DNA from: Ostreococcus lucimarinus
Lineage: Eukaryota
Length of the DNA: 64,000 nucleotides
Reading direction: 5' to 3' (one strand)
NCBI GenBank assembly: GCA_000092065.1
Contig: CP000587.1
Part shown: positions 1-64,000 of the stretch, one piece after another
How positions within the stretch are numbered: position 1 is the first letter of the stretch
Layout of the letters: the number at the start of each line of letters is the position of its first letter
Made by a program: the position numbers and the translations under genes
Notes under the pieces: model-generated
Seen by the model: only the letters and a program-made list of their open reading frames with translations
What the model was told of the DNA's origin: nothing
The model's database searches: none

Positions 1-215
1 AGACTGGCGAGAAACGTAGACTAGAGGACACCACCGACTCGACGGATCCAAACTTTCGCCCGAAGCTCGACGAAGAGGACAGGGAATCTTTGCGAAAACG
101 AAAAGGCGCGCTCGACGCCGCGTTCGCTGACGTCGACGGAGACGACTGATTAGGACCGTAATACTATAGCTTACCCGTAGTGAAGTGATTTACAACTCGA
201 CGCGCGCGCGTCTTA

Positions 216-911
216 CTAATCCGCCGCGTCGACGCGCGGCGCCTCGCCTCTCGCCGCCCCCGCCAACTCCGCCTGCATCCGTTTCAACTCCTCGGGATCG
301 ATTCCCTCTAATATCTTCGGCGCCACGACCGCTAAAAACACCGACATGATCACCATGAGCGCCATCGGATTCCTCAGCAAGCTCCCCAACGACACGCTCG
401 ACGCCGGCTCGTAGTATTCCAGCGTCGACGCCGGCGTCAATCGCAGCGGCTTCGTCGGCACCGTCACCGTTCGATCCTCGGCGAGATATGCCTCGACGTC
501 ACCGACCTTTCCTCCGTCTCCGTCGTCCGCGCCGACGATTCGCACGGCGACGGGCGGAAAATTCAACCCGACGGCGTGCACGTCCAGCACGTGTCTTCCC
601 GCGGGCGCGTCCCGCACCGCGAACGTCCCGTCTCCTCGCACTTTGGCCCCGATCTTCCCGTGCGCCTCCGTGTTCAGCGTCACTCGAATCGTTCGCGTGT
701 CCACGCCGTGCGCGCGCAGCGCGCCCTCGTCCAGCGCGCCGTCGAGGACGTAACGCTCGCGCGTCACCACCGCCGTGTTCGCGCCATCGCGCGTCTTCAT
801 CGTCCCCTCCTGCGCCGCGCGCGCGCCGCGCAGCGCCGCGAGCGTCGCGCACGCGCAGAGTGCGTACCATCCGATCGCGCGTCGCCGCGTCGCGTCGCGC
901 CGCGCGCGCAT
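216..911 (-). CDS. EMC7: ER membrane protein complex subunit 7 (EMC7)-like: signal peptide, beta-sandwich domain, C-terminal TM
   Basis: The translation aligns with human EMC7: GTFAVRDAPAGRHVLDVHAVGLNFPPVAVRIV matches [31 protein letters not shown], and LLRNPMALMVIMSVFLAVVAPKIL..DPEELKRMQ matches [32 protein letters not shown]. The N-terminus has a hydrophobic signal peptide (IGWYALCACATLAALRGARA). ATG confirmed at 911-909. Confidence 0.65.
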   Translation of the reverse strand: MRARRDATRRRAIGWYALCACATLAALRGARAAQEGTMKTRDGANTAVVTRERYVLDGALDEGALRAHGVDTRTIRVTLNTEAHGKIGAKVRGDGTFAVRDAPAGRHVLDVHAVGLNFPPVAVRIVGADDGDGGKVGDVEAYLAEDRTVTVPTKPLRLTPASTLEYYEPASSVSLGSLLRNPMALMVIMSVFLAVVAPKILEGIDPEELKRMQAELAGAARGEAPRVDAAD

Positions 912-998
912 CGCGTCGCGCTGTCCCGCGAACGCGCGGTGCGTCGCGCATTCAAAACCTCATTCGTCGTCGCCGCGCGTCGACGCGCGCGCGCCGTC

Positions 999-2459
999 AT
1001 GATCACCGACGACGCGTACGGACGATGGAAGTCGTTGGTCCCGTTCGTGTACGACTGGTTCGCGCACACGCGGACGTCGTGGCCGTCGCTGTGCGCGCGC
1101 TGGGGCGAGGTGCTCGACGCGAACGACCATCGCTCGCGACAGCGCGTCTATCTCACCGAACAGACCGAAGGGACGACGGCGAGCGGGAAGCCGACGCCGA
1201 ACACGATATTGGTGTGCCAGGCGGAGGTGGTGCGACCGCGCGTGGCGGCGGCGGAGCACATGATTTTCGATGAACACGCAAAGTCGCCAATTTTAAAGAA
1301 GGAAAAGGCGCTGTGGCACCCGGGAGAGGTGAATCGAATGCGGTGCGTGCCGGGGAAAGAAAACGTGCTGTTGACGCACACGGATGCGCCGGAGGTGTTC
1401 GTGTTCGACGCGAACGGGCCGGGAGGGAAGCAGAGCGCGTGTAAGAGAGCAGACGGGACGCAGTACACGCCGCCGACGGCGTGCTTGCGAGGACACACGG
1501 AAAACGCGGAATACGCGCTGGCGGTGTCGACGGTGGGAGAGGTGGTGGCGAGTGGAGGTAAGGATGAAAAGGTGATGATTTGGGAGCTCGGAGATGCGAG
1601 CACGGGGGGCGGGGCGAGAGGAAAGGAGGAGAAGGAGGGAAGCGGCGCGCCCGTGGTGGGCGGCGGGTTGAGCTCGACGGAACTCGCGAGACACACGTCT
1701 ATTTGGGCGCGCGTCGAGTTTTCGGGGCACACCGATACGATCGAGGATGTGTGCTTTAACCCACGGAACGAGCGGGAGCTGTGCTCGGTCGGGGATGATC
1801 GGAATATGTTTTTTTGGGACACGCGAACGAAGAAGGCGGCGGGGTTCGCGAAGGGGGCGCACGCGGACGACGTGCACTGCGTCGCGTGGAGCGCGTTCGA
1901 AGAGCACGTCATCGTTACTGGTGGAAAAGACACCACCGTTAAGGTTTGGGATCGTCGAACGCTGTCCGATAGCTCGAACGAGGCAATGCACACGTTCGAC
2001 GACCACACCGACAGTGTTTTGTGCGTGGACATGCACCCGCAGGCAAAGGGGGTTTTCATGACAGCCGACGAAGTAGGCCGCGTGAACGTGTTTGATTACT
2101 CGAAAGTCGGCGCTGAACAGAGTGCGGAACAAGCAAAAGCTGGTCCGGCGCACTTGGTCTTTCAGCACAGCGGCCATCGTGGGACGGTTTGGGATATTCA
2201 GTGGAACCCTTACGACTCCTGGACCGCGTGCTCGACCTCGGTCGGGGACTTTCAGAATACTTTGCAACTCTGGCGCGTGAACGATTTGATCTATCGCGAC
2301 GAAGAGGAGTGCATTCGTGAGCTCGAACAACATCGGGATATCATATGTGGTCGCGCGGCGCTGAAACAGTCAGAGCCGTCGGTGAAGGAGGAAAAAACGG
2401 ACGCCGACACCGACGGCGGCTCTATTATCATCGAAGACGACCGCGTGGACGAAGACTAG
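999..2459 (+). CDS. RBBP4: RbAp46/48 (RBBP4/7, MSI1)-type histone-binding WD40 protein
   Basis: [28 protein letters not shown] matches RBBP4 [59 protein letters not shown] matches [31 protein letters not shown]. The C-terminal WD repeat ...[25 protein letters not shown] matches [25 protein letters not shown]. ATG at 999; the track ORF start at 576 is an upstream extension. Confidence 0.85.
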   Translation: [486 protein letters not shown]

Positions 2460-2489
2460 ATCAAAATTTTGGAATCAAAAGACTAGAAA

Positions 2490-2528
2490 TGAAGTGTATC
2501 AATCATGAACTGAAGTGTATCTATCATG
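2490..2528. repeat. Direct repeat TGAAGTGTATC[A/T]ATCATG x2 in the 83-bp convergent 3' spacer between the RbAp48-like and G-patch genes
   Basis: Read directly: tgaagtgtatcaatcatg aac tgaagtgtatctatcatg. Confidence 0.5.
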
Positions 2529-2541
2529 TGTGCTAACTGCG

Positions 2542-3791
2542 CTAACGTTCTGCTCCGAACGCGCCGAGTCCGACGCGTTTTCCTCGAGTCGTCGCGGTGA
2601 CGGGCTCCGCGATGCCCTCGCCTTCTCTACCTACGCCTGAGCCTTGCCCTTGGAATCCCATCTTAGCGAGCATGCGGCTCCCGAACCCAGTGGTATGTTT
2701 TTCAAACGCGCCGTACTCGTGTCCCGCGCCGACAACGGTGCCGCGCTTCTTCGCGCGAGCCTTCTCGATGAATTCTCGGTCCCTTGCCTGCGCCTCGGCC
2801 GCGCGTCGCGCGCCGCGATTCGGATACACGACCGGTTCACCGTTGGCGTTGGGTTCCATCGACGGTTTCTTGCGAGAATCCTCGTCGTCGTCGTCGTCGA
2901 TGAAGACGTCGGAGTCTCGCGCGACACCGCCAGAAATGAATTGCACTGCAGGTTTCGCGCGTCGACGCGTCTTCTTCGTCGGCCCACCGCGCGTACTTTT
3001 TGTCGACGCGCGCGCCCCGCGAACGTTCGTCGAGCGCGGCTCTCGTCGAGCGGCAGAATCTATGTGAATGATCGCGTGACGCCTCTTCCCACCACCGCGA
3101 ACTTCGAGCGCGCAGTCGTGCCGTTTCGCGACCCTCGCCGCGTCTTCGAGCGAAAGCGACGTCGGGCACCCGACGTACGCCGCGCCCGCGTCGATCGCCG
3201 CCGCGATAACGCGCGACCACTTCGCGTCGTCGTCGTCGTCGTCGAAATCATCGCTCGCGTTCGCCGCGAATCGCGCCTCGATTTCTTCTTCGTCGCTCGA
3301 ATCCCACGGAGGCTCCGGCGGCCCGCCCTCGACGTCCATGTTCATGATCGATCGCAACTCTCGCGCGAGCCTCGCGTCGCTCTCATCCTCGTCCTCGTCG
3401 AACTCGCGCTCGTCCTCATCGCCCACGAACGCCCCATCGTCGCCCTCGTCGCTCGACGTCGCCCCGCCGCTCCGCAAACGCGCGTTCTCCGCGTAATCCA
3501 TCGCCGCGTCGTCGTCCACGCTCGAGCCGTCGCTCCAATCCTCGTCCGAGCTCTCCGCCGCCTCCTCCGACGCCACCGACGCCGCCATTCGCATACTATC
3601 GTTCCCGATCGACGTCCCGCCGTCTCCCGCGCCGTCGTACTCGTGCGCCACCGCCGCGTTCGCCGACGCCGACGCGCCGCCGACGCGGTCCAGCACCACC
3701 TCCACGCCGCCGACGCGCAGGATCCGCGCGCCGCGTCCGCCGCGTCCGCGCCGTCGATATCGCGCGCATCGCAATCCCGCGCGTCGCGTCG

Positions 3792-3822
<31 letters not shown>

Positions 3823-3990
3823 CGAGCTCGACCGCCCGGCGATGATTTCTTCGTCCGTCCACCGCGCGCGCGTCGCGCGGCGCGCGCCGTCGGCGTCGCG
3901 ACGCCGCGCGGGCGACCGCGCGCCCGCGCGCCGCGCGTCCGCGTCCGCGCGTCGCGCGGGCATGCGCGCGGCGGACGGATGCCGCGTCAC
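2542..3990 (-). CDS. G-patch domain protein with long acidic (D/E, DG-repeat) regions; start codon uncertain
   Basis: The C-terminal TTGFGSRMLAKMGFQGQGSGVGREGEGIAEPVTATTRGKRVGLG fits the G-patch consensus (GxxLLxKMGWxxGxGLG....GLG). The region 3790-3820 is a (GTCGCC)n microsatellite encoding DGDGDGDG. Confidence 0.55.
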
Positions 3991-4278
3991 ACGATGCCGC
4001 GCGCGACGTCGAGCGACGACGCGCGACGGCGCGCGCGCGACGGCGCGACGCGCGTCCGGAGACGCGCGCGACGACCGCGCGGATCGTGGCGAGGCGTCGC
4101 GTGCGCGTGCGCGGTCGTCGCGACGGCGACGCGCGAGGCGAGGGGTGCGTTCGGGACAAGATGCGACGACGACGACGACGACGACGCGACGACGCGACGA
4201 CGCGACGACGCGACGGAAGAAACGGAAGAAACGGAAGACTGACGCGTCGGCGCGCGACCAGGCGGCATCGCGAGCAAA

Positions 4279-5040
4279 ATGGCGCTGAAGTACGGGAAGG
4301 AGGCGCTCAGGGAGGCGCGCGCGGCGCGCGAGGCGGGACGCGCGCCGAACGGGTGGACGGCGCGCGCGGTGGATTGGGCGACGCGAAAGCTCGAGGAAAG
4401 ACGCGACGACGACGAGGAGGGCGATGGTGGACGCGCGCGGAGCGCGTTCGAGGGAAGCACGGACGAGGGATGGCGGGAGACGGAGGATTGGGATTCGGGC
4501 GCGAGCGAAGACGCGGACGCGAGCGGAGACGCGGCGACGAAGGACGCGGACGCGGGATCGGTGACGCGCGATGAGGACGAGACGGAGAGCGACGGCGCGG
4601 GCGTGGGAATGCGAGTGATGTATCCGGAGACGTTCGATGAGGTCACGGCGGCGGCGAGGAACGAGGCGGGGGCGTGCGCGAGCGACGGTTCGAGCGACGA
4701 CGTCGAGCGATGGCTCGTCGTCGCGTGCGCGCGGAGTTCACCGACGTGTCGCGATTTAGCGCCGAGACTGGCGCTGATGAGCCATGATAGCGCGTTCACG
4801 TCGAGCGAGGGCGCGGGGTACGGCGTCGGGTGGGTCGATTGTACGCCCGAAAACGCGAGAGGATGGTGCGTCAACCGACTCGGCGCCAAGGCGGTGCCGA
4901 CGATCGTCGCCATCGCGCGCGGGCGAGAAGAGACGTACGACGGCGGATTCAAGGGAGATTTCATGCGAGAAATTCGGCGTTTCGCCACGTCTCACGCGGC
5001 GTCCGCGTCGACGAGTTGCTCGGCTTCGGGCGACGAGTAA
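4279..5040 (+). CDS. Thioredoxin-fold protein of the TXNDC9 / phosducin-like-3 type (acidic N-terminal region, Trx fold without CxxC)
   Basis: ERWLVVACARSSPTCRDLAPRLALMSHD...AVPTIVAIARG resembles TXNDC9 [27 protein letters not shown]...VIPTLALLKDG. Genuine ATG at 4279. Confidence 0.55.
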   Translation: MALKYGKEALREARAAREAGRAPNGWTARAVDWATRKLEERRDDDEEGDGGRARSAFEGSTDEGWRETEDWDSGASEDADASGDAATKDADAGSVTRDEDETESDGAGVGMRVMYPETFDEVTAAARNEAGACASDGSSDDVERWLVVACARSSPTCRDLAPRLALMSHDSAFTSSEGAGYGVGWVDCTPENARGWCVNRLGAKAVPTIVAIARGREETYDGGFKGDFMREIRRFATSHAASASTSCSASGDE

Positions 5041-5087
5041 CCGACTCGGCGAGCGAAAGCCCGAGGCCCGCCACTCGCGGTCGCGCC

Positions 5088-6284
5088 ATGGCGGTCGCCA
5101 CCGGTGGACGTTTCGCCGAACGCTCCGCGTCGGTGAAGCCGATCGGACGCGAGCGCCCAGAACGTCGCGCGCGGCGTCGAGTGGTGCGCGTGGCGTCGAC
5201 TCGCGACGCTCGACTCGTGGAGCTTTATTCGGGCATCGGCGCCACTCGACTCGCGCTGGAGCCTCTGGTGACGCTTAAAAGCGCCATCGCGGTGGATAAC
5301 TCCGACGCCGCGAACGCGGTGTACGAGGCCAACTTCGCCGACGCCCCGCGAAGAGTCAACGTAGAGCACCTGGACTTGAATGCGCTTTTCGCATCTGGGA
5401 ACGGGGACGAGGGACGACAGGGACGAAGGAACGACTACGTGTTGACTGTTTCTCCCCCGTGTCAGCCGTACACGCGACGAGGCAAAGGCTTGGCGTCCGA
5501 AGATCCGCGCGCTCGAAGCTTTCACGCGGTGATTGATCAGCTGCGCGCGATCGAGCACGTTCCCAGACGTATATTTGTCGAAAACGTCGTCGGCTTTGAG
5601 TCGAGCGACACGAGACGCGCGCTATTGAACGCGTTAGGAAGTCGGCGATACGACGTGAGGGAGTTTATCGTTAGTCCGATGGCGTTGGGCATTCCGTATT
5701 CGCGTTCTCGTTACTACTTGATCGCGACTTTGCGCGAGGGCGGGTTTCGCGCTCCGACGCCGGCGTGGCTTGCGGGACGAGAATTAAACGACGACGGATC
5801 CGTCGTCACCTCTGACGCGCAGAGCAGTCCGTCATCGTCAGCGACGCTCAGTGAGTACATAGTCGCCGACGCGGATGGGCGAGTGGACTTATTGTTGAGC
5901 CCAGATACGATCAAGAAGTATCGTCGCATGCTCGACGTGGTGCACGCGAAGAGTCGGCGGTGCTCCACATTCACGTCAGGTTACGGCAGTACAGTGTTCG
6001 GGGGCTCAGTCGTACTTCGCGGCGGTAACGATGAGCTTGTGTCGATGTTGGAAGTAGATGTAAACGAGACGTCGGGCGTCGCTCGAATCAGCGAGCGAGA
6101 CATCGAACGTTTCGTCGGCGAATTGCGCTGGTTCGCCGTTGAAGAAATCAAGAGGCTGCACGGCGTGCGGCGAGATTTCACGTTCGACGCGTGTTCGACG
6201 AAGAAGGCGATATTCCTCCTCGGCAACTCGATATCGGTCGACGTCGTTCGCGAAGTGCTGCGCCATTTGATTCAAGACGGTTAG
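5088..6284 (+). CDS. TRDMT1: DNMT2 / TRDMT1 tRNA (cytosine-5)-methyltransferase
   Basis: Motif I is LVELYSGIGATRLAL, motif IV is SPPCQPYTRRGK (PCQ), motif VI is IFVENVVGFE (ENV), and a Dnmt2-type CFT-like motif is CSTFTSGYGS. ATG at 5088. The track ORF start at 4830 overlaps the upstream gene in another frame. Confidence 0.85.
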   Translation: MAVATGGRFAERSASVKPIGRERPERRARRRVVRVASTRDARLVELYSGIGATRLALEPLVTLKSAIAVDNSDAANAVYEANFADAPRRVNVEHLDLNALFASGNGDEGRQGRRNDYVLTVSPPCQPYTRRGKGLASEDPRARSFHAVIDQLRAIEHVPRRIFVENVVGFESSDTRRALLNALGSRRYDVREFIVSPMALGIPYSRSRYYLIATLREGGFRAPTPAWLAGRELNDDGSVVTSDAQSSPSSSATLSEYIVADADGRVDLLLSPDTIKKYRRMLDVVHAKSRRCSTFTSGYGSTVFGGSVVLRGGNDELVSMLEVDVNETSGVARISERDIERFVGELRWFAVEEIKRLHGVRRDFTFDACSTKKAIFLLGNSISVDVVREVLRHLIQDG

Positions 6285-6375
6285 GCGCGCGTATTTTTAG
6301 AAGATAGCGATTTAGAGAATAGCGCGATTTTAGGAGCAGGTTTCGTAGAAGTTGACGATTTCGCGCGCGACGCGA

Positions 6376-6945
6376 CTACTTTCGCACGATTGAACCGTAG
6401 AGAACGATCGGCCCGGCCCCGCCGTCATCTTCTTCCGTCTCGAAATCGTCGGCTGTCGCTCGGATCACGACGGAACGCCCCGCGATGGAGTTCGACGTAC
6501 CCGCCTTCAGCGTCGTGTACAAATCCTTGAAACTCGTCGTCGAATCGCCATTTTCGTCCGCGACGATGTTTCCTAGATCTCCAATGTGTCTGTTCAGCAC
6601 GCATCCATCGCCCACGAAGTGGCACGCGCTCGCGCCAAACTTTTTCAACGCCGTCGGTCCGTGGTGCGGTCGCTTATCGGGATTATAGCTCTTCCCCGTG
6701 CACGCGCCCGCGTCGTCGCACCCGCTCACGTCCCCATTCTCGTGCACGTTGATCCCGTGTTTCCCCGGCGTCAACCCTCGAACGTTCGCTCGCACCACCA
6801 CGACCTCCTGGTTCGCGCGGTTCGTCTCCAGCGAAAACTCCACCTCGCCGCTCGCCCCCGCGCCCGCGCGCGTCGGCGTCAGCCTCGCCGCGTACGTCGC
6901 CTCGCCCGCCCACGCGACGCTCGCGGACGCGTGCAGCGCCACCAT
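6376..6945 (-). CDS. Cu/Zn superoxide dismutase-like protein with a signal-peptide-like N-terminus; several canonical metal ligands are substituted
   Basis: SOD1 fold signatures are present: HGINVHENGD (versus HGFHVHQFGD), RHIGDLGN, and AGRSVVIRATADD (versus IGRTLVVHEKADD). The N-terminal MVALHASASVAWA is signal-peptide-like. An in-frame upstream ORF extends to 7503, so the start could lie further 5'. Confidence 0.65.
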   Translation of the reverse strand: MVALHASASVAWAGEATYAARLTPTRAGAGASGEVEFSLETNRANQEVVVVRANVRGLTPGKHGINVHENGDVSGCDDAGACTGKSYNPDKRPHHGPTALKKFGASACHFVGDGCVLNRHIGDLGNIVADENGDSTTSFKDLYTTLKAGTSNSIAGRSVVIRATADDFETEEDDGGAGPIVLYGSIVRK

Positions 6946-7186
6946 CGCGCTCGCGAGCGCGCGCGCCGCGTCCGCGCGTCGTCCCGCGCGCGTCCCCGTC
7001 GCGTCATCCACGTCCGCGCGCGTCGCGTCATCGCGCGCCGCCCGCGCCGCGCGCGCGCCGCGCGTCGCGCGCGCGCGTCGCGTCGTCGCGCGCGCCGTTA
7101 CTCGGCGCGTCGCCGTCGCCGTCGCCGTCGCGCGCGTCGTCGTCGTCGCCATCGCGTCGCGCACTGCGGCGGCACTTCGCGCCGAC

Positions 7187-8128
7187 ATGCCGACCGTCGA
7201 CGCGCTCGCGCTGATGCGCGAGCGCAACGCGCGCATGCACAGCGCGGCCTCCGTCGCGCGCGGCACGACCGGATTCGCGCCGCGCGCGTCCGACGTGTTC
7301 ATCGCGACGTATCCGAAGACGGGGACGACGTGGATGATGCAGATTTGCCACCAGGTTCGCTGCGAGGCGGCGCGCGCGCGAGGCGAAGACGCGAACGGCG
7401 AAGCGTTCGACGAGATCACCGAGGTCGTGCCGTGGGACGTCGTCGCGCTGGATTGCGGGCAAGACCTGGACGCGGCGCAGACGACGACGCCGAGGCTGTT
7501 CAAGAGTCACGAGCGCGCGACGACGATGGCGCGAGGCGCGCGAAGCGTCGTCGTGACGCGCGAACCGGCGGATGTGTTTCATTCGTTTTATGAATTCTTG
7601 CCGGCGTACATGGGGATCGAACGCGGCGCGATCACGAGAGAGGAGTTCGCGGAGGCGATATTCGCGGGCGCGAGTCACAGTGGGGGGTTCGCGGAGCATT
7701 ATTTGTCGTGGTACGACGCGGCGACGGCGTCGCGCGACGACGTGTTGATGGTGGCGTTCGAGGACATGAAGGAGGATTTGGGCGCGGTCGTGGACGACGT
7801 GGCGGCGTTTTTGCGTTGTGAATTGGACGAGCGCGGGCGCGACGTGGTCTTAGAGCGCGCGAGTTTCGCGTACATGCGAAAAAACCACACGAAATTCGAC
7901 GACCATTTCGTCCGCGCGAGGTTGGCGGAGCAAATCGGCTTACCGAAGGCGTCGACGTTCAGCGTCGGCAAAGTGCGCGAGGGCGGTGGCGCCGTGGGCG
8001 CCGGCGCGCGCGAGCTTCCACAAACGGTGCGCGACGCGATTCAAGCGCACTGGGACGCTCGCATGGCGCCGAGAGGGTTCAAGACGTACGACGCGTTTCG
8101 CGCCGCGCTGCGCGATTTGCGCCGCTGA
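7187..8128 (+). CDS. Cytosolic-type (PAPS-dependent) sulfotransferase
   Basis: The 5'-PSB motif is IATYPKTGTTW. The 3'-PB-like region is VVVTREPADVFHSFYEF. FEDMKEDL resembles SULT1A1 YEDMKENP. ATG at 7187. The track start at 6698 is an extension overlapping the SOD-like gene on the other strand. Confidence 0.8.
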   Translation: MPTVDALALMRERNARMHSAASVARGTTGFAPRASDVFIATYPKTGTTWMMQICHQVRCEAARARGEDANGEAFDEITEVVPWDVVALDCGQDLDAAQTTTPRLFKSHERATTMARGARSVVVTREPADVFHSFYEFLPAYMGIERGAITREEFAEAIFAGASHSGGFAEHYLSWYDAATASRDDVLMVAFEDMKEDLGAVVDDVAAFLRCELDERGRDVVLERASFAYMRKNHTKFDDHFVRARLAEQIGLPKASTFSVGKVREGGGAVGAGARELPQTVRDAIQAHWDARMAPRGFKTYDAFRAALRDLRR

Positions 8129-8308
8129 GTCGTTGCGGGCACCTCGCGCGCGTTGTATTTATATAGTCATCCCTTAGCGCCACGTCACGAGCGCGCGCGC
8201 GCTCGCACGAAAACGAACGCGACCTGCGCGCGCGCGTCTCCGGTCGTCGTCTGCGCGCGTCGTCGTCCTTCGAAGCGCGTCGTCCCGCCGACGCCACTCG
8301 CCGGCGCG

Positions 8309-9475
8309 ATGAACGCCCACGCGAGCAAGCGACCGCCGGCGTCGGCGGCGACAACGAAAACGAAACGAAGAAAGCACGCGATGCGCGCGTCGAGCGCGGC
8401 GCGCGCGTCGGCGTCAGACGCGTCCGGCGCGACGCGCCGAGCGTGGGAAATCTCCAAGAAGGGCAATTTGCAAAACTTGAAACTCAACGAACGCGCGGCG
8501 CGAGAAGCGCTCGGGCCGAACGAGTGCAGAATCGCCGTCCGAGCGATCGGTTTAAATTTCGCGGACGTGTTTACGGTGCTCGGGCTGTACAGCGCGGCGC
8601 CGGAAGGGACCTTCGTGCCCGGTCTCGAGTGTTGCGGCGAGGTGGTGGAGACGGCGAGCGGGTCAAACTACGTCGTCGGCGATCGGGTGATGTGCGTAGT
8701 GCGGTTCGGCGCGTTTGCGGACGAGATTAATTGTCCGGTGACGCAAATGCGAAAACTACCGAATGGATGGAGCTTCGAGGAAGGATCTGCGTTTCTCGTG
8801 CAAGGTTTGACGTCGTACTACGGCCTGAAGGCGCTCGGCGACGTTCGCAAAAACGCGTCGGTGCTCGTTCATTCCGCCGCGGGCGGTTGTGGATTACAGA
8901 GTTTAGGGATATGCGAACGGGTCGGAGCGAAGGCGATCGCGGTTATTGGAAACCCGTCAAAAGTTGACACGCTCAAGGAACGATTTCCATCGCTCAAGGC
9001 GATAATTGTCCGCGATCGTAAACGGTTCGCCAAGCAAGTTCGTGACGCGTGCGAAGCTATCGGCGCGAGTGAGGGCGTCGACATCGTTTTCGATGCGACG
9101 CTTGGTGATTTCTTCCAAGGTGGTTGGGAGAATTTGGCGCGAGGTGGTCGATACGTGGTGTATGGCGCCGCGGATCTCACACCGCGGGGAGATTCAATTG
9201 GATTGTTGGGCTGGATTAAGCTCGCGTGGAAGTTCGTGCGACGACAGAAAGTCGACCCTCTCATGCTTCCCGGTGAGAACAAGGGCATTTTGGGGTTCAA
9301 TTTGATTTGGCAGTTTGATAGGCAGGAAGAACTCGCGCGATTGTTGGCCGAGCTCCTCGCGCTCGATTTGCCCGCTCCAAAGGTAGGCGCAACGTTCGAG
9401 TTCAGCCAGTTGCCTGAGGCCTTGCGTTTGTTTCAAACCGGACAAACGACTGGCAAGGTCGTGGTGAAAATCTAG
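8309..9475 (+). CDS. Medium-chain dehydrogenase/reductase (zinc-free quinone oxidoreductase / VAT-1-like)
   Basis: The MDR fold: N-terminal GroES-like region (IAVRAIGLNFADVFTVLGLY...PGLECCGEV) and Rossmann motif VLVHSAAGGCGLQSLGICERVGAKAIAV. Confidence 0.75.
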   Translation: MNAHASKRPPASAATTKTKRRKHAMRASSAARASASDASGATRRAWEISKKGNLQNLKLNERAAREALGPNECRIAVRAIGLNFADVFTVLGLYSAAPEGTFVPGLECCGEVVETASGSNYVVGDRVMCVVRFGAFADEINCPVTQMRKLPNGWSFEEGSAFLVQGLTSYYGLKALGDVRKNASVLVHSAAGGCGLQSLGICERVGAKAIAVIGNPSKVDTLKERFPSLKAIIVRDRKRFAKQVRDACEAIGASEGVDIVFDATLGDFFQGGWENLARGGRYVVYGAADLTPRGDSIGLLGWIKLAWKFVRRQKVDPLMLPGENKGILGFNLIWQFDRQEELARLLAELLALDLPAPKVGATFEFSQLPEALRLFQTGQTTGKVVVKI

Positions 9476-9808
9476 GCGATCGTTCTAGAGTTAGTACGTA
9501 GTTGGATTGTCGCAAAGCTCGCAGGTAACAAATTCCGAGCCTCGTTCGAGCCTCGTTTTCTCGTAGTCGCCACTTTCTCGCCGCTCTTTCATGATGCGTT
9601 TCACCACTACGATGCTTGCATTCTTCCTCGTTCTCTTCGTTTCAGCGAGGTTTCGACCGTGCGCGGCGACTCGCGTCTCGACGCGGGTCTACGAAAAAGA
9701 CGACGGAGCAACGATTGATGTGACTCGCGAACATCGTTTAAACGGCTACTTTGTGAGCGCGGTATATACGAAACCTTGAGGGGTTGTGTATAAATGATTC
9801 TTTTTTGA

Positions 9809-12256
9809 TTATACGCTGCTCGCTATTCTATCCGTGAGCTCTTCTATGCGCTCATCGATGAGCGCGATGATCTTGTCTCCGCTTCCGTACATGCCCGTTC
9901 TCATCAAGTCCCCACGTTCTGACACCAGACGGCGCACCTCCTTCTCTGCCGCACGCTTTTCGTTCAATGTCGCGTCACTTGTCGCGTATTTGGGCACAAA
10001 CGGCGCCTTATTCTCCGATTCGCTGAATTCATGCTCGAAATCGCGCACCTCTCTGTCGAGCTTTGGCGACAGAGGAGGCCGAATGACTTGTCGCGCTTGC
10101 GGCGCCGTGCGTGCGAAATTTGCTTTCGCAGACGTAAAAGGTACATCCGAAACGGCTGCAACGTCCGCCCTAAACGTGTTCATGAAAGCGTCCGCGTCTG
10201 CGTTCTCACCTGCGAGCATTTCATTCATGAACTCGTTCGCGCTCGGCGCCACGTGCGATCGACTCGAGACGTTCAAACCCGCGCGCTCGATCGCGCGACG
10301 CAAATGCGCTCGCTCGCGCTCCAACGCGACGACTTGACGAGCCATTTTCGTCAACTGATTCTTATACCGCTCCTTCGACTCGGATTCTTCCGCCGCTTGC
10401 GCCTCCGCCGCCTCGCAACGGGGTACTAAGCGAGAAATTTCAGCTTGCAACGCCGCTTCGTTCGTCTCCAATTGCGCCTTTTTGTGCGCGGCGAACGATG
10501 ACTCGAGTTCTATCAACTGCGCATCCGCGTGTTCCAGTCGCCTGTGCAAAGAATCTCTCTCACGGATCGCCTCTCGCGCCTTTTGCTTCTCCATCTCCAC
10601 GCGGTGCTCGCTCGTCTCCTGGTTGCGACGAATGGAATCCTTCGCCTCCTCGCGAGCGCGCGACGTTTCGCGCTCGAGTTTGTGCTTCCTGTGATCAAAG
10701 TTTTCTTCCAACTCCACGAGCTTTCGCTCGCGCGATTCGAGCGCCACTGCGGCTTCCTGCAACTTTTTCTCCATGATTCGCAGACGATTCGCTCCTTCCT
10801 CCGCCTCTCGAGCGCGTTGCGTCTCGTGGCGCCTCCACTCGTCTTCCAATATTTTCATGCGAACGGACTCCTTCATCCGGAGATCTTCGTAGAACTTGGT
10901 CATTTGATGTTGCTTCCACACCTCGAGATCGTAAGCCACCTTGTACTCCGCGCCCGCTCGCGGATCGGCGGGCGCGTTCGTCGGCGGCGCCGCGTGACGC
11001 GTCTGCGCTTTCGGCGCCGGTGGTGGCGGCTTTTGCGCGCTCGGCACGGGCGGCGGCGACATCAGCATCGCCGTTGACGGTTCCTTCGGTTTCGGAGGGG
11101 GCGTCTTCAACGCCGAGGGCTCGCTAACGACGCCGTCGAGCGCGCCGCGATCTTCGAGGCGCACGTACAATCGCACTCGGCCGACGACGACGCCGTCCTC
11201 GTCCGTCACCTCCGCGCGGTATCGCACCTCCGGTCGACGCAGCAGCTCGTCGATCGCGATTTCCGCGCTCGCCACTCGACTCGTCGCCGCTACCGACCAC
11301 ACATCGACGAGCAACAAAGGCTTACGCGCGAGCGTCTCGGCGAGCGTCGCCGGCGCGCACGCGAAATCGACCGAATCCTTCCCGCTCGGAAACACGACGA
11401 CGTCTCCCGGTCGCGACGCCGGTCGCGCGCTCGGCGCGGTGCGCACCAAGCACTCCGACCGAGCGCGATCGATACCGAGCGCATCGGCCAACGCATCGTC
11501 CGCGCAAGCGCTCGCCGCGACGGCGGCGTCAAAGTCAAACGCCTCGCCGCGCGCCGCGCGTTCAAACGATTCCAACCGCACGGTCAACGCGAACGCGCGC
11601 TTCGCCCCGCCGACTTCCCGACGCCCTCCCGCGCCTCGCCTCGCCGCGAACGACGGCAGCGCACCCTCACCGTCGTCCACCACCGCGTCTTCGCTCGCGT
11701 CCTCGTCCTCGTCCTCGTCCTCCGCCACCGCCTCCGCCTCGCGCGCGTTCGCCTTCGCCTTCGCCTTCGCGTCCTCGCGCGCCGCGTCCTCGCGCCCTCG
11801 TCCATCCCCCTCCCACGCCCCGATCTCGCGCTCTCGCACGCGCACCAAAATCTCCCCCCGCGCCCCGTCCTCGCGTCCTCGCAGCTCGATCCACGTCCAT
11901 CCCTCGCTCTTTCCGTCGTCGTCGTCGCCGCGTCCTCGCGCGCGTCGTCCCGCGTCGCGTCGTCCCACCGCGCAAAACCCGAACCGCTCGTTCCCCTCCC
12001 CCGACGCCGCGCGCACGTCCACGCGCGCGTCGTCCGTCCCTCGATCGAGCACCGCCGCGCGCTTCGCGCTTCGTCGCCACGTCGCGCGCGCGTCGTCGAA
12101 CGTCCACGTCGTCGAGGTCGTCGTCGCGCGTCGCGCGCTCGAGCGCACCGTTCGGCGTTCGCCGTCGCGCGTCAGCGCGACCTCGATCGCGCGCGCGCGC
12201 GCGACGAACGCGCCGCGGACTTCGCGGACGTCGATCGCGAGCTCGCGGCCGCGCAT
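9809..12256 (-). CDS. Large protein with an N-terminal C2-like beta domain plus ~450 aa E/R/K-rich coiled coil (centrosomal/ciliary type, possibly CEP120-like)
   Basis: Continuous 2.4-kb ORF. Coiled-coil heptads (KVAYDLEVWKQHQMTKFYEDLRMKE...), a Pro-rich linker (PPPKPKEPS..PPPVPSAQKPPPPAP), and a C2-like segment (GDVVVFPSGKDSVDFA...VRLYVRLED). ATG at 12256-12254. The 12257-12733 part of the track ORF is simple-repeat read-through. Confidence 0.55.
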   Translation of the reverse strand: MRGRELAIDVREVRGAFVARARAIEVALTRDGERRTVRSSARRATTTSTTWTFDDARATWRRSAKRAAVLDRGTDDARVDVRAASGEGNERFGFCAVGRRDAGRRARGRGDDDDGKSEGWTWIELRGREDGARGEILVRVREREIGAWEGDGRGREDAAREDAKAKAKANAREAEAVAEDEDEDEDASEDAVVDDGEGALPSFAARRGAGGRREVGGAKRAFALTVRLESFERAARGEAFDFDAAVAASACADDALADALGIDRARSECLVRTAPSARPASRPGDVVVFPSGKDSVDFACAPATLAETLARKPLLLVDVWSVAATSRVASAEIAIDELLRRPEVRYRAEVTDEDGVVVGRVRLYVRLEDRGALDGVVSEPSALKTPPPKPKEPSTAMLMSPPPVPSAQKPPPPAPKAQTRHAAPPTNAPADPRAGAEYKVAYDLEVWKQHQMTKFYEDLRMKESVRMKILEDEWRRHETQRAREAEEGANRLRIMEKKLQEAAVALESRERKLVELEENFDHRKHKLERETSRAREEAKDSIRRNQETSEHRVEMEKQKAREAIRERDSLHRRLEHADAQLIELESSFAAHKKAQLETNEAALQAEISRLVPRCEAAEAQAAEESESKERYKNQLTKMARQVVALERERAHLRRAIERAGLNVSSRSHVAPSANEFMNEMLAGENADADAFMNTFRADVAAVSDVPFTSAKANFARTAPQARQVIRPPLSPKLDREVRDFEHEFSESENKAPFVPKYATSDATLNEKRAAEKEVRRLVSERGDLMRTGMYGSGDKIIALIDERIEELTDRIASSV

Positions 12257-12327
12257 CGTCGTCGGCGCGCGCCGCGCGGCGACGAGTGGCGACGATTCGG
12301 GTCGTTGACCGATGGCGCCGTGTGAAA

Positions 12328-12339
12328 ACACCCGGGTGT
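12328..12339. promoter_or_regulatory. Perfect 12-bp palindrome ACACCCGGGTGT, copy 1, in the divergent intergenic region
   Basis: Read directly. A second identical copy lies at 12500-12511. Confidence 0.4.
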
Positions 12340-12499
12340 GTGGGCGACGCGCGGCGTCGCGCGGTCGCGCGATCCCGGGCGCGAGCGCGCGCCGTCGACG
12401 ACGCGTTTCCGAATCGAGGTTTCGTGCGTCGCGCTCGCGGATTCGCGCGATCGCGACGGCGCGCGCGCGCGACGCACGACGATGCCGTTGATGGTTCGC

Positions 12500-12533
12500 A
12501 CACCCGGGTGTTTCGCATTCGAATCGCATTCGA
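12500..12533. promoter_or_regulatory. Palindrome ACACCCGGGTGT copy 2, immediately followed by the tandem 11-mer TCGCATTCGAA x2
   Basis: Read directly: cacacccgggtgtttcgcattcgaatcgcattcga. Confidence 0.4.
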
Positions 12534-12581
12534 CCGCGCGACGCCGACGCCGGCGTCGCGAGTGCGACGCGCGCGACGACG

Positions 12582-13622
12582 ATGCGCGCGACGACGGCGA
12601 CGACGACGGCGACGCGCGCGCGCCGCGCGGTGCGCGCGGACGCGACGCGACGCGAGCGCGCGACGACGATTCGAGCGACGACGATGCGCGCGCGATCTTG
12701 CCGCGCGACGACGTCGAGGACGCGCGGTCGCACCGCGCGCGCGCGGGCGGCGACGACGAACGGGGACGCGCAAAACGTGGCGTTCGACGCGGCGGCGATC
12801 GGACGATGGGCGGCGCGCGCGCGGGAGGCGCCGTGGGACGCGCGGGGCGCGGGGTGGCGGGAATTCTTCGCGGCGAAGCCGATCGGCGCGGTGGTGGAGG
12901 TGGATAACGCGCGGGAGACGATATCGGCGAAGGAGGTGGAGAGTCACGGGTTGAATTGGCCGACGTGTCGCGCGGAGGCGGTGGAGCGAGCGCGGGTGAA
13001 CACGGTGCGGTTTAGGCAAAATTACGCGCAGATTGCGTGCGCGGCGACGCTGTTGGGATCGGAGTGCGCGGCGTTCGCGATGGCGTTGGTGTCGTTTTAC
13101 GCGTACTTGGCGCTGAGGAGCGATAGGATTCTCGGTGAGTTATCGTTGGCGACGAAGGATGCGCTGAAATGGAACGACGCGGTCGTGGCGGGGGTGAGTC
13201 GGTCAAAGTTGAAGTCGACGACGCTCGGCGTCGCCGTCGTGTTGTTTTTGCTCTCCGACGCCACGGCGAACACGTACGCCATCATGCGATCGGTGGCCTG
13301 GACGGCGGCGATCGCGCTCTTGCACGCAATTTTGCGACCGATCGATCTCAAAGGCACGCTGGCGGACATCGTGAAAGATTTTCGCGCGGCGAAGAGCAAG
13401 GAGGATTTACGAGGCGCCGCGCGCTCTGGCTTGAAATCGATGAAGGCGTGGATTTCCGAAAAGGCGAAACCGGTGGAGGCGACGCCGATCTTTGTCGTGG
13501 AGAAGGGCGAGAAGAAGCGGTCGGACGGTGCCGACGCGACGCCCGCGCGCAGGAGCGAGGACGCGAACGGCGCGATCGACGTCGACGCGCGCGAAGCGGA
13601 GGATACAAAGTATCTGCCGTGA
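12582..13622 (+). CDS. PRA1 (prenylated Rab acceptor / Yip3) family membrane protein
   Basis: WREFFAAKP...VRFRQNYAQIACAATLLG matches the PRA1 consensus SEFFD...RVNYAIV, followed by two hydrophobic hairpins. Genuine ATG at 12582. An alternative ATG lies at 12684. Confidence 0.6.
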   Translation: MRATTATTTATRARRAVRADATRRERATTIRATTMRARSCRATTSRTRGRTARARAATTNGDAQNVAFDAAAIGRWAARAREAPWDARGAGWREFFAAKPIGAVVEVDNARETISAKEVESHGLNWPTCRAEAVERARVNTVRFRQNYAQIACAATLLGSECAAFAMALVSFYAYLALRSDRILGELSLATKDALKWNDAVVAGVSRSKLKSTTLGVAVVLFLLSDATANTYAIMRSVAWTAAIALLHAILRPIDLKGTLADIVKDFRAAKSKEDLRGAARSGLKSMKAWISEKAKPVEATPIFVVEKGEKKRSDGADATPARRSEDANGAIDVDAREAEDTKYLP

Positions 13623-13683
13623 CGCGCGCGACGCGAATGTAAGACATCGAATAAATTCACAACTGCTAATAACTCAAGCCTCT

Positions 13684-14331
13684 TCACAGCTCGTCCTTCG
13701 CCGCGATCTCCTGCGCGGTCGGAAAGAACACGCCGGTACCTTCGGTCGTCCACAACGCGTTCGGACCGGCGCTCTTCTGCGCCATCACTTCTTGATGTCC
13801 CGCGATCGGGCGTCCGTACTTCAACCCGTGCGACTGCAAGTACGCCCCGGTGTCGACGTGCTTAAACCGCACCTTTTTCCCCATCTCCCACGTCCCACTC
13901 CCACTCGGCACCTCGACGATCCAATTATCGCCCGTATCGCTCGACTCGTCCCCTCCGAAGCACGACACTTCGTTGTTCCCGCTCAACGGCGACCGGTGCT
14001 CGTGCGAGTGCAACCACGCGCGCGTCCCCGCGTGTCGAAACCGCACCGTCATCCCGTGCGTCACCGGCGCTCCTCGCGCGCAATCTTCCCCGACTGCGCC
14101 GTGGATGAGCCAATACGCCTCCTCTCCGGCGTTTTTGATCGCCGTCACGCTCTGTTGGCCGCTCCCGGAGGCGTACGCGACCGGTTGCGACGCCAAGATG
14201 TGCTTCGTGTTGGCGTGTTTGATCTTGAGCGCGGAGCCGCAGGTGACGGCGCCGTCGACGTCGGCGCGCGCGCTGGACGGCGCGGTGAACGCCAGAGCGG
14301 CGGTGAACGCGAGCGCGAGCTTGGAGGGCAT
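13684..14331 (-). CDS. SDF2: SDF2-like ER protein with three MIR domains, signal peptide and C-terminal KDEL-type retrieval signal
   Basis: VTCGSALKIKHANTKHILASQ, MTVRFRHAGTRAWLHSHE and VRFKHVDTGAYLQSHG are MIR motifs. The N-terminal MPSKLALAFTAALAFTAPSSARA is signal-peptide-like. The C-terminus is AKDEL. Confidence 0.85.
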   Translation of the reverse strand: MPSKLALAFTAALAFTAPSSARADVDGAVTCGSALKIKHANTKHILASQPVAYASGSGQQSVTAIKNAGEEAYWLIHGAVGEDCARGAPVTHGMTVRFRHAGTRAWLHSHEHRSPLSGNNEVSCFGGDESSDTGDNWIVEVPSGSGTWEMGKKVRFKHVDTGAYLQSHGLKYGRPIAGHQEVMAQKSAGPNALWTTEGTGVFFPTAQEIAAKDEL

Positions 14332-14522
14332 GTCGGCAGCGAACGAGGCGCGCGATGCACTGCGGCGATCCGCGCGCGGCGTCGGCGCGCGCGCGGCGGA
14401 ACGAAACAACACGAAACGACACCGACGCCGACGCGCGCGGCGACGAACGAAACGAACGACGACGGATTTAAACTAATGATCGAAGATCTACGTGATTACA
14501 CGATCGCGAGCGGCGCGCGCGA

Positions 14523-15086
14523 TCACTTGAACAATCGCTCCGGGTGCGCCATCGCGCGTTCGATGCTCGCCTCCAACGCCTCGGGCGTGTCTATCCAATC
14601 CCTCGACTGCTTCAACAGATCAACCTCGCGCGCTTGCCGTCTGAGCGACATCGCGTGCGCGCGCTGATATCTCCGTCCCGCTATCACGCGCATCTTCCTA
14701 TCCTTCTCGCGCTTCAGTTCCTCCAGCGTCCTCGCGCTCGCGCCCGCCCTCGCCGCGCGCGCTCGCGCCTTCTCCGCCAATCGCTCCGCCTTCGCTTCCG
14801 CCACCTCCGCGCGCGCGACTTCCTCCGCTTTCGCCTTCTCCGCGCTCTTCTCGTCGAACTCGCGTCTCCACGCTTTGCGCATCTCGTTCACCTCCGCCTT
14901 CCACCGTTTCCTCGCCGCGAGCCAGTCGTCGTCCCGCCCCCCGTCGTCCTCGCGCGCCGTCGTCGACGCGAGCCTCCGCGTCGCCTCGCGCGCGCCGCCG
15001 CTCCGCGACGTCGTCGCCGGCGTCGCGATCGCCGCGATCGCGCGCTCGACGCGCGCCGTCAGCGCGCGCGCGCGTCCTCGAAACAT
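14523..15086 (-). CDS. Small basic coiled-coil protein with an Arg-rich presequence-like N-terminus (possibly a mitochondrial / mitoribosomal-type protein)
   Basis: Genuine ATG. The charged heptad region is KAKAEEVARAEVAEAKAERLAEKARARAA. I recognise no specific family. Confidence 0.4.
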   Translation of the reverse strand: MFRGRARALTARVERAIAAIATPATTSRSGGAREATRRLASTTAREDDGGRDDDWLAARKRWKAEVNEMRKAWRREFDEKSAEKAKAEEVARAEVAEAKAERLAEKARARAARAGASARTLEELKREKDRKMRVIAGRRYQRAHAMSLRRQAREVDLLKQSRDWIDTPEALEASIERAMAHPERLFK

Positions 15087-15507
15087 CGCGGTCGCGAATC
15101 GTTCGACGAGATCGTTCCCACCGCGCGTCGCGCTCGACCGCGCGCGCTTCGGGCGCGCTTCGAGCGCGGCGACGACGCGCGCGCGTTCGCTCGCGCGCGC
15201 GCTCGACCGCGCGCGTCGTGTGCGCGTGCGTGCGCGCGCGTGTGCCGACGGCGCCGCGCGTTAACCTGAGCGTCACACGCACACGCGCGACGCGCGCGAT
15301 GTCGAGCGCGAAGCGCGGTCGACGCGAGGTGCGTCGCGCGCGCGACGACGCGCGACGCGACGCGCGCGCGAGCGCGCGGATGCGAGCGAGCGAGCGCGCG
15401 AGCGCGCGGATGCGAGTCGGATTGCATCGGATCTTTACGCGAGCGATGCCGAACGCGCGCGGCGCGTCGCTCGCGAACGATGCGACGAGACGACGCGGGC
15501 GACGCGG

Positions 15508-18096
15508 ATGAGACGACTGACGACGCGAGCGAACGCTGGACGCGCGCAGGACGGCACGCACGGCGGCGATGGACCGACGGCGGAGGATTTGGACGAACTG
15601 CGCGACGTGATCATTCACTGCGACGGGTCGATGGACGTGCTCGGGGGACTGTCGAGCGACATCGCGAGGGACGTGCCGGTGTTGGGAGATCGCGCGACGG
15701 CGTTCGTGATGGAGTGCGTGACGGAACTGCCGGTGAAGACGCCGGTGTACGCGGCGCTGGCGGGACTGATCAACGCGGAGGCGAGAGAGTTCGGCGCGCA
15801 AGTGGTTGAAGCGACGCGAGAGGCGCTGATGGAGTGCTTGAATGGGGATGATCTGACGCAGCGAGTGCGAGCGCGAGTGTTGACGCGGTTTTTGGTGATG
15901 CTGAGCACGGTCGGAGTCGTGCAACGAAGGGAGGTGATGGAATATTTGGCGTCGCTGTTGTCCTCGGCGCAAGCGTCGGCGAAGAAAGGCGCGGCTGGGT
16001 GGCAGCCTCGCGCCGATTGGCTCGCCTACGTCGCGCTTTCCGCGCTTCCGTGGGGGGGTGAGTTCTTTTCAAAATCCGAGAGCTCAAACGACTTTGAGGC
16101 GCTTTTGGACATGGCGGAGGCGTATTGCAAAATCAGAACGCCGAACTCGGACGCGGCGTCGATCATCATCAAGTCCGCGGACGGCATCGAAGTCGATTGG
16201 TTCGTGGACATGTGCAATCGTCTCAGTGCGGCGCGCACGGACGGGCGCTGGCACATCGCGTCCATTCCCGCCATCGCGGAGCCGTTTGTGGAGAAGCTGG
16301 CGAGCACGGCGAACGCGCACTCCTTGAACGGGATTGAAATCCCGGAAAAGACATTCACCAACCACGCTGAGGCGGCGGCAAAGTATCCGGGTCGATCCAT
16401 GTTGAGGTATGTTCATTCGCACGCGCGACGCGCATCTCTCGTTCGATGGCGATGAAGATTACATGTATATCTCGTTAATCCCCTGACCTCGTGCTGATAT
16501 GAAAACCAAATACTTTCCGAGCCAAGCGTTTTTCGCGAGGTCGAAAGATTTGAATGGCTCGATCGATTCGCGATGACTGACTGACGCTTTTCACGACTTT
16601 TCCCGCGCAGAATTTTGGAACCGAGCTTCACAGAGGGAACCGGCAACGCCGACGCGTGGGGCCCGCTCGAACGCTTCGTTGCGGAAGAGTACATCATCGA
16701 CACGATTTGGGCGTTTGAGCCGGGTTATCGCCGTTCGGCAACAATTCCGGTGACTGAACAGCTGGCATCGCTTCCGCTTCCCGCGGACCAGCCCGAGCAG
16801 TGTCAGTTCATGGTCGCCGAGACCCTCTTCGCCGAGCTCTTGTCGTTGCCGAAGCCATCCTTCACTCCGGTGTTGTATCACATCATCATTCAAGATTTGT
16901 GTAAAATCATCCCGACGTTCCCGCCCAAGATGGCGAAGACAGTCGGGGCGATGTTCAGGGCGATCGACCGCATGGATGTCGGCGCTCGCGATCGTCTCGC
17001 GAGCTGGCTCGCTCACCAAATCTCGTGCTTTGATTTGGTGTGGCCTTGGTCGAGCTGGAAGCACGTCATGGAGCAGCCCGACGATGCCCCGCAACGCACG
17101 TTCTGCAAGGAGGTGTTGCGCAAGTTGTGCCAGCTCAGTTTCTTCGAGCGCGTGCAAAAGTCTCTCATCGAAGAGCTGCATCCGCTTCTTCCAGGGCAGG
17201 CTGGCATCAACGCCGAGTACGTCGACGCGGTGGCGCAGGAACCCGTCTTCGGCGCGTTGAAAGAAATGCTCGCTAGCAAGAAGGAAGGACACGAAGTTTT
17301 GGGTTGGATTCAGTCGCAAGCGGCCAGCGCGAGCCCGGACGTCTTGCTCCGAGCTCTCGCCGTCGCCACGCTCGAGCGCGGGCAAAAGTGCATTACCCAT
17401 CACGACGTTTTACTCAAGCGTTACGCACTTCCTATTCGTGACTTGGTGGAGAAGGCGGGTGGTGAGGTATTAGTCGATGCCGCGGCTGGGGTCTGGCGAG
17501 GCCACCCGCAGATGGGCCCGATCGCCATCGAACGATTATTAGCTCTTGATTTAGTAACGCCCGCCGCCGTGGTCAACTGGCTGCTGCAGCGAGCCGCCGC
17601 TTTCGGCGAGGACGACACGTACGAGATCGCCAACGTAGTGTGCGAGTTCGTGTGTGCGAGTAAAGAACAAGCGATCGGAAAGCGTGAAGCGCTGTTGCGC
17701 AAACTTCGCGAGGCGGAAGCTGAAGCCGCCGCCGCCGGACAAGCCGCGACGGAGCTCACCGAGCAAGGTCGCGTCTTCGAGGCGCAGCAAGCCCAAGCCG
17801 CCGAAGCGAGCGCCGTGGAGGAGATCTCCATCCACGAAGCCGCTTTGGCCTCCGCCGACGCGCCCGTCGATCGCTGCGCCGCCATCACTCGCGAGATTTG
17901 CCTCAACCTTTGCGGCGGTCTCGTCAAAGCCGCCTCCGGAGGCGCCTCCGCCGCCGTCGCCGACCGCATCCTCGCCTTCGTCCGCAAGTACCGCGCCGAG
18001 CTCGCTTTGGACGCCGATGCCGTCATCAAAGCCGCGGGCACGAAGAAAACCGCCAAGTCCGCCGTCGCCGCCGCTTTAGGTGTTCATTTGAAATAA
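15508..18096 (+). CDS. NCBP1: Nuclear cap-binding protein subunit 1 (CBP80/NCBP1), two exons: 15508-16406 and 16611-18096
   Basis: ADWLAYVALSALPWGGEFFSKSE matches human [63 protein letters not shown] matches VLRVMFEVWRNHPQMIAVLVDKMIRTQIVDCAAVANWIF. Splicing out 16407-16610 keeps the frame (AG|a = Arg) and gives about 795 aa against 790 in human. Confidence 0.85.
16407..16610 (+). other. Spliceosomal intron (204 nt) in CBP80
   Basis: Donor GTATGT. Branch-like CTGAC lies 24 nt before the acceptor. The acceptor is ttttcccgcgcAG. It is phase 2 and frame-preserving. The first ORF hits a stop 49 nt into the intron. Confidence 0.8.
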
Positions 18097-18236
18097 ATAA
18101 TCGACATAGTGCCCGAACGAGACGCCGACGCAAGCCCTAGGGCATAAGCCCAGGGATAAGCCACAAACAAAATGAACGCCCCCACGATTGCGTCGCGCCG
18201 CACACACCGACGCCCGCGTCCACGGTCATCGTCACC

Positions 18237-18946
18237 ATGCACGCCGCGTTGTCGTCCAAGCTCTCCACCGTCGCTCTGCGCATCGCGCCCGCGCGCGTCG
18301 ACGCGCGCGCGCCGCGTCGCGCCGTCATCGAGTGCGCGCACAAGAAGGGGACGGGGTCGACGAAGAATGGCCGCGATTCCAACCCGCAGTACCTCGGCGT
18401 GAAGAAGTACGGCGAGGAGAAGGTGCAGGTCGGATCGATCATCGTTCGTCAGCGAGGGAACAAGGTGCGTGCGCGTCGAGCGCGCGCGAGAGAGAGCGCG
18501 AGCCGCGGGCGCGAGGCGACGCGCGCGACCCTCGGATTCAGGGTTTCCGCGAACGCGACGAAAGCGGGGTCCAGCGACGCGCGACGCCGACGCGAGGGTC
18601 GTCGAACGCGGTGAATGATTCGAAAATCGCGCGTTTCTCGCGTTTCGATCGCGCGCTGACCCGTGCGCGCGCTTTTCGTCGCTCGCAGTTCCACGCCGGC
18701 GCCGGCGTCGGCACCGGGAAGGATTTCACCCTCTTCGCGCTCAGAGACGGCGAAGTCATGTTCAAGGTTGGCGCGAACAAGAAGAAGTTCGTCACCGTCG
18801 TCGATACGGTCGACCGTTCCGGTCGCGCCGACGGTCAACCGACGCGTAAGGATAAGCGCAAGGCGATGTACTCGCCGCGCGCCGTCGTTCGCGCCGCGCT
18901 AGAGGAGGGCATCTCCGCGCCGGGCGTCGAGCGCGTCGCTCGTTAA
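18237..18946 (+). CDS. Organellar (bacterial-type) ribosomal protein bL27, copy 1, two exons: 18237-18464 and 18689-18946
   Basis: [43 protein letters not shown] | [27 protein letters not shown] matches bacterial bL27 ([51 protein letters not shown]). There is a 35-40 aa presequence. Confidence 0.8.
18279..18464 (+). repeat. About 186-bp tract nucleotide-identical to 19216-19401 (5' part of the bL27 paralogs)
   Basis: Identical run from ..gcatcgcgcccgcgcgcgtcgacg.. to ..cgtcagcgagggaacaag. The antisense track ORFs 18137-18442 and 19119-19379 have identical translations. Confidence 0.8.
18465..18688 (+). other. Spliceosomal intron (224 nt) in bL27 copy 1
   Basis: Donor GTGCGTGCGCG (phase 0). 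CTGAC lies 27 nt before the acceptor ttttcgtcgctcgcAG. Exon 2 resumes with FHAG, exactly where intronless copy 2 continues. Confidence 0.8.
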
Positions 18947-19158
18947 CTCGCGCGCGTCCTAGTCCCGCGCGCGCGCGTCGTAGATCCATCCATCATCACC
19001 CTAGACACCGTGTATCGCTTAGTGAACGTCATTATTTCAATCTCCCGCGGCTTCGCGCTCCGCCGTGGCTTCGCGCGCGTCGTCGGCGCTAAGCCCTAGC
19101 CCTACTACCTCTTCGACGTCATCGCCATCGCGTCGTCGTCCGCACACGCGCGCGCGAC

Positions 19159-20076
19159 ATGATCGCCGCCGCCTCCGCCCTCGCGTCGAGGTTCGCCGTC
19201 GCGACCGCGCTCGATCGCATCGCGCCCGCGCGCGTCGACGCGCGCGCGCCGCGTCGCGCCGTCATCGAGTGCGCGCACAAGAAGGGGACGGGGTCGACGA
19301 AGAATGGCCGCGATTCCAACCCGCAGTACCTCGGCGTGAAGAAGTACGGCGAGGAGAAGGTGCAGGTCGGATCGATCATCGTTCGTCAGCGAGGGAACAA
19401 GTTCCACGCGGGCGACGGCGTCGGGACGGGTAAAGATTTTACGCTGTACGCGCTCAGGGACGGCGAGGTCAAGTTTAAAGTCGGCGCGAATAAGAAAAAG
19501 TTCGTGACGATCGTCGACGCGGTCGATCGATCGGGACGCGCGGACGGTGAACCGACGAGAAAGGATAAGCGCAAGGCGATGTACTCGCCGAGAGCGGTGG
19601 TGCGGGAGGCTTTGGAGAATGGGACGGCGGCGCCGACGAGGACGGTGGTGGCGACGCGACGCTCGGCGGCGGCGGACGCGCCGGCGAAGGCGGAGAAGAC
19701 GGCCAAGGCGCCGGCGAAGGCCAAGGCGGCGACGACGACGGTGAAGAAGACGCTCACCAAGTCTGGCTCCGCGGCGGCGCCCAAGGGGTTCTACCGCCAG
19801 GTGAGCAAGGTGCGCTACTGTAACCTGAGTCTGTTGCTCATGGACGAAGCGATGGAAGCCAACGGCGTCCTCACCGAGGCTGACGTCAAGAGTTTCCACG
19901 ACCACATGCTCGACGGTCAAGGCGTCACCCCGACCGAGCTCGCGACGTTGGAATTCGTTCTCAACGGCGGTGGAGGCAAGTACTCTTACGTCGTCGACGA
20001 CGCCGCCAAGGCGTTTCTCGAGGCGACCATCGCCGCGGAGCGCGCGACGCTCGAATCCGAAGGCGGCGCTCGGTGA
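19159..20076 (+). CDS. Organellar ribosomal protein bL27, copy 2: intronless, with an extra C-terminal extension of about 145 aa (A/K/T-rich linker plus a further domain)
   Basis: The bL27 core is as in copy 1. After ...[14 protein letters not shown] comes [24 protein letters not shown], then [56 protein letters not shown]. Confidence 0.8.
19216..19401 (+). repeat. Second copy of the identical bL27 5' tract
   Basis: See 18279-18464. Confidence 0.8.
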
Positions 20077-20260
20077 GCGTCGCCAGGCACGCGCTCGAAT
20101 TGATTTTATAGCCCGTCGATCCATCTAACCACTTGAATTACGACGTCGTCGAACGTTTCGCCAACCTCCGCCGCGCGCGTCCGATTCAAACCGCGCGCCG
20201 TTTCAATCGCGCCCGCACACCGCGCCGCGCTCGGCCTCGAACGCCGCGACCACGCGACGC

Positions 20261-21337
20261 ATGATGATGAAGATCTCCCCGACGTCCTCGCGCACCGCCT
20301 GCGCGCGCGCGGCGATCCAATCCGCGTTCCGTCGCACCGACGCCGCGGCCGCGCCGTCGGCGCATCGGCTGTCGTCGAGCGCGCCCGCGCCGGCGTCGCT
20401 GCGCGCGTCCGCGTACGGACGACGACAGCGCTCGAGCGCGATGGTGGCGCGCGCGATGGCGGCGGAGATCATCGACGGGAAGGCGATCGCGCAGGCGGTG
20501 CGGGACGAAGTTCGAGACAAGGTGACGGCGATGCGAGCGAAAACCGGCAAGGCGCCGGGACTGGCGGTCGTGCTCGTCGGTGAGCGGAAAGACTCGCAAA
20601 CGTACGTGCGGTCGAAGAAAAAGGCGTGCGAAGAGGCGGGGATCGAGTCGTTCGGGACGGATTTGCCGGAAGACGCGACGGAGGAGGAGGTGCTCGCCGT
20701 CGTGGCGGCGTACAACGCGGATCCGAACGTACACGGCATTCTGGTGCAGTTGCCGATGCCGAAGCACATCAACGAGGAGCGCGTGCTCGGGGCGATCGAT
20801 TACGAAAAGGATGTCGATGGGTTTCACCCGCTGAACATCGGACGATTGTCGCAGCGTGGTCGCGAACCGTTGTTCGTGCCGTGCACGCCGCGCGGCTGCA
20901 TCGAACTCCTCGAGCGCACCGGCATCCCCATCGCGGGTAAAGAAGCCGTCGTCGTCGGGCGATCGAACGTCGTGGGCACGCCCGCTGCGCTTTTACTTCA
21001 GCGTCGAGACGCCACGGTGACGATCGTGCACTCGAGAACGCCGAACCCTGAGGAAATTTGTCGCCGAGCCGACATCGTCATCGCCGCGTGCGGGCAGATG
21101 GAAATGGTCAAAGGGTCTTGGCTCAAGCCCGGGTGCGCGGTGATCGACGTCGGAATCAACGCCAAGGACGACCCGAGCAAAAAGCGCGGCTACCGCTTGG
21201 TCGGTGACGTCGAGTACGACTCCGCGGCCGAGGTGGCGGGCCACATCACCCCCGTGCCGGGAGGCGTCGGTCCGATGACCATCGCGATTTTGTTGCAAAA
21301 CACGCTCGAAGGCGCGGAGCGCGCGTTCGGGCCGTGA
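20261..21337 (+). CDS. MTHFD: Bifunctional methylenetetrahydrofolate dehydrogenase/cyclohydrolase (FolD / MTHFD), with presequence
   Basis: IIDGKAIAQAVRDEVRDKV...LAVVLVGERKDSQTYVRSKKKACEEAGIES...HGILVQLPMP is the classic FolD signature. Also GKEAVVVGRSNVVGTPAALLL and PVPGGVGPMTIAILLQNT. Confidence 0.9.
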   Translation: MMMKISPTSSRTACARAAIQSAFRRTDAAAAPSAHRLSSSAPAPASLRASAYGRRQRSSAMVARAMAAEIIDGKAIAQAVRDEVRDKVTAMRAKTGKAPGLAVVLVGERKDSQTYVRSKKKACEEAGIESFGTDLPEDATEEEVLAVVAAYNADPNVHGILVQLPMPKHINEERVLGAIDYEKDVDGFHPLNIGRLSQRGREPLFVPCTPRGCIELLERTGIPIAGKEAVVVGRSNVVGTPAALLLQRRDATVTIVHSRTPNPEEICRRADIVIAACGQMEMVKGSWLKPGCAVIDVGINAKDDPSKKRGYRLVGDVEYDSAAEVAGHITPVPGGVGPMTIAILLQNTLEGAERAFGP

Positions 21338-21427
21338 GCCGTAGCCGATGCGTGATAATAACACACTACATTATTAGAAGAGCAAAAAGTAAGTCGCGTT
21401 TGTGCACACGAACGTCCGTGACGTTGC

Positions 21428-21438
21428 GAAAAAAAGAA
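21428..21438 (-). terminator. Pol III T-run terminator (TTCTTTTTTT) directly after the tRNA 3' end
   Basis: Plus strand aaaaaaagaa at 21428-21437. Confidence 0.55.
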
Positions 21439-21602
21439 TGCGGTTAACCGGGATCGAACCGGTGACCTTCGGATCGCTCTCCGACGTTCGTCGGGGAAGG
21501 GGAAGTGGGATCTTTATGATCTCAGTCGTGTTGATGTCGTGTTTGAGCTTCGAGAGCTGTACGTTATGAGACCGACGCTCTAACCAACTGAGCCATAACC
21601 GC
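21439..21602 (-). tRNA. Elongator tRNA-Met (anticodon CAT) with an intron of about 90 nt after the anticodon loop
   Basis: Minus strand: GCGGTTA TG GCTC AGTTGGTTA GAGC G TCGGT CTCATAA [intron about 21474-21563] TCCGA AGGTC ACCGG TTCGATC CCGGT TAACCGC A. The acceptor stem is a perfect 7 bp with G1:C72. The D stem is 4 bp and the T loop is TTCGATC. A T-run lies immediately 3' and a TATA-like element about 25 nt 5'. Confidence 0.6.
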
Positions 21603-21618
21603 TAGGCTTACGAAACCC

Positions 21619-21628
21619 TATTATATAG
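21619..21628 (-). promoter_or_regulatory. TATA-like element (CTATATAAT) about 25 nt upstream of the tRNA 5' end
   Basis: Plus strand attatatag. Confidence 0.35.
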
Positions 21629-21760
21629 GATCTCCATGTGTAAAAAGGCGATAAATTTAAAGTCCCGGGCGCGCGCGCGCGCGCGCGCGTCGTGTTACGG
21701 TTTCGCGCGCGCGCGACGCGCCGCCGCCGCCGCCGACGGCGTCACTCCCGCGCGCGCGCG

Positions 21761-23113
21761 ATGCTCGCGTCGTCGCTCAGCGCGTCTCGCGCCGTCGCGC
21801 CGCGCGCCTCGCGCGCGTTCCGCGACGCCCGATCGAGCGCGCGTCGCACCGCGCGACGCGCGCGCGCGCCCGCGCGCGTCGCCGCCAAGCTCGAGGACAC
21901 GCCGAAATTCGTCCGCGATTCGCGCGACGACGCCAAGGCGGCGCAGCCGCCGGACGCGGGACGAACGGCGGCGGACGTCGAGGCGTTTATCGCCGATCTC
22001 TCGGGCGACGCGAGGGGGGACTCGCCGGTGACGCAGACGCTGAACAAGGAGTTTGGATTGTCGGACGGCGCGACGCCGTTCGTGCGCGTGCGCGACGGAC
22101 GAGGGTCGCTGACCAAGGTGACGCTGACGCACCCGAACGGATCGTACGTGGACGTGTATTTGAAGGGAGGAAACGTCGCGAGCTGGGTGCTGGCGTCGGG
22201 GGGGGAGGTGCTGTACGTGCCGGATGATGCGAGCTTTAAAAAGCACGCGCCGACGGACGGGGGAAACCCCGTGTGCTTTCCGCAATTCGGCGCGGGAGGC
22301 GAACGACCGGGGTCCGTGGGAGCGGCGAAGATGCCGGAGGACGGATTCGCGAACCGAATGGAATGGCGAATCGGCGAGACGGGGACGTACGCGTCGAGCG
22401 ATGGAACGTCGTGCCCGTTCGTGACGCTCGAGTTGACGGACGACGACTCGAGTCGCGCCGCGTTCAATCACAACTTCAAGTTGACGCAAGAAATTTCGCT
22501 CGAGCACAACGCGTTGAAGGTGAAGATGACGTGCGCGAATACCGGTTCGACGGCGTTTGAGTACGCGATCGGACGCAAGGCACACATTGCGGTGAGCGAC
22601 GTGCGCGAGGGCGACGTGTATTACGTCGGTTTCGAAGACTGCGTCGTCCTGGACAACTGTTTGCACCCGACCAAGCCGCGCGTTCGGTTCACCAAGGACC
22701 TAGACGCCATGTCCGAACGTTGTTTCAAGCTCGACGGTCCGACGGATAAGGTGTACTTGGCCACGGAAGATCTCGCCACGGGTGTCGAAGTTGGCACCGG
22801 GTGCACCGTGTTCGCCCAAAACCTCTCGGGCGAGCGCGGATGCGTGGACCGCGCGGTGTTCAACCCGTGGGAAGCGTCGCCGAAGACGTACCGCTGGTAC
22901 GCTGGATTAGGCATAGGTAACTTTGGCAAGCTTCGCGTGGCGGAACCGGACACGAAGTCGTCCACGGAGATTCAATACAAAGTCGTGGACTCCACGCCGA
23001 GCATCGGCATTCGCGAAGATTTCGAGTTGTTCGAAAAGGTGAACGCGCGCAACATGTTCGCGCGGCCGAAGATTGATTTGAGCAACGCCGAGCTGCCGGA
23101 TGACATGCAGTAA
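21761..23113 (+). CDS. Glucose-6-phosphate 1-epimerase (aldose-1-epimerase family, YMR099c-like) with N-terminal targeting-like extension
   Basis: GSLTKVTLTHPNGSYVDVYLKGGNVASWV...GGNPVCFPQFG is the family motif GG.P.CFPQFG. Ser/Arg-rich presequence MLASSLSASRAVAPRASRAF. ATG at 21761. Confidence 0.8.
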   Translation: MLASSLSASRAVAPRASRAFRDARSSARRTARRARAPARVAAKLEDTPKFVRDSRDDAKAAQPPDAGRTAADVEAFIADLSGDARGDSPVTQTLNKEFGLSDGATPFVRVRDGRGSLTKVTLTHPNGSYVDVYLKGGNVASWVLASGGEVLYVPDDASFKKHAPTDGGNPVCFPQFGAGGERPGSVGAAKMPEDGFANRMEWRIGETGTYASSDGTSCPFVTLELTDDDSSRAAFNHNFKLTQEISLEHNALKVKMTCANTGSTAFEYAIGRKAHIAVSDVREGDVYYVGFEDCVVLDNCLHPTKPRVRFTKDLDAMSERCFKLDGPTDKVYLATEDLATGVEVGTGCTVFAQNLSGERGCVDRAVFNPWEASPKTYRWYAGLGIGNFGKLRVAEPDTKSSTEIQYKVVDSTPSIGIREDFELFEKVNARNMFARPKIDLSNAELPDDMQ

Positions 23114-23270
23114 TTAGTCGAGATTCCAGGAGGAGTCGTGTAAGCAATATTAGAAGTTTTCATTCGAAACGTCGACTAATGAACGGCGCGCTAGTACGTT
23201 CGAACTCCAAAAGACGACGCGGATTTGCTAATGATGGCAGATACGCGCGAGCGAGCGACATTGTGCGCGC

Positions 23271-24017
23271 TCACGTCGGCGCCGCCGCCGCATCGCCCGC
23301 GTACTCGCCCGGCGGCTTGAGATCCGGCCAGTCGCCTCGACATCCGAACCGCACGTACAAATTCTTCTTCCCGCACAACTGATCGTCCGCGTCCACCAAA
23401 GCGTCGATCCCCGCCAACACCTGATCCGCCGCGGCTTCACCGTCGACGGCGACCCCTTTCTTCACCACCACGCGCACCTCGCTCAGCTCGTACGCCTGCC
23501 GCTGCGGCGCGCTCTCGTCCGCCCCCTCCGCGTCCACCCACACCGTTATCGCCCCGAACAACCACGTCCAGCAGTCCCCTCGCGCGGTCGCGCCCCGTCC
23601 TCCCCCGCACGTCGCCACGCACAGCCTCAAAAACGTCGCCAACTGTTCGTGCGCGCTATTCTCCAGCACCAACGCCTTCGCGTCCTCGCTCATGTCGTCG
23701 TCGTCGTCCATCGTCATCCCCTCCTCCGCCCCTCTCGCCATCGTGCTCTCCAGCAGCGCCGGCACGCTCACGGGCGAGTACGCCAACCGCACCGCGAGCG
23801 CTCGCGCGACGACGTCGTTCGCGTCGGCGTCATCACCGACCACGACGACGCTCACGCCCTTGAGCTTCGCGGCGACGGTTTCGCCTTTCGTCGCGCGCGT
23901 CGCCGTCGCGCGCGCCCGCGCGCCGGTCCGCGCGCCGCGACTCGCGTCCTTCTTCCGTCCCGCGCCCGCGGCGGGCGCGCCGCGCGGGTGCACCGCGCCG
24001 AGGGACGCGGCGACCAT
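23271..24017 (-). CDS. Hypothetical protein (248 aa, acidic DDDDDMSED patch); no family recognised
   Basis: Genuine ATG and protein-like composition. The opposite-strand ORFs here are Arg-rich or low-complexity. Confidence 0.4.
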   Translation of the reverse strand: MVAASLGAVHPRGAPAAGAGRKKDASRGARTGARARATATRATKGETVAAKLKGVSVVVVGDDADANDVVARALAVRLAYSPVSVPALLESTMARGAEEGMTMDDDDDMSEDAKALVLENSAHEQLATFLRLCVATCGGGRGATARGDCWTWLFGAITVWVDAEGADESAPQRQAYELSEVRVVVKKGVAVDGEAAADQVLAGIDALVDADDQLCGKKNLYVRFGCRGDWPDLKPPGEYAGDAAAAPT

Positions 24018-24152
24018 GAGACGCGCTCGGGTTTGCGGACCAGCCGCGGCGCGGCGAGCGAAAGGCGAACGAACGGCGAACGAACGGCGGTCATCGAACG
24101 ACGCGCGCGTCGAGGACTCGGAATCGGCGCGAGAAAAAATGAGAAATCGTCG

Positions 24153-26567
24153 TTACGCCGCGAACGCGCGCGAGAGAACGTCTCGCGAGCGGTCGAGCTG
24201 GCGCCGAAGACGCGCTCGCGAGAGGCGTAAATCGTCGAGCGCGCGACGCTCGCGAGACGTCTTGTCCGCGTGAAGACGCGCGTTGCGGTCGAGACGCGCG
24301 GCGATGGCGGCGGCTTCGCTGATGTCTTCTCGCGTTCGAGCGGAAACTGCGCTGGATGAGGCCTGAGGGCCGGTGTGGAAGAGGAAGCTTTGAAGACGCT
24401 TGCTCACGCGGAGGAGGGCGACTTCGACGGCTCGGGCGTCGACGTCTTCGCACCGTAATCGAAGGACGCGCGTTTCCCACTTCACACGCTCGATTTCATC
24501 TCTTGTTGTCGCGTTCGCGCGCTCAGCGCGCGCTTTGGCGGCGTAGGATTCACGAAGCTTTGCGTTGATGGCGTCGATGCGCGCCTTGGGCACGAGGATG
24601 ACGTCGTCTCGCTCGAGCGCGTCGGCGGTGGATTTTAATGGAATCTCCACGTATCCGCGATCGAGATGCGCGGCGCAATCGATGTCATACGCTCGAGTCC
24701 ATCGTGCCGATTGCGCCGTCTTTCGATCGTGTTCGTGCCGATTGGCGATGTCTGCCAGCTCTCGCGCGGTTGCCTCGAGCGCGCGCATCTTCTCCGTCGT
24801 GCGCGCGTGCGCGTCTTTGGCGTCTCGGAGCTCGCGCTCGAGCGTCGCGCGTTTCGCGCGCGCCAACACTAGGAATCCCCACCACCGATCGTCTAACCTT
24901 TGAGGGAAAACAGGAATCTTCTTACTCGCGGCTTCTTCAACCGTGCGTGCGATGGCGTCTTGACGTTGATACAACGCCTGCAGCGCGTCCAAATGCACGC
25001 TGCTCGCCGGATGATCTTGCACTTCGCGTCTGAACGCACGCTGAGCCGCCTTCAACGCGAATGTGGCCGAATCTAACAGTCGCTGTGTTTCCTCAACGTT
25101 CGCCGCATACTCACGCACGATTTCTGTCGCGCGATGAACATCCGAGAGCGCCTCTCGAACGCGCGCTGCCTCCTCGTCGGATTTGCCGTCGAAATCGCCC
25201 GCGAGATGGCGCTCGTGGAGCCGTCGAGCTATACGCGCGCGCCGCAAGTCAAACATAACGATCGCAAACTCGGTATTTTCGCGCTCGATCGCGAGGTCTC
25301 GAATTCTTTGATTGTACGCGCCGGTGATCTCGCTCGCCTCTTGAAATAACTTTCTCAGAGCGAGTCGCGTCGCCACTCTCCACTCGTCTCGAGCGCGACG
25401 TTTGTTTTGCAACATTTGTTGATACGTCGCCAGCGTGCCCATTTGATCCCCAGTGAGCGAACGCAGTTTTCGCAACTCTTCGGGATCACGATCATCGTCG
25501 CTCGGCGCGAGAAACTCGGGACGTTCGATGCGCGCGGTCGCCGCCGCCGTGCTCTCGAAATCCTGGCGCTTGTCGCACGCCTCCGCGTCGATGCGCCCTG
25601 TTTCGTCCACTATGATATCATCACCCATCATCGTTTTCAGAACGTTTGCAACGCCTTCGTCCGAATGCATGATTGATGTTTGATCAGTCCCCGCACCTTC
25701 GCTTGGTCCGCCATCCTCCGCCTTCCCGCTCCCAGCGAGCGATTGGATGCGCCACTCGCTCGCGTCGTCGCCGTCGGCGACGATTGCTCGCATCGCTGCC
25801 GAGTCCCACCACTCCGTCAATGTGTCCGCTTCGGTGGCAACGAGCGCATCATCGTTATTCACATCAGGAAACGATTTACGAGCGGCGCACACCCTGCGAT
25901 CGATCGAGCGTAGACGCTCGATTATCTCGCCTCGCTGTGCGAGCGCCGATGCGTGCTCGGCGTTGAATTCTTCGCGCGCAGACGCGGCTCGACATCGCAA
26001 CGTGTGACACTGCGTCATCATCCGTCTAGGATACACCAAGTCCGCGCACGCGTGCATAGTCTCTCGCACTCGCATCGTCGCCGAAGAGGCCGTGCCGGAG
26101 GAATCATCGTCGTTCGTCGTCGCCTTCGCGCGTCGCTGCGACTCGAGCTCGAGCTCGACGCGACGAAGCACCCTCGCCTTGACCCCTCTCATCTCCCTCG
26201 CCTCGCGCGTCGCGCTCAAGGGGAAATTCCACACCTTTGGTGCCGTCTTGCGATCGAATCCGCGCGCCGTCGTCGCGAACGCGCGCACGTCCATCGTGAG
26301 TCGACGCACTTTCGCCTCGTTGGCGCGGCGAAGCGTCGCGAGTGATTCTTTGGCGTCATCGATGATTCGTCGCACGTAAGCGTCATACACGAGCTCTACC
26401 GCCGCCGTAGCGTCGGCGTCGATGGTGATATCGACATCTCGCGATTTAGCGCGCGTTGAGACGTCGTTGACGTCGGTGCGCAAGCGATGGAGTCGGGATC
26501 TGAGGGACGCCGCGCGCGCGCGTTGTCCATTCGTCTTCTCGGGACGGGACGGGTCGAGCGAAGACAT
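24153..26567 (-). CDS. About 800-aa coiled-coil protein (E/R/A-rich heptads throughout); family not recognised
   Basis: Continuous 2.4-kb ORF. The first plausible ATG (MSSLDPSRPEK) is at 26567. The first 57 residues of the track ORF are probably 5' read-through. Confidence 0.5.
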   Translation of the reverse strand: MSSLDPSRPEKTNGQRARAASLRSRLHRLRTDVNDVSTRAKSRDVDITIDADATAAVELVYDAYVRRIIDDAKESLATLRRANEAKVRRLTMDVRAFATTARGFDRKTAPKVWNFPLSATREAREMRGVKARVLRRVELELESQRRAKATTNDDDSSGTASSATMRVRETMHACADLVYPRRMMTQCHTLRCRAASAREEFNAEHASALAQRGEIIERLRSIDRRVCAARKSFPDVNNDDALVATEADTLTEWWDSAAMRAIVADGDDASEWRIQSLAGSGKAEDGGPSEGAGTDQTSIMHSDEGVANVLKTMMGDDIIVDETGRIDAEACDKRQDFESTAAATARIERPEFLAPSDDDRDPEELRKLRSLTGDQMGTLATYQQMLQNKRRARDEWRVATRLALRKLFQEASEITGAYNQRIRDLAIERENTEFAIVMFDLRRARIARRLHERHLAGDFDGKSDEEAARVREALSDVHRATEIVREYAANVEETQRLLDSATFALKAAQRAFRREVQDHPASSVHLDALQALYQRQDAIARTVEEAASKKIPVFPQRLDDRWWGFLVLARAKRATLERELRDAKDAHARTTEKMRALEATARELADIANRHEHDRKTAQSARWTRAYDIDCAAHLDRGYVEIPLKSTADALERDDVILVPKARIDAINAKLRESYAAKARAERANATTRDEIERVKWETRVLRLRCEDVDARAVEVALLRVSKRLQSFLFHTGPQASSSAVSARTREDISEAAAIAARLDRNARLHADKTSRERRALDDLRLSRARLRRQLDRSRDVLSRAFAA

Positions 26568-26801
26568 TCTTCGTGTTTCGCACGCGAGCGAACGCGAACG
26601 AGCGAGTGAATTGAACTCGCGAGAAGCCGTGCCGCGCACGACGACGACGATGAGTAAAGACTGTGCGCCGAGCGTTCTAAATTTGGTATCCACGCTAACA
26701 ACGAGGCGGTTGCCGTAACGATCGATGATCCAAAACAATCACGATCACGATCACTCACGGCGTTCGCCACGACATCTACCCAACTAATGACTAAGGAGAG
26801 A

Positions 26802-27385
26802 TCACTTCCCGTACACGCTCCCGCCGAGGGAACCGCCGAACGAACCGCCGACAGAACCTTTCCCGTCGCCTCCGTCTTCCTCCCGCTGAATCGCCTCGCG
26901 TCGTTCTAAAAACTTACTCACCGCCTGATCCACCGCATCGCGTCCCGTGAGCAACAGCCTGTTCACCATCTCTGGATCACGCTCGAGTCGTCCTGCCTCG
27001 AACTCTTTCCTCGCGGAATCGCGTATGACGTCGCGCCACACCCGTCCGCGCTCGTCCCGCCACACGAAGAACACCGACGCGCGTATAACGGCGCGATATA
27101 GACTCAGCGCCTCTTTGCGAGTCGTCAGCAGCGCTTGACGTACGTGGTTCTCGTCGTTTTTTAAGTACTCGCCGCGTTTATGGTCCTGCGCGCGACGACA
27201 GGACGTCAGAAGTTGCTTTCGAGCGGGACATCACGCGCACGCACCAGATTAGCTTCGATGATTTCTATCGTTTTCCCGCCGTCTTTGTCGTCTTCGTTGA
27301 GCGATGCGCGCGACGACGAGGCGACAGCGCGCGATGAGCGCGCGGCGGCGCGCGAGAGAGCGGCGAGGCGAATGAGGTCTCGCAT
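26802..27385 (-). CDS. LYR-motif (Complex1_LYR / ISD11-LYRM-like) protein, two exons 27385-27245 and 27185-26802, with a G/S-rich C-terminal tail
   Basis: The upstream in-frame region has no ATG, so the exon model is inferred. Exon 1 (MRDLIRLAALSRAAARSSRAVASSS..., presequence-like) joins exon 2 (DHKRGEYLKNDENHVRQALLTTRKEALSLYRAVIRAS...VWRDVIRDSARKEF..DPEMV) in frame. The LYR tripeptide lies within LSLYRAV. Confidence 0.6.
27186..27244 (-). other. Short spliceosomal intron (59 nt) in the LYR gene
   Basis: Minus strand GTGCGTGCGCGtgatgtcccgctcgaaagcaacttCTGACgtcctgtcgtcgcgcgcAG. The donor is the same 11-mer as the bL27 intron. CTGAC lies 18 nt before the AG. Phase 0. Confidence 0.65.
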
Positions 27386-27462
27386 CTCGCGAGCGCCGCG
27401 TCGCTGTGTGGCGCTCCGGCGGAAAAAATGGCGCGTGTACGCATTAAAGAATGGTCTAGTGA

Positions 27463-30400
27463 CTAGCAGATGTGACTATCCAAATGTGTGCGCTCGATAT
27501 CTCGTGTGTTCCGCGCTCTCGCCGCCTCGGCGGCGTCGGCGCGTTGCTTCAAATTTTTCGCCGACGCCTCGCCGGTTTCGGCGACGAGCTGGGAAAAGAT
27601 GGAGTTCGGATCGGCGAGCATCGCGGACGGTGAGTCCATGGCGACTAGGTTACCAGCCTGGAGACAGACAACTTGATGGTTTTCGATGATGGTGTTGATG
27701 CGGTGGGCGATGGTCAAGATGGTGCAATTGACGAATTCCGTCGCGATGACTTTTTGCATGTTATCGTCCGTCTCGGTGTCAACGCTCGCTGTGGCTTCGT
27801 CGAGGCATACCACCTTGGTATCTCGCAGCATCGCTCGCGCGAGACACAGCATTTGTCGTTGACCGGCGGAATAGTTGCCTCCAAATTCTTCCACTGGGGC
27901 GTCGAGACCGAGGCCTTGTTTGCCGATGAAGTCCTTGCACTTGACGTGCTCCAAAACGTACCACAGCTTTTCATCCGTGTACTCGTTGAACGGGTCGAGG
28001 TTGTAACGAATTGTGCCGCTGAACAGAACGGGATCTTGGGGAATGCAAGTGATGGACGACCGCAAACGCTTGAGCGAAATCGTAGAGATATCGATACCGT
28101 CTAGCCAGATGGAACCGGCCGTGGGCTCGCACAGGCGCCATAACGCGACGAGCAGAGAACTCTTCCCACTGCCGGTTCTACCGCAGATTCCCACCTTGTG
28201 CCCCGGTTGGACTTCGAACGAAATACCATTGAGCACAAGAGGGAGCTCGGATCGGTATCGCATCTGTAACTTTTCAAATCTCAAGCCCCCTTGCGAAGGC
28301 CACTCCGGCGGCGGCTCTTCCACGACGCCGTGCGCCGCCATCGCACCTGTTTCCTCCTCTGACGGCAGCCTCGTGTACTCGTCGATGCGCTCGACGCTCA
28401 CCATTTGCGATTCGAGCTCGGACACGATGCGAATCACCCAGGATAAAACACCGGTGATGTCGATGGCGTAAGTAACCGCCAAACCGATGAGCGCAGCGTC
28501 GAGCGAATCTCGTGAATACACCGCAACGCACGCGACGACAAGAGTGAGCGAGTTGCCAATCGTTTCGAGACGCACTGGGAGCCAGCGCTCGCAGCAACAC
28601 TTTTGAGTGTAATCAGCGATTTGATTAGCGCCAATTCGCTGCTCGTTTTCCGTGATGAAACGACGTTGATGGCCAAAGGCACGAATTGTACTCAAACCGC
28701 CTAGCGTCTCTCCGAAGTGGGCAAACACTGGCGAGCCACTGATGGCGTCCAAACGCTTGGCCTCGCGATAACCAGGTCGGTAGTACATTTGAATGTAAAA
28801 GTAAACGGCAAAGATCGGCACCATGAAAGGAAGCAGTATCGGCATGATCCATCCCATGACGACGATGGTGCCGAAGAGTAAAAGCCCAAACGACATCACG
28901 GAAGATACCGACTGTCCGATGATATTATCGAGAGCGTTGGTATCTTTGCTGAATCTTTGAATTACGCGGCCCAGCGGTGTGGTGTCAAAGAAACTCATTC
29001 GCGTGTCCATCACCGACTGCAAGAGTTTCAAGTGTAATCCCGTCGCGGCGGTGAGCGCAGCCACGACCCAGGCAAACGTTCGAATCCAAGCGATGAACGC
29101 TGAGACAATTCCGATCGCGCTATATCCACCAAGATAGACCGTTTGACCGAGATTCCACTTTTGTTGCGACCAGTACGCGAGCCAGACGTTGGTGAAGACG
29201 CTCAAAGCGCGTTCAGCGATGGTGATGAACATCAAGAATGAAAACGTCCAAAACCTCCCGCCCATCGCATTGATGTACGCCTTGTACACGTTCATCTTCA
29301 CGGACCCTTCTTCGCGCTTCTCGATATTCTGTTTTGCCTTGTCTTTCTGCAACGACATCGTTTGTTTCATGTCTTTTGATACGGAGGTATCGACTACTTC
29401 TTCTTTCGTGGTCTCAGCTTTTTGTGTGCCGCGGTACGATCGCATCATTTGTTGGAATACCGGCCCCTTGTCCATCAGTTCAGAGTACTTGCCCGATTCA
29501 ACTACCTCACCGTCTTTCATGACGAGAATATTGTCGGCAAACTCGGTGAACTGCAGCTGGTGCGTGACGAGCAAGACAGCGCTGGATCGCAAGACGCCAC
29601 GGATGCAGCGCTTGAACACATCCTTAGCCACGTGCGCGTCCAAAGCCGACAAAGGATCGTCTAAAATAGCGATCTCTGCGTCAGCATAGACCGCGCGCGC
29701 GATCGCCGTGCGTTGCTTCTGACCGCCACTAAGGGTGATGCCCTTTTCGCCGATTTCAGTGTCATCACCGTTCGGTAAAAGGTTAATGTCTGCCTCCATG
29801 CACGCCGCTTCGAGCGCCTGATGATATTTCTCTTCATCGTATCGCTTGCCGAAGAGCACGTTGTCACGGAGAGACATTGATTGTACCCACGCAGTTTGTG
29901 CGACATAAGACACCGTTGCATCGATTGTGACACTGGCTCCGTCTCTGGCGCTCATTTCGCCGAGAAGCGCGGATATAAGCGCCGTCTTCCCCGCGCCGAC
30001 GGCGCCGACGACGATGGTCAATTCACCTCTTTTGAGCTCGAAGTTGATGTCGCGCAAAAAAGGAACTGTCGGGTTGACTTTGTCGACAATCTCGTCTTTT
30101 TTCGCATCACTTACTTTCTCCGCTTCTTTCTCTTTCACTTCGACGTCCGGATCGGACCAAGAAAAAGTACCGCGCGTCATGCGCGCGAGGACGTCGCCCT
30201 TCTTGCCAACCTTTGTAGTCTCCACGACTTGGTCAAAATCGTCCTTGCGTTCAAACTCCACAGTCTTCGTCGTCGCCGACGCTTCGGGGAGCATGAAATA
30301 CTTCTGTAGACGCTGCAGCGAGGACACGGCGTCTGCGCACTGCGCCAAGCATCGAGGATAGAACAAAATCGGAAATCGAAGCAGATTGAACAGCGTCAAC

Positions 30401-31602
30401 GCCGGAAAGACGATGTCGGCGTCCATCGGTCGTTCCATGACTCCCGCGTATAGCGAGAAAACGACAACCGACACAATCACTGGGCCGGCCGACATGATTG
30501 ATGTGTTTATCGCGGCAACGTTGGCGACTTTCGTCGCTTGAATCATCTCGCGCTTGCGCACTTCGGCGACCTCTTCTCGCAACGATTCCTCCCACGCGTT
30601 GAGCTTTAAAATCTTTATCCCACTCAAACCCTCATTTTCAAGCTTCACTCGCCGATCAGTCTCCACGTTTTGTTTTTTGCGGTAGCGGTACATCATCCCG
30701 TAAAAGAATTTTTGCGCGGGAATCAAACCGAGCATGATGAACAATCCCCCGAACACGCTCCATCCGATGTACGAATACAAGAGCGCCATGTACCCCATCG
30801 TTTGTAACAATCCGCTCCACAGCACGTTTAGGAACAGCATGAGATCGCCCACGCGCTGCGCGTCGAGTTGCATGTAATTCAACACCTCGCCCGTCGTGCT
30901 CCCACTTCTCCCCGCGCTAGACAAGCGCATCGTCTTCCGATACACCGCCGTCGAGAGCGCGCCCTTGATGCAAATGCCGCTCGCCTGAGCGTAGTAAAAA
31001 TACGTCTGTTCGCACAGCGTGCGCAACACCGCCAATGAAAACATCAGCGCGCAGTACAACCAACCGATCCCGTTCCCCGTCACCGACGCCCCGAACGCGT
31101 CGGACATGAAATTCGGTTTATTCCCGACGTATCGCAAAAAGCCGCTCAAAACCACGGGTGGCAAAAACTGCACGACGTCGTTGCACAGCTTAAAAAACGT
31201 CCCCTGCAAAATCACTCCCCCGAACGTGCGCCACAGCGGCGACGCGAGCGCGGGTAAAAATCCTTCCTTCGCCTTCGCCTTCGCCTCTTTCCTCGTCGTC
31301 GCGTCCGCGTCCGCCGCCGCGTCCGCGTCCGCCGCCGCCGCCGCGCGTTCGCGCTCCACCCTCCCCAGCGTCTCCAGCATCGCCCGCTCGAACCCGTCCG
31401 CGTTCCGCCTCGCCACGTACGCCTCCGGCGGTCGCAGCAGATCTCCCATCTCCAACCGCGCCGCGCGTCCCGCGTGCGCGTCGAGTCCTCGTCGCAAAAA
31501 CGGCGTCACCCACGCGAAGCACGCGCGCGAGAGCGCGTTCGCGTCGCCGCGCGCGCGCGGCGCGTCCCGCCGCGCGTCCGGCGTCGACGTCGCCGTCGTC
31601 AT
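27463..31602 (-). CDS. ABCC: ABCC/MRP-type full ABC transporter (TMD1-NBD1-TMD2-NBD2), 1,379 aa
   Basis: NBD1 has [17 protein letters not shown] and [32 protein letters not shown]. NBD2 has [30 protein letters not shown] and [12 protein letters not shown]. The N-terminus [13 protein letters not shown] is ABCC-like. Single intronless ORF. Confidence 0.95.
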   Translation of the reverse strand: [1379 protein letters not shown]

Positions 31603-31664
31603 CGCCCGCGCCGCGTCGCGCGCGTTCGCCGCGTCGCGTCGCGCGCGCCGCCGCGCGTCACACG

Positions 31665-32813
31665 ATGACGTCCGCGCGCGAGGTCGCGCGCGCGCGCCTC
31701 GCGCGCCTCGCGCGCGTCGTCCGCGCGCCCGCGCGCGACGTCGTCGTCTTCGGCGGCGTCGTCGTCGACGTGCACGCGCGCGCGCGCGGCGCGACGGCGC
31801 GCGGGACGAGCGCGCGCGGTCGCGTCGACCGCGGCGTCGGCGGCGTCGGTCTGAACGTCGCGTGCGCGTGCGCGGCGACGAGCGCGGCGCGCGTCAGGCT
31901 GGTGAGCGCGTGCGGAGACGACGCGGACGGCGCGAGCGTCCGCGAGGCGTGGCGCGCGCGCGCGAGAGGGAGGGACGACGGGGCGGGGGTGCGCGCGCGC
32001 GCGGGCGCGAGGACGGGGCGCGTCGTCGCGGTGACGGACGAAAGCGGCGAGATCGTGGCGAGCGTCGCGGACGTGGACGTCGTGGAGCGAGACGTGGACG
32101 AAGAGTGGTGCGAAAAGTACGCGAGCGACGCGAGGGGGGCGCGAGTGGTGGTGATCGATGGGAATCTGTCGGCGCGGGGGATTCGAGCGGCGCGGCGCGC
32201 GGCGGCGACGACGGCGACGTGGTTCGAACCGGTTTCGGTGGCGAAGGCGGTGAGGATCGTGGAGAGCGGTGATGCGGGGAGACCGATGGTGGGCGTGAGG
32301 TGGTGCTCGCCGAACGCGGCGGAGCTTCGCGAGCTGGCGAATGCGGTGCGGAGAAGTTGGGCGAAGGGCTCGCCGATGTCGCCGTGTCCGTTCAATCCAG
32401 AGCTCGAGTTCGACGCGGCGAACGATGCGCTCGATGCGTTGGCGAGCGACATAGCCACGGTGCTCGCCGCCGGGTGCGAGCGCGTCGTGCTCACGCTCGG
32501 GTCGCTGGGCGTGATCGTCTCCTCCGCACCGGACGGCGACGCGTCGAACGCCGAGCACGCGCACGTGCCCGCTTTCGCGGTGAAGAGCGCGGCGTCGCTC
32601 ATCGGCGCGGGCGACGCATTGGTCGGTGGCGCGGTCGGCGCGCTCGCGCGAGGCGTCGATGAGATGCGCGCCATCGCGATAGGAGTCGCGTGCGCTTCGA
32701 TGGCGTGCGAACGACGCGAAGCGGCGCTGTTCGACGTCGACGCGAGAGAGATTGACAGGCGGGCGGCGATCGTTTTCGACGGCATCACACCCATAAAAGC
32801 CGCCGTGCAATAG
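31665..32813 (+). CDS. pfkB-family (ribokinase-like) carbohydrate/nucleoside kinase
   Basis: The N-terminal GG-type motif is VVVFGGVVVDV..GGVGLNVA. The C-terminal pfkB signature is IGAGDALVGGAVGAL. ATG is 63 bp from the ABCC ATG on the other strand. Confidence 0.75.
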   Translation: MTSAREVARARLARLARVVRAPARDVVVFGGVVVDVHARARGATARGTSARGRVDRGVGGVGLNVACACAATSAARVRLVSACGDDADGASVREAWRARARGRDDGAGVRARAGARTGRVVAVTDESGEIVASVADVDVVERDVDEEWCEKYASDARGARVVVIDGNLSARGIRAARRAAATTATWFEPVSVAKAVRIVESGDAGRPMVGVRWCSPNAAELRELANAVRRSWAKGSPMSPCPFNPELEFDAANDALDALASDIATVLAAGCERVVLTLGSLGVIVSSAPDGDASNAEHAHVPAFAVKSAASLIGAGDALVGGAVGALARGVDEMRAIAIGVACASMACERREAALFDVDAREIDRRAAIVFDGITPIKAAVQ

Positions 32814-32833
32814 GCTAGGATAGCTAGGAATTT

Positions 32834-34897
32834 CTATTTAATACTAGTAGACTTGCGAGAATGATTCGTCGCCGGTTCCCACGTGCACTCCTCCAACTCG
32901 CGCCGCAAGTGCTCCTCCGCCAACGCTTTGCGTCGAGCCTCAGCCTTTTCGACGACGTTTTCGGCGAAGGCGCCGGTGAACGGCTCGGGAATCGTCCGTC
33001 GGCCCCATCGGTCGAAATCGTCCAAGTTCTCGAGGAAAGCCTTGGCGTATCGCTCGCGCTTTTCTTCTTCGAGCTCGCGCGCCTTGGCTTGCTTGCGCAA
33101 AAACGAATCCATACCTTTGACTTTCGACGCGGACGGGGAGCCCATGGCGCGAGGCTCTCGCGCGATGGACTCGGGACGAAACGTACACTGCTCCAACTCG
33201 CGATACTCGGCGCGCCTACGGAGATTTTCGAGCGCAGTTTCTTTTTCGTGCCGGTATGCTTCGATGCGAGCGCTCACCGCATCGCCGCCGACGCCGTAAT
33301 CCATCGCGAACTGACTCGTATCGCGAGCCTTTCGGGCCTCATTCGACCGATCGAGGTTTGGTTCGAACGTGTGCTGTTCTCGGAACTCACGTTCGAGCTC
33401 GGCTTGCGCGCGTCGTCGCGCCAAGTCCCGTCGCTCGTCGCGCGCCAAATCGTCGATCGTACTACCGTGAGGCGCGAGCTCGTACGACTTTTCATTCAAC
33501 TCGGGTTGGTACGTAAACTGCGCGTAGTGCTCTCGCTCGCGGACGCGTTGCGCGGCACGCTTACGCTCGGCGTCTTTCACCGCCAATCGATCTGAGCGCT
33601 CTTCGGGCGTTTCGAGCAACTTGTACACGTGCCGCCCTCGGCGCAACACGCTGGCGGCGTTGCCGATATCTGGCATAAATGTGCATTCGTCGTCGACCAT
33701 AGCGCGCTTTTCCTGGGCGCGCCGCGCGACTTTTTCGCTGAAGTCACGCTGTCGTTCAAGGAAGCCGGCGCCTAGTTTGCCTTGACGCTCAAGTTCGTCG
33801 ACCACGCGCTCGCTTTCGCGCGTGATTTTAGGCGCAAAAGTGAGATTTTCATCCTCGCCGTCCAACGCCGACGATCGTCTGCGGTGAATCGTTGGCGCTT
33901 CGTCGCCGGCGTCGTCATCATCTTCCATAGCCTTCTGAATCTCGGCACGCTGCATGGCGAGAATCACACTCGTCGGATTGATCGTGGGCTTGAACGTGTG
34001 CGCCTTGGCGAGTTCGTCTTCCACCTTTAAACGAGCCTCTGTTCTCACGTTTTCTTTGGCGCGCAACACGTCGGCGACGCGCCGGTGCAACGGCGGCGTC
34101 TTGGCGACTTTGTCTCGAATCCCAGCGCTCGTCCTGACGTTAACTGTCGGCTTGAACGTCAAAAGTTCCATCTCTTCCTCCACCACGCGCGCCTGTACGC
34201 GCTCCCTAGTCTCTAATCGCTTCTCCGCGTACTCGTACAATCGCTCCGCCGCCGGTTTCGTCGACGGCGTCTTCGGCCCTCGACCAACCTTCGGTGCGAA
34301 CGTGCAATTCTCCGCAAACACAGCCTCATCTTTCTCCTTCTTCACGCTCGCCGATCGTTCCCACAACGCCGTCCTCGGCGCCGCCAACTTCTCCAACGAC
34401 GCCCGCTTTCCCGCGTCTCGTCTCCCCTCGCCGTGCGTTCGCGGCCTAAACGTCTCCTCCTCCGCCCGTCGCGCCATCGCCTCCGCCACCACGCGCTCCC
34501 GCGCGTGTCGTCCCGCCAATTTCTCCGCCCGCTCTCTCCTCGCGCACGCCGGCGCCTCTCCCGCGCTTCCGTCCCGTCGCCGCGTCCCGCGCGTCGTCGT
34601 CCCGCTCGCCGTCGTCTCCCTCGCGCGCGTCTCGTACTCCATGTACCGCGATTTCACCCCTCGCCATCGCGCGCTTCGTCCGTCGCCTTTATCACCGTCG
34701 TCCTCGCCCGCGTTCGTCGCGTCCGCGCTCGCGCTCGCGCCGCTTCGCGCGCCGTCGCGCGCGCGCGCCCTGACCAACGCCGCGACGAACGCGCGCCGCT
34801 CGCCCGCCGTCATCTCCCGGACGCCCTTCGACGCGGGCGCGCGCGCGGACGCGCCGGCGGCGTCCTCGCGCGCGTCGCGCGCGTCGACGCGCGCCAT
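32834..34897 (-). CDS. Repeat protein: about nine 60-70 aa modules, each with a [C/H]-T-[F/W/Y]-x-P-x-[I/L/V]-[N/D] motif embedded in E/R/K-rich helices
   Basis: Motifs in order: [99 protein letters not shown]. The track ORF starts with TTG at 34954. The first ATG is at 34897. Confidence 0.6.
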
Positions 34898-35060
34898 CCG
34901 TCGCGCACTGGCGCGCGCGCGTCGGTCCGTCGACCGCGTCGCACCGCATTTCAAAAACGACGAGTCGCGAACCGAGGGGGGGGGACTCCAGGGCTGTCGC
35001 GCGCCGCGTCGACGCGGCGACGACGCGACTTCGCGACGCCGAGCGCGCGCGACGAGGACG

Positions 35061-36509
35061 ATGCAGCAGTGCGGGTGCGCGCGACGCGCGACGACCCGAC
35101 CGACGCGCGACGCGCGACGACGACGCGCGACGACGACCGACGACGACGACGACGACGACGACGAACGAGGACTGGATAAATATTTGAAATCGCGCGGGAC
35201 GATCGATCCGACGCGCGACGACGAAAGCGCGGCGACTGACGACGAACGACGGCGACGCAGGTCGAAAAGCTATGCGGGGACGCGCGTGGTGGGACGCGCG
35301 AGCGGCGCGCGGGCGGGCGCGCGAAGGATGACGCGAAGAAGCGGGACGACGACGCGCGCGGCGACGAACGCGGCGACCATCAAGGTGGTCGGCGTCGGCG
35401 GCGGTGGATCGAACGCGGTGAACCGAATGGTGGACGCGGATATTAATGGGGTGGAATTCTGGATCGTGAACACGGATGCGCAGGCGCTGGAGACGGCGGT
35501 GGCGGATCCGAGAAACCACTTGCAGATCGGCGCGGAGCTCACGCGAGGTTTGGGCGCGGGCGGGAACCCGGAGATTGGGCAAAAGGCGGCTGAAGAGAGC
35601 CGAGCCGCGATCGAACAGGCTTTGTCTGGGTCTGACATGGTGTTCGTCACGGCGGGTATGGGCGGTGGTACGGGCTCGGGCGCCGCGCCCGTCGTCGCGC
35701 AAGTGGCGAAGAGCGCCGGTATTTTAACCGTCGGCATCGTGACGATGCCGTTCAAGTTTGAAGGACGTCAGCGATACAACCAAGCGATGGAAGCCGTCGA
35801 ACGTTTGCGACAAAACGTGGATACGCTCATCGTTATTCCTAACGATCGCTTGCTCGCCGCCGTGGACGCGTCTTTGCCGGTGCAAGATGCGTTTTTGCTC
35901 GCCGACGATATTCTTCGCCAAGGCGTCCGCGGCATCACCGATATTATTACTTTGCCGGGCTTGATCAACGTCGATTTCGCGGATGTGCGCGCCGTGATGG
36001 CGGACGCTGGCTCTTCGCTCATGGGTATCGGTCGTGCGAGCGGCAAGAACCGCGCGCGCGAAGCTGCCGAAGCCGCGATTTCGTCCCCGTTGCTCGATTT
36101 GGGCATCGACCGCGCCACCGGCATTGTTTGGAACATCACCGGCGGCAGCGATTTGACTTTGCACGAAGTCAACGAAGCCGCTGAGGTCATCTATGATCTC
36201 GTCGACCCGTCCGCGCTGATTATCTTCGGAGCCGTCGTGAAGGATGGCAACAGAGCCACGGATGGTGAAGTTTCTATTACGCTCATCGCCACCGGGTTTT
36301 CCCCGTCGGCGGGTATTTCTCAAACCGCCGCGCCGGCGTCCCGATCGAACGGAAAGAAAGCCCCGGCCGCCATCGACGGCCGCACGCCCATCATGGGCTG
36401 GAACACGAAGACGGAAATCCCGAGCAACGGTAAATCCGAACGCGATGAAGAGCAACCGGCGTCTCGCGGCGGCATCCCCTCTTTTTTGCGCCGCCGCATG
36501 GGTCGCTAA
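35061..36509 (+). CDS. ftsZ: FtsZ (organelle-division tubulin-like GTPase) with C-terminal conserved core peptide
   Basis: [18 protein letters not shown] (GGGTGSG-type motif [15 protein letters not shown]), [41 protein letters not shown], and the C-terminal [12 protein letters not shown] (D-IP-xFLR-type core motif). The N-terminal extension contains a (GAC)8 poly-Asp run. Confidence 0.9.
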
Positions 36510-36614
36510 CGAATCAAAGGGGAGGTTCAAGTTTTGTACACGACACACTAACACACACATCATAGAAGAGATCTCTTAATCATTAAGCGAAGCTATTCAC
36601 ATTACAAGTCGCCC

Positions 36615-38594
36615 TCATCGCGAAAGGCTGTCGAGAACGCCGACCTCGGCCAGCGACAGGGGAGGATGAAAACTTCGTCTGTTCACGCGCACGTCTTCCA
36701 CGAAATCGTCCACAGTTTTGGACATCCGTTTGCGCGAATTCGCCGAGTCGAGCAATCGAATCATGACAACGGCAAAATCGCGGCTGTACGGCGGACCTGC
36801 GATCTCCAACACCTCGTTCGCAAAGTATCGAATCTGAGACGGATCCAACGTCCGACGCCACGAGTTCGCCGCAGCCGTGATCGTCGGCATCACGTGGCCA
36901 GCAGCGACGAGTTCGCAACCCAGGTCGAGGAGCGAAATAGCCAATTCGGCGCCGTGTGAACTTCCGCATGATTGAATGATCGCGTTCAGCGCCTCCAGCA
37001 CCACGCCTTGCAGCCCAATGTGCTTCTTCGCCACTTCCCCGAGGACGTGCACGAAAACAGAGTTGGCGTTCCCGACTTGAACGACCCGATGATACATTTC
37101 ATTCGTGAGCGCAGAGCGCGCGGCGGCGATGATACCTGCAGTCGCGCACGGGATAGCGAACACTTTATCGACACTCGTCTGCTCTGGCATCTCGCCCCGC
37201 TTCGCGTTTTCGACGATTGCCACGGCTTCAGTCAACGCCGCTTTTACTTCATCCACGCTCGTCTCGTCATCGCTTGCGGCTAAAGCGATCAGCTCGAAAC
37301 ACTCGCTGCGTAAACGATTCGCGCCCGAGTCAACTGTCCATTTAAAAGCTTCCGAAATGAGGTTGTAAAGGACGTCGGGGTGCCGAAGCGGCGCCACCGA
37401 CGGCTTCTTCTTGACGTCGCTCGACACGTACAAGTCGAGCAGCTTTTTCAAGTCCCCAGCCGCGAGTGCCCCACTGTCGCGTATTTGCCCAACCGATGAC
37501 GTGTTCGTGCCCACTGGACGCGAGCTGAGCAAATCAGCCGTGGCGTACTTGGCCGTAGCGTCAGCCGCGGACGCCGCGAGCCAAGGCGCCAGACGGCGAA
37601 CCGTTGCGGCACCGTGCAAGCTCGCTGCCGCCTCTTCAATCTCTTCCGACAATCGCGCCGCGATCGCCTGTGAACTCTTGGTCGTCGCCTTGTCCGTGTC
37701 TCGCCCTAAAGTCGCGAGCATGAGCTGGCCAAAGACGTACGTGCCTATGGACTGACAGCACATGCTCTTCAACCGCTCTTCAAAGTCCATTCGTCGCTCG
37801 TCGTCATCACCGGCTTCGATGATTCCCTTGACGTGATCGGCGAGAAGTTCGTGAAAGATGCTAAAATACGCCGCCGCCGCAGGTCCGAGCGCGCGCACTT
37901 CGTGTCGCATGCCGCGCTGCCACGCGTGCTGAATCGCGCACGAAATCAATAAACAGTTTGGATTACGCTCCGCCAAAGAAAACAACACCGCCCGCCCGCG
38001 CTCGCTCTTGAACAGCCCATCCAACCACGCCGGCGGTCGTCCCTGGAACACCGCGTCCGCCTTATTCGCGTCGAATTTCTCTCTCACGAGCGCCTCCAAA
38101 AAATACATTTCATCGAATCGCGCCTCCGTCTCCATCGTCGCCGCGCGCTCCCGCGGCGTCCCTTTCCCCGCTCCGCTGGTCAATATCCCTCCAGTCGGTG
38201 TTCTCGTCGCGTCACCGTCGCCATTATCGATGCCTCGCGTCTCTACCGCCGCGCTCACCTTGATCGGCGACGTGTTCGCGCCCCGTCTCGGCGGCGCCGT
38301 CACCTTCAACCAGTGCACCGCCAGCGTCGTCATCGCCGCGTACCCTCGGTAATTCTCGCTCAGCAGCTCTATCGCCGTGCTCGGCGCGCCTCCCGCGGAG
38401 ACGTACGCGCGCACGTCATCGATCGCGCTCGGTTCCATTATGAAATCTTTCTCCGCGAGTCGCGCTTCCAATTCCATCAGCCTCGACGTCTTCGTCTCGC
38501 CCAGCGCCGCGATCGCGCCGCTCTCTCCCGCGCGCGTCCCCTCGCCGTCGCTCGCCGTCGCGGTTCGCGTGCACACCTCGTCGTCGTCGGACAT
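36615..38594 (-). CDS. NELFCD: Negative elongation factor C/D (NELF-C/D, TH1-like) homolog
   Basis: [33 protein letters not shown] matches human [62 protein letters not shown] matches [57 protein letters not shown] matches IRYFVTEVLDVIAPPYTSDFVQLFLPIL. Confidence 0.8.
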   Translation of the reverse strand: [659 protein letters not shown]

Positions 38595-38906
38595 CGTCGG
38601 CGAAGGCGCGCGAGCGCGAAGTGCCGCGCTGCATCAATGGGCGCGCGACGACGACGCGCGCACCGCGAGCTCGTCGGTTTAGACGCCGCGGCGCCGGCGG
38701 ACGAGGAATTCGCGCCGACGAGCGCGCGGGCGCGGACGAGCGCGCACGCGCGGGCGCGCGGGCGCGCGAGGGAGAAGGATTCGCAGCGCGAATTCGCGAT
38801 TCTGGTCGGCGGCTTCGCGTGCGTGTTGGCGCTCGTCGTGTTCGTGTTTTACGAGCGCGCGATCCACGGCGGATAGCGGCGTCGACGCGCGCGAACGCGT
38901 CGGACG

Positions 38907-39212
38907 ATGCCGGACGGTGAGGGCGAGCGGCGGGCGAGCGCGAACGAACGCGCGGCGCTGCGGCGGTTGGGGTGGTTTACGGCGGCGCTCGCGGCGGTGC
39001 CGTACGCGACGTATAAAACGACGCTGCGGACGACGTGTCCGGCGGCGTACGAGAGATACGGAGCGACATTTTTAGCGACTGAGAGTGGACGAGCGACGTG
39101 TGCGGGGATGTTTGCGATCGTGGCGGTGAATGTAGTTTTGCTCTTGTACGTCGCTTCGGCCCTGCGCGGCGGCGACGAACGGCTGCCGGTTCCGGCGAAG
39201 AAGGCTGACTAA
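38907..39212 (+). CDS. Possible small (101 aa) membrane protein; weak call
   Basis: Genuine ATG, GC3-rich codon usage, one hydrophobic segment (MFAIVAVNVVLLLYVASAL). No homology recognised. Confidence 0.3.
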   Translation: MPDGEGERRASANERAALRRLGWFTAALAAVPYATYKTTLRTTCPAAYERYGATFLATESGRATCAGMFAIVAVNVVLLLYVASALRGGDERLPVPAKKAD

Positions 39213-39302
39213 AGTTCTAATGTCAATTTACAGTTTGAAGACGCTATGTGAGTACGCTATGTGAGACCTCGACCACCGCGCTACGGTTATCGAAGTCTTC
39301 CG

Positions 39303-42300
39303 CTAATCTAAAATCGAAGACACGGTATCCTGCACTCCAATTCTCTTTGCGAGGATGTCACTGAACGCCTCGTTCCAGATGAGGACAGTCTGCATCGTCG
39401 CCACGGGAAGCAGCGACATGAAGAACAATATAGTAAAGATTATTAAACCGAAGAACTTGTCCATCTCTTTGTACCAGAAGTCTGAAAACCCTCGCGCTGC
39501 GGCCAAGCCGCGTCGCGCGCGGTACACAAATGGTTGCAACGCGCGACGCACACCGTTTCCTCGAGGTTCCGGTTCGCCATCCACTGTTTTCATCGGGAGC
39601 CAGCTTTCACCGAAAGTAATGATACTCTTGTCACTCACGAAGGAGCACGCCTCGATGAATATCGCCACGACGCACCAAGCGCCGAGCCCAGTCATGAACC
39701 ACGTGCGGAACAAGCTGTTGCTGCCGGTTTCGACGTGCAAAGCGAAAAAGTACAACCCATTCCAGACGAGGAAGAGTCCCAGACGTACCAGTCCGCGATA
39801 CACGCTAATTTTCCACAGTTTGTCGGGGAATTGTAACCACGCGTCGCGTGCGAATACCACTGAGTTCATCGCAGATGTGTACAAGAACACGACGAAGCCC
39901 ATTGCAATCGTCGCAGCGGCGATGCGACCCGAGTTCACGCTGAACTGTTCCATTTGCGTCAGCCCTGTGTATAGCGCGCTGCCGTGCAGAGAACCAATCA
40001 CAACAAGCAAGAGGATGACACGTCCGAAACTACTCATGAATAAGACGCCCGCTTTGTTGAATAAACCAATTCTGTTTCGATAGTTGGTGTTCATCGTCGA
40101 GTGCCACTCTTTCCAGGAACCATTCGCGATTTTGGGCTTGTCGAAAGTACCATCGAGCCAGTCTCGCCAATCGTTCCAGCTATTTCGCATCCAGTAAGTG
40201 TTCGTGCTTTGTGGCGAAAACCACCAGGGCGTTATGATGATGCAGATACCAAAGCTCCAAACCGACCAAGAGTACAGCAGTGATTTTGGAAGCACCGTGT
40301 TCGCGTGAAACAACAGTAAAAGAAGCAACACTTCCATACCAAAGTACAGGTGAGACTTGGCGTACAAGCCGTAAAGTACCACCATGTTCGCATTTTGTAG
40401 CACAAAACCCCGCTCGGTAGCGATATACTGCGCTTTACCGAAAAGGAGACCAACCATGTAATTGTAACCTTTCGTCGTCATGGCAAAAATGTTGAACGCC
40501 CACGAACCACGAACAAGTGACGAGGCGGTGTATTCGATACCATCGCGCAATCCTCTATCCATCACCATCTTCAAGAAGAGAGGTAGGACTGTTAGTAATC
40601 CTAGCTGGATCGCATAAATGGAGTTGTAATAACCACCTTCTTCTTTAGACAGCGACAGTGTTGTTTGTGTCTCTGTCATTTTGAAATAACGATAGACACG
40701 ATAGATTTCAAGATCTGCAATCGCGAGCCCGGCGTGCACTAGAATGTACAAATAAACACACCAAGCCGTCTGCATAACGCTAATGAAGAAGCCTGGGCCA
40801 CTAAAGTACATAGACATCATTCTGAAAAAGTCCATCGAGCGGTGTAGTCTGTAAACGTCACGAGACATTGAGATTGTCCCCGCAGAGCCTGAAATCTTTT
40901 GTTCGAAACCATTTACGGATGTAAAACCCATATCTCTTCCTTTACCCACCTCGATGAACTCTTCAAATAACACTCGGCCGCCACGAACGATCGCGTTCAC
41001 GCCACCGAAGAAATCCTCGGCGACGTGGATCATCTTTGAGGCCTTAGACACGCCACCATTTGTCATGGTGAATGCCTTGTCCCACACGTCGGGGTGACCG
41101 TAGTGGAAGCGCACCATGAGTGGCCACGTCATGAAACGTTGAAACGTTTGGAAAATGAACTCTGAAATCGCCGCGAACTGTGCGACGGCGCCCGTAGTCT
41201 CACTAAATATCACCTCAGGAAAGCCGACGAGGACAACGTCCTCAGAGAAAACATCGAGCAAGTTTCGCATCTTCAACGCCTCCGGGAAGTAGCCATCTTG
41301 ATTCATGTCCAGCGTTTGCAGGTAAGCACCTCTGCTGAAAATGACGGCGTGGTTTTGGTTTTCAGGTTTTCCTTCTCCAATTATTGGATTTCCTGGTAAT
41401 TCTACCTTGCACGCGAGAGATAACGTTCTATTTTCTCGATCGCATCCGACGAGACACGAAGCGAACGTGTCGTTTGTGTCAGACTTTGTCTGCACGAAGC
41501 ACACTCGAAGCTCTGGATGATTCAAGATGAGCTCGTTTATATCCTCCGCTTTCTGTCTATCAGCGGAACCTTGTGGAGCATTCAGCATATTTCCGTACAC
41601 TTGGCAAGACACGAGATATTCGAACTTGTCGCAGACCAATGTCTCAATCTCATCTTCGTCGTACCCTTCCGCTCGCGCAAGAAAGCGCAACGCTGCCCCA
41701 TAACTGCAGACACCACGCACGCAGCGACTGAGCGACTGCGTATGGTCGCTCGTCCAGATGCGGAGTTCTTCCCAGTACTTCTCAGTCACTGTGGCGTCGT
41801 CGCACGCCAAGGCCCCAACGCGCTCTTTGAAGTTTTCGTACTCATCTGGATACGTTGCTTGGATGATGGACAGCAGCGTCTTTTGATCTTCAAGAGGCTT
41901 TATCAATTCATCCTTCACGTAAGAAACCTCTTCAGCGTAATAAGGCGTGAACGCAGTCCACGCACGCATGTTACGCAACTTGGTGGGCATTTTCAGCGTC
42001 GCAAAGCTCAGAGAATTGGCAAAAAACATAAGTTGCCGACGAGCTTCGAGATTACGCGGCTCACCACCAGGATTGATGTTGTTCATTGAATTCAACAAAC
42101 AATCGACAATCTTCCGGTTGTTTACCAGCGTCGCGGAGGCGGACACTACTCGCACATGCTCAGTGTCACGCAGCGCATCGATGCGCACCATTTCAAGAAG
42201 TTGCGAATAAAGCTGCGACACACGATACTTTCTCTGATTGTTTGCGTTCGACCAACGACCATCGTTTTCCATGGCAAACGAACAGATCTTCCGAACCGCG

Positions 42301-45300
42301 AGAAGTATTTCGTGTAACGCTTCAGCGAGCGTGCTCGATTGCGCGTCGATATCTGCATCAGTTTGGATATTCGACCACTTGATGAGCTTTCGGCGACCTC
42401 TTCGCCAACGTTTACGAATGTTCGGTCGCTCTTCGCTTTCGTCCAGGAGAGCTCGTTGCTCTGCGCTCATTTCGTCCCAGTTTTCTTGAACGACGAAGCA
42501 TCCGCGCAACAGACCGCTCTTTTCCTTCATCTTTTTGCGTTTCTCTTTGGGAATAATACCGGTACAGCCAAATTTCATCTCGAGATTGATTGCCTCGACC
42601 ATTTGTTTCTGGCGATTTTTTTCCTTCTCGCGGATAGCCCTGAGTTGTCGCCGTTTTGTTCGTTGCTCCTTCCTCAATCGAGCTCTTTCGGCGCCGGCTG
42701 TATCGCCGAGAAGAAGGAGTTGCGCCTCTTCATCATCACTTTCAGTCTCTGAACCTTCAACATCTTGATCTTCATAATCTTCGATTATGGGAGTCGCATC
42801 AGTCGACGCACTCATCGCTTGCAACGTTAAGAGAAGCTTGATGATGGAGTCACGGAGTTGAATATAGCCACCGACGTCGTCGCGGCGACGTTGAGACATT
42901 TGCTCCCCCTCTATCGCGGCTAAGTCGGTTATGACCCGCATCAAAAGCGAAGAATCGCCGGGGGAGACGACTCGAAGCACTTCAGTCATCACCACACAAA
43001 GCAAATCCTTGGTTTGGATCAGCGTCGTGCCGAAAGAAGGGTACTGCGCCATTGTCCCAGTATTGAAGTTTGCCCTCGAGAAGACTGAAGAGGTGAGCAT
43101 CGGGGGCAGTATGATGTACTCCGGGGCGTCAAATATTTGCTCAATATCACGACCCTGGAGGAAAACAAACTTCAAGTCGGTACACTCCTTGTTTGTGATG
43201 TGGTCACGTGCGCGCAACGAATCGACAATCGAATTCCACCCACGCGAAAAGTGTTGCCATTTGACATCCATCGCCTCCGGTAAGAAGTCAGCTGGATTTG
43301 GAGCGGCGGTCTTTACACCAGACTCCATAAGGACCTCATCTTCTACAACGGTTAGCGCAACAGAATCAAGTAAACCTTCGTGAAGATCGCCGCCACCGTA
43401 GCCACCGCCCGAACGTATTCTTTGTTCTTTGGCACCAAATGCATCATCGTCGCTATCGCCGGAAGCGTTACCACTCGTGGTGGCATCGCCTGTCAAAATG
43501 ACTGGCTTTGGCCACGACTTATTCAAGACTTTTTCGCAGAATAGATTTGGAATCTGTTGAAAGTCTCTCAAAAAGTTCGCCCATCGTTGAGCGTGCGACA
43601 CTTTTCCTCTCCACTGAAGGAAAATTGTGAAGACTGATGCGTAGCACGTGTACCACAAAAACGTATCGCAAAAGTACGTCGCCACGGCTGGAAGCATCCG
43701 CGCGATTACCATGACAGTCATCAAAAATTGAGACGCGTGCACGTCGTAGTATGCTTCCGGTAATTGACCTTCAATTTCTTCACCAATATAACCGAGGGCT
43801 GGAAGGCTGAGCTTTTTGCCGCCGATTGCACTGCTCACGACATTCGACGCAGCGTCCACGATGTCAGATACCGTAGACTCCAACCTAGAATGTGGCATCG
43901 ATGAAGGACTAGCAGCAGCGCTACTCCATCCCCGATATTGACCGTTGTATGGATCAACGGAATAGTTCACGTCATAAGCGATCGAAAACTGACTTTCGTC
44001 TCCCCAAGATGCGCCAGTGAAATCGCCACCACCGGCGTGCGAAAATAGCAAACTTCTCCGGCGCTCGGGAATGGGCTCGTAGTAAGCGAGATTGATATCG
44101 CTTTCTTCGTAGTCGTCGTCGTCTTTTGTAAGCTCGGTAAAGTACGTGACTTTTGGCTTAAACTTCAACGCTTGGACGAGCGCATCGCCTTCGAGGTTGA
44201 TGCACGAAGTGTACTCATCGCTCTCTTTGTTCCAGCACAGATCCCCTTTCTTCAGCGCATTCACCGCCTCGCGCAGAGGAGTGATGAGGAGGAAGTGACC
44301 AAACGCAATCTTTGTGGAGAGCACGACGAGCCAGAAAAGAGTGTAAATAATGCGCTCGCGGACAGGCGTCGCCATTTGCGTCGGCGAGCCAACAAATGGC
44401 TGGCGCCGAACCATAGAGGACATCAGGCCACTGTTTGCGAGTGCGTACACCGCCGCCAAACCTTCAAAGTACTTCGTACTGTTATCGGCGCGAAGCGAAC
44501 GCTCCAGCACGTAAAACATTGGCACCGATATAAACATTCCAGCTCTTGTCGAGGTGACCATCCAGTCGCCAAAAGACTCTTGCGAAATGTTACGGAACCG
44601 GATTACCGCGACTTCCTGTCCAAACTTTAGCAACGCATGCGTCACCATCGACGTCGAGAGGTACGACCAATTCCAACCGTGCGCGAACACGTAAGCGGTC
44701 GATAAATGGAATGCGACGGCGTGGAACAAGATGATGGAATGAAAGTTGACGAACATGCTCAACCAACCTGAGGTTTCACGATGCGTTTTGAAAAAAACAT
44801 TGGTGAGAACGGCTGAGGAATCGCCTGAAGCCATCGCGCGCGACATGAATGAACGCAGGTGCTCGTACATTCTGGCATCTCTAGAAAGATTTTTCATGTT
44901 TCGAGGTACGCCAACGTAATCAGTTTCTTCTTCGCCGCGGTCGGGTTCTTCTTCCGGCGGGAGAAGTCGCACCAATCTGTCGTATTGCCAGAAAAATTCG
45001 TTGACATCGTCGTACATGACGCGCTCCGAAATGGGCGCAGAGGCACGATCAGAAATTTCTCGCTTTAAGAAGGTGTAAATCGGAGTGATCACGGTGCGAA
45101 GGAAATCCTTTTCACCGTAAGGCATGACGTCTGCGGATACGGGTTTGCACATGATGCGCTCTTCGCCTTCACCGGGAAGCCTATCGTCAAGCGTAAGTGA
45201 GCAAAGTGCCGCGTGAAAGATGAAACAGAGACATTCACTCATGTGGCGGAGATTGGCACATTCCCCGTATATCAAAAACCAAAGGCACAGGTGGTGAAGC

Positions 45301-48300
45301 TTTGCGTTCAATTCGACCGCGACGGATTGTTCGCGACTTGCACGCGTCCAGAGTTTGTTTGCGTCAGACATGTACACCGAAAGTAGCATTTCTCTAGAAT
45401 CCTGATCATCGTCACGAGCGATGCGTTTTGCGTGCGAAGCGACGGAGTCCACCATGCCAGTGTACGCGCCCCAGTTGTTGTAGTTCTGGAATAAATGCGC
45501 GTGAAGTTCGTGTACAACATCGTTCCAGTATCGATCCAAGTAATCGGTTGAGTAACTCGATACATCTTCTTTTTGTGTGAGCAATTGCTCAAGCCAGACG
45601 GATAAACTGTCAACGCTGTTTGCGAGGTTTGACGGGACGTCGACTTCCTCATTCGTGAATGTAGAGTCCTTCGCGCTCTTCTGGAAACCGAACATATCCG
45701 CGAGGTGTGAAGCAATAGGCTCGATCCTACGTTTGATTTCGGTGACTCTCTCGTTTTTGTTGGCCGTCATGTCACCCACTGATGTCAAATCTTCCTTCAT
45801 ATCCGGGATGGTGCTCGGCATCGGTCTAGCATAGCGAACAGGCGTCGATTTCAGGCCGAGGACCTTCCGGATGAAAACTCTGGACGACAGAAACCAAGTT
45901 TTTACCGAACGCGACGTCATCGCCCGATTGATTGTCGTCACCAAAGTGCGGCGGCGCATTTCGACGCCTAGCACAGATGCATATGCTCTGTTGAACAACA
46001 TCTTTGCGTGAACGTAAGAAATTGGCACGAGGGACAGCAGAGCGAGGCAAATATGCAGAGCCAATCCGATCACCTCATCCACATCTCGGAAGAAAAAGTC
46101 ACTGAAGATGCGCATCGTTCGAGCTATGTGCTTGAACATAGGCAGTGGAATATCGGAGATCAGTGAGGATATATGAACGACACAGTGCACCGTGCAGAAT
46201 GCCGCCAAGGCGAAAACGATTTTGTTCTGGCGCTGTTCAGTATCGAGCGTTTCGCTGAATAAACGTCCGCAGAGCTTCATGTGGAACACAACCAAAAAGA
46301 CTCGGACGCACATATTGTACATCAAGATGACGCTGCGTTTACCGACCTCGCTGGATGTGAGACCCAGTCTTTCCCCGATTGCGATTACGCGCTGCGGCCA
46401 GAAGAACGACGGCGACGTACTCATGAAATAGACTCCGGTGAGCAACAATCCGGCGATACCTGCAGTGACAACGACGACGCCTCGTACAGCCGGAATCCCG
46501 TCGAAATCGCTCACACGGACTGCCGCCGTACTACACACCATAAGGATGAGTGGGACAGGGAGAATGCGGAACGTGATGTACTCCATCTTGAGATGTCTCG
46601 GCATGGCGCGTAGTGACTTCATACGCTTGGCCTGCCACATCCACCAAGTGCCATCTTGATTGACTGCTCCTTGATTGCCAAGTTTAAAGGGATCAAGCCA
46701 GAATAGCCAAGAAGTGAAGTTTATCGCGGGGATACCCTCCTTGAAACTCTGTGGATGAAAGAACCAAGGTGAAAACATCCAAAGAATGACGGCGATCCAT
46801 ACATGCCAAGTTGTCGTCACAAAGACGTACCCTGCGCTGAACGTAGATAGTTCTGTGAGCAGAAGAGTCATCGCTAAAGTCGACATCGATGGAATGATGT
46901 GTGAAACCGCGTACTGCATGTAAAGGTCGGAAAAAGAGGCGTTCATACTCATACTGCGTTTGGTACCGCGGTACGACGCTTCGCCAGAGGCGATCGAAGC
47001 ATCGATAGCAGAGCCTCTCGATTTGGCGATGAACATGTGGTACACAAACGATCCCGTAACGATCCCGTGATAGGTATCTTTGACCATCTTTACTAAACCA
47101 CCGGTGATCCAACCGTGCAACATACCAGGCCAGGCCATCACCAAGCTCGCTTGAAGCATCCATTGCGATGGATACAGTGTTTCAAGGCCAATTTCTTGGT
47201 GGAAACCGACGTTATCGAAGGCATCGCCAGTTGTGTAATACGTTTCAATGCTAAACATTGCGATCACTGTCTTACACAAGACAAAGGCGGCCATGGATGT
47301 AAACAGCATGAATTCTGTGTAGAATAACCCAACCGACGACTGGAAAAAGCTCAAGCAGCGGAAAATGTCCATGCTCTTTGAAAGTCTATGAAAGTCACGC
47401 GAGATAAGCTGCATACCGTTCCCAGTAGCGATTTTTTTATTGAATTGGTTGTTACCATCGAATGAAACTTCTCGTCCCTTGCCACAGGTGGTAAAGTTCA
47501 CGTACTCGATTTTGCCACCCCGTTGCACGACATTCATACCTCCGTACACGTCCTCTGACAAGTGCAGTCTTCGAGAAGCCTTAGAGACTCCACCACTTGA
47601 GCGGATGAATGCACCATCCCATATGTCAGGGTGGCCGTAGTGCATGCGGACACGAAGAGGGTTCGTCATGAAACGCTGCAACAAAGTCCCAAAGACCGCC
47701 TCAGAAGTGGCCGCAAAACTCGACACTGACCCCTGACGCCCAGAAATCAGTTGTTCGGTAAAGCCGATGAGCACTATGTCTTCGTCGGATCCATACAACC
47801 TCAGAACGTTACGAAGTTTTAACCCTTCTGCGAGATGTGCATCTTGGTTCATATCAATCGTTTGCACATACATGCCACGCGACCAGACCAATCCCATGTT
47901 TTGGTTTTCGGGCTTGCCTTCGCCAACAATTGGATGCCCAGGAAGTTGAACACGATGCGTTCGCTTGAACTTTCCGTCTGCGCCGCGACTGAGCTTTGCA
48001 ATTGCGAAGTTATCATTGTCGCCACTCGGTTGTTCGACATAATTTACCGTGACATGCGGGAATTGTTCCACGAGCGCCTCCACTTCACCGTTCATCGTAT
48101 ATCCCGGTGAGTTGTAGACTTGGCAACACAGGACGTGCTCGAACTTTGCACGAACCAATGGTTCAATCTCATCTTCAGGGACGCCTTCCAGACGTGCCAA
48201 TAATCGTAGGGCATCGATGTAAGAGGCAAAGCCTCTCACCGTACGATATAAAGTTTGACCTTCGCCGCTCGCCCAGTTCATGGTTTCTTCACTCAGACGT

Positions 48301-51300
48301 TTTTCCTCATCGGTGAATGTGGACAAAGCAGTGATCTTGTCCAACATCGCGCGATCAAAAAAGTGCTCGTAGTTTGAGTCTTTCACCTTCACACCAGTGC
48401 GCTCGATCATGTTTTCCCACGAAGACGGTGCCATGCTGACCATGAAGCGAAATCCCGTGACGGATTCGCCATCGATTGTTGATGTCAACGTGTCCAACGA
48501 AGTGCGAATTTCTTCGGTGTAAACCGGAGTTAGCGTCGTCAGCATCGGCATCTGACGAACAGTCATTGGTTTCTTCATTGCAGGATCGCCGAGGCTTGAC
48601 ACGAAAAATCGAAAGATGTCTTTCGCTTCGTCCAAAGAAGGTTCGGCCGCGGGGTTCGCCGTAGAGAGCATCAGATCCATTTGTTTGATGACGTACGATC
48701 CAGCCTTGGAGGACGCCGCACTTCGAATTTTGGCTGATGACGAATCGAGAGCATTAAAATCCATGATTTGCTGAAGCTTCTCGCACGTTTTAACCAAGAG
48801 TACGTTCGTTTCTTTGTGCGTTGCGCGCTCATTCTCGCGGTCCTTTGCGATCTCAGTGCTGATGAGTTTGAGCAAATTTTCCATCTGCGAGCGAATTCGA
48901 CTGGTATCAAACGCACTTTCGTCATCTTCACGAACTCGCAACAGCTTCAATAGTCCCGCCGATTGCTCGCGCAGCGACCCGAGCCATTTTATCGCATGGG
49001 AATGCTCACTCAAGCTCAGCGACATGAGGTCAACGAGAGACTTGAGCAATTCTACAAACTGCACACGGTCTCTGGCGTCGACAACTCCGAGGACACAGGT
49101 AGCGATGAAAGCGAGCAAGTCAATCGATTGCGCAATCACGGATGACGAAAACGCAAACCGCATCTTTTCATTGCGCTGAACGCCAATTCCACTAAACAAA
49201 GAGCCACTGAGCATGATAGGGAAAACGACGTACCGAGAGCCGAAGAAGCTCTCGCTCGTGGGTCCATCCAGGATACGGAACAAAAGAAGATCGGTCTCTT
49301 CGTTACTCAAGAGGTCTCTTGAGCGCGTCGACTTCACGATCTCGTTCCATGCTTTCGCGAAAGAGAACCAGGCATCCGAAACGCTTTCTGAACACAATGC
49401 TGTTGAAGAGTCCGAAGGTGGTTCCGGCTTGGGAGAAGACGTCAAAACTTTTTCCGCAAATAAATCCACGTTTTGCGGCATATCAAGAACTGTGCGTGCC
49501 CACCCGCTGGCAATACCTGTGTTCTTGTAGCGCTTGTATGCGCTAGCGACGCCAAGCGTCGTGATGAAGTAGAAGAACGTGTTACCAAAGTACAGCAATA
49601 CACTCGGCATCCATCGCTCGAATAACATGAGCGCCTTGAATCCATATCGTCTCGCCAAACGAGTCATTTCGATTAGCTGTGGAGAGAGGAGCTCGTTATA
49701 GTCGTACGCATCACAGTCAGCCCCTGCGAAGTTATAATTCCAGCAGTACAGATCGAGTTCCAGAATCGCTTTCGTTGGTGCGATGAGGGGGTTGACCATC
49801 AAAATATAATCGAGGGTCAACTTCAACGTAAAGGTGACGACCCAGAAGATGATATACGACCGTCGGTCTTTGCTTGATATGGGATTGTTCACCTTCTCTG
49901 TGAAATATCTGTCCGTTTTGTCACCGGAAGTGAGTTGGTAGCCAGAGATATTGGCCAAAACCAGCACAGCGTAGGGGAAACCGACTGCAGCAAACGTCTT
50001 CACATTGATGAAGTCAGTGGCACAAGCCATCCCGAGTAGCAGAACTACTATAGCGAAAGCGGCGCGTCCGACTGATTCTACTCGACTATGGAACAACGCA
50101 ATTCGGTCGAAGAAAATGACTCTCGACTCGATGATCAGGTCAAATACGGCTGCCGTCAGCGCCGTCGTCGAGTACATTGCCGGTTCTGCAAATTTCACAA
50201 ATGCGTGCACAATCATAACGTGCATCATCAACGACAGGAGCGCGAAAATGCGATGGAAGTTGACATACATCGTCATCCAACCCAAATGCTCTCTGTAAGT
50301 TTTTCTGAAAACAACGCTCAAACTCTGATCTTTCTCCTTAGCGGCTCCCGCAGTGCGCACAAAATGCCTGAATTTAGCATACGAGCTTGTGCCCATCTCA
50401 GCGTCTATGTTCAGCATACGCTTCAACTTTGAGACATCAATAAATGTTTCATTCATATCATCGTAACCCATGCGAAGATGCAAAGGAGCAGCACTTTTCA
50501 TGTGCAATGCGAGGAAATTGTATAGCGGTCTCACAATTGAGGTGAGAAAATCATCCGCTTCAAAAGCCAAACCGGAGTCGGGTACAGCCGAACACATGGT
50601 GCCTCGGTTCACGACAGCCGCCGCCATGATGTGAAATACAAACATCATAAACTCTGGCATAAACCTCAAATTGGCAGACTCTTGGTAAATGAGCTCGAAC
50701 AGTACAAGCTGGCATAGCTTCGCATCAGTGCTTCCCTTCAACATCGAAGACGCCAGCGTCTCAGTTCCACGCGGAGAAAAATCTATGCCAGTGTAACTCA
50801 TGTATCGCTTATAACTCGCAAACGTTTTCTGATGAAGAGCCTGCGCGGCCCAGTCTGATTTGTTCGAGCTCGGCGCGTCTTGGAGTTGAGACGTGTTCCA
50901 AAGAAGCATCGCGCACTTATCGATGCAGCTTTCTCGTATGCTTGCGACGCCTTCGCTACCGTTTTGGAATCCAAATAAATCACCGAGACTTTGCGCGATG
51001 GGCGCAAGCCTAGTTTTCCACTGCTCAATATCACGCTCGATGGAGCTTGCTCCCGATGGCTCCGGGCCAAGACGAGTGAGAGAATCTTCTTCGAATTCGA
51101 CAGGTGGAGATTCTTTGCTGAGTTCACCGACGAGTTGCCGAGACGCTTTGGAAGGCGTACCCAACGCGCGTACAGCTCGTTTCTGGATATCCGCCGTCGC
51201 GCGATCGTCCGCAATAAACAGTCGAACGATCAAGAAATTCGATCGAGAAAGAGAGACTAATGCATCTCGCACGTATCGACGCGTTATACGCCAACGAATG

Positions 51301-53765
51301 GCGAGAGCAACGCCCAAGTACAAGATGATCGCTAGGTATACCACCGTCAAGAGTTCAACCTCAAGTTTTAAGGCATCGACGGATTCGCGGTCGGGGCAAC
51401 TCGTGTCCCCAGGTTGCTCAAATCGCTCTTTTTGATCTTCTATGTACGTCTCCAACTCTGTAAATATTGTCGGCGGCTCCGGACACGCTCTGTTATTTTT
51501 GCGATGAATCTGTCGCATGTGGTGACAGGTCAAAAAAGTGCTTTGCAATGCTGTCGAAACCGGGTTGATCAACCCCTTTGGATGCGTCAAGATTGCACTA
51601 AAGTTCTCGAAGTGCGCATAAATCGGTGTCGGCTCGTTCGGATTGAGCTTGATTCCGTGGAATGCCTCCGCCTCGGCGCGCATGAACAAGTGCATCGTCC
51701 TGTTGTGATAACTTTTCATAAATTTCGAGCAGTCTGGATACATGTCGATATTGTAGGCTGGCTGATTATCTTGTCCGTGGAATATAGTACAGCTCCCCCC
51801 GTCCTTCCAAAGCAGCTTCAGCATGTAATAAGCAGCTCTTGGTCGCAGTAGGTCCACTTTGTTTATGCTACACTTCTTCTTCACCGCCATCACTCCGAAC
51901 CACTCCTCGGACACATACAAGTCAGGCTGCGTCGGGGACATGTATCCACACGGAGAATGTAAATATTCTTTCAGCGATGGGCATACTCGCGTGATCGTTG
52001 GAATGCGCTCGTCGTTGGTTGGCACAGGAGTCACTGCTTTGCCTTTCCAGTATTCGTCGACCCAAGCCATGATGGCCCCCCCGGACGTAAATCTAACTCC
52101 GCAACCCGATTTGCACGCCGTGGAGTGTCGCTCTATATCTTCTACCATCGTAGAGAGCCAATCTGCCTGTGAAACCTCATCCTCGGTCCCCATCGTGTCG
52201 TACCCGTTGAGACCATCCAGTTCTGGATTGAGGCTAAAGGCATCAACCCCATACTCCGTAATCAAAAACGGACGTTTGCTCACCAGATGGTATCGCTGAA
52301 ACAGTCCCATTGGAGAAAAGTAACGCCGCGTGTACAAGTTAACGCCCCAAAAGTCGATTTGATCCATGTACCGATCGGCTAACTTTATCCAACTCAAAGC
52401 TCCCCACAGCTGGCGTCCCACCAGATGCTGCTTAGTCTTTGGCAAATTTACGTTCGCTATGGCTGTGCCGCAGAGCATGTTTTCTGATCGGACCATCCCG
52501 CAGAGCATGTTGATCGACTTCATCAGCTTTTCGATCGAATCGTCAAACTGACATCCGCCTACCCCAAAGTTTTCGGCCAAATCGCTATCACACACGTACA
52601 AATTCCACGGGCCGTTCAACTCGTTGCCGACAATCCAACCGACCACGGCCGGATGCTTCGCCGATCGTACAAGTTTGCGTAGTTCAGCTTGCGTATTCTC
52701 CATCGTCTCTGCGGTGTTAAAGAAGCTTTTCGTACCGTCTTCAAAGTCATAGCCGACGAGAATTGATATGTTGTACTGGTGCGCCAAATCAAAGAATTGC
52801 CTATGCCGCTTGGAAAACTTCAACGTGTAGATGCGCATCGTGTTCACGCCCGCAGCGGCCATGAGAGGTATGTCGCGCTCAAATATACCCGCGTAGTCAT
52901 TCGTAAAAAAGTCACCATACGGCTCAAACCAATCTGGGTCCCATCCGACCGGCACGGGGGAGTAACACACCGCGCGCATCAACCATGGTTTGCCGTCGAG
53001 GTACAGGGTACGCCCGAGCCGACGCATTCGACCGGTGTCCCATGTCGTGTTCAACATCGGCGGGTTTAAAAATCTCTTCACCAGCTCTCGTCCCGACCGC
53101 TTGCCGTGCTCGTACTCATCGTCGACAAACGCGGGATCGTAAATCGCCTCGTCCGTCAACGCCAAGCCCGGCTGTACCGTCCCCGCTCTGTTCATTTCGC
53201 TTTGCTTCGAATAAGACGACGAGCGCGATTCACCTTCCGCTACGTCTCTGTTCGCGCGCCCACCGCGTGTGGTCTGCCCTAATGCCGGAAGCGGCCGCGC
53301 CTCGCGCGTCCCCGCCGCCGTCTTCTCCGCCGCCGTCCTCGGTCTCGCCTCGTTAAAGTCCCACACCGATCCCGACAGCCGTTCATTCAGGGCGTCTAAG
53401 TCGACCGTCCCGCTCGTCTCGCTCGCGCTTCGCGCCCCATCGATCGTCCTCGCGCGCTCAAACGTCCGCGCTCCTTCGTCCGCCGCGTCAACACCCTCTC
53501 GGAGGCGGAGCGACTCGCCGCCCGTCGTTCCACCTTCCGTCGCCCCCATCATCGCGTCCGACGCCACCGACCGCGCGCCCGCGTCCCCCCGTCGCGCGAC
53601 GACGGCCAAGACCACTCCCACGACGCCCACGAGCGCCGCGAACGCGCGTCGATGATCGACCCACGCGCCCCGTCCTCGTCCTCGTCGCGATTCTCCCGCC
53701 TCTCTCCCTCGCGTCGCGCCATCGCGCCGCGCGCCGAGCATCGGCGTTCTCTCCGCCGCGCTCAT
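39303..53765 (-). CDS. Giant 4,820-aa single-exon protein: signal-anchor, clan GH-A glycoside hydrolase / transglycosylase domain, then two tandem complete FKS/callose-synthase-type (GT48) 1,3-beta-glucan synthase units
   Basis: The GH domain (plus 53000-51600) has VGNELNGPW (acid/base NE) and FLITEYGVD (nucleophile TEYG). Unit 1 has FKS domain-1 [15 protein letters not shown] and catalytic [39 protein letters not shown]...[32 protein letters not shown]. Unit 2 has [15 protein letters not shown] and [38 protein letters not shown]...[32 protein letters not shown]. Each unit has multi-TM blocks. Uninterrupted 14,463-nt ORF with ATG at 53765-53763. Confidence 0.95.
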   Translation of the reverse strand: [4820 protein letters not shown]

Positions 53766-53989
53766 CGCGCTTCCGTCCGCGCGCGCGTCCTCGTCGCGCG
53801 CCGCGGTGTGCGGCCGATCGCGTCGCGTCGCGTCGCGTCGCGTCCCGTTCGAGCCTCGGATTCGCGCGCCGCGATTTCGCGCATTCGAGCATCCGATCGG
53901 CCCATTTATCGATCGCGATTTTCCCGCGGGCGGTCCGTCCGCGCGCCAACACCATTCCGCGACCGGCGCGACTCGGCGACGCGCGCGCG

Positions 53990-55930
53990 ATGGCGACGGC
54001 GGCCGCGCGCGCCGATGCGGACGCGCGCGACGCGCGCGACGCGCGCGCGTCGACGCGCGACGGCGAGACGACGACGACGCGCGAGGACCGCGCGAAAAGG
54101 GGCGCGACGCGACGACGACGCGAGGCGCTGCTTGGCATGGTGTTGGCGTGCGTCGTCGCTCGCTTCGCGCGCGTCGGCGCGGACGACGGCGCGGAATCGA
54201 GCGAGAGCGGTGGAGGCGGCGTCGCGGAAGCGGCGCTTGGGATCGAGCGCGACGCGCGGTGGGGCGCGGCGCGCGGGATGGCGAGTTTGAACGCGAAGCG
54301 AGTGCACTTTCGATCGGAGGGCGAGCGGGCGGCGCTCGGGGCGGCGCCGGACGGCGCGAAAGACGCGAGCGATGGTTTCGAGATGACGATGACGGAGTTT
54401 GAGCATTACATGCGATTGCACGGGAAGAGTAAGCAGACGTACTGCAGTCGAAGGGAGGGGGGGGCGGCGCAAGACGTGCGCGCGTGCGAGGCGACGTTGA
54501 GTCGCGCCGAGGCGAGTTTCCGACGTAATCAGAGGATCGTGGCGCAACATAACGCCGATCCGTCGAATACGTTCAAGTTGCGGCTTAACAAATTCGCGGA
54601 TGTGGACTCGGAAGATTTTCAGGCATCGCAGCTCAGGTATAGCGCGCGTCCGATGTCCAAGTTGCGCTCGCACCATCAAAACGCCAAGCGCTTTGCGCGT
54701 CACTTCGCGAGCGGAATGTTGGGGCAATCGGACGTCGATCGAACGGAGTTTCCAAAGCGTTTCAATTGGAAAGACGTTCCCAACGTCATGGGCCGCGTGC
54801 ATAATCAAAAGCAAGACTGCGCCTCTTGCTGGGCGTACGTGACGACCGATATTCTCGAGTCGCTCATGGTGATTAGAAAGGTCACGCCCGTGCACGAGGA
54901 ACTGGCAGTGGACGAACTCATCAACTGCGACACGTATGACAGTGGATGTGCCACGGGGAACATGTTTACCGCTTTCGAGTGGATCGAGACAAAAGGCGGC
55001 ATCGCGACGAATAAGAATTTCAATGGCCTTCTCGACGGCATCAGCAAGAAGCCTGAGTCGTGGTTTTCGAAAGTTCAGGCGCACGCGGGACCCATCGGCT
55101 ATGCGAACGATGACTTAGCGCCCGAGTTTTCAACGAGGCCCGAACCTCACTTTGAATCGGCGCTGAAGGTTGAACCGGGCGTGACGCTGGAGAAGGTGCA
55201 AGAACAAATGTGCATGGCCAGCGAGAAACCCGACTGGCCGCGGGTAGCGCAAGTGCACGGCTACTGCGAGCTTTCTCTGAGTGGAGGCGAGAAAGAGCTC
55301 ATGCATGCGTTGTCTAAATCACCGGTTGCGATCGGGGTCAACGCCAACAAGAAGTTTCAGTTGTACGACAGAGGTATTTTGCGCTTGAAGGATTGTCCTC
55401 CAGCGCCGCATACGTCAGAGACCATGTACACGGCCATCAACCACGCCGCTTTACTCACGGGCTGGGGCGAAGAAAAGATGCCTAACGGTGAAGTTGTCAA
55501 GTACTGGGAGGTGAAGAATAGTTTTGGCTCGGACTGGGGTGAAGGTGGTTACTTTCGCGTCGAACGCGGACCCGTGACGGCGGAAGGGCTTGGAACTTGC
55601 GGTATGTATTTCGAGAGCGTTTACCCGATCGTCGACGAGAAAGAGGCGCGCGCGCAAGAGTGCGTTCCGGGTGCGACGTTTCGCAGGGATTACTATCGCG
55701 CTCTTATGGGCGGGGCGGCGCAGCAAGGACGTTCGTTCATGCAGTTTTTCGATTCGAACGACGACGCCATGGCGGTCCGCCTTGCCCTTCTTGTCGCCGC
55801 GGGATTTGTGATGACTGTGACGCTCGTGACTCGCGTTACGAGGATGGTGAAGCGTACGTGCGCACCACAAGAAGGGCGTGCACCGCTGCTCGATTCGAAT
55901 GGCGCTCGCCGCGGGTCCGACTTGGTATAG
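53990..55930 (+). CDS. Cathepsin L-like papain-family (C1A) cysteine protease: signal peptide, I29 propeptide, and C-terminal transmembrane anchor
   Basis: The ERFNIN-like propeptide is EASFRRNQRIVAQHNAD. The catalytic Cys is QDCASCWAY, the His is NHAALLTGWG, and the Asn/Trp is NSFGSDWGEGGYFRVERG. The C-terminal TM segment is AVRLALLVAAGFVMTVTLVT plus a short tail. Confidence 0.9.
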   Translation: MATAAARADADARDARDARASTRDGETTTTREDRAKRGATRRRREALLGMVLACVVARFARVGADDGAESSESGGGGVAEAALGIERDARWGAARGMASLNAKRVHFRSEGERAALGAAPDGAKDASDGFEMTMTEFEHYMRLHGKSKQTYCSRREGGAAQDVRACEATLSRAEASFRRNQRIVAQHNADPSNTFKLRLNKFADVDSEDFQASQLRYSARPMSKLRSHHQNAKRFARHFASGMLGQSDVDRTEFPKRFNWKDVPNVMGRVHNQKQDCASCWAYVTTDILESLMVIRKVTPVHEELAVDELINCDTYDSGCATGNMFTAFEWIETKGGIATNKNFNGLLDGISKKPESWFSKVQAHAGPIGYANDDLAPEFSTRPEPHFESALKVEPGVTLEKVQEQMCMASEKPDWPRVAQVHGYCELSLSGGEKELMHALSKSPVAIGVNANKKFQLYDRGILRLKDCPPAPHTSETMYTAINHAALLTGWGEEKMPNGEVVKYWEVKNSFGSDWGEGGYFRVERGPVTAEGLGTCGMYFESVYPIVDEKEARAQECVPGATFRRDYYRALMGGAAQQGRSFMQFFDSNDDAMAVRLALLVAAGFVMTVTLVTRVTRMVKRTCAPQEGRAPLLDSNGARRGSDLV

Positions 55931-56069
55931 CGCCGCTCGCGAGGATTGAGGATTAGATAGGCTGTAATTCATCGACACTTGTCGTCGTCGTCTTGTTTTA
56001 CATGTCGTTTGCGGGATATTGAAAGATTACTTGTAGCAGCTGCGAGAATAATAGTTGCGAGTGTGCGGA

Positions 56070-56942
56070 TCAAGTCGAGTCTTCATCGAAGCTGTCTTGA
56101 TCCAACGTGCAGTCCTCCGTAAAACAGGTGCCGGTTTCTTCTTCGACTGCTTTTGTTGCTAGTTTCCCGACGTACCCGGCGCTAAAGATCGCCAAACCGA
56201 CGCCAAAGAGAGTTGATAAGACGGCACTTCCACCTAGCGCGCCCTCGGCGACCTGTCTCGTGGCCGTGCCCGCGGATACGTACGCAAACGTTCCAGGCAT
56301 CATTCCGAAAAAGGAACCGACGACGTAAGACCTGAACTTCACCGACGTCAAGCCGTAGAGATAGTTGCTCAGAGCGAACGGCATCAGCGGTGAAAGACGC
56401 ATGATGGCGACGACGCGCAAACTGTCCTCTCCGATCGCCTTATCGATCGCCTTGAACTTGGGATATTTTTCCGCCAGGCTCATCACCTTGTCGCGCGCGA
56501 CGTATCTGGAAATCAAAAAAGCGATAGCCGCCGCGATCGTCGCCGCCGTCGTCACGAGCAACGTGCCCGAGTACGTGCCGAACAACGCTCCAGCGGACAT
56601 GGTGAGCGGAAACGCCGGCACCGCCAAGACTTCCAGCGCGACGTATCCCATCAAAAACAACGCGTACCCCGTCGGCCCGAGCGACTCGATGTAATCCGTA
56701 AACGCACCCAGCGAGGCGAACAGCTCATCCTTGTACGTCAACCCCGCCGCCGCGAGCAAGACGACGACCATCGCGGCCAAAACGTACCCAAAGTTATTCC
56801 TCTTGCCCTCCTCGCTCGCCGCCGCCGCGCTCTCCGCGCCCTCGCTCGTCTCCGCGAGCAGACTCGCCAGCTCCACGTCATCCATCTCCGTCTGCACCGC
56901 GTCCGCGGCGAACCACCGTCGTCCATCTCCCGCGCCTTTCAT
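56070..56942 (-). CDS. TVP38/TMEM64 (DedA / SNARE-associated Golgi protein) family membrane protein
   Basis: YALFLMGYVALEVLAVPAFPLTMSAGALFG...RLSPLMPFALSNYLYGLTSVKFRSYVVGSFFGMMPGTFAYV is the DedA/TVP38 core. The start is taken as MKGAG (+-3 nt). The upstream Arg-rich part of the track ORF is probably not coding. Confidence 0.75.
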   Translation of the reverse strand: MKGAGDGRRWFAADAVQTEMDDVELASLLAETSEGAESAAAASEEGKRNNFGYVLAAMVVVLLAAAGLTYKDELFASLGAFTDYIESLGPTGYALFLMGYVALEVLAVPAFPLTMSAGALFGTYSGTLLVTTAATIAAAIAFLISRYVARDKVMSLAEKYPKFKAIDKAIGEDSLRVVAIMRLSPLMPFALSNYLYGLTSVKFRSYVVGSFFGMMPGTFAYVSAGTATRQVAEGALGGSAVLSTLFGVGLAIFSAGYVGKLATKAVEEETGTCFTEDCTLDQDSFDEDST

Positions 56943-57579
56943 CGCCCGCACCCACGCGACGTCGCGCCTCCTTCCCGCGCGCGTCGCCGCGTCTCCGTTC
57001 GCGCGTCGTCCCCGCGCGCGTCCCGTCTCCCGCCTCCCCAGCGTCCCCGTTCGCATCCGCGCGCGCACGACCGTCGTCGTCGCCATCGCCATCGCTCGCG
57101 TCGTCGCGCGCGTCGTCACCGCGTCCGCGTCTCGTCCGTTCGCGCGCCGTCCGTCGCGCGTCGCTCGCGTCGTCCGTCGTCCGTCGTGGATAAGCGCTCG
57201 CGCGCGCGCGCCTTCGCGTATCCCGTCGCGTCGTCGCCGCGCGCGCGACTCGACGGCGCGCGCGCGCGGTTCGCGTCGATCGGCGCTCGCGTCGAGGCGC
57301 TCACCGTCGGCGTCGCGCGTCGCGCGGTGGCGCCGACGTCGGCGTCGACGCGAATCCGCGGTCGCGACGTCGACGGGATGTCGCGCGTTCGAGGCGCGTT
57401 TAGCGCCATGTAAGTCATATATGCGTTGTTTTATGTACTCGGACATTCGGGTCAGGTATTTCAGTGATACTGCTTTTAGTACGTGAAAAGACGCCCACCG
57501 TCGGCGACGCGCGACGCCGACGGCGCGCGAGAGCGGCGCGCGCGCGACGCGTCGAGGCGGTCGACGCGACGACGCGTCG

Positions 57580-58692
57580 ATGTCCGCGCGCGCGGCGCGA
57601 TGCGCGGTGGCGGTGGTGGGGATATTCGTCGCGTTCAGTTACTTTGCGCTCGCGCAGGAGGACGTGTACAAGAAGCGATACGGCGGCGCGCGGTTCGCGG
57701 CGACGTTCTTCGTGCTCGCGTGCGAGCGGTTGGTGAACGTGATGGTGGCCGCGATCGGGCTGGGCGCGTGCGGGGGCTCGGGGGCGCGATTGGCGCGAGG
57801 GGAGATTTTCCAGAGCGGGGCGTCGCAGACGCTCGCGATGGCGGCGAGTAACGAGGCGCTGCGGTACGTGTCGTACCCGACGCAAGTGCTCGGGAAGTCG
57901 TGTAAGATGGTGCCCGTGATGGTTGGGGGGATGGTGCTCGGTGGGCGCACGTTCACGGCGTCGCAGTACGCGCAGGTGGTTTTCGTGACGCTGGGCGTGG
58001 CGATTTTCAATTTCGGCGCCGACACGAAGAAGACGAGCGGAAACGATAGCGCGTACGGGTTGTCGCTCATCGCGATTTCGCTCGTCATGGATGCCGTAAC
58101 GGGTGGGTTGCAAGATCGCGTCAAGCGCACGACGAAGGCGTTGAATCCGCGAGCCGGTGCGAGCGCGAAGCCGAGCGTGTACGAGAGCATGTTGTACACA
58201 AATTTGAGCGGTTTCGTCGTCGCCTTGGGCTTTGCTTTCGCCACTGGACAGCTCACGAGTGGCGTGCGGTCGTGCGTGGCGCACGTTGCGCTCGCGAGAG
58301 CCGTTCTCGTGTACTCTCTCGCCAGCGCTGTCGGACAGGTGTTCATTTATTACACGATTACGCACTTCGACGTCCTCGTGCTCACCACGGTGACGACGAC
58401 TCGAAAAATCTTCTCCACCGTCATCTCCGTCTTCCGTGACCCTAGCAACGCGCTCAACCGAATCCAATGGTTCGGTTGCTCATTGGTCTTTACATTCCTT
58501 GCCCTGGACGTCGTCGCCGCTGCGTTTCGTCCGCGCCATTCCGCGCCCGCGGCGGCGACAGCCGCTCGCCGGGCGCCGTCTTCTCGTCGCGCCGAGCGCG
58601 ATACCGATACCGATCGCGCGGCGGCGGCGATCGGATCCGCGCGATCGACATCATCCCGTCGTCGTCATTCGTCTCGCAGATCCTCGTCGTGA
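57580..58692 (+). CDS. SLC35B: SLC35B-type (UAA family) nucleotide-sugar / PAPS transporter
   Basis: Ten hydrophobic segments. GASQTLAMAASNEALRYVSYPTQVLGKSCKMVPVMVGGMVLGGRTFTASQYAQVVFVTLGVAIFNF matches the SLC35B/UAA family core. ATG at 57580. Confidence 0.75.
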   Translation: MSARAARCAVAVVGIFVAFSYFALAQEDVYKKRYGGARFAATFFVLACERLVNVMVAAIGLGACGGSGARLARGEIFQSGASQTLAMAASNEALRYVSYPTQVLGKSCKMVPVMVGGMVLGGRTFTASQYAQVVFVTLGVAIFNFGADTKKTSGNDSAYGLSLIAISLVMDAVTGGLQDRVKRTTKALNPRAGASAKPSVYESMLYTNLSGFVVALGFAFATGQLTSGVRSCVAHVALARAVLVYSLASAVGQVFIYYTITHFDVLVLTTVTTTRKIFSTVISVFRDPSNALNRIQWFGCSLVFTFLALDVVAAAFRPRHSAPAAATAARRAPSSRRAERDTDTDRAAAAIGSARSTSSRRRHSSRRSSS

Positions 58693-58809
58693 GTGCGCCG
58701 GACGCAACACGAGTGATGTAATAAACTTATTCACCGCGCGTCGAAGGCCCCTCGCAGTGGTGTAACACCATCCCTGCTGATCATCACCATCATTGAACGA
58801 CGCGCCGTC

Positions 58810-60510
58810 ATGGGCCGAAGGCGCGAACGTGCGTCAGCGCCCGCGGTGGTCGCAACCGCGCTCGCCGCGCTCGCATTCACATCGCAACCCGCGCGCGCGG
58901 CGCGCGCGGCGCGCGCGGCGCCGAACGACCCGCGCAAAATCATCCCGGGGCTGCGCCACGAGCGCGAGTTTCAACGCTACGTTGAAAAGTATGCGAAGAA
59001 TTACTGCGATGCCGACGCGAGCGAGGCGGCGTGCGCCGCGTCGTTGCGCAGACAGAAAGTCTACTACGCGAATATGGTGCGATACGAGGCGCACAACGCG
59101 GATTCGGCGCACAAGTTTCAGTTGAAAGAGACGAAGTTTAGCGATCTCACGGAGGAAGAATTCGCCGCGAGGGTGTTGACGTATAAACCGAGGCGACAGT
59201 TTGGTGAAACGATGCTGGGGAACTCGGAAGATGAGGTTAGCTCGACGTCCGCGCGCGTGGGCTACGAGGCGGCGGCGTTGAAGTCGCCCGCGGAGATCGC
59301 TGTGGCACGGAAGCATTCGCAGCGCGCGCGCGACCGCACTCAAAGGCGCGAGCGAAACCGGCTGCGTGGACATGTCGAAGACCACGGAGAAGTCGACGAT
59401 AGTGGACCGTTGGGTGATGCGGACCCATCGATTCCGGCCGCCTTTTCGTGGCGCACGCCGCCAGATGGATACGGAAACGTCGTCGGTGTGGTGCACGATC
59501 AAGAGGACTTGTGCGCGTCGTGCTGGGCGTTTGTCACCGCGGATTCCATCGCGAGCCGAATCGCAATCATAAACAAGGGCGACGACGCCCCGGCGTTAAG
59601 CGTGAAGCAGCTCATGGCATGCGATGCTGTTGATCACGGGTGTTCGACCGGGAACATGTACACCGCGTACGAATGGATCGGGCAATACGGCGGTATCAGC
59701 TCCAAGGCGGATTACAACGCGAAAGTACCAGGTGACCGAGACGACGCTCCGGATGCCAAGTGCGACGCGTCCGTCAAAAAAGTTTACGATACGCCGGCTA
59801 TGTGTGATTTAGCGCAAGTTGCCGGCGAAGAACCGCTTTATCGTGCGATCTTCGAGCGAGGTCCCGTCGCCGTTGGCATCAACGCAAACAAACTGCAGGC
59901 ATACGGCAGCGGCGTCATCATGTTGGATGACTGTAAGCCACTTGGTCGTGGTATTGAGTCCATCAATCACGCCGCACTTGTCGTTGGGTGGGGCACGACG
60001 GACGACGGGGTCAAATACTGGGAAATTAAAAACTCTTACGGCCCAGAGTGGGGCGACGAAGGATTCTTCAGGCTCGAGCGCGGTCGCATCGGCGAACACA
60101 AGTTCGGCACTTGCGGTCTTCTCTTTGAATCCGTCTACCCGGTCGTCACGAAGGCTGGCGATGCGACGTCGACTGACGCTCCGTGTGTGAAGGGATCAGT
60201 CCAAAAGCAAACGTACTATAGAAACGAGACGCTCAATCCGGGCTTGGGCGACGATGACGTTGAGGACGAGGCGCGCATCGGCGTCGCGCAGCGCCGCGCG
60301 CACCGAGCCCACGGTCACGCACACCGCGCGCGAAAAGCTCGCCTAGGCGACGCCGCTTCGTCGCACCTGACGACGCACACCGAAAACGTCGTCGCCGCGG
60401 CCGCCGCTCTGGCCTCGATCGCCGTCCTCGTCGCCGCGGTCGCTCATCGCCGCCGAGCGCGCCGGGACGCCGTCCCCGAATCCGCCGCGCTCCTCGCCGC
60501 CGAGCCTTGA
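58810..60510 (+). CDS. Second cathepsin L-like C1A protease paralog with signal peptide, I29 propeptide and C-terminal TM anchor
   Basis: The propeptide is RQKVYYANMVRYEAHNAD. The catalytic Cys is EDLCASCWAF, the His is NHAALVVGWG, and the Asn/Trp is NSYGPEWGDEGFFRLERG. The C-terminal TM segment is AAAAALASIAVLVAAVA. Confidence 0.9.
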   Translation: MGRRRERASAPAVVATALAALAFTSQPARAARAARAAPNDPRKIIPGLRHEREFQRYVEKYAKNYCDADASEAACAASLRRQKVYYANMVRYEAHNADSAHKFQLKETKFSDLTEEEFAARVLTYKPRRQFGETMLGNSEDEVSSTSARVGYEAAALKSPAEIAVARKHSQRARDRTQRRERNRLRGHVEDHGEVDDSGPLGDADPSIPAAFSWRTPPDGYGNVVGVVHDQEDLCASCWAFVTADSIASRIAIINKGDDAPALSVKQLMACDAVDHGCSTGNMYTAYEWIGQYGGISSKADYNAKVPGDRDDAPDAKCDASVKKVYDTPAMCDLAQVAGEEPLYRAIFERGPVAVGINANKLQAYGSGVIMLDDCKPLGRGIESINHAALVVGWGTTDDGVKYWEIKNSYGPEWGDEGFFRLERGRIGEHKFGTCGLLFESVYPVVTKAGDATSTDAPCVKGSVQKQTYYRNETLNPGLGDDDVEDEARIGVAQRRAHRAHGHAHRARKARLGDAASSHLTTHTENVVAAAAALASIAVLVAAVAHRRRARRDAVPESAALLAAEP

Positions 60511-60689
60511 GATCGAGCCACGTGGTTTACGATCTGAAACAAATATCCATATTTTAGTTACATGTAGCAACACAACCGAACGCGAAACGATTGAGAAGAG
60601 CTTCCGCGGGCGAGTCCCGAGCCCGCCGCGCCGCCGCGAATGAATCCAGCACCGCCATCGCCCCGCATTACGCCGCGCGGCGCCCTCCG

Positions 60690-61295
60690 ATGGACTTCCT
60701 GCGCGACGTCGCGAACACCGTGGAGCGCGCCGTCACCGGCGCGTCCCCGCGCGCGCTCGATCTCCCGCAATGCGACGTCGCGTTCGTCTCAGAGACCATC
60801 GCCGAGTACGGGCGAATCTTGGCGCGCTCGAAAGACGTCGTAGTTCGCGACGCCGACCGCGCGACCGACGCCGAGGTGCGGCGCGCGCGATTCAACATGG
60901 TGTGGGCGCTGTGCCACAGCGGCGTCGAGGATCAGCTGAGACGAGGGACGCAAATGCTCGAGCGCGGCGCGAGCAACGGGGCGAACGCGGAGACGACGCT
61001 CGAGGCGAGGTGGCGAGTCGAATTCGGCGACGCGATGGAGGTCAGAGATGGGCATTACTTGCGAAGCGTGGCGTATTACGGGATGAGGGATTACGAGCGC
61101 GCGCGCGAAGCGGCGTTTGCGGCGCTGAAGTGTGACCCAGAATGTCGACAGGCGGCGGCGTTGCGCGAGGCCAGCGAAGAAGCGTTGGCGAGGGACGGAT
61201 TGGTCGGCGCGGGGGCGATCGCGGCGGCGGGACTGGCGATCTTAGGAGCGACGGCGGCGATCGCGGCCAACAGCGCGGGGGGGAGTCGACGATGA
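60690..61295 (+). CDS. FIS1: Fis1 (mitochondrial/peroxisomal fission 1) tail-anchored TPR protein
   Basis: FNMVWALCHSGVEDQLRRGTQMLE...RSVAYYGMRDYERAREAAFAALKCDPECRQAAALREASEEALARDGLVGAGAIAAAGLAILG closely matches the Fis1 C-terminal half (..YYLAVGNYRLKEYEKALKYVRGLLQTEPQNNQAKELERLIDKAMKKDGLVGMAIVGG..). Confidence 0.85.
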   Translation: MDFLRDVANTVERAVTGASPRALDLPQCDVAFVSETIAEYGRILARSKDVVVRDADRATDAEVRRARFNMVWALCHSGVEDQLRRGTQMLERGASNGANAETTLEARWRVEFGDAMEVRDGHYLRSVAYYGMRDYERAREAAFAALKCDPECRQAAALREASEEALARDGLVGAGAIAAAGLAILGATAAIAANSAGGSRR

Positions 61296-61359
61296 TGACG
61301 ATGATGGCGGTACTGTACGCTAGTAGTTCTAGAATGAAATTTCAACACGCGTTCACTTG

Positions 61360-64000
61360 CTATTTAATCGACGCCTTTTCTAACGTTTTTTTATATGAAC
61401 GAATGGAGTCTTTCCACACGGACACCTTTTTGTTTTCACACACCCATATCTCTTTCGCCACCTTATCGATCAATCTAAAGTCGTGACTAACGAGTACTAG
61501 ACCGCCTTTGTACTTGTTGATGGCGTCTGCGAGAGAGTCGATGCAATCGTGATCCAAGTGATTCGTCGGCTCGTCGAGAAGAAGCATGTTTGGGTTACCG
61601 AGACAAATCATGGCGAATACCAAACGTGATTTCTGTCCATCCGAAAGCGCGGCGATGGGATTGGTTTGTAAACGCCCGCTGATGCCGAACTTGCCCAAAT
61701 ACGACCGCCACTCGTCCGTCGGTTTTCGCATGTCATAATACGTCCCAGAGAAGAAATCCAAAGGCGACGCGCGCGGGTCCAGCACATCGACGCTGTGCTG
61801 ATGGTACCGCCCGATGCTGAGGTGGTGGTGTCGCGCGACTTCGCCTTCGCTCGCTTCGATATCACCCGTCATGAGCTTGAGAATTGTCGACTTACCCGCA
61901 CCGTTTGGGCCGACGAGCGCGATTCGAGAATCGCAATCCACTCCGAACTCCAGGTTTTCTAAAAGCATACCGAGCGAAGGATCCGCCGTGTGATATCGGA
62001 AGGAAACGTTCTTAAACGGAAGTACTGGCGGTGCGAGCTTGGCACAATCTGGGAACGTGAATTCGAAAGTTCTCTCCGCCGTCGGCGACGGCGTCAACCC
62101 GGCGGCTTCCATCTTGTCCAGAATCTTTTGTTTCGAGTTCGCCTGTTTCATCTTATCCGCGTAGGTACCGCAAGACGCGATGAATTCTTTCAGATGTTTG
62201 ATATCCGCTTGCTCTTTTTCGTACTGCTTCTGCTGAATAACCTCTTCCGCCGCGAGCGTGGCGCGAAACGTATCGAAGTCGCCCGTGTAGTACTTCAAAG
62301 TCTTGTTTGTGACTCTGATGACGTGCGAGCACACACCGTTGAGGAAGTCTTGCGAGTGCGAAATCACGACCAGGCACTTCTTATATTTTGACAGATGATC
62401 TTCGAGCCACACGCACGCGCTCAAATCTAAGTGATTCGTCGGCTCGTCGAGTAAAAGTAACGCCGGCGACGCCAAAAGAGCGCGCGCGAGAGAGACGCGC
62501 ATTCGCCAACCACCAGACAGCGCCTTTGTTTCGCGATTCATCATGACTTTATCGAATCCCAAATTGTGGAGAAGCTCCGCCGCCGTAGTTTCAAATTTAA
62601 CCGGATCGAGTTCCTCTAAACGCTCGTATATTCCCTGAAGGCGCTCGTCGCCGGGCCCGTTCGTCGTGAGAATTTCGCTCTCGATGGCTTGCAGGCGCGA
62701 AACTTCTTCGCGTATATGGTCCACAACAGCCTCGAGCGCGCTTCGCTCACTCGGTTCAGCTTCTTCGCGCAGATGATATATGTCAACGTGTGCGGGTACT
62801 TCTAGTTCGCGCTTCGCTATGGCTTCCAGAAGCATGGACTTGCCGCACCCATTCGGGCCTAATAAACCGTAGCGCCGTCCGACGTTGAGCTCCATCACGC
62901 AATCCTTGATGAGCTCGTTACCGTTCACGGACATAGAAACTTGCTCAAATCGTAAGTCTAGTGCGGTTTTACGTGAGACGAGCACACCTGAGACGCTTCG
63001 ATCGACGTCACCCTCGACGATTTTGCCGTCCGTCTTCGTCGCGTCTCCGGACTCATCTACGCTGGTGCCGTTCTTTTCCCCACGCCGACGTCGCGCGCCA
63101 CCTTTTCGACTTGCACCGACACCGCGAGCTTCATCCTCGCTCGAGGTCACCTTGCCTTGATATACACGCCAGGTATCTGAGCACACGTCTCCCACAAAGG
63201 ATGCGTTGTGGCTGATTGTCAACACGCCTCCCTTGAAACGCCTAAGCGCCGCAGTCAGGGCTGCTAACGTTTCGTTATCTAAGTAGTTTGTCGGCTCATC
63301 CAATGCAATAATATGCGGCTTCGTCCACATCGCGGCCGCGAGCACGAGTCTGGACTTCTGACCGCCAGACATGCGCTTAATTTTCCCGTCGGCGAGCTCT
63401 TGCGATATGCCAAAATCGCGCAAATGAGAATAAACCTCGCCACTTGTCAGAGGACGTATGTCCATCCCACTTTGTATGGCTTTCATCATTTCGTCGTAAT
63501 TTTTGCACATCTTCACGACGTAAGACACTTTGAGGAATCGTTTTGGTTCCCAGTGCGTGACGCCCACTCTGTCGCCGACTTTTTTCACCTCATAACACAG
63601 CTCGCCTCCCTTGACGGCGCGCCCGAGGATCTCGCACACGCTTCCACGCGACTGCTGCTCTACTTTTTCATCATCCGTGAGTGACATTGTGGACATTTTT
63701 GCTAATTCCTTATCTCGGCCTTGGTAAAAACGAGTTTGGATGTACTCCTTGGGCGACATGTCAAGGTGCGCTTGCAAGTGGTGCATCGAGTGCTGCGCAA
63801 TGTAAGCGATGCGCAGGTTATGGTGCTTCCAGATAGAGCCACCCGTCGGCTCGAGCTCACCGACGATATTTTTCATGAGTGTCGTCTTACCCGCGCCGTT
63901 CGCACCGACGACGGCGACGCGACTGCTGAGATACATTCGAGTGTACACGCCGCTCAAGACTTGATTGTTTGGGTACGCGAAACTCAGGTCCTCAAGACGC
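61360..64000 (-). CDS. Partial (5' end beyond the window) ORF carrying three ABC NBDs in one frame: eEF3-type ABC2 with chromo-like insertion, then a complete ABCF2/Arb1-like NBD-linker-NBD
   Basis: NBD-A has VAVVGANGAGKTT, KEYIQTRFYQGRDKE (eEF3 SEYIQWRFQTGEDRE), the insertion ELCYEVKKVGDRVGVTHWEPKRF, MSGGQKSRLVLAAAMWTKPHIIALDEPTNYLD and GGVLTISHNASF. NBD-B has GRRYGLLGPNGCGKSMLLEAIAKRELEVPAHVDIYHLREE (ABCF2 [40 protein letters not shown]), LSGGWRMRVSLARAL and LLLLDEPTNHLD. NBD-C has RIALVGPNGAGKSTILKLMTGD...GRYHQH, LSDGQKSRLVFA and LLLLDEPTNHLD. The frame stays open upstream of the track start (TTG). Confidence 0.85.
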   Translation of the reverse strand, partial: RLEDLSFAYPNNQVLSGVYTRMYLSSRVAVVGANGAGKTTLMKNIVGELEPTGGSIWKHHNLRIAYIAQHSMHHLQAHLDMSPKEYIQTRFYQGRDKELAKMSTMSLTDDEKVEQQSRGSVCEILGRAVKGGELCYEVKKVGDRVGVTHWEPKRFLKVSYVVKMCKNYDEMMKAIQSGMDIRPLTSGEVYSHLRDFGISQELADGKIKRMSGGQKSRLVLAAAMWTKPHIIALDEPTNYLDNETLAALTAALRRFKGGVLTISHNASFVGDVCSDTWRVYQGKVTSSEDEARGVGASRKGGARRRRGEKNGTSVDESGDATKTDGKIVEGDVDRSVSGVLVSRKTALDLRFEQVSMSVNGNELIKDCVMELNVGRRYGLLGPNGCGKSMLLEAIAKRELEVPAHVDIYHLREEAEPSERSALEAVVDHIREEVSRLQAIESEILTTNGPGDERLQGIYERLEELDPVKFETTAAELLHNLGFDKVMMNRETKALSGGWRMRVSLARALLASPALLLLDEPTNHLDLSACVWLEDHLSKYKKCLVVISHSQDFLNGVCSHVIRVTNKTLKYYTGDFDTFRATLAAEEVIQQKQYEKEQADIKHLKEFIASCGTYADKMKQANSKQKILDKMEAAGLTPSPTAERTFEFTFPDCAKLAPPVLPFKNVSFRYHTADPSLGMLLENLEFGVDCDSRIALVGPNGAGKSTILKLMTGDIEASEGEVARHHHLSIGRYHQHSVDVLDPRASPLDFFSGTYYDMRKPTDEWRSYLGKFGISGRLQTNPIAALSDGQKSRLVFAMICLGNPNMLLLDEPTNHLDHDCIDSLADAINKYKGGLVLVSHDFRLIDKVAKEIWVCENKKVSVWKDSIRSYKKTLEKASIK

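What the first reader, a model, noticed from the sequence alone, without database searches (positions are those of the whole stretch)
16407..27244. Three inferred introns share a strict grammar (GTGCGTGCGCG or GTATGT donor, CTGAC branch, ..cgcAG acceptor); one reveals a hidden first exon of an LYR protein
Seen in sequence: CBP80 (16407-16610, 204 nt), bL27-1 (18465-18688, 224 nt) and the LYR gene (27186-27244, 59 nt, minus strand) all splice in frame. All three have CTGAC 18-27 nt upstream of a YAG acceptor preceded by a short pyrimidine/CG tract. The bL27 and LYR donors are the identical 11-mer GTGCGTGCGCG. The LYR model was found by looking for this grammar: the LYR reading frame has no ATG for about 50 codons upstream and starts right after a ..cgcgcAG. 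Inference: a yeast-like constrained branch point in a GC-rich, intron-poor genome. The repeated identical donor 11-mer could point to a shared origin (introner-like propagation), although the intron bodies do not look similar.
Basis: partly seen in the sequence, partly recalled or inferred. Interest (0 to 1): 0.5.

Follow-up and report, generated by a model that had tools for sequence, protein, structure and literature searches.

The report
Known Ostreococcus intron signals, rediscovered
The three introns are real, but their shared signals are the splice-site rules already published for the tiny green alga Ostreococcus lucimarinus, not evidence of a spreading intron family; one of the introns also carries a small nucleolar RNA.

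Summary
The window is a nuclear chromosome of Ostreococcus lucimarinus CCE9901. All three introns sit exactly where stated. Polyadenylated mRNA contigs confirm CBP80 16407-16610. Spliced contigs confirm LYR 27244-27186. The RefSeq protein XP_001418652.1 confirms bL27 18465-18688.

The "grammar" is not new. Irimia & Roy (2008) reported GTGCGTG donors, (G)ACTGAC(G) branch points in 87% of introns, CGCAG acceptors and a branch-to-AG distance of 20-35 nt for introns outside chromosome 2 of this species.

The introner idea fails:
- The intron bodies are no more alike than shuffled controls.
- O. tauri has introns at the same positions, and Bathycoccus shares the LYR one.
- The O. tauri orthologues carry different donors.
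- The shared 11-mer is the consensus 7-mer plus CGCG, which is very common in this genome.

The hidden first exon of the LYR gene is correct. The gene appears unannotated in O. lucimarinus, but O. tauri has it annotated with the same intron.

New points:
- CBP80 has a second, upstream intron (15329-15549), and its true start codon is at 15299.
- The atypical CBP80 intron hosts a conserved box C/D snoRNA with the U30-type guide. It is orthologous to the unclassified O. tauri RNA Ot-mncR124.

The parts
15299..15328 (+). CBP80 (NCBP1) true first coding exon, MSSAKRGRRE
   Evidence: mRNA contigs L018/L019 join 15328 to 15550. A similar mini-exon is present in two other Ostreococcus lineages: MSKRSRLE in L015 and MSSNANAKRRRGE in L010.
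15329..15549 (+). GACTGACG (15515-15522) ... CGCGCAG. It contains the ATG at 15508, which is used only when the intron is retained.
   Evidence: Removed in L018/L019, and L019 carries a poly(A) tail. Retained in poly(A) contigs L004/L005. The O. tauri orthologue is annotated at 790 aa, the length of the two-intron model.
15550..16406 (+). CBP80 exon 2
   Evidence: Pfam MIF4G.
16407..16610 (+). CBP80 intron 2 (204 nt, 49% GC): GTATGT donor, GACTGACTGACG branch site (16575-16586), CGCGCAG acceptor. It hosts a snoRNA.
   Evidence: Precisely removed in four mRNA contigs, L004, L005, L018 and L019. Present at the same codon in L012, L015 and O. tauri. Absent from Bathycoccus.
16447..16524 (+). Box C/D snoRNA candidate (78 nt). 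Terminal stem UGGC/GCCA; C box AUGAAGA 16452-16458; guide AUCUCGUUAAUCC 16469-16481; D' CUGA 16483-16486; D-like CCGA 16517-16520.
   Evidence: A 40-nt core is 100% identical in two lineages with 74% and 80% CBP80 protein identity, while the rest of the intron has diverged. The stem covaries: U-A changes to C-G. The guide matches the 12-nt antisense element of the Rfam snoU30 consensus. It has a 13-nt complement in eukaryotic LSU rRNA. The O. tauri orthologue equals the expressed 83-nt RNA Ot-mncR124.
16611..18096 (+). CBP80 exon 3 through the stop codon. The poly(A) tail is added about 21 nt later, near 18117.
   Evidence: Pfam MIF4G_like and MIF4G_like_2.
18237..18464 (+). Plastid bL27-1 exon 1
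   Evidence: The spliced product is identical to XP_001418652.1. Pfam Ribosomal_L27, E = 7e-33.
18465..18688 (+). bL27-1 intron (224 nt, 70% GC): GTGCGTGCGCG donor, CTGAC at 18656-18660, CTCGCAG acceptor
   Evidence: O. tauri has a 180-nt intron at the same GNK|FH site, with the different donor GTACGAGAAGA. The intron is absent from the paralogue bL27-2 and from Bathycoccus L27.
18689..18946 (+). bL27-1 exon 2 through the stop codon
27245..27385 (-). LYR gene exon 1 (47 codons): an Arg/Ala/Ser-rich N-terminus, then the conserved segment DKDGGKTIEIIEANL
   Evidence: The exact 174-aa spliced protein occurs in contigs L001-L003. The N-terminal segment aligns with the annotated O. tauri and Bathycoccus proteins.
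27186..27244 (-). LYR intron (59 nt): GTGCGTGCGCG donor, CTGAC at 27209-27205, CGCGCAG acceptor
   Evidence: An intron lies at the same codon in O. tauri (62 nt) and in Bathycoccus (151 nt).
26802..27185 (-). LYR gene exon 2 through the stop codon; Complex1_LYR domain
   Evidence: Pfam PF05347 scores 33.4 bits against a cut-off of 24.8.
15226..15236 (+). Third exact copy of GTGCGTGCGCG, not used as a donor
   Evidence: Contigs L004/L005 read straight through it.

Best explanation
These are ordinary U2-type spliceosomal introns of three nuclear genes of Ostreococcus lucimarinus: the cap-binding protein subunit CBP80/NCBP1, plastid ribosomal protein bL27, and a mitochondrial-type LYR-motif protein.

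They look alike because nearly all introns outside chromosome 2 in this intron-poor genome conform to a narrow consensus. That consensus is donor GTGCGTG, branch site (G)ACTGAC(G), a gap of 20-35 nt, and acceptor CGCAG. The canonical spliceosome reads it.

The introns are old. Their positions are shared with O. tauri, and the LYR position is also shared with Bathycoccus. Their sequences have drifted independently towards the species consensus. The identical 11-mer is that 7-mer consensus followed by CGCG, one of the commonest tetramers in this CpG-rich genome.

Shown here:
- the splice junctions;
- conservation of intron positions;
- lack of similarity between intron bodies;
- the canonical 5' end of O. 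tauri U1.

Inferred: the cause of the constraint is selection for strong signals where introns are few. That hypothesis comes from the literature.

The one intron with an atypical donor (GTATGT) and low GC is most likely kept because it encodes a box C/D snoRNA.
For: Identity of the window: exact protein matches to O. lucimarinus CCE9901.

Junctions:
- mRNA contigs, some with poly(A) tails.
- The RefSeq model for bL27.

Published grammar for this species: GTGCGTG donors, ACTGAC in 87.2% of EST-confirmed non-chromosome-2 introns, CGCAG acceptors, branch-to-AG distance 20-35 nt (PMC2483917).

All four confirmed introns in the window fit it.

Age of the introns:
- O. tauri has LYR, bL27 and CBP80 introns at the same codons.
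- Bathycoccus has the LYR intron at the same codon.
- Other Ostreococcus lineages have both CBP80 introns.

No family relationship: all pairwise intron-body alignments score z < 2 against dinucleotide shuffles.

Frequency of the extra tetramer: P(CGCG | CGTG) = 0.07, and CGCG occupies 8% of intron positions.

O. tauri U1 starts with the canonical ATACTTACCTG (supplement of PMC7671301).
Against: - The 11-mer is mildly over-represented in the window: 3 copies against 0.71 expected, and only 1 of 100 shuffles reached 3. I could not measure genome-wide whether positions +8 to +11 carry information of their own.
- The LYR contigs L001-L003 have no poly(A) tail of their own. I infer their mRNA origin from the CBP80 contigs that carry poly(A) tails and have neighbouring run accession numbers.
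- bL27 splicing rests on the RefSeq model, the restored protein motif and exact 161-aa products in other assemblies. I did not align a transcript contig for it myself.
Confidence: 0.9

Rival explanations
1. Introner-like propagation: the bL27 and LYR introns derive from one mobile intron-generating element, and the shared 11-mer is its remnant.
For: The 11-mer donors are identical, and the 11-mer occurs 3 times against 0.71 expected in the window. Introner elements exist in the related genus Micromonas (PMC4540971, listed).
Against: - The intron bodies are unrelated: z = -0.05.
- The lengths are 224 and 59 nt.
- Both intron positions pre-date the split of O. lucimarinus from O. tauri, and the LYR one pre-dates the split from Bathycoccus.
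- The orthologous O. tauri donors differ from each other and from the 11-mer.
- The first 7 nt are the species-wide consensus.
Confidence: 0.03
2. The donor signal in O. lucimarinus really extends beyond +7, with GCGCG at +7 to +11 being selected, for example through extra contacts with U1, U6 or a protein.
For: Two of the three GTGCGT donors confirmed here carry exactly GCGCG, and the third carries CGCGC. Irimia & Roy report G at +7 as part of the consensus.
Against: - CGCG runs fill the intron bodies and the whole genome, so no selection is needed.
- The O. tauri orthologues lack the extension.
- O. tauri U1 is canonical.
- A non-donor copy of the 11-mer lies 100 nt upstream of a used donor and is ignored.
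Confidence: 0.08
3. The contigs that lack the introns come from DNA of intron-less strains, not from spliced mRNA.
For: The contigs come from environmental sequencing runs whose library type I could not look up. L001 spans three neighbouring genes.
Against: - L004, L005 and L019 end in poly(A) tails that are absent from the genome.
- Dozens of genomic contigs of the same population retain the introns.
- Two splice isoforms of CBP80 exist, with intron 1 retained or removed.
Confidence: 0.02

Closest known systems
Constrained non-chromosome-2 introns of Ostreococcus lucimarinus (Irimia & Roy 2008, PLoS Genet 4:e1000148)
   Same: Same species and the same signals: GTGCGTG donor, (G)ACTGAC(G) branch site, CGCAG acceptor, branch-to-AG distance of about 20-35 nt. 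The four introns confirmed here are plain members of this class.
   Different: Nothing essential. CBP80 intron 2 has the minority donor GTATGT. The bL27 and LYR branch sites read GCTGAC and TCTGAC rather than ACTGAC.
Hemiascomycete yeast introns (GTATGT / TACTAAC)
   Same: An intron-poor genome with near-invariant donor and branch-site motifs. Some snoRNAs are intron-encoded.
   Different: The motif sequences differ: GTGCGTG and CTGAC here, rather than GTATGT and CTAAC. The constraint arose by convergence, not by shared ancestry. O. lucimarinus also has a second, relaxed intron class on chromosome 2.
Introner elements of Micromonas (Worden 2009; Simmons 2015, PMC4540971)
   Same: The host is a related Mamiellales alga.
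   Different: Introners share their whole body sequence across hundreds of copies and are lineage-specific insertions. These introns share only splice signals, and their positions are conserved across species.
U30 / SNORD30 box C/D snoRNA (Rfam RF01283 snoU30; Arabidopsis U30 guides 25S Am2322, PMC8053127) and O. tauri Ot-mncR124 (PMC7671301)
   Same: - The element in CBP80 intron 2 has the same 12-nt antisense sequence, AUCUCGUUAAUC, placed next to a D' box.
- It has C/D architecture and an intronic location.
- Its O. tauri orthologue is an expressed 83-nt RNA with exactly the predicted ends.
   Different: - Overall Rfam scores are below threshold: 16.7 bits for snoU30 and 20.1 for snoR14.
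- The D' box lies 3 nt further from the guide. The +5 rule therefore points to the first U of GGAUUAACG, not to the A that U30 targets.
- The C box (AUGAAGA) and D box (CCGA) are imperfect.
- The O. tauri study left the RNA unclassified.

Membership tests
O. lucimarinus constrained spliceosomal introns (non-chromosome-2 class) | GT-AG boundaries with precise removal from mRNA | tested here: met
   for CBP80 introns 1 and 2 and for LYR. for bL27, whose spliced product equals the RefSeq protein.
O. lucimarinus constrained spliceosomal introns (non-chromosome-2 class) | Donor consensus GTGCGTG | tested here: met
   bL27 and LYR have GTGCGTG, CBP80 intron 1 has GTGCGTC, and CBP80 intron 2 has the minority form GTATGTT.
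O. lucimarinus constrained spliceosomal introns (non-chromosome-2 class) | Branch-site motif (A)CTGAC about 20-35 nt upstream of the AG, and a CGCAG acceptor | tested here: met
   All four introns have CTGAC, and the two CBP80 introns have GACTGACG. The distance from the branch A to the AG is 19-28 nt. All four end in CGCAG.
Introner elements / introner-like elements | Sequence similarity across the whole intron body between copies | tested here: not met
   Local alignments against 300 dinucleotide-preserving shuffles give z < 2 for every pair and z = -0.05 for bL27 against LYR.
Introner elements / introner-like elements | Recent, lineage-specific insertion, absent from orthologues in sister species | tested here: not met
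   O. tauri has introns at the same positions. Bathycoccus shares the LYR position. Other Ostreococcus lineages have both CBP80 introns.
Introner elements / introner-like elements | Many copies genome-wide, with terminal repeats or target-site duplications | not testable with these tools
   Only 64 kb of the genome is available here. A whole-genome intron set is needed.
Box C/D snoRNA | C box (RUGAUGA) and D box (CUGA) brought together by a terminal stem | tested here: inconclusive
   - The C box is AUGAAGA, or GUGAGGA in L012, one mismatch in each.
- The D box is CCGA in three lineages and canonical CUGA in L012.
- A 4-bp terminal stem is present, and its outer pair covaries: U-A in the window and L012, C-G in L015 and O. 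tauri.
Box C/D snoRNA | An antisense element of at least 10 nt complementary to rRNA, ending next to D or D' | tested here: met
   13 nt, GGAUUAACGAGAU, at about position 2310 of a eukaryotic LSU rRNA (locus L054). The duplex energy is -19.2 kcal/mol. The O. tauri version extends the pairing to 14 nt. The LSU sequence tested is not from Ostreococcus itself.
Box C/D snoRNA | Accumulates as a discrete small RNA and directs 2'-O-methylation | not testable with these tools
   For O. tauri, the literature reports an 83-nt RNA, Ot-mncR124, with exactly these ends at low abundance. No data were found for O. lucimarinus, and methylation has not been mapped.
Complex1_LYR (LYRM) protein family, PF05347 | Pfam match above the gathering score, containing the L-Y-R tripeptide | tested here: met
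   33.4 bits against a cut-off of 24.8. LSLYRAV is invariant in the orthologue alignment. The subfamily is unresolved: the best match among solved structures is only a weak hit to NDUFA6, E = 0.005.
Bacterial-type ribosomal protein bL27, PF01016 | Full-length Pfam match that is restored only after splicing | tested here: met
   112.9 bits over model positions 1-79 of 79. The unspliced reading runs into stop codons.

The most novel reading that the evidence does not exclude
CBP80 intron 2 survives in this intron-poor genome because it is the only source of a U30-type box C/D snoRNA. Its O. tauri orthologue has so far been listed only as the unclassified RNA Ot-mncR124. Because its D' box is shifted by 3 nt, it would methylate a U in the LSU rRNA stretch GGAU*UAACG, not the A that U30 targets in plants and animals. 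That would be a lineage-specific rRNA modification. The probability that it is a genuine C/D snoRNA is about 0.8. The probability given here is for the shifted target site.
Probability: 0.35. Interest if true: 0.3.

Novelty: already known. Interest (0 to 1): 0.15.

Why it matters
For the finding as stated, very little. The splice-signal grammar of O. lucimarinus was described genome-wide in 2008. O. tauri already has all three orthologous genes annotated with these introns.

Practical value:
- It corrects the O. lucimarinus annotation. The RefSeq CBP80 protein stops at the 315-aa read-through XP_001418650.1, whereas the real protein is 790 aa from three exons.
- The LYR gene appears to be missing from the O. 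lucimarinus GenBank protein set.

Small positive results:
- A conserved intronic snoRNA explains why the one atypical intron is retained.
- Four orthologous sets of introns show directly that the strict signals evolve in place. The same intron carries different donors in sister species. This supports convergence on a consensus rather than common descent.

Tried and rejected
1. Pattern statistics. I therefore did not use it as proof.

2. Mononucleotide shuffles made several intron pairs look similar (z up to 8). This was a CpG and low-complexity artefact, and it vanished with dinucleotide-preserving shuffles.

3. The third 11-mer at 15226 as an alternative donor paired with the acceptor at 15549. 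I rejected this because no ATG lies upstream, splicing would remove both start codons, and contigs L004/L005 read through it.

4. A co-evolved U1 snRNA as the explanation for GTGCGTG. The 5' end of O. tauri U1 is canonical.

5. The Rfam snoR14 hit. The snoR14 consensus guide in the Rfam alignment is different; only the AAUCC-CUGA part matches. By guide sequence, the real match is snoU30.

6. The bL27 exact-protein look-up for genomic context found nothing. I used the CBP80 exon-1 protein instead.

7. The supplement of the O. tauri snoRNA paper has no text match to the guide sequence. The link to Ot-mncR124 was made through coordinates.

8. ARAGORN found no tRNA, although Rfam finds one with a long intron.

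9. LYR subfamily assignment through solved structures gave only a weak NDUFA6 match.


Full report
**What the window is**

Exact look-up of the spliced products identifies the source as a 783-kb nuclear chromosome of Ostreococcus lucimarinus CCE9901. The spliced bL27 protein is identical to XP_001418652.1, annotated as "Plastid ribosomal protein L27". The unspliced first CBP80 ORF is identical to XP_001418650.1. The window is 60-69% GC over most of its length. A 49% GC block at 40-52 kb lies inside one 4820-codon ORF.

**Checking the observation**

- Removing 16407-16610 joins ...GRSMLR to ILEPSF... and gives a protein with MIF4G, MIF4G_like and MIF4G_like_2 domains. The retained intron has in-frame stops.
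- Removing 18465-18688 restores the bL27 signature IIVRQRGNK|FHAG and a full-length Pfam match.
- On the minus strand, the LYR-domain frame is open for about 15 codons upstream of 27185 but has no ATG. Joining 27385-27245 to 27185 gives a 174-aa protein. Its N-terminus is Arg/Ala/Ser-rich, and it has a Complex1_LYR domain.

**Transcript evidence**

The exact 794-aa CBP80 and 174-aa LYR products exist in assembled contigs from public sequencing runs. Those contigs are 99-100% identical to the window and colinear with it, except that 16407-16610 and 27244-27186 are missing. The CBP80 contigs end in A-runs where the genome reads CGAGACG, so they are polyadenylated mRNA. Genomic contigs of the same population keep the introns. 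All three introns are therefore real.

A scan for the same grammar found a fourth candidate at 15329-15549. It reads GTGCGTCGCGC ... GACTGACG ... 28 nt ... CGCGCAG. It would join a 10-codon exon starting at ATG 15299 in frame to 15550.

- The resulting 790-aa protein is in the collection.
- Two contigs, one with a poly(A) tail, show the exact 15328|15550 junction.
- Two other Ostreococcus lineages have the same mini-exon and intron.
- O. tauri annotates a 790-aa CBP80.

The ATG at 15508 lies inside this intron. It serves as a start codon only in the intron-1-retaining contigs L004/L005. CBP80 therefore has three exons, and both isoforms occur among assembled mRNAs.

**Is the grammar new?**

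No. Irimia & Roy (PLoS Genet 2008, PMC2483917) devote a section to this species.

- Among 319 EST-confirmed introns outside chromosome 2, 87.2% contain ACTGAC and 66.5% contain GACTGACG.
- The 5' splice site has "the atypical consensus GTGCGTG".
- The 3' end prefers CGCAG.
- The branch-to-AG distance peaks at about 20-35 nt.

The four introns here are plain members of that class. Within the 64-kb window, the motif combination alone is only marginally enriched: 6 hits against 2.1 expected, p about 0.05, and 9 against 7.6 for a looser form. The pattern is a useful guide but not proof.

**Is the shared 11-mer a sign of common origin?**

The 11-mer occurs three times in the window against 0.71 expected. 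Two copies are donors. The third, at 15226, is read through in mRNA contigs. Four lines of evidence argue against common origin.

1. The first seven bases are the species-wide consensus.
2. CGCG follows CGTG in 7% of cases in the GC-rich part of the window, and it fills 8% of intron positions.
3. With dinucleotide-preserving shuffles, no pair of intron bodies is significantly similar. bL27 against LYR gives z = -0.05. Higher scores with simple shuffles were a CpG artefact.
4. The introns are old.
   - The syntenic O. tauri locus has an LYR intron at the same codon (62 nt, donor GTGCGCCCGCT, no CTGAC).
   - It also has a bL27 intron at the same GNK|FH site (180 nt, donor GTACGAGAAGA).
   - It also has CBP80 intron 2.
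   - Bathycoccus has a 151-nt LYR intron at the same codon.

Orthologous introns thus carry different donors in sister species. The identity seen in O. lucimarinus arose in place.

O. tauri U1 snRNA begins with the canonical ATACTTACCTG (supplement of PMC7671301). The unusual donor is therefore not matched by an altered U1, at least in the sister species.

**The LYR gene**

The hidden first exon is confirmed. I found no O. lucimarinus GenBank protein for this gene. The exact product is known only from assembled contigs, and a homologue search returned named entries for O. tauri, Bathycoccus and other green lineages but none for O. lucimarinus. O. tauri annotates the orthologue ("Complex 1 LYR protein", 161 aa) with the same intron. 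The segment DKDGGKTIEIIEANL that ends exon 1 is conserved. The subfamily is unresolved, because the best solved-structure match is a weak one to NDUFA6.

**A snoRNA inside the atypical intron**

CBP80 intron 2 differs from the others in having a GTATGT donor and 49% GC. Rfam gives sub-threshold C/D snoRNA hits at 16447-16524.

- Conservation. In orthologous introns from lineages with 74% and 80% CBP80 protein identity, the 40-nt core TATATCTCGTTAATCCCCTGACCTCGTGCTGATATGAAAA is unchanged. In O. tauri the same block differs at three positions. The rest of the intron is unalignable in all of them.
- Architecture. It has a terminal stem whose outer pair covaries (U-A in two lineages, C-G in two), a C box AUGAAGA/GUGAGGA, an internal CUGA, and a terminal CCGA/CUGA.
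- Guide. The 13 nt before the internal CUGA contain the 12-nt antisense element of the Rfam snoU30 consensus. They are perfectly complementary to GGAUUAACGAGAU. I verified that this sequence lies at about position 2310 of a eukaryotic LSU rRNA, using a contaminant rDNA unit. The duplex energy is -19.2 kcal/mol.
- Target. Arabidopsis U30 guides 25S Am2322 (PMC8053127). Here the +5 rule points 3 nt upstream of the equivalent A, to the first U.
- Expression. The O. tauri orthologue coincides to the nucleotide with Ot-mncR124 (chr7:215770-215852, 83 nt). Bousquet et al. 2020 detected this RNA but left it unclassified. That paper reports 72 intronic snoRNAs in O. tauri, so the phenomenon itself is known.
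- Distribution. Bathycoccus CBP80 lacks this intron.

**Other observations**

- bL27 has a tandem paralogue (19159-20076) that lacks the intron and carries a 150-aa C-terminal extension. O. tauri has only the intron-containing copy at this locus.
- The two copies are 100% identical over 194 nt, ending 8 nt past the exon junction, and then 75% identical. This fits gene conversion bounded by the intron site.
- A tRNA-Met (CAT) with a 92-nt intron lies at 21439-21602 on the minus strand.
- A further grammar-conforming candidate at 4145-4261 lies 17 nt upstream of an ATG and remains untested.

**Verdict**

The structural inferences are right: the three introns and the LYR exon. The general interpretation, constrained signals in an intron-poor genome, is right but was published in 2008 for this species. 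The introner speculation is refuted. What remains is a set of annotation corrections for O. lucimarinus and a modest new classification of a conserved intronic snoRNA.

Noticed in passing
window 16447-16524 (+), inside CBP80 intron 2: A conserved box C/D snoRNA candidate with the U30-type guide AUCUCGUUAAUCC, complementary to LSU rRNA GGAUUAACGAGAU. Its O. tauri orthologue is the expressed but unclassified RNA Ot-mncR124. The D' box is shifted 3 nt relative to the Rfam U30 consensus.
   Followed up: yes
window 15299-15549 (+): CBP80 has an additional 5' mini-exon (ATG at 15299) and a 221-nt intron that follows the same grammar. The ATG at 15508 lies inside that intron. mRNA contigs exist with the intron removed (790 aa) and retained (794 aa). 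RefSeq has only a 315-aa read-through product.
   Followed up: yes
window 18279-18464 plus 18689-18696, compared with 19216-19409: The tandem bL27 paralogues are 100% identical over 194 nt of exon 1, ending 8 nt past the intron site, and then only 75% identical. This looks like gene conversion bounded by the intron. The second copy (19159-20076) is intronless and has a 150-aa C-terminal extension. O. tauri has a single copy, with the intron.
   Followed up: partly
window 15226-15236 (+): A third exact copy of GTGCGTGCGCG lies 103 nt upstream of the real CBP80 intron-1 donor. It is not spliced in contigs that start upstream of it.
   Followed up: partly
window 4145-4261 (+): A grammar-conforming candidate intron (GTGCGTTCGGG ... 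GACTGACG ... 18 nt ... CCAG) lies 17 nt upstream of the ATG of a 253-aa ORF (4279-5040). It may be a 5'-UTR intron. No transcript check was made.
   Followed up: no
window 21439-21602 (-): Rfam finds a tRNA with anticodon CAT (Met) interrupted by a 92-nt insertion after the anticodon (54 bits). ARAGORN does not report it.
   Followed up: partly
window 39303-53765 (-): A single 4820-codon ORF coincides with a block of much lower GC: about 49% against about 64% elsewhere. It was not characterised.
   Followed up: no
window 18097-18117 (+); loci L004, L005, L019: The CBP80 mRNA has a 3' UTR of only about 21 nt before the poly(A) tail. Contig L001 runs across three neighbouring minus-strand genes. 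This reflects the extreme gene density, through overlapping or read-through transcripts.
   Followed up: no
locus L018, positions 1-29: The 5' end of one fully spliced CBP80 mRNA contig carries 29 nt (CCGGGTATTCCTTGTCAAGATGGTAAGAAG) that do not align to the window. It may be an adaptor, an assembly chimera or something else. I did not examine it.
   Followed up: no
locus L140 (O. tauri chr7) and L142 (Bathycoccus): The orthologous LYR introns in O. tauri (GTGCGC donor, no CTGAC) and Bathycoccus (GTACGA donor, pyrimidine-rich 3' half) do not follow the strict O. lucimarinus grammar. For this intron, the grammar is therefore specific to O. lucimarinus.
   Followed up: partly

Follow-up and report, generated by a model that had tools for sequence, protein, structure and literature searches.

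The fungal GT48 synthases Fks1 and Fks2 (PDB 7xe4, 8jzn, 9wzv) contain an FKS1_dom1 domain and a cytosolic GT-A domain between two transmembrane (TM) blocks, and Fks1 comprises just one such unit, with a length of 1,876 aa. The active-site residues of Fks1 are E851, D1080/K1082, D1102/N1104, E1155, E1173, H1195, E1221/D1222, K1246/R1248 and K1261 (PMC10499315). In Schizosaccharomyces pombe, the synthase Bgs3 forms a non-covalent synthase-remodeller pair with Ghs2, a TM-anchored exoplasmic GH16 protein near the extrusion pore, which is proposed to branch nascent beta-1,3-glucan (PMC13612389). In the sea, beta-1,3-glucan in the form of laminarin constitutes a major pool of carbon (PMC7104365).

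Here we describe a gene of Ostreococcus lucimarinus CCE9901 in which a glycoside hydrolase (GH) domain is fused to two GT48 units. The same layout is found in haptophytes, which, like Mamiellophyceae, rank with the most abundant eukaryotic phytoplankton of the sea. The gene corrects a published CAZyme survey that reported prasinophyte genomes without GT48 (PMC3797821): prasinophytes do have GT48, in an unusual form. In a search that covered a minority of the subscription journals, the architecture was undescribed in the literature on tandem or double GT48, haptophyte GT48 and Ostreococcus or Micromonas glucan or callose synthases.

Overall organization of the gene

The window (the whole stretch of 64,000 nucleotides of contig CP000587.1, assembly GCA_000092065.1) is rich in long overlapping ORFs. 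At 39303-53765 on the minus strand, translation yielded a single ORF of 4,820 codons plus a stop, with no internal stop codon, confirming the giant GH-GT48-GT48 ORF of the first-pass annotation. The predicted product has a mass of 544 kDa and consists of an N-terminal anchor, a GH72-like clan GH-A barrel, a Cys-rich region, a TM helix, GT48 unit 1, a basic linker and GT48 unit 2, in this order (Table 1). All motifs quoted in that annotation were located at the claimed places. In the GH domain, VGNELNGPW starts at aa 379 and ITEYG at aa 502. The FKS-domain-1 motifs are ANLRFMPEFMMFVFH at aa 1031 in unit 1 and ANLRHMSECLCFIFH at aa 2837 in unit 2, and the catalytic motifs occur once in each unit: GEGKPENQN at aa 1948 and 4130, DMNQD at aa 1971 and 4153, HYGHPD at aa 2042 and 4221, and GGVSKAS at aa 2058 and 4237. 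The N-terminal signal anchor and the multi-TM blocks around both GT domains, also claimed before, were found by hydropathy.

Judged from stop-codon frequency, 4,820 stop-free codons at 51% GC cannot have a chance origin. A spurious ORF of GC-rich DNA was ruled out, as the gene is the lowest-GC stretch of the window and has real domain matches along its length. We consider the locus to be probably a genuine single-exon nuclear gene of O. lucimarinus that encodes one polytopic membrane protein.

Table 1. Features of the O. lucimarinus gene and its product, with positions in the window.
Feature	Residues (aa)	Position	Strand	Remarks
Whole gene	1-4820	39303..53765	-	single ORF, introns unneeded
Arg-rich N-terminal tail	1-38	53652..53765	-	9 K+R; predicted cytosolic by the positive-inside rule
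Hydrophobic signal anchor or signal peptide (TM1)	39-57	53595..53651	-	Kyte-Doolittle peak 2.05
GC-rich low-complexity spacer	58-225	53091..53594	-	no conservation in P0421
Clan GH-A (beta/alpha)8 barrel, GH72-like	226-570	52056..53090	-	
Cys-rich, putatively extracytosolic region past the barrel	571-800	51366..52055	-	3.5% Cys; 70% identity with P0421
TM2	805-823	51297..51353	-	followed by RWRITRR; Kyte-Doolittle 2.66; kept in-frame in L001
GT48 unit 1	890-2600	45966..51098	-	N-domain, TM block, GT domain, TM block
Unit 1 FKS1_dom1	1016-1117	50415..50720	-	PF14288
Unit 1 Glucan_synthase core	1712-2366	46668..48632	-	PF02364
Basic inter-unit linker	2601-2670	45756..45965	-	no hydrophobic segment
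GT48 unit 2	2671-4820	39306..45755	-	more conserved unit
Unit 2 FKS1_dom1	2822-2933	44967..45302	-	PF14288
Stretch preceding the unit 2 GT core	3401-3850	42216..43565	-	partly acidic, K/E/R-rich low complexity; an 'insert' by position only
Unit 2 Glucan_synthase core	3903-4559	40089..42059	-	PF02364

Continuity of the coding sequence across the junctions

The junction between unit 1 and unit 2 is open in all six metagenome loci (L008-L013), and neither the Micromonas-like nor the Bathycoccus-like loci show a break there. The junctions are kept in one frame in locus L001 and in the haptophyte TARA scaffold L006, and a single ORF of locus L004 from the haptophyte Prymnesium parvum covers the last TM helix of unit A together with the N-domain of unit B. 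Two of the metagenome loci (L011 and L012) show no indel, with 206 synonymous versus 120 nonsynonymous codon differences. A 95%-identical relative is indel-free over 6.9 kb with mostly synonymous differences. The linker itself is conserved as protein: aa 2591-2680 contain 19 K+R versus 7 D+E, the identity is 42% in L001 and P0421 (40-42% over the linkers in L001), and aa 2591-2670 show 5 synonymous and 3 nonsynonymous differences from the 95%-identical relative. In addition, P0421 is a single metagenome gene call of 5,253 aa, colinear end to end with the 4,820-aa product. Conservation of the layout and of both junctions as coding sequence extends over Ostreococcus, over Bathycoccus-like and Micromonas-like genomes, and to haptophytes.

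The GH domain and the two GT48 units might still be made as separate polypeptides, through internal promoters or starts or by proteolytic processing. Neither the exact 4,820-aa product nor any of ten N-terminally shorter versions has an identical entry in the protein collection, indicating that the complete ORF is modelled differently in public records. In P. parvum and M. commoda, the locus is annotated in split or truncated form. However, homologous coding sequence is missing from the split gene models, a sign of annotation error that calls for caution with these records. The 14.5 kb without a stop, the linker conserved in one frame, the open junction in 6/6 metagenome loci and the single gene call of P0421 make separate polypeptides very improbable. 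The product is likely to be one translated protein, which may still be cleaved after translation.

The N-terminal anchor and the GH domain

P0421 likewise begins with a hydrophobic segment. The GH domain follows TM1 and the spacer, and shows the highest conservation within the protein, with 75% identity to P0421. It combines the barrel with an acid/base Glu in the NE motif (E382 in GNELNG, codon 52620-52622) and a nucleophile Glu (E504 in TEYG, codon 52254-52256), the features of clan GH-A. TM2 would bring the chain back to the cytosol, where the N-domain of unit 1 comes next. The GH domain, located between TM1 and TM2, would lie on the exoplasmic side, as suggested by the charge distribution and the Cys content. 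No further Pfam domain was found in the N-terminal part at an E-value of 0.01, hence no recognised carbohydrate-binding module.

The domain had been described as GH72/GH5-like. In the profile search, the GH72 enzyme Gas2 was the best solved match, aligned through the acid/base motif and followed by GH158 and GH2, and 21 of 23 homologues matched the Pfam GH72 model (best E-value 4.9e-13). However, the domain itself stayed below the gathering score of Glyco_hydro_72 (PF03198), with 16.3-20.9 bits versus a cutoff of 25.9 over profile positions 55-146 only. The fold search ranked GH157 first with GH72, GH2, GH5 and GH158 close behind, and GH72 was not separable from the other four. The top structural neighbours include GH157, GH72 and GH158, three families acting on beta-1,3-glucan. 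The earlier description is supported in part. As the Pfam GH72 match is below the threshold, the barrel is most accurately called 'GH72-like clan GH-A'. Different from the fungal GH72 proteins Gas, Gel and Phr (PDB 2w62, 8pe1), the Ostreococcus domain lies under the Pfam GH72 threshold, GH157, GH158 and GH2 equal GH72 in its structural scores, and it is held to the synthase by TM helices instead of the GPI anchor that Gas proteins carry.

The GH domain could be a plain endo- or exo-beta-1,3-glucanase that releases, size-limits or recycles the polymer, for example in abscission at division. We consider this rather unlikely, as the best profile match is a transglycosylase, nearly all family members match the Pfam GH72 model, and the (T/S)EYG nucleophile motif resembles the SEYG of GH72. 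Sequence cannot tell the specificity of the domain, nor settle hydrolysis versus transfer.

The two GT48 units

The presence of two complete and independent GT48 units was borne out by scoring each unit separately with Pfam. Unit 1 alone scored 441.7 bits for PF02364 and 58.5 bits for PF14288, and unit 2 alone 463.5 and 84.3 bits, respectively (cutoffs 37.2 and 27). The two units share 28% identity. Both units resemble Fks1 and Fks2 in having FKS1_dom1, a cytosolic GT-A domain with a TM block on either side, and the active-site residues: every mapped Fks1 active-site residue aligns to a conserved residue in both units, with D1080 changed to Glu in both. The identity to Fks1 is, however, only about 20%, and two units are fused head to tail behind a putatively exoplasmic GH domain, whereas Fks1 is a single unit. 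The AlphaFold2 (AF2) model of unit 2 (pLDDT 79) matched the Fks1 cryo-EM structure (9wzv) in Foldseek with an E-value of 5e-27 and a TM-score of 0.66, and also matched the Fks2 cryo-EM structure. An Fks1-like fold with GT-A domain and TM channel was found in this way for unit 2 only. Downstream of the GT domain, hydropathy and the DSSP helix list, rather than coordinates, give about 10 hydrophobic helices, and the side of the C-terminus is derived from this count.

Unit 1 retains 96 of the 110 GT48 positions of at least 97% conservation. Its replacements include Arg to Asp at 1716 (the equivalent of R3910), GKGRD to GKGRE, Glu to Asn at 2090 and 2109, and Glu to Ser at 2295. The core identity to P0421 is 48% for unit 1 and 69% for unit 2, showing that unit 1 evolves faster. 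Based on its faster evolution and replaced residues, the activity of unit 1 may differ. It is conceivable that only unit 2 polymerises and that unit 1 acts as a regulatory or scaffolding pseudo-synthase, as a primer-former, or as a synthase of another linkage or acceptor. The long branch of unit 1 in the tree and its 14 lost positions, some of them charged, agree with such a role, and the GKGRE substitution is also present in P0421, suggesting a fixed specialisation. However, unit 1 keeps all mapped catalytic, donor-binding and acceptor-binding residues of Fks1, is of full length with both TM blocks, FKS1_dom1 and a high-scoring PF02364 core, and forms a clade with 100% support across Mamiellophyceae. 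A unit 1 that does not make the same polymer as unit 2 therefore appears unlikely.

Relatives with the same architecture

Long relatives obtained by the representative search and cluster look-up were P0272 (2,723 aa) and P0421 (5,253 aa), and the orthologues are 54-66% identical across genera. A check for the GH-GT48-GT48 order in related genomes, as had been suggested, found it there and also in haptophytes, namely in P. parvum (GCA_041296205.1, CM083859.1 and CM083876.1) and in one TARA contig (L006). The haptophyte loci resemble the Ostreococcus gene in having GH, GT48 and GT48 in this order on one strand, in the junction within one ORF (L004 and L006), and in the highest core identity outside Mamiellophyceae (39-51%). 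They differ in having introns or frame breaks and in being annotated as 2-3 separate genes, and P. parvum has two paralogous tandem loci. The generalisation that fungal, plant and stramenopile GT48 enzymes are single units fits most database matches, whereas tandem units are the rule in the haptophyte and Mamiellophyceae clade; the Ostreococcus gene is therefore not a one-off.

In a neighbour-joining (NJ) tree of GT48 catalytic cores with 200 bootstraps, which contains no chlorophyte GT48 and in which unit 1 is a long branch, the tandem-type units and the haptophyte GT48s form a clade apart from plants, stramenopiles and oomycetes with 100% bootstrap. The unit 1 sequences group together across Mamiellophyceae, again at 100%. 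Combining the NJ tree with region-by-region tblastn, unit correspondence was resolved only for L006 and P. parvum L004 (A with A and B with B, 100%) and for Ostreococcus and the Micromonas-like locus. The units share with land-plant CalS/GSL proteins the Pfam families, the identical GEGKPENQN...DMNQD...HYGHPD motifs and a core identity of 30-37%. However, PF25968, which goes with many of the plant matches, was unreported for the Ostreococcus protein, and in the NJ tree the plants form a separate clade at 100% bootstrap despite the green-alga host. An orthologue of plant CalS/GSL was ruled out on this separation.

Proposed function

Based on the domain content, we propose that the covalent synthase-synthase-remodeller probably assembles beta-1,3-glucan as a self-contained unit. 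As in Fks1, each GT48 unit would use UDP-glucose on the cytosolic face and pass a beta-1,3-glucan chain out through its own TM channel. Since a GT48 unit is expected to begin and end in the cytosol, two units can be joined head to tail without a topological conflict. The tethered GH domain would sit on the exoplasmic face near both exit pores, where it may cut and re-join the nascent chains (transglycosylation, branching or cross-linking) or trim them. Coupling of two-chain synthesis to transglycosylation or branching is a reasonable inference.

The arrangement resembles Bgs3-Ghs2 in that a GT48 synthase is accompanied by a TM-anchored GH, which in Ostreococcus is predicted to lie on the exoplasmic face near the extrusion pores and is physically tied to GT48 by a covalent link. 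In contrast to the two proteins of S. pombe and their GH16 enzyme, Ostreococcus has one polypeptide with two synthases and a domain of clan GH-A, which is not a GH16 remodeller. The covalent layout of one GH and two synthases provides a test of the fission-yeast idea of physically paired glucan synthases and remodelling enzymes, and O. tauri is genetically engineerable. It is puzzling that a wall-less, starch-storing cell keeps a 14.5-kb gene under purifying selection. Rather than a bulk storage glucan, the product would be a minor polymer whose synthesis probably takes place around cell division. In O. tauri microarray data, a gene assigned to KOG0916 (glucan/callose synthase), a candidate orthologue, falls in a mitotic cluster together with genes for the gamma-tubulin complex, NDR kinase and annexin (PMC2850359). 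Beta-1,3-glucan in Ostreococcus was not found in the literature examined.

The closest relatives outside Mamiellophyceae are haptophyte, and haptophytes store beta-glucan. In addition, the chrysolaminarin synthase of Phaeodactylum is a GT48 (PMC7965971). The Ostreococcus protein might by analogy be a chrysolaminarin-type storage-glucan synthase at the vacuolar membrane, as proposed for diatom GT48. However, laminarin was undetectable in O. tauri cultures, where alpha-glucan accounts for the glucose (PMC9134812), and the O. tauri KOG0916 gene shares its expression pattern with genes of mitosis and secretion, so that this role has very little probability. A bulk storage-glucan synthase in Ostreococcus was rejected on the published laminarin assays (PMC9134812). 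The storage-glucan reading may apply to the haptophyte copies.

Beyond an assembly unit, the protein could be an autonomous machine whose output is finished beta-glucan, branched or multi-stranded, with one chain leaving each of two adjacent GT48 pores and the tethered GH72-like domain immediately linking or branching (beta-1,3/1,6) the chains, which at present seems a long shot. If true, the Mamiellophyceae and haptophyte clade would do in one polypeptide the work of the separate Fks, Gas and GH16 proteins of fungi, one haptophyte tandem gene would be a candidate synthase-plus-branching enzyme for storage glucan, and a single transfer between the haptophyte and prasinophyte lineages would have carried the entire gene.

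Base composition and origin of the gene

The gene had been described as a 50% GC island inside flanks of 65-75%. Its GC content is indeed 50.9%, but the flanks have about 60-69%, so the contrast was overstated; the window mean is 60.0% and the neighbouring genes range from 0.53 to 0.67. The GC3 of the gene is 0.59, compared with 0.67-0.76 in its neighbours. This low GC, the grouping of both units with haptophyte GT48 away from plant callose synthases (100% bootstrap) and the identical domain order in P. parvum raise the question of horizontal acquisition, either as a recent foreign insertion in Ostreococcus or as one ancient transfer of the whole fused gene between haptophytes and Mamiellophyceae. 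For the ancient transfer, ancient paralogy with differential loss is an alternative, and the grouping comes from an NJ-only tree with a long unit 1 branch and without chlorophyte GT48. Taken together, we regard horizontal acquisition as a tentative possibility that falls short of being probable.

A recent foreign island was rejected on synteny and orthologue GC3. The Micromonas-like genome carries the orthologue in a syntenic position, with the Peptidase_C1 and VTT neighbours, and its GC3 equals that of its own neighbours; the divergence of the orthologues between genera also argues against a recent transfer. The GC island is real but modest and Ostreococcus-specific and does not indicate recent transfer, and a similar GC3 dip is seen in the ABCF gene of the same window.

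Organization of the giant gene

The giant gene is a single minus-strand open reading frame, with 4,820 codons ahead of its stop, as the first-pass annotation had claimed, and every motif quoted there was found at its place. The product has a predicted mass of 544 kDa. Pfam analysis of the whole protein revealed Glucan_synthase (PF02364) and FKS1_dom1 (PF14288) twice each. Scanned alone, each half scored far above the gathering threshold, with 441.7 and 58.5 bits for unit 1 and 463.5 and 84.3 bits for unit 2, which bears out the earlier reading of two complete GT48 glucan synthase units. The linker joining them is basic, with 19 K+R against 7 D+E residues (measured over aa 2591-2680). Based on the charge distribution, we infer that the N-terminus and the N-domains and GT domains of both GT48 units are cytosolic, with the glycoside hydrolase (GH) domain being extracytosolic. 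Upstream of the GT core of unit 2, window 42216-43565 (aa 3401-3850) contains acidic and K/E/R-rich low-complexity runs, such as EKEKNRQKQ and KEKRKKMKEK; the first 240 residues of this stretch are 47% identical in P0421, a full-length metagenome orthologue. An exact look-up in the protein collection found neither the 4,820-aa product nor any of ten N-terminally shorter versions, indicating that any public model of this locus differs from the full reading frame.

Features of the giant protein, its gene and the neighboring genes
Feature	Position	GC	GC3	Identity to P0421	Remark
Giant gene	window 39303-53765 (-)	0.509	0.59	
Arg-rich tail	aa 1-38				
Hydrophobic segment	aa 39-57				
Low-complexity spacer	aa 58-225				GC-rich
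GH barrel	aa 226-570			75%	
Cys-rich region	aa 571-800			70%	3.5% Cys
Strong TM helix	aa 805-823				followed by RWRITRR
GT48 unit 1	aa 890-2600			48% (GT core)	
Basic linker	aa 2601-2670			42%	without hydrophobic segment
GT48 unit 2	aa 2671-4820			69% (GT core)	
TH1/NELF-D gene	window 36615-38594				product identical to XP_001418887.1, Ostreococcus lucimarinus CCE9901
ABCF gene	window 61360-63957	0.528	0.62		
Most neighboring genes		0.56-0.67	0.67-0.76		

Conservation of the giant gene

Judged from its sequence, the giant gene encodes one translated and conserved protein. Metagenome contigs were scanned with the unit 1/unit 2 junction and about 6.9 kb was fetched per locus, yielding six loci, all of which are open over the whole length. 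Two of them, 94.8% identical in DNA, show no indel and differ at 206 synonymous versus 120 nonsynonymous codons; the corresponding numbers for their 80-codon linker are 5 and 3, similar to the flanking domains. A third one (L013, Ga0222715_10000785:11983-18882), with a GC content of 49% and a protein identity of 66%, is also open across the 6.9 kb and may come from another genus, perhaps Bathycoccus. P0421 is a gene call from a JGI metagenome, 5,253 aa long and labelled '1,3-beta-glucan synthase'. It is colinear with the window protein from the GH barrel through to the final residue, and its global identity is 54%. The Micromonas-like locus L001, from a 422-kb contig of 64% GC, is colinear with aa 163-3659, of which aa 485-3232 lie in one frame, and both junctions are 40-42% identical without notable gaps. 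Its unit 1 groups with a cluster holding Micromonas commoda XP_002500049.1, annotated 'GT48 protein, partial'. M. commoda is represented in this cluster (that of P0189) only by this 365-aa 'glycosyltransferase family 48 protein, partial', and the reference annotation of the locus is probably truncated.

In a published CAZyme survey of algal genomes, GT48 was reported absent from prasinophytes (PMC3797821), and our literature search, which covered few subscription journals, found no paper describing a tandem GT48 or a GH-GT48 fusion. Gene calls with such an architecture are already in public data, unremarked, namely P0421 and the 2,723-aa P0272. The architecture is well supported and conserved, and it comes as a surprise in an alga that lacks a wall; the families involved are well-known ones, and what the protein does is inferred.

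Catalytic residues of the two GT48 units

The two units share 28% identity across 1,082 aligned residues (E 1e-117) and can be aligned from the N-terminal 'PIA..L...FGFQ' motif through the last TM helix. The active site of Fks1 comprises E851, D1080, K1082, D1102, N1104, E1155, K1172, E1173, H1195, E1221, D1222, K1246 and R1248, and K1261 in IF2 is listed as a further residue (PMC10499315). Alignment with Fks1, combined with that of unit 1 and unit 2, revealed that the listed residues are kept in both units save two, D1080 being replaced by Glu and K1172 by Ser in either unit. At this motif, GEGK is likewise the consensus of a 121-sequence GT48 alignment of mostly plant sequences. At the columns of this alignment that are at least 97% conserved, unit 1 is identical in 96 of 110; its departures include R to D at 1716, GKGRD to GKGRE, E to N at 2090 and 2109, and E to S at 2295. 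As the RE change is also found in P0421, unit 1 is specialized rather than decaying. Both synthase units appear to be active.

An AlphaFold2 model of aa 3850-4820 of unit 2, built on the 121-sequence alignment (pLDDT 79, pTM 0.80), matches the cryo-EM structures of Fks1/Fks2 in a fold search (E 5e-27, TM-score 0.66). The model together with hydropathy suggests about ten hydrophobic helices downstream of the GT domain. The C-terminus would thus be cytosolic, and a head-to-tail fusion would need no additional TM helix.

The GH domain

The first-pass annotation described the GH domain as GH72/GH5-like. Pfam GH72 is indeed its best match, yet below threshold (16.3-20.9 bits versus 25.9). Among 23 aligned homologues, 21 match GH72 (best E 4.9e-13) and 20 match the GH2 TIM barrel model. 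Against solved structures, the family profile places GH72 Gas2 on top (E 4.4e-10), followed by GH158 and GH2; the Gas2 alignment passes through its AGNEV, where E176 is mutated in PDB 2w61. Across the family, the acid/base N-E (aa 381-382) and the nucleophile E504 hardly vary, and the AlphaFold2 model shows the barrel at pLDDT 70-95 (overall 63.5). We conclude that the domain is a putative clan GH-A retaining enzyme, by sequence nearest to GH72 and with many enzymes acting on beta-1,3-glucan among its neighboring families, whereas membership of GH72 itself is not demonstrable. Since a diatom has been reported to carry GH72-annotated genes, finding a GH72-like domain outside fungi is in itself nothing new. 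In an environmental locus (L002, ERZ28548078 contig_34191, GC 69.5%), two successive GH72-like segments (7842-9186 and 10064-11623) lie upstream of FKS1_dom1 and a GT48 core on the same strand, and frame changes suggest introns; the locus stops short of where a second GT48 might follow.

Proposed function

The analysis establishes which domains are present, how they are ordered, which catalytic residues they keep, and that the fusion is conserved. On the proposed model, beta-1,3-glucan would be extruded by the two Fks1-like synthases and remodelled on the opposite membrane face by the GH-A domain tethered there. Fission yeast has an obligate pair of the GT48 synthase Bgs3 and Ghs2, a TM-anchored GH16 protein, as the proposed maker of branched glucan (PMC13612389); the giant gene would be a covalent version, but with another GH family and two synthases. 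PDB 9utw, present in the fold-search list and titled 'Structure of dimeric FKS1 in complex with tRNA', suggests as a lead that GT48 units can pair. In O. tauri, a KOG0916 (glucan/callose synthase) gene, a KOG-level match rather than an established orthologue, shares an expression cluster with genes for the gamma-tubulin ring complex, NDR kinase and annexin, and the authors tied callose synthase to Golgi-derived secretion when cells divide (PMC2850359). A storage role is disfavored by the failure to detect laminarin in O. tauri cultures (PMC9134812).

Haptophyte relatives and phylogeny

Once its orthologues are set aside, the core of unit 2 is closest to haptophyte proteins of Chrysochromulina tobinii and Prymnesium parvum (39-51% identity), compared to 35-39% for plants and stramenopiles. 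The GH-GT48-GT48 order was found outside the green algae too. P. parvum locus L005 (GCA_041296205.1) carries a GH-like segment and two GT48 units on one strand, annotated as three genes of 595, 1,205 and 1,655 aa, and the TARA scaffold L006 (GC 64%) is colinear at 23-46% identity, with P0272 bridging the junction. A second P. parvum locus of the same assembly, L004, has two tandem GT48 units, A and B. Its ORF 6011-8386 covers both 6059-6343, which encodes the final TM helix of unit A, and 6803-7795, the N-domain of unit B, indicating that the units are fused there too and the annotation is fragmented. At L004 6011-9634 (CM083876.1) and L005 14350-15240 (CM083859.1), the public annotation breaks the tandem loci into 2-3 gene models and omits homologous coding sequence, namely that for unit A's terminal TM helix and for the N-terminal half of unit B.

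A catalytic-core tree was calculated from a MAFFT alignment of 633 columns by neighbor joining on Kimura distances with 200 bootstraps. Units 1 and 2 of Mamiellophyceae, the haptophyte units and related environmental sequences form one tandem-type group, set apart from plant, stramenopile and oomycete GT48 at 100% bootstrap. On the question of a common or separate origin, the two units are thus paralogues inside one clade, and the GT48 of O. lucimarinus, a green alga, is not orthologous to plant callose synthase. L006_A groups with L004_A and L006_B with L004_B, each at 100%, which places the duplication before their split. The Mamiellophyceae units show no clear unit-by-unit match with haptophyte A and B; unit 1 is a long branch. 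Two histories are plausible, an ancient transfer between the lineages of haptophytes and Mamiellophyceae or an ancient paralogy with subsequent loss. In P0095, an environmental GT48 fragment of the haptophyte-like clade, EF-hand domains (PF13405, PF13499, PF13202, PF00036) adjoin the Glucan_synthase domain, hinting at calcium regulation in some relatives.

Base composition and gene neighborhood

In L001, the orthologue of the giant gene equals its neighbors in GC3 (0.79-0.82 versus 0.74-0.85), and its lower total GC stems from codon positions 1 and 2 only, in line with membrane-protein composition. The GC3 dip, which the ABCF gene shows as well, is therefore specific to Ostreococcus and no sign of recent transfer. 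Further neighbors in the window are ordinary eukaryotic genes, including FtsZ, ABC transporters, two C1 peptidases and a VTT-domain protein. Peptidase_C1 and VTT-domain genes adjoin the giant gene both in O. lucimarinus (window 53990-60510) and in L001 (5377-8013), a synteny conserved across genera; in the window, the two C1 peptidase paralogues lie one on either side of the VTT gene. Long overlapping reading frames are frequent on both strands of this GC-rich window (e.g. 576-2459/1148-2333, 31019-32813 and 53906-55084/53990-55930). Mechanical ORF lists overcall here, the 851-aa FtsZ ORF having a Tubulin domain only from residue 476.

Follow-up and report, generated by a model that had tools for sequence, protein, structure and literature searches.

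ABCF2/Arb1 and the eEF3-like proteins of protists are poorly understood ribosome factors. Within ABCF proteins, the linker between the two nucleotide-binding domains (NBDs) is the region of the helical P-site-tRNA interaction motif. The N-terminal domain of Gcn20/ABCF3 binds the eEF3-like HEAT region of Gcn1, and Gcn1-type proteins act on collided ribosomes. For eEF3 the ribosomal contacts have been mapped: the HEAT repeats make most of those with the 40S subunit, the four-helix bundle (4HB) and ABC1 make none, and ABC2 with its chromodomain touches uS13, uL5, uL18, 5S rRNA and the L1 stalk (PMC7957392). The structures most useful for comparison with the locus described here are those of eEF3 (PDB 2IW3 and 7B7D), New1 (6S47) and Arb1 (6R84).

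Our window is a stretch of 64,000 nucleotides of Ostreococcus lucimarinus contig CP000587.1. On its minus strand a frame runs from 63999 to 61363 through 879 sense codons, ends in a stop at 61360-61362 and is still open at the window edge. These 2,640 nt (61360..63999) are the 3′ part of a single-exon gene of ~1286-1293 codons whose first 413 codons lie beyond the edge, as read from the frame itself and from a near-identical contig, L001, that overlaps window positions 58753-64000 at 99.3% nucleotide identity. The 1292-aa protein P0001 equals the window frame save for one residue. The sequence-only reading had proposed one continuous minus-strand frame leading from an eEF3-type ABC domain into an ABCF2/Arb1-like protein, and all 879 codons are indeed free of stops; its count of three NBDs fell short because the window edge cuts the gene, and with the ABC1 supplied by L001 the full-length protein carries four. 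We read the locus as a nuclear gene without introns, belonging to Ostreococcus (O. lucimarinus-type), with its 3′ two-thirds in the window, encoding one polypeptide of ~1290 aa in which two complete ABCF ATPase modules stand in tandem. To this reading, taken together with a mechanism drawn from the yeast homologs, we assign a probability of about 0.85.

Pfam finds three ABC_tran stretches in the window frame, and ABC_tran_Xtn (PF12848) at aa 562-636 (E 4.7e-20). Over the full protein Pfam, the PDB sequence search and motifs detect four NBDs of the ABC_tran type and no other type of domain, and the AF2 model (mean pLDDT 83.4) consists of NBD folds and linkers, with low confidence confined to two spacers. 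In all 18 Mamiellales representatives, every one of the four NBDs keeps an intact Walker A, signature, Walker B-Glu and H-loop, and by these motifs all four look catalytically intact. The gene order P450 / gene / Fis1 / peptidase C1 is kept among relatives.

The eEF3 N-terminal part had been expected beyond position 64000. ABC1 is there, but HEAT repeats and 4HB are absent from the 413 codons that L001 adds upstream of the window edge. These codons open with the first ATG after a closely preceding in-frame stop, have a divergently oriented P450 gene as upstream neighbour, and encode a ~95-aa N-terminal domain followed by an eEF3-like ABC1. Since only 413 more codons exist and they include this ABC1, the protein has four NBDs. 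Upstream extension had been set as a check that could turn the fusion into a plain three-NBD ABCF; the lack of HEAT and 4HB and the nearby start codon came out that way, but the outcome is a four-NBD tandem ABCF. PDB matches of the full protein to eEF3 accordingly start at the ABC1 of eEF3. A search with the N half, which we used for the range of architectures only, since the closest full-length orthologs are missing from its matches, returned canonical eEF3L proteins with HEAT Pfam families that cover only ~84% of that half.

The N-terminal domain gave matches at chance level only when its profile was compared with PDB and Pfam. Against the N-terminus of rat ABCF3, a single template sequence, the same profile scored an hhalign probability of 88% (E 2.9e-6, 54 columns), with ~60 conserved residues aligning to ABCF3 residues 13-70. 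A shared 'ABCF[347]_NTD' is defined in Murina et al. 2019 (PMC6723617). The ~95-aa domain, probably helical, thus resembles the ABCF3/Gcn20 type by its profile and stands in the place that HEAT-4HB takes in eEF3; unlike in Gcn20/ABCF3, it precedes NBDs of the eEF3 type rather than the ABCF3 type.

The first NBD of the window (NBD2 of the protein; aa 1-276, 63172..63999, minus strand, as are all features below) had been called an eEF3 ABC2, and the PDB sequence search bears this out: window aa 2-297 match yeast eEF3A 671-985 and New1 674-968 with E about 1e-72 to 1e-85. Its motifs are Walker A GANGAGKT (63883-63906), signature MSGGQKSR (63349-63372), Walker B IIALDEPT (63289-63312) and H-loop ISHNASF (63196-63216). 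We call the N-terminal domain, ABC1, ABC2 and the short basic tail after it module 1; its ABC1-ABC2 pair matches eEF3A and New1 with phmmer E 1e-108 to 6e-114 and 34-35% identity over ~620 aligned positions; as in eEF3, New1 and eEF3L, it has neither an arm nor a PF12848-type linker, and a conserved basic stretch follows ABC2. A chromo-like insertion (aa ~93-184, 63448..63723), containing LCYEVKK (63580-63600) and THWEP, sits at the same place in ABC2 as in eEF3/New1. Its segment 'gelcYEVKkvgdrvgvthWePkrfL' aligns, in the corresponding place, onto the eEF3A/New1 chromodomain, and AF2 models the insertion as a helix with three strands. Pfam's Chromo profile misses the Ostreococcus insertion at E<=10, although it recognises, at E 2e-8, the counterpart in one of the distant protist proteins discussed below. 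The eEF3-specific, chromodomain-like insertion noticed in the letters alone is therefore upheld as chromo-like by alignment and predicted topology only.

Between NBD2 and the second pair lies a junction of ~80 residues (85 codons examined) that contains neither Met nor stop; from Met224, in NBD2, to Met356 there is likewise no Met and no stop, while the two other frames over the 85 codons hold 4 and 7 stops. What had been described as a linker of about 65 aa without Met or stop is so in the latter respect, but resolves into three finer parts. The first is a 30-aa basic segment, WRVYQGKVTSSEDEARGVGASRKGGARRRR (aa 277-306, 63082..63171), conserved across the 18 Mamiellales representatives and placed where the C-terminal tail of eEF3 starts, the eEF3A alignment reaching residue 985. 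Then comes a variable acidic spacer of ~25 aa (aa 307-331, 63007..63081), fast-evolving, length-variable and predicted to be disordered (AF2 pLDDT <50 at model residues 606-645); across the proteins it measures ~25-55 aa, with 55-81 aa between the conserved anchors. Last are 24 aa that form the conserved end of an ABCF2-type N-terminal domain (NTD), VDRSVSGVLVSRKTALDLRFEQVS (aa 332-355, 62935..63006), directly upstream of the RefSeq start and homologous to 'DRVVTGVLSSLETSRDIK' of Arb1 and 'ARAVTGVLASHPNSTDVH' of human ABCF2; here VDR(S/T)V(S/T)GVL...DL/V(R/K) lines up with the motifs of Arb1 and human ABCF2.

Comparison with an 86%-identical relative shows that the codons on both flanks of the spacer are under purifying selection. 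In the basic segment 97% of the amino acids are identical although 56% of third positions differ (0.03/0.03/0.56 by codon position for aa 691-722), and the ABCF2-NTD end gives 0.26/0.22/0.61 (aa 753-775); the spacer has no codon-position signal. Scanning the junction for bacterial-type promoters and terminators found nothing, the models being bacterial and uninformative for a eukaryote. Peptides encoded at the junction include NGTSVDESGDATK, IVEGDVDR and SVSGVLVSR.

Module 2 is the complete ABCF2/Arb1-type tandem-NBD protein that the sequence-only reading had placed in the same frame: window aa 354-871 match Arb1 (6r84_A residues 3-518) at E 1e-177 and 593 bits, against 405 bits for ABCF1. NBD3, the ABCF2-type ABC1 (aa 356-572, 62284..62934; PDB sequence search and motifs), has Walker A GPNGCGKS (62836-62859), signature LSGGWRMRV (62494-62520), Walker B (62422-62460) and H-loop (62344-62364). 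The inter-NBD linker (aa 573-656, 62032..62283), recognised as ABC_tran_Xtn, is modelled with long helices at AF2 model residues 890-948. NBD4, the ABCF2-type ABC2 identified by the same means (aa 657-879, 61363..62031, followed by the stop at 61360-61362), has Walker A GPNGAGKS (61888-61911), signature LSDGQKSR (61624-61647), Walker B (61564-61587) and H-loop (61471-61491). The C half shares 63% identity with the stand-alone ABCF2 of O. lucimarinus, 52% with Arb1 and about 40% with ABCF1 and ABCF3, and it nests within green-algal ABCF2 in a neighbour-joining tree. Foldseek of the AF2 model gives TM-scores of 0.82 for Arb1 (6r84_A) and 0.85 for ABCF1, and matches New1/eEF3 over 615-629 alignment columns. 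These sequence comparisons identify module 2 as an ABCF2/Arb1 paralog that starts at the conserved ABCF2-NTD end and keeps its inter-NBD linker. It shares with that family the 'R-x-V-T/S-G-V-L' end of the NTD, the PF12848 linker and the ABCF2-typical LSDGQ second signature. It differs in being a second, Mamiellales-specific paralog and not a stand-alone protein of ~600 aa, with a covalent link to module 1 replacing the free lysine-rich N-terminus; in eEF3, conversely, no whole second ABCF follows the C-terminal tail.

The frame is conserved well beyond this one genome. In 210 full-length Mamiellales sequences the junction occurs in 18 lengths and 73 variants, all in frame and with no stop or frameshift, and some ~55 cluster representatives, 1258-1376 aa long and 66-87% identical to the query, match it over 99-100% of its length. 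The Ostreococcus tauri ortholog (XP_003080266.2/CEF98663.1/UniProt A0A090N3T2, 'ABC transporter, conserved site') is a fused RefSeq model of 1290 aa with 84% identity and the same four-NBD architecture, although it is an automatically named prediction only. Another lineage has the gene interrupted twice, neither time at the junction. At the transcript level, a 'complete' MMETSP-derived protein (P0233, 1298 aa) is encoded on contig L003 from the 86%-identical relative, which a single HSP of 4558 nt shows to be colinear with genomic contigs L004 and L005 across the junction. L003 also carries the antisense neighbour Fis1 and is no proof by itself of one mRNA, because this points to merged adjacent transcripts in a compact genome. 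A further contig (L002, ~4.4 kb) was considered as an mRNA and set aside; it is without poly(A) and looks genomic. The comparison of orthologous loci in relatives that had been proposed for the locus thus finds the same frame and architecture across Mamiellales, and the idea of a genuine translation-factor fusion gains from this frame, from the coding substitution pattern of the flanks, from the colinear transcript contig and from the fused O. tauri model.

The other explanation offered at the outset, a lost stop codon or an unrecognised intron between tandem genes, has in its favour no more than what one would expect beforehand, namely separate proteins of the eEF3 type and of ABCF2. Together with an assembly chimera it would make the fusion a product of artefact or recent decay, but the architecture recurs at 60-87% identity in independent metagenome, genome and transcriptome assemblies of several Mamiellales lineages, the junction flanks bear the marks of purifying selection, transcript and genome stay colinear through the junction, the frame is open in 210 sequences and the P450 / gene / Fis1 / peptidase C1 synteny is conserved. 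We regard this explanation as effectively refuted. The best GT...AG intron candidate over the spacer (GTGACC ~63150 to ...TCTCAG ~62988) was rejected because its splicing would shift the frame and remove the segment whose protein sequence is 97% conserved. A more serious proposal is that one locus yields two proteins, by an internal promoter, by internal initiation at Met356 or by a cut within the disordered spacer of a precursor. RefSeq does split the O. lucimarinus gene into XP_001418892.1 and XP_001418891.1, the latter starting at Met356 (ATG, 62932..62934; 'MSVNGNELIKD...'), and Murina et al. 2019 (PMC6723617) takes up the split, classing the two as eEF3L and ABCF2, respectively. The spacer is variable, fast-evolving and of low pLDDT, both types of module also occur as stand-alone proteins, in this genome as well as in other algae, and L003 merges neighbouring genes. 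Yet Met356 lies within the first conserved strand of NBD3, at what is in ABCF2s generally a conserved hydrophobic strand position and not a start; beginning there truncates that strand and drops 24 conserved, selected residues homologous to the ABCF2 NTD, and the 131 codons upstream of it hold no other Met. With no stop or frameshift in 210 sequences of 18 junction lengths, with the revised O. tauri model fused and with four-NBD proteins from other protists present as complete transcriptome ORFs, we consider two separate products unlikely and retain the single polypeptide.

Those protist proteins, from dinoflagellates and others, form what we call group D (Symbiodinium EP00439_P033199, MMETSP Transcript_12694 and several TRINITY complete ORFs; 1260-1346 aa). 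They share with the Ostreococcus protein the N-terminal motif VD-x-E-V-x-EY and an eEF3-like ABC1-ABC2 followed by a full ABCF, at 98% query coverage and 36-38% identity. They differ in a chromo insertion recognisable to Pfam and in a C-terminal ABCF that is not ABCF2; it forms a separate clade, 40-49% identical to ABCF1, 3, 4 and 6 alike, and being equidistant from these it was not given a named subfamily. In a neighbour-joining tree the N halves of Mamiellales and group D are not sisters (75% bootstrap), and therefore the two fusions, judged by their sequences, probably arose independently. Our literature search found no paper on the O. tauri ortholog or on a four-NBD ABCF architecture, and the tandem arrangement appears undescribed.

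How the fused protein would act can be drawn from solved yeast complexes of its homologs. The ABCF2 module would bind the ribosomal E site, like Arb1 on the 60S subunit, and the tethered eEF3-like module would use ABC2 with its chromo-like insertion to dock close to the L1 stalk and the central protuberance, in the manner of eEF3 and New1. Module 1, having no HEAT repeats, would gain affinity from the tether, perhaps helped by a HEAT protein that the Gcn20-like domain recruits in trans, and the two NBD pairs, as they bind and hydrolyse ATP, would couple E-site occupancy to the dynamics of the L1 stalk and the E-tRNA. We infer this ribosome-bound role only, by analogy, and without HEAT the eEF3-like module may miss the eEF3 site altogether. 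As a tentative and rather doubtful extension, the fusion could be a 'Rosetta stone' for two factors that cooperate on a shared ribosome, an eEF3-type module without HEAT and an E-site ABCF, forming there a single ATP machine with four sites, one and the same N-module having been joined to ABCF2 in Mamiellales and to another ABCF in dinoflagellates. That a second four-NBD family carries the same kind of N-module on a different ABCF is a hint that the two types of module cooperate.

It is possible, at no better than modest odds, that the protein is single but its modules work apart rather than jointly on one ribosome, and that the fusion serves co-expression or a bridge between two ribosomes or subunits, with a non-eEF3 role for the eEF3-like half. 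Collided ribosomes or pre-60S particles would be examples of what is bridged. The HEAT region, source of most of the 40S contacts of eEF3 (PMC7957392), is absent here; stand-alone relatives without HEAT, ~650 aa long, occur widely, which gives the eEF3-like module a life of its own; and the Gcn20-like N-terminal domain suggests partners of the Gcn1 type. Against this, the short linker (55-81 aa between anchors) is conserved in kind across Mamiellales, and a second lineage with the same N-module on another ABCF is more easily explained by cooperation in cis.

The finding mends the reference annotation of O. lucimarinus, in which the gene model is split; the split has passed into the main ABCF classification, where the halves count as one eEF3L and one ABCF2. 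It also defines the four-NBD tandem ABCF as an apparently new architecture. NBDs of the eEF3-like kind prove to be widespread without HEAT and with a Gcn20-like N-terminal domain instead, which bears on the proposed interaction between HEAT and the ABCF3-type N-terminal domain. The conserved covalent link and the parallel fusion elsewhere give a testable hint of joint action around the E site and L1 stalk. If the modules do cooperate, this would point to a general, unrecognised physical cooperation of eEF3-family with ABCF1-7-family factors where these are separate proteins, and Ostreococcus tauri would offer a genetically tractable system for assigning a mechanism to ABCF2/Arb1.

The minus-strand frame that enters the window at 63999 is open at the window edge, counts 879 sense codons and ends with the stop codon 61360-61362; it is the 3′ part of an ABCF gene. 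In a search against the sequences of solved structures, frame residues 2-297 (numbered from the window edge) match ABC2 of yeast eEF3A (residues 671-985) and of New1 (674-968), and residues 354-871 align nearly end-to-end with residues 3-518 of Arb1 (6r84_A; E 1e-177, 593 bits, vs 405 bits for ABCF1). Pfam marks three stretches as ABC_tran and places PF12848, the family of the linker between ABCF domains, at residues 562-636. These matches and the unbroken codons confirm the sequence-only reading, which placed an eEF3-type ABC2 and an ABCF2/Arb1-like protein in one frame. The chromodomain-like insertion that it described in the first of these NBDs (YEV..W..THWEP) does align on the New1/eEF3 chromodomain, but the Pfam Chromo model gives no score on the Ostreococcus insertion; its homologous counterpart in a distant relative is scored (E 2e-8).

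The rest of the gene is seen in contig L001, which is 99.3% identical in nucleotides to window 58753-64000, reaches 9.5 kb further and encodes a full-length protein, P0001 (1292 aa), equal to the window frame bar one residue. The 90%-identity cluster of P0001 includes Ostreococcus lucimarinus CCE9901 XP_001418891.1. The open frame gains just 413 codons in L001, up to ATG codons with an in-frame stop before them, and these encode a helical N-terminal domain of ~95 aa, an eEF3-like ABC1 and a poorly conserved spacer. This brings the full protein to four NBDs, instead of the three first proposed. An eEF3 N-terminal part had been expected beyond 64000: ABC1 is there, but HEAT repeats and the four-helix bundle have neither a match nor space in the 413 residues. 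The profile of the N-terminal domain has no match in Pfam or PDB; against the N-terminus of ABCF3 (Gcn20 family) hhalign gives a probability of 88% (E 2.9e-6). Walker A, signature, Walker B with catalytic Glu, and H-loop His are kept in all four NBDs of all 18 representatives aligned.

A divergent cytochrome P450 gene directly adjoins the gene start in L001. The neighbours lie at L001 6686-8311 (minus) and 12258-12965 (minus; window ~60586-61293, plus), the latter convergent with the four-NBD gene. The order P450, four-NBD ABCF, Fis1 (convergent), papain-like peptidase C1 is common to this species and a relative whose protein is 86% identical (contigs L004 and L005), and Fis1 also adjoins the gene downstream in a more distant lineage (L006).

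AlphaFold2 modelled residues 99-1292 with a mean pLDDT of 83.4 and a pTM of 0.52; confidence is low only in two spacers, one between NBD1 and NBD2 and one at the NBD2-NBD3 junction. For the chromo-like insertion it predicts three strands and a helix. In Foldseek, the C half of the model aligns with ABCF1 and Arb1 at TM-scores of 0.82-0.85, and the N half has matches in New1 and eEF3 bound to the ribosome (~620 alignment columns).

Whether this is one gene or two turns on the junction. As had been noticed from the sequence, it holds neither Met nor stop; both are absent between Met224 and Met356, and across the junction the other two frames are closed by 4 and 7 stops. Some 55 cluster representatives (1258-1376 aa, many independent assemblies) span 99-100% of the window protein at 66-87% identity, and the junctions of 210 full-length sequences, in 18 lengths and 73 variants, are all in frame. 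In an alignment of 18 representatives, NBD2 is followed by a strongly conserved basic segment (WRVYQGKVTSSEDEARGVGASRKGGARRRR), an acidic spacer that varies, and a conserved VDR(S/T)V(S/T)GVL motif, with which the ABCF2 N-terminal domain (NTD) ends, as in Arb1 and human ABCF2. Compared with the 86%-identical relative, codon positions 1, 2 and 3 differ by 3%, 3% and 56% in the post-NBD2 segment and by 26%, 22% and 61% at the ABCF2-NTD end, and only the ~30-codon spacer evolves freely. Judged from these comparisons, the pattern on both sides of the spacer is a signature of translated sequence. RefSeq starts XP_001418891.1 at Met356 ('MSVNG...'), within the first strand conserved in NBD3, and with this start the selected residues of the ABCF2-NTD end would be lost.

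P0233, a 'complete' 1298-aa protein of the 86% cluster, derives from an MMETSP culture transcriptome. A single 4558-nt alignment shows its contig to be colinear with two genomic contigs, so nothing is spliced out. The transcript contig also carries the antisense neighbour Fis1 and thus merges transcripts of a compact genome, and alone is not proof of one mRNA. In O. tauri, RefSeq now models one protein of 1290 aa (XP_003080266.2). The alternative is that the locus yields separate products, via internal initiation or cleavage. The in-frame junctions, the codon-position pattern, the colinear transcript contig and the fused O. tauri model support a genuine fusion, and we put the probability of one gene and one predicted four-NBD protein at about 85%. 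In a Mamiellales lineage from TARA metagenomes (L006, 74% identical to P0022) the gene, intron-less in Ostreococcus, has two interruptions, at about 2872-2926 and 5600-5743. At one of them the reading frame changes between NBD1 and NBD2; the other is an intron just before the NBD4 Walker A, with a clear 3′ end (...TTTTACCTATATCCAG) that has a CTGAC branch-like site, a pyrimidine tract and CAG. Its NBD2-NBD3 junction is uninterrupted.

The C half belongs to a Mamiellales-wide clade (100% bootstrap) within green-algal ABCF2. Its identity is 63% with XP_001417756.1, the genome's own stand-alone ABCF2, and 52% with Arb1, which makes it an extra ABCF2 paralog. In a protein search the N half falls in the eEF3-like group, with relatives of two forms: stand-alone, HEAT-less proteins of ~630-760 aa with the same N-terminal domain, from many algae and the ichthyosporean Creolimax, and canonical eEF3-like proteins of ~1200 aa with HEAT Pfam families, where the match excludes that domain. 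Absences from this search are unreliable, as its list omitted the closest full-length orthologs (P0001-P0053) despite long identical stretches, probably a candidate-selection effect.

A second four-NBD family, group D, is made up of Symbiodinium gene models and of complete ORFs in MMETSP and TRINITY transcriptomes (1260-1346 aa, 98% query coverage, 36-38% identity). In common with the Mamiellales fusion it has the motif of the N-terminal domain and an eEF3-like half, chromo insertion included, which in this family is Pfam-recognisable. Its C half is not ABCF2, scoring similarly against ABCF1, 3, 4 and 6 and forming its own clade. In a neighbour-joining tree of N halves both fused groups are monophyletic and not sisters (75% bootstrap), so two independent fusions are, with modest confidence, the simpler reading. 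The architecture is rare: HMMER, run exhaustively over 1.84 billion representatives (50%-identity clusters), has full-length matches of just the two fused kinds (P0009 and P0091) among the best 150. A different eukaryote has another ABCF2 fusion on contigs of up to 3 Mb (P0064/P0065, 1135-1141 aa; P0505, 1125 aa): a long N-terminal extension with a DFRP_C/Tma46 domain (PF16543, aa 264-329, E 1e-9) precedes a complete ABCF2, 61-63% identical to the window C half. A 197-aa fragment of the algal family (P0002 cluster), MGA1170665.1, is named 'MAG: ATP-binding cassette domain-containing protein, partial [Ilumatobacteraceae ...]' at NCBI and probably entered that bacterial metagenome-assembled genome as eukaryotic contamination.

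Elsewhere in the window, a single minus-strand ORF of 4820 aa (39303-53765) is a giant callose/1,3-beta-glucan-synthase-like gene (Pfam Glucan_synthase, aa 3903-4559, E 5.5e-270; FKS1_dom1, aa 2822-2933), with no Pfam match in its first ~2800 aa. Its base composition is sharply unlike its surroundings (GC ~49-51% vs 60-65% in the flanks).

In yeast, eEF3 contacts the 40S head mostly by HEAT and not by 4HB or ABC1, its ABC2 and chromodomain touch uS13, uL5, uL18, 5S rRNA and the L1 stalk, and opening of the stalk releases E-site tRNA (PMC7957392); Arb1 occupies the 60S E site (PDB entry 6R84). On the simplest reading, by analogy, the ABCF2 module would anchor the algal protein at the E site, and the junction of 55-81 residues would keep the HEAT-less eEF3-like module near the L1 stalk and central protuberance. 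Such a tether may stand in for the affinity normally supplied by HEAT, and a HEAT protein may associate in trans through the Gcn20-like N-terminal domain. That both modules dock as their yeast homologues do is a tentative proposal, which we hold to be somewhat improbable as it stands; alternatively, the two modules may act on different particles.

Murina et al. 2019 (PMC6723617), following the split RefSeq models, lists XP_001418892.1 as eEF3L and XP_001418891.1 as ABCF2, and its main text makes no mention of four-domain ABCFs. Full-text literature searches found neither the four-NBD architecture nor the accession numbers, and the fused O. tauri model is known solely as an automatically named prediction. 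With its four NBDs the protein adds a new architecture to the ABCF family; the reference genome mis-annotates it, and it is directly testable in O. tauri.
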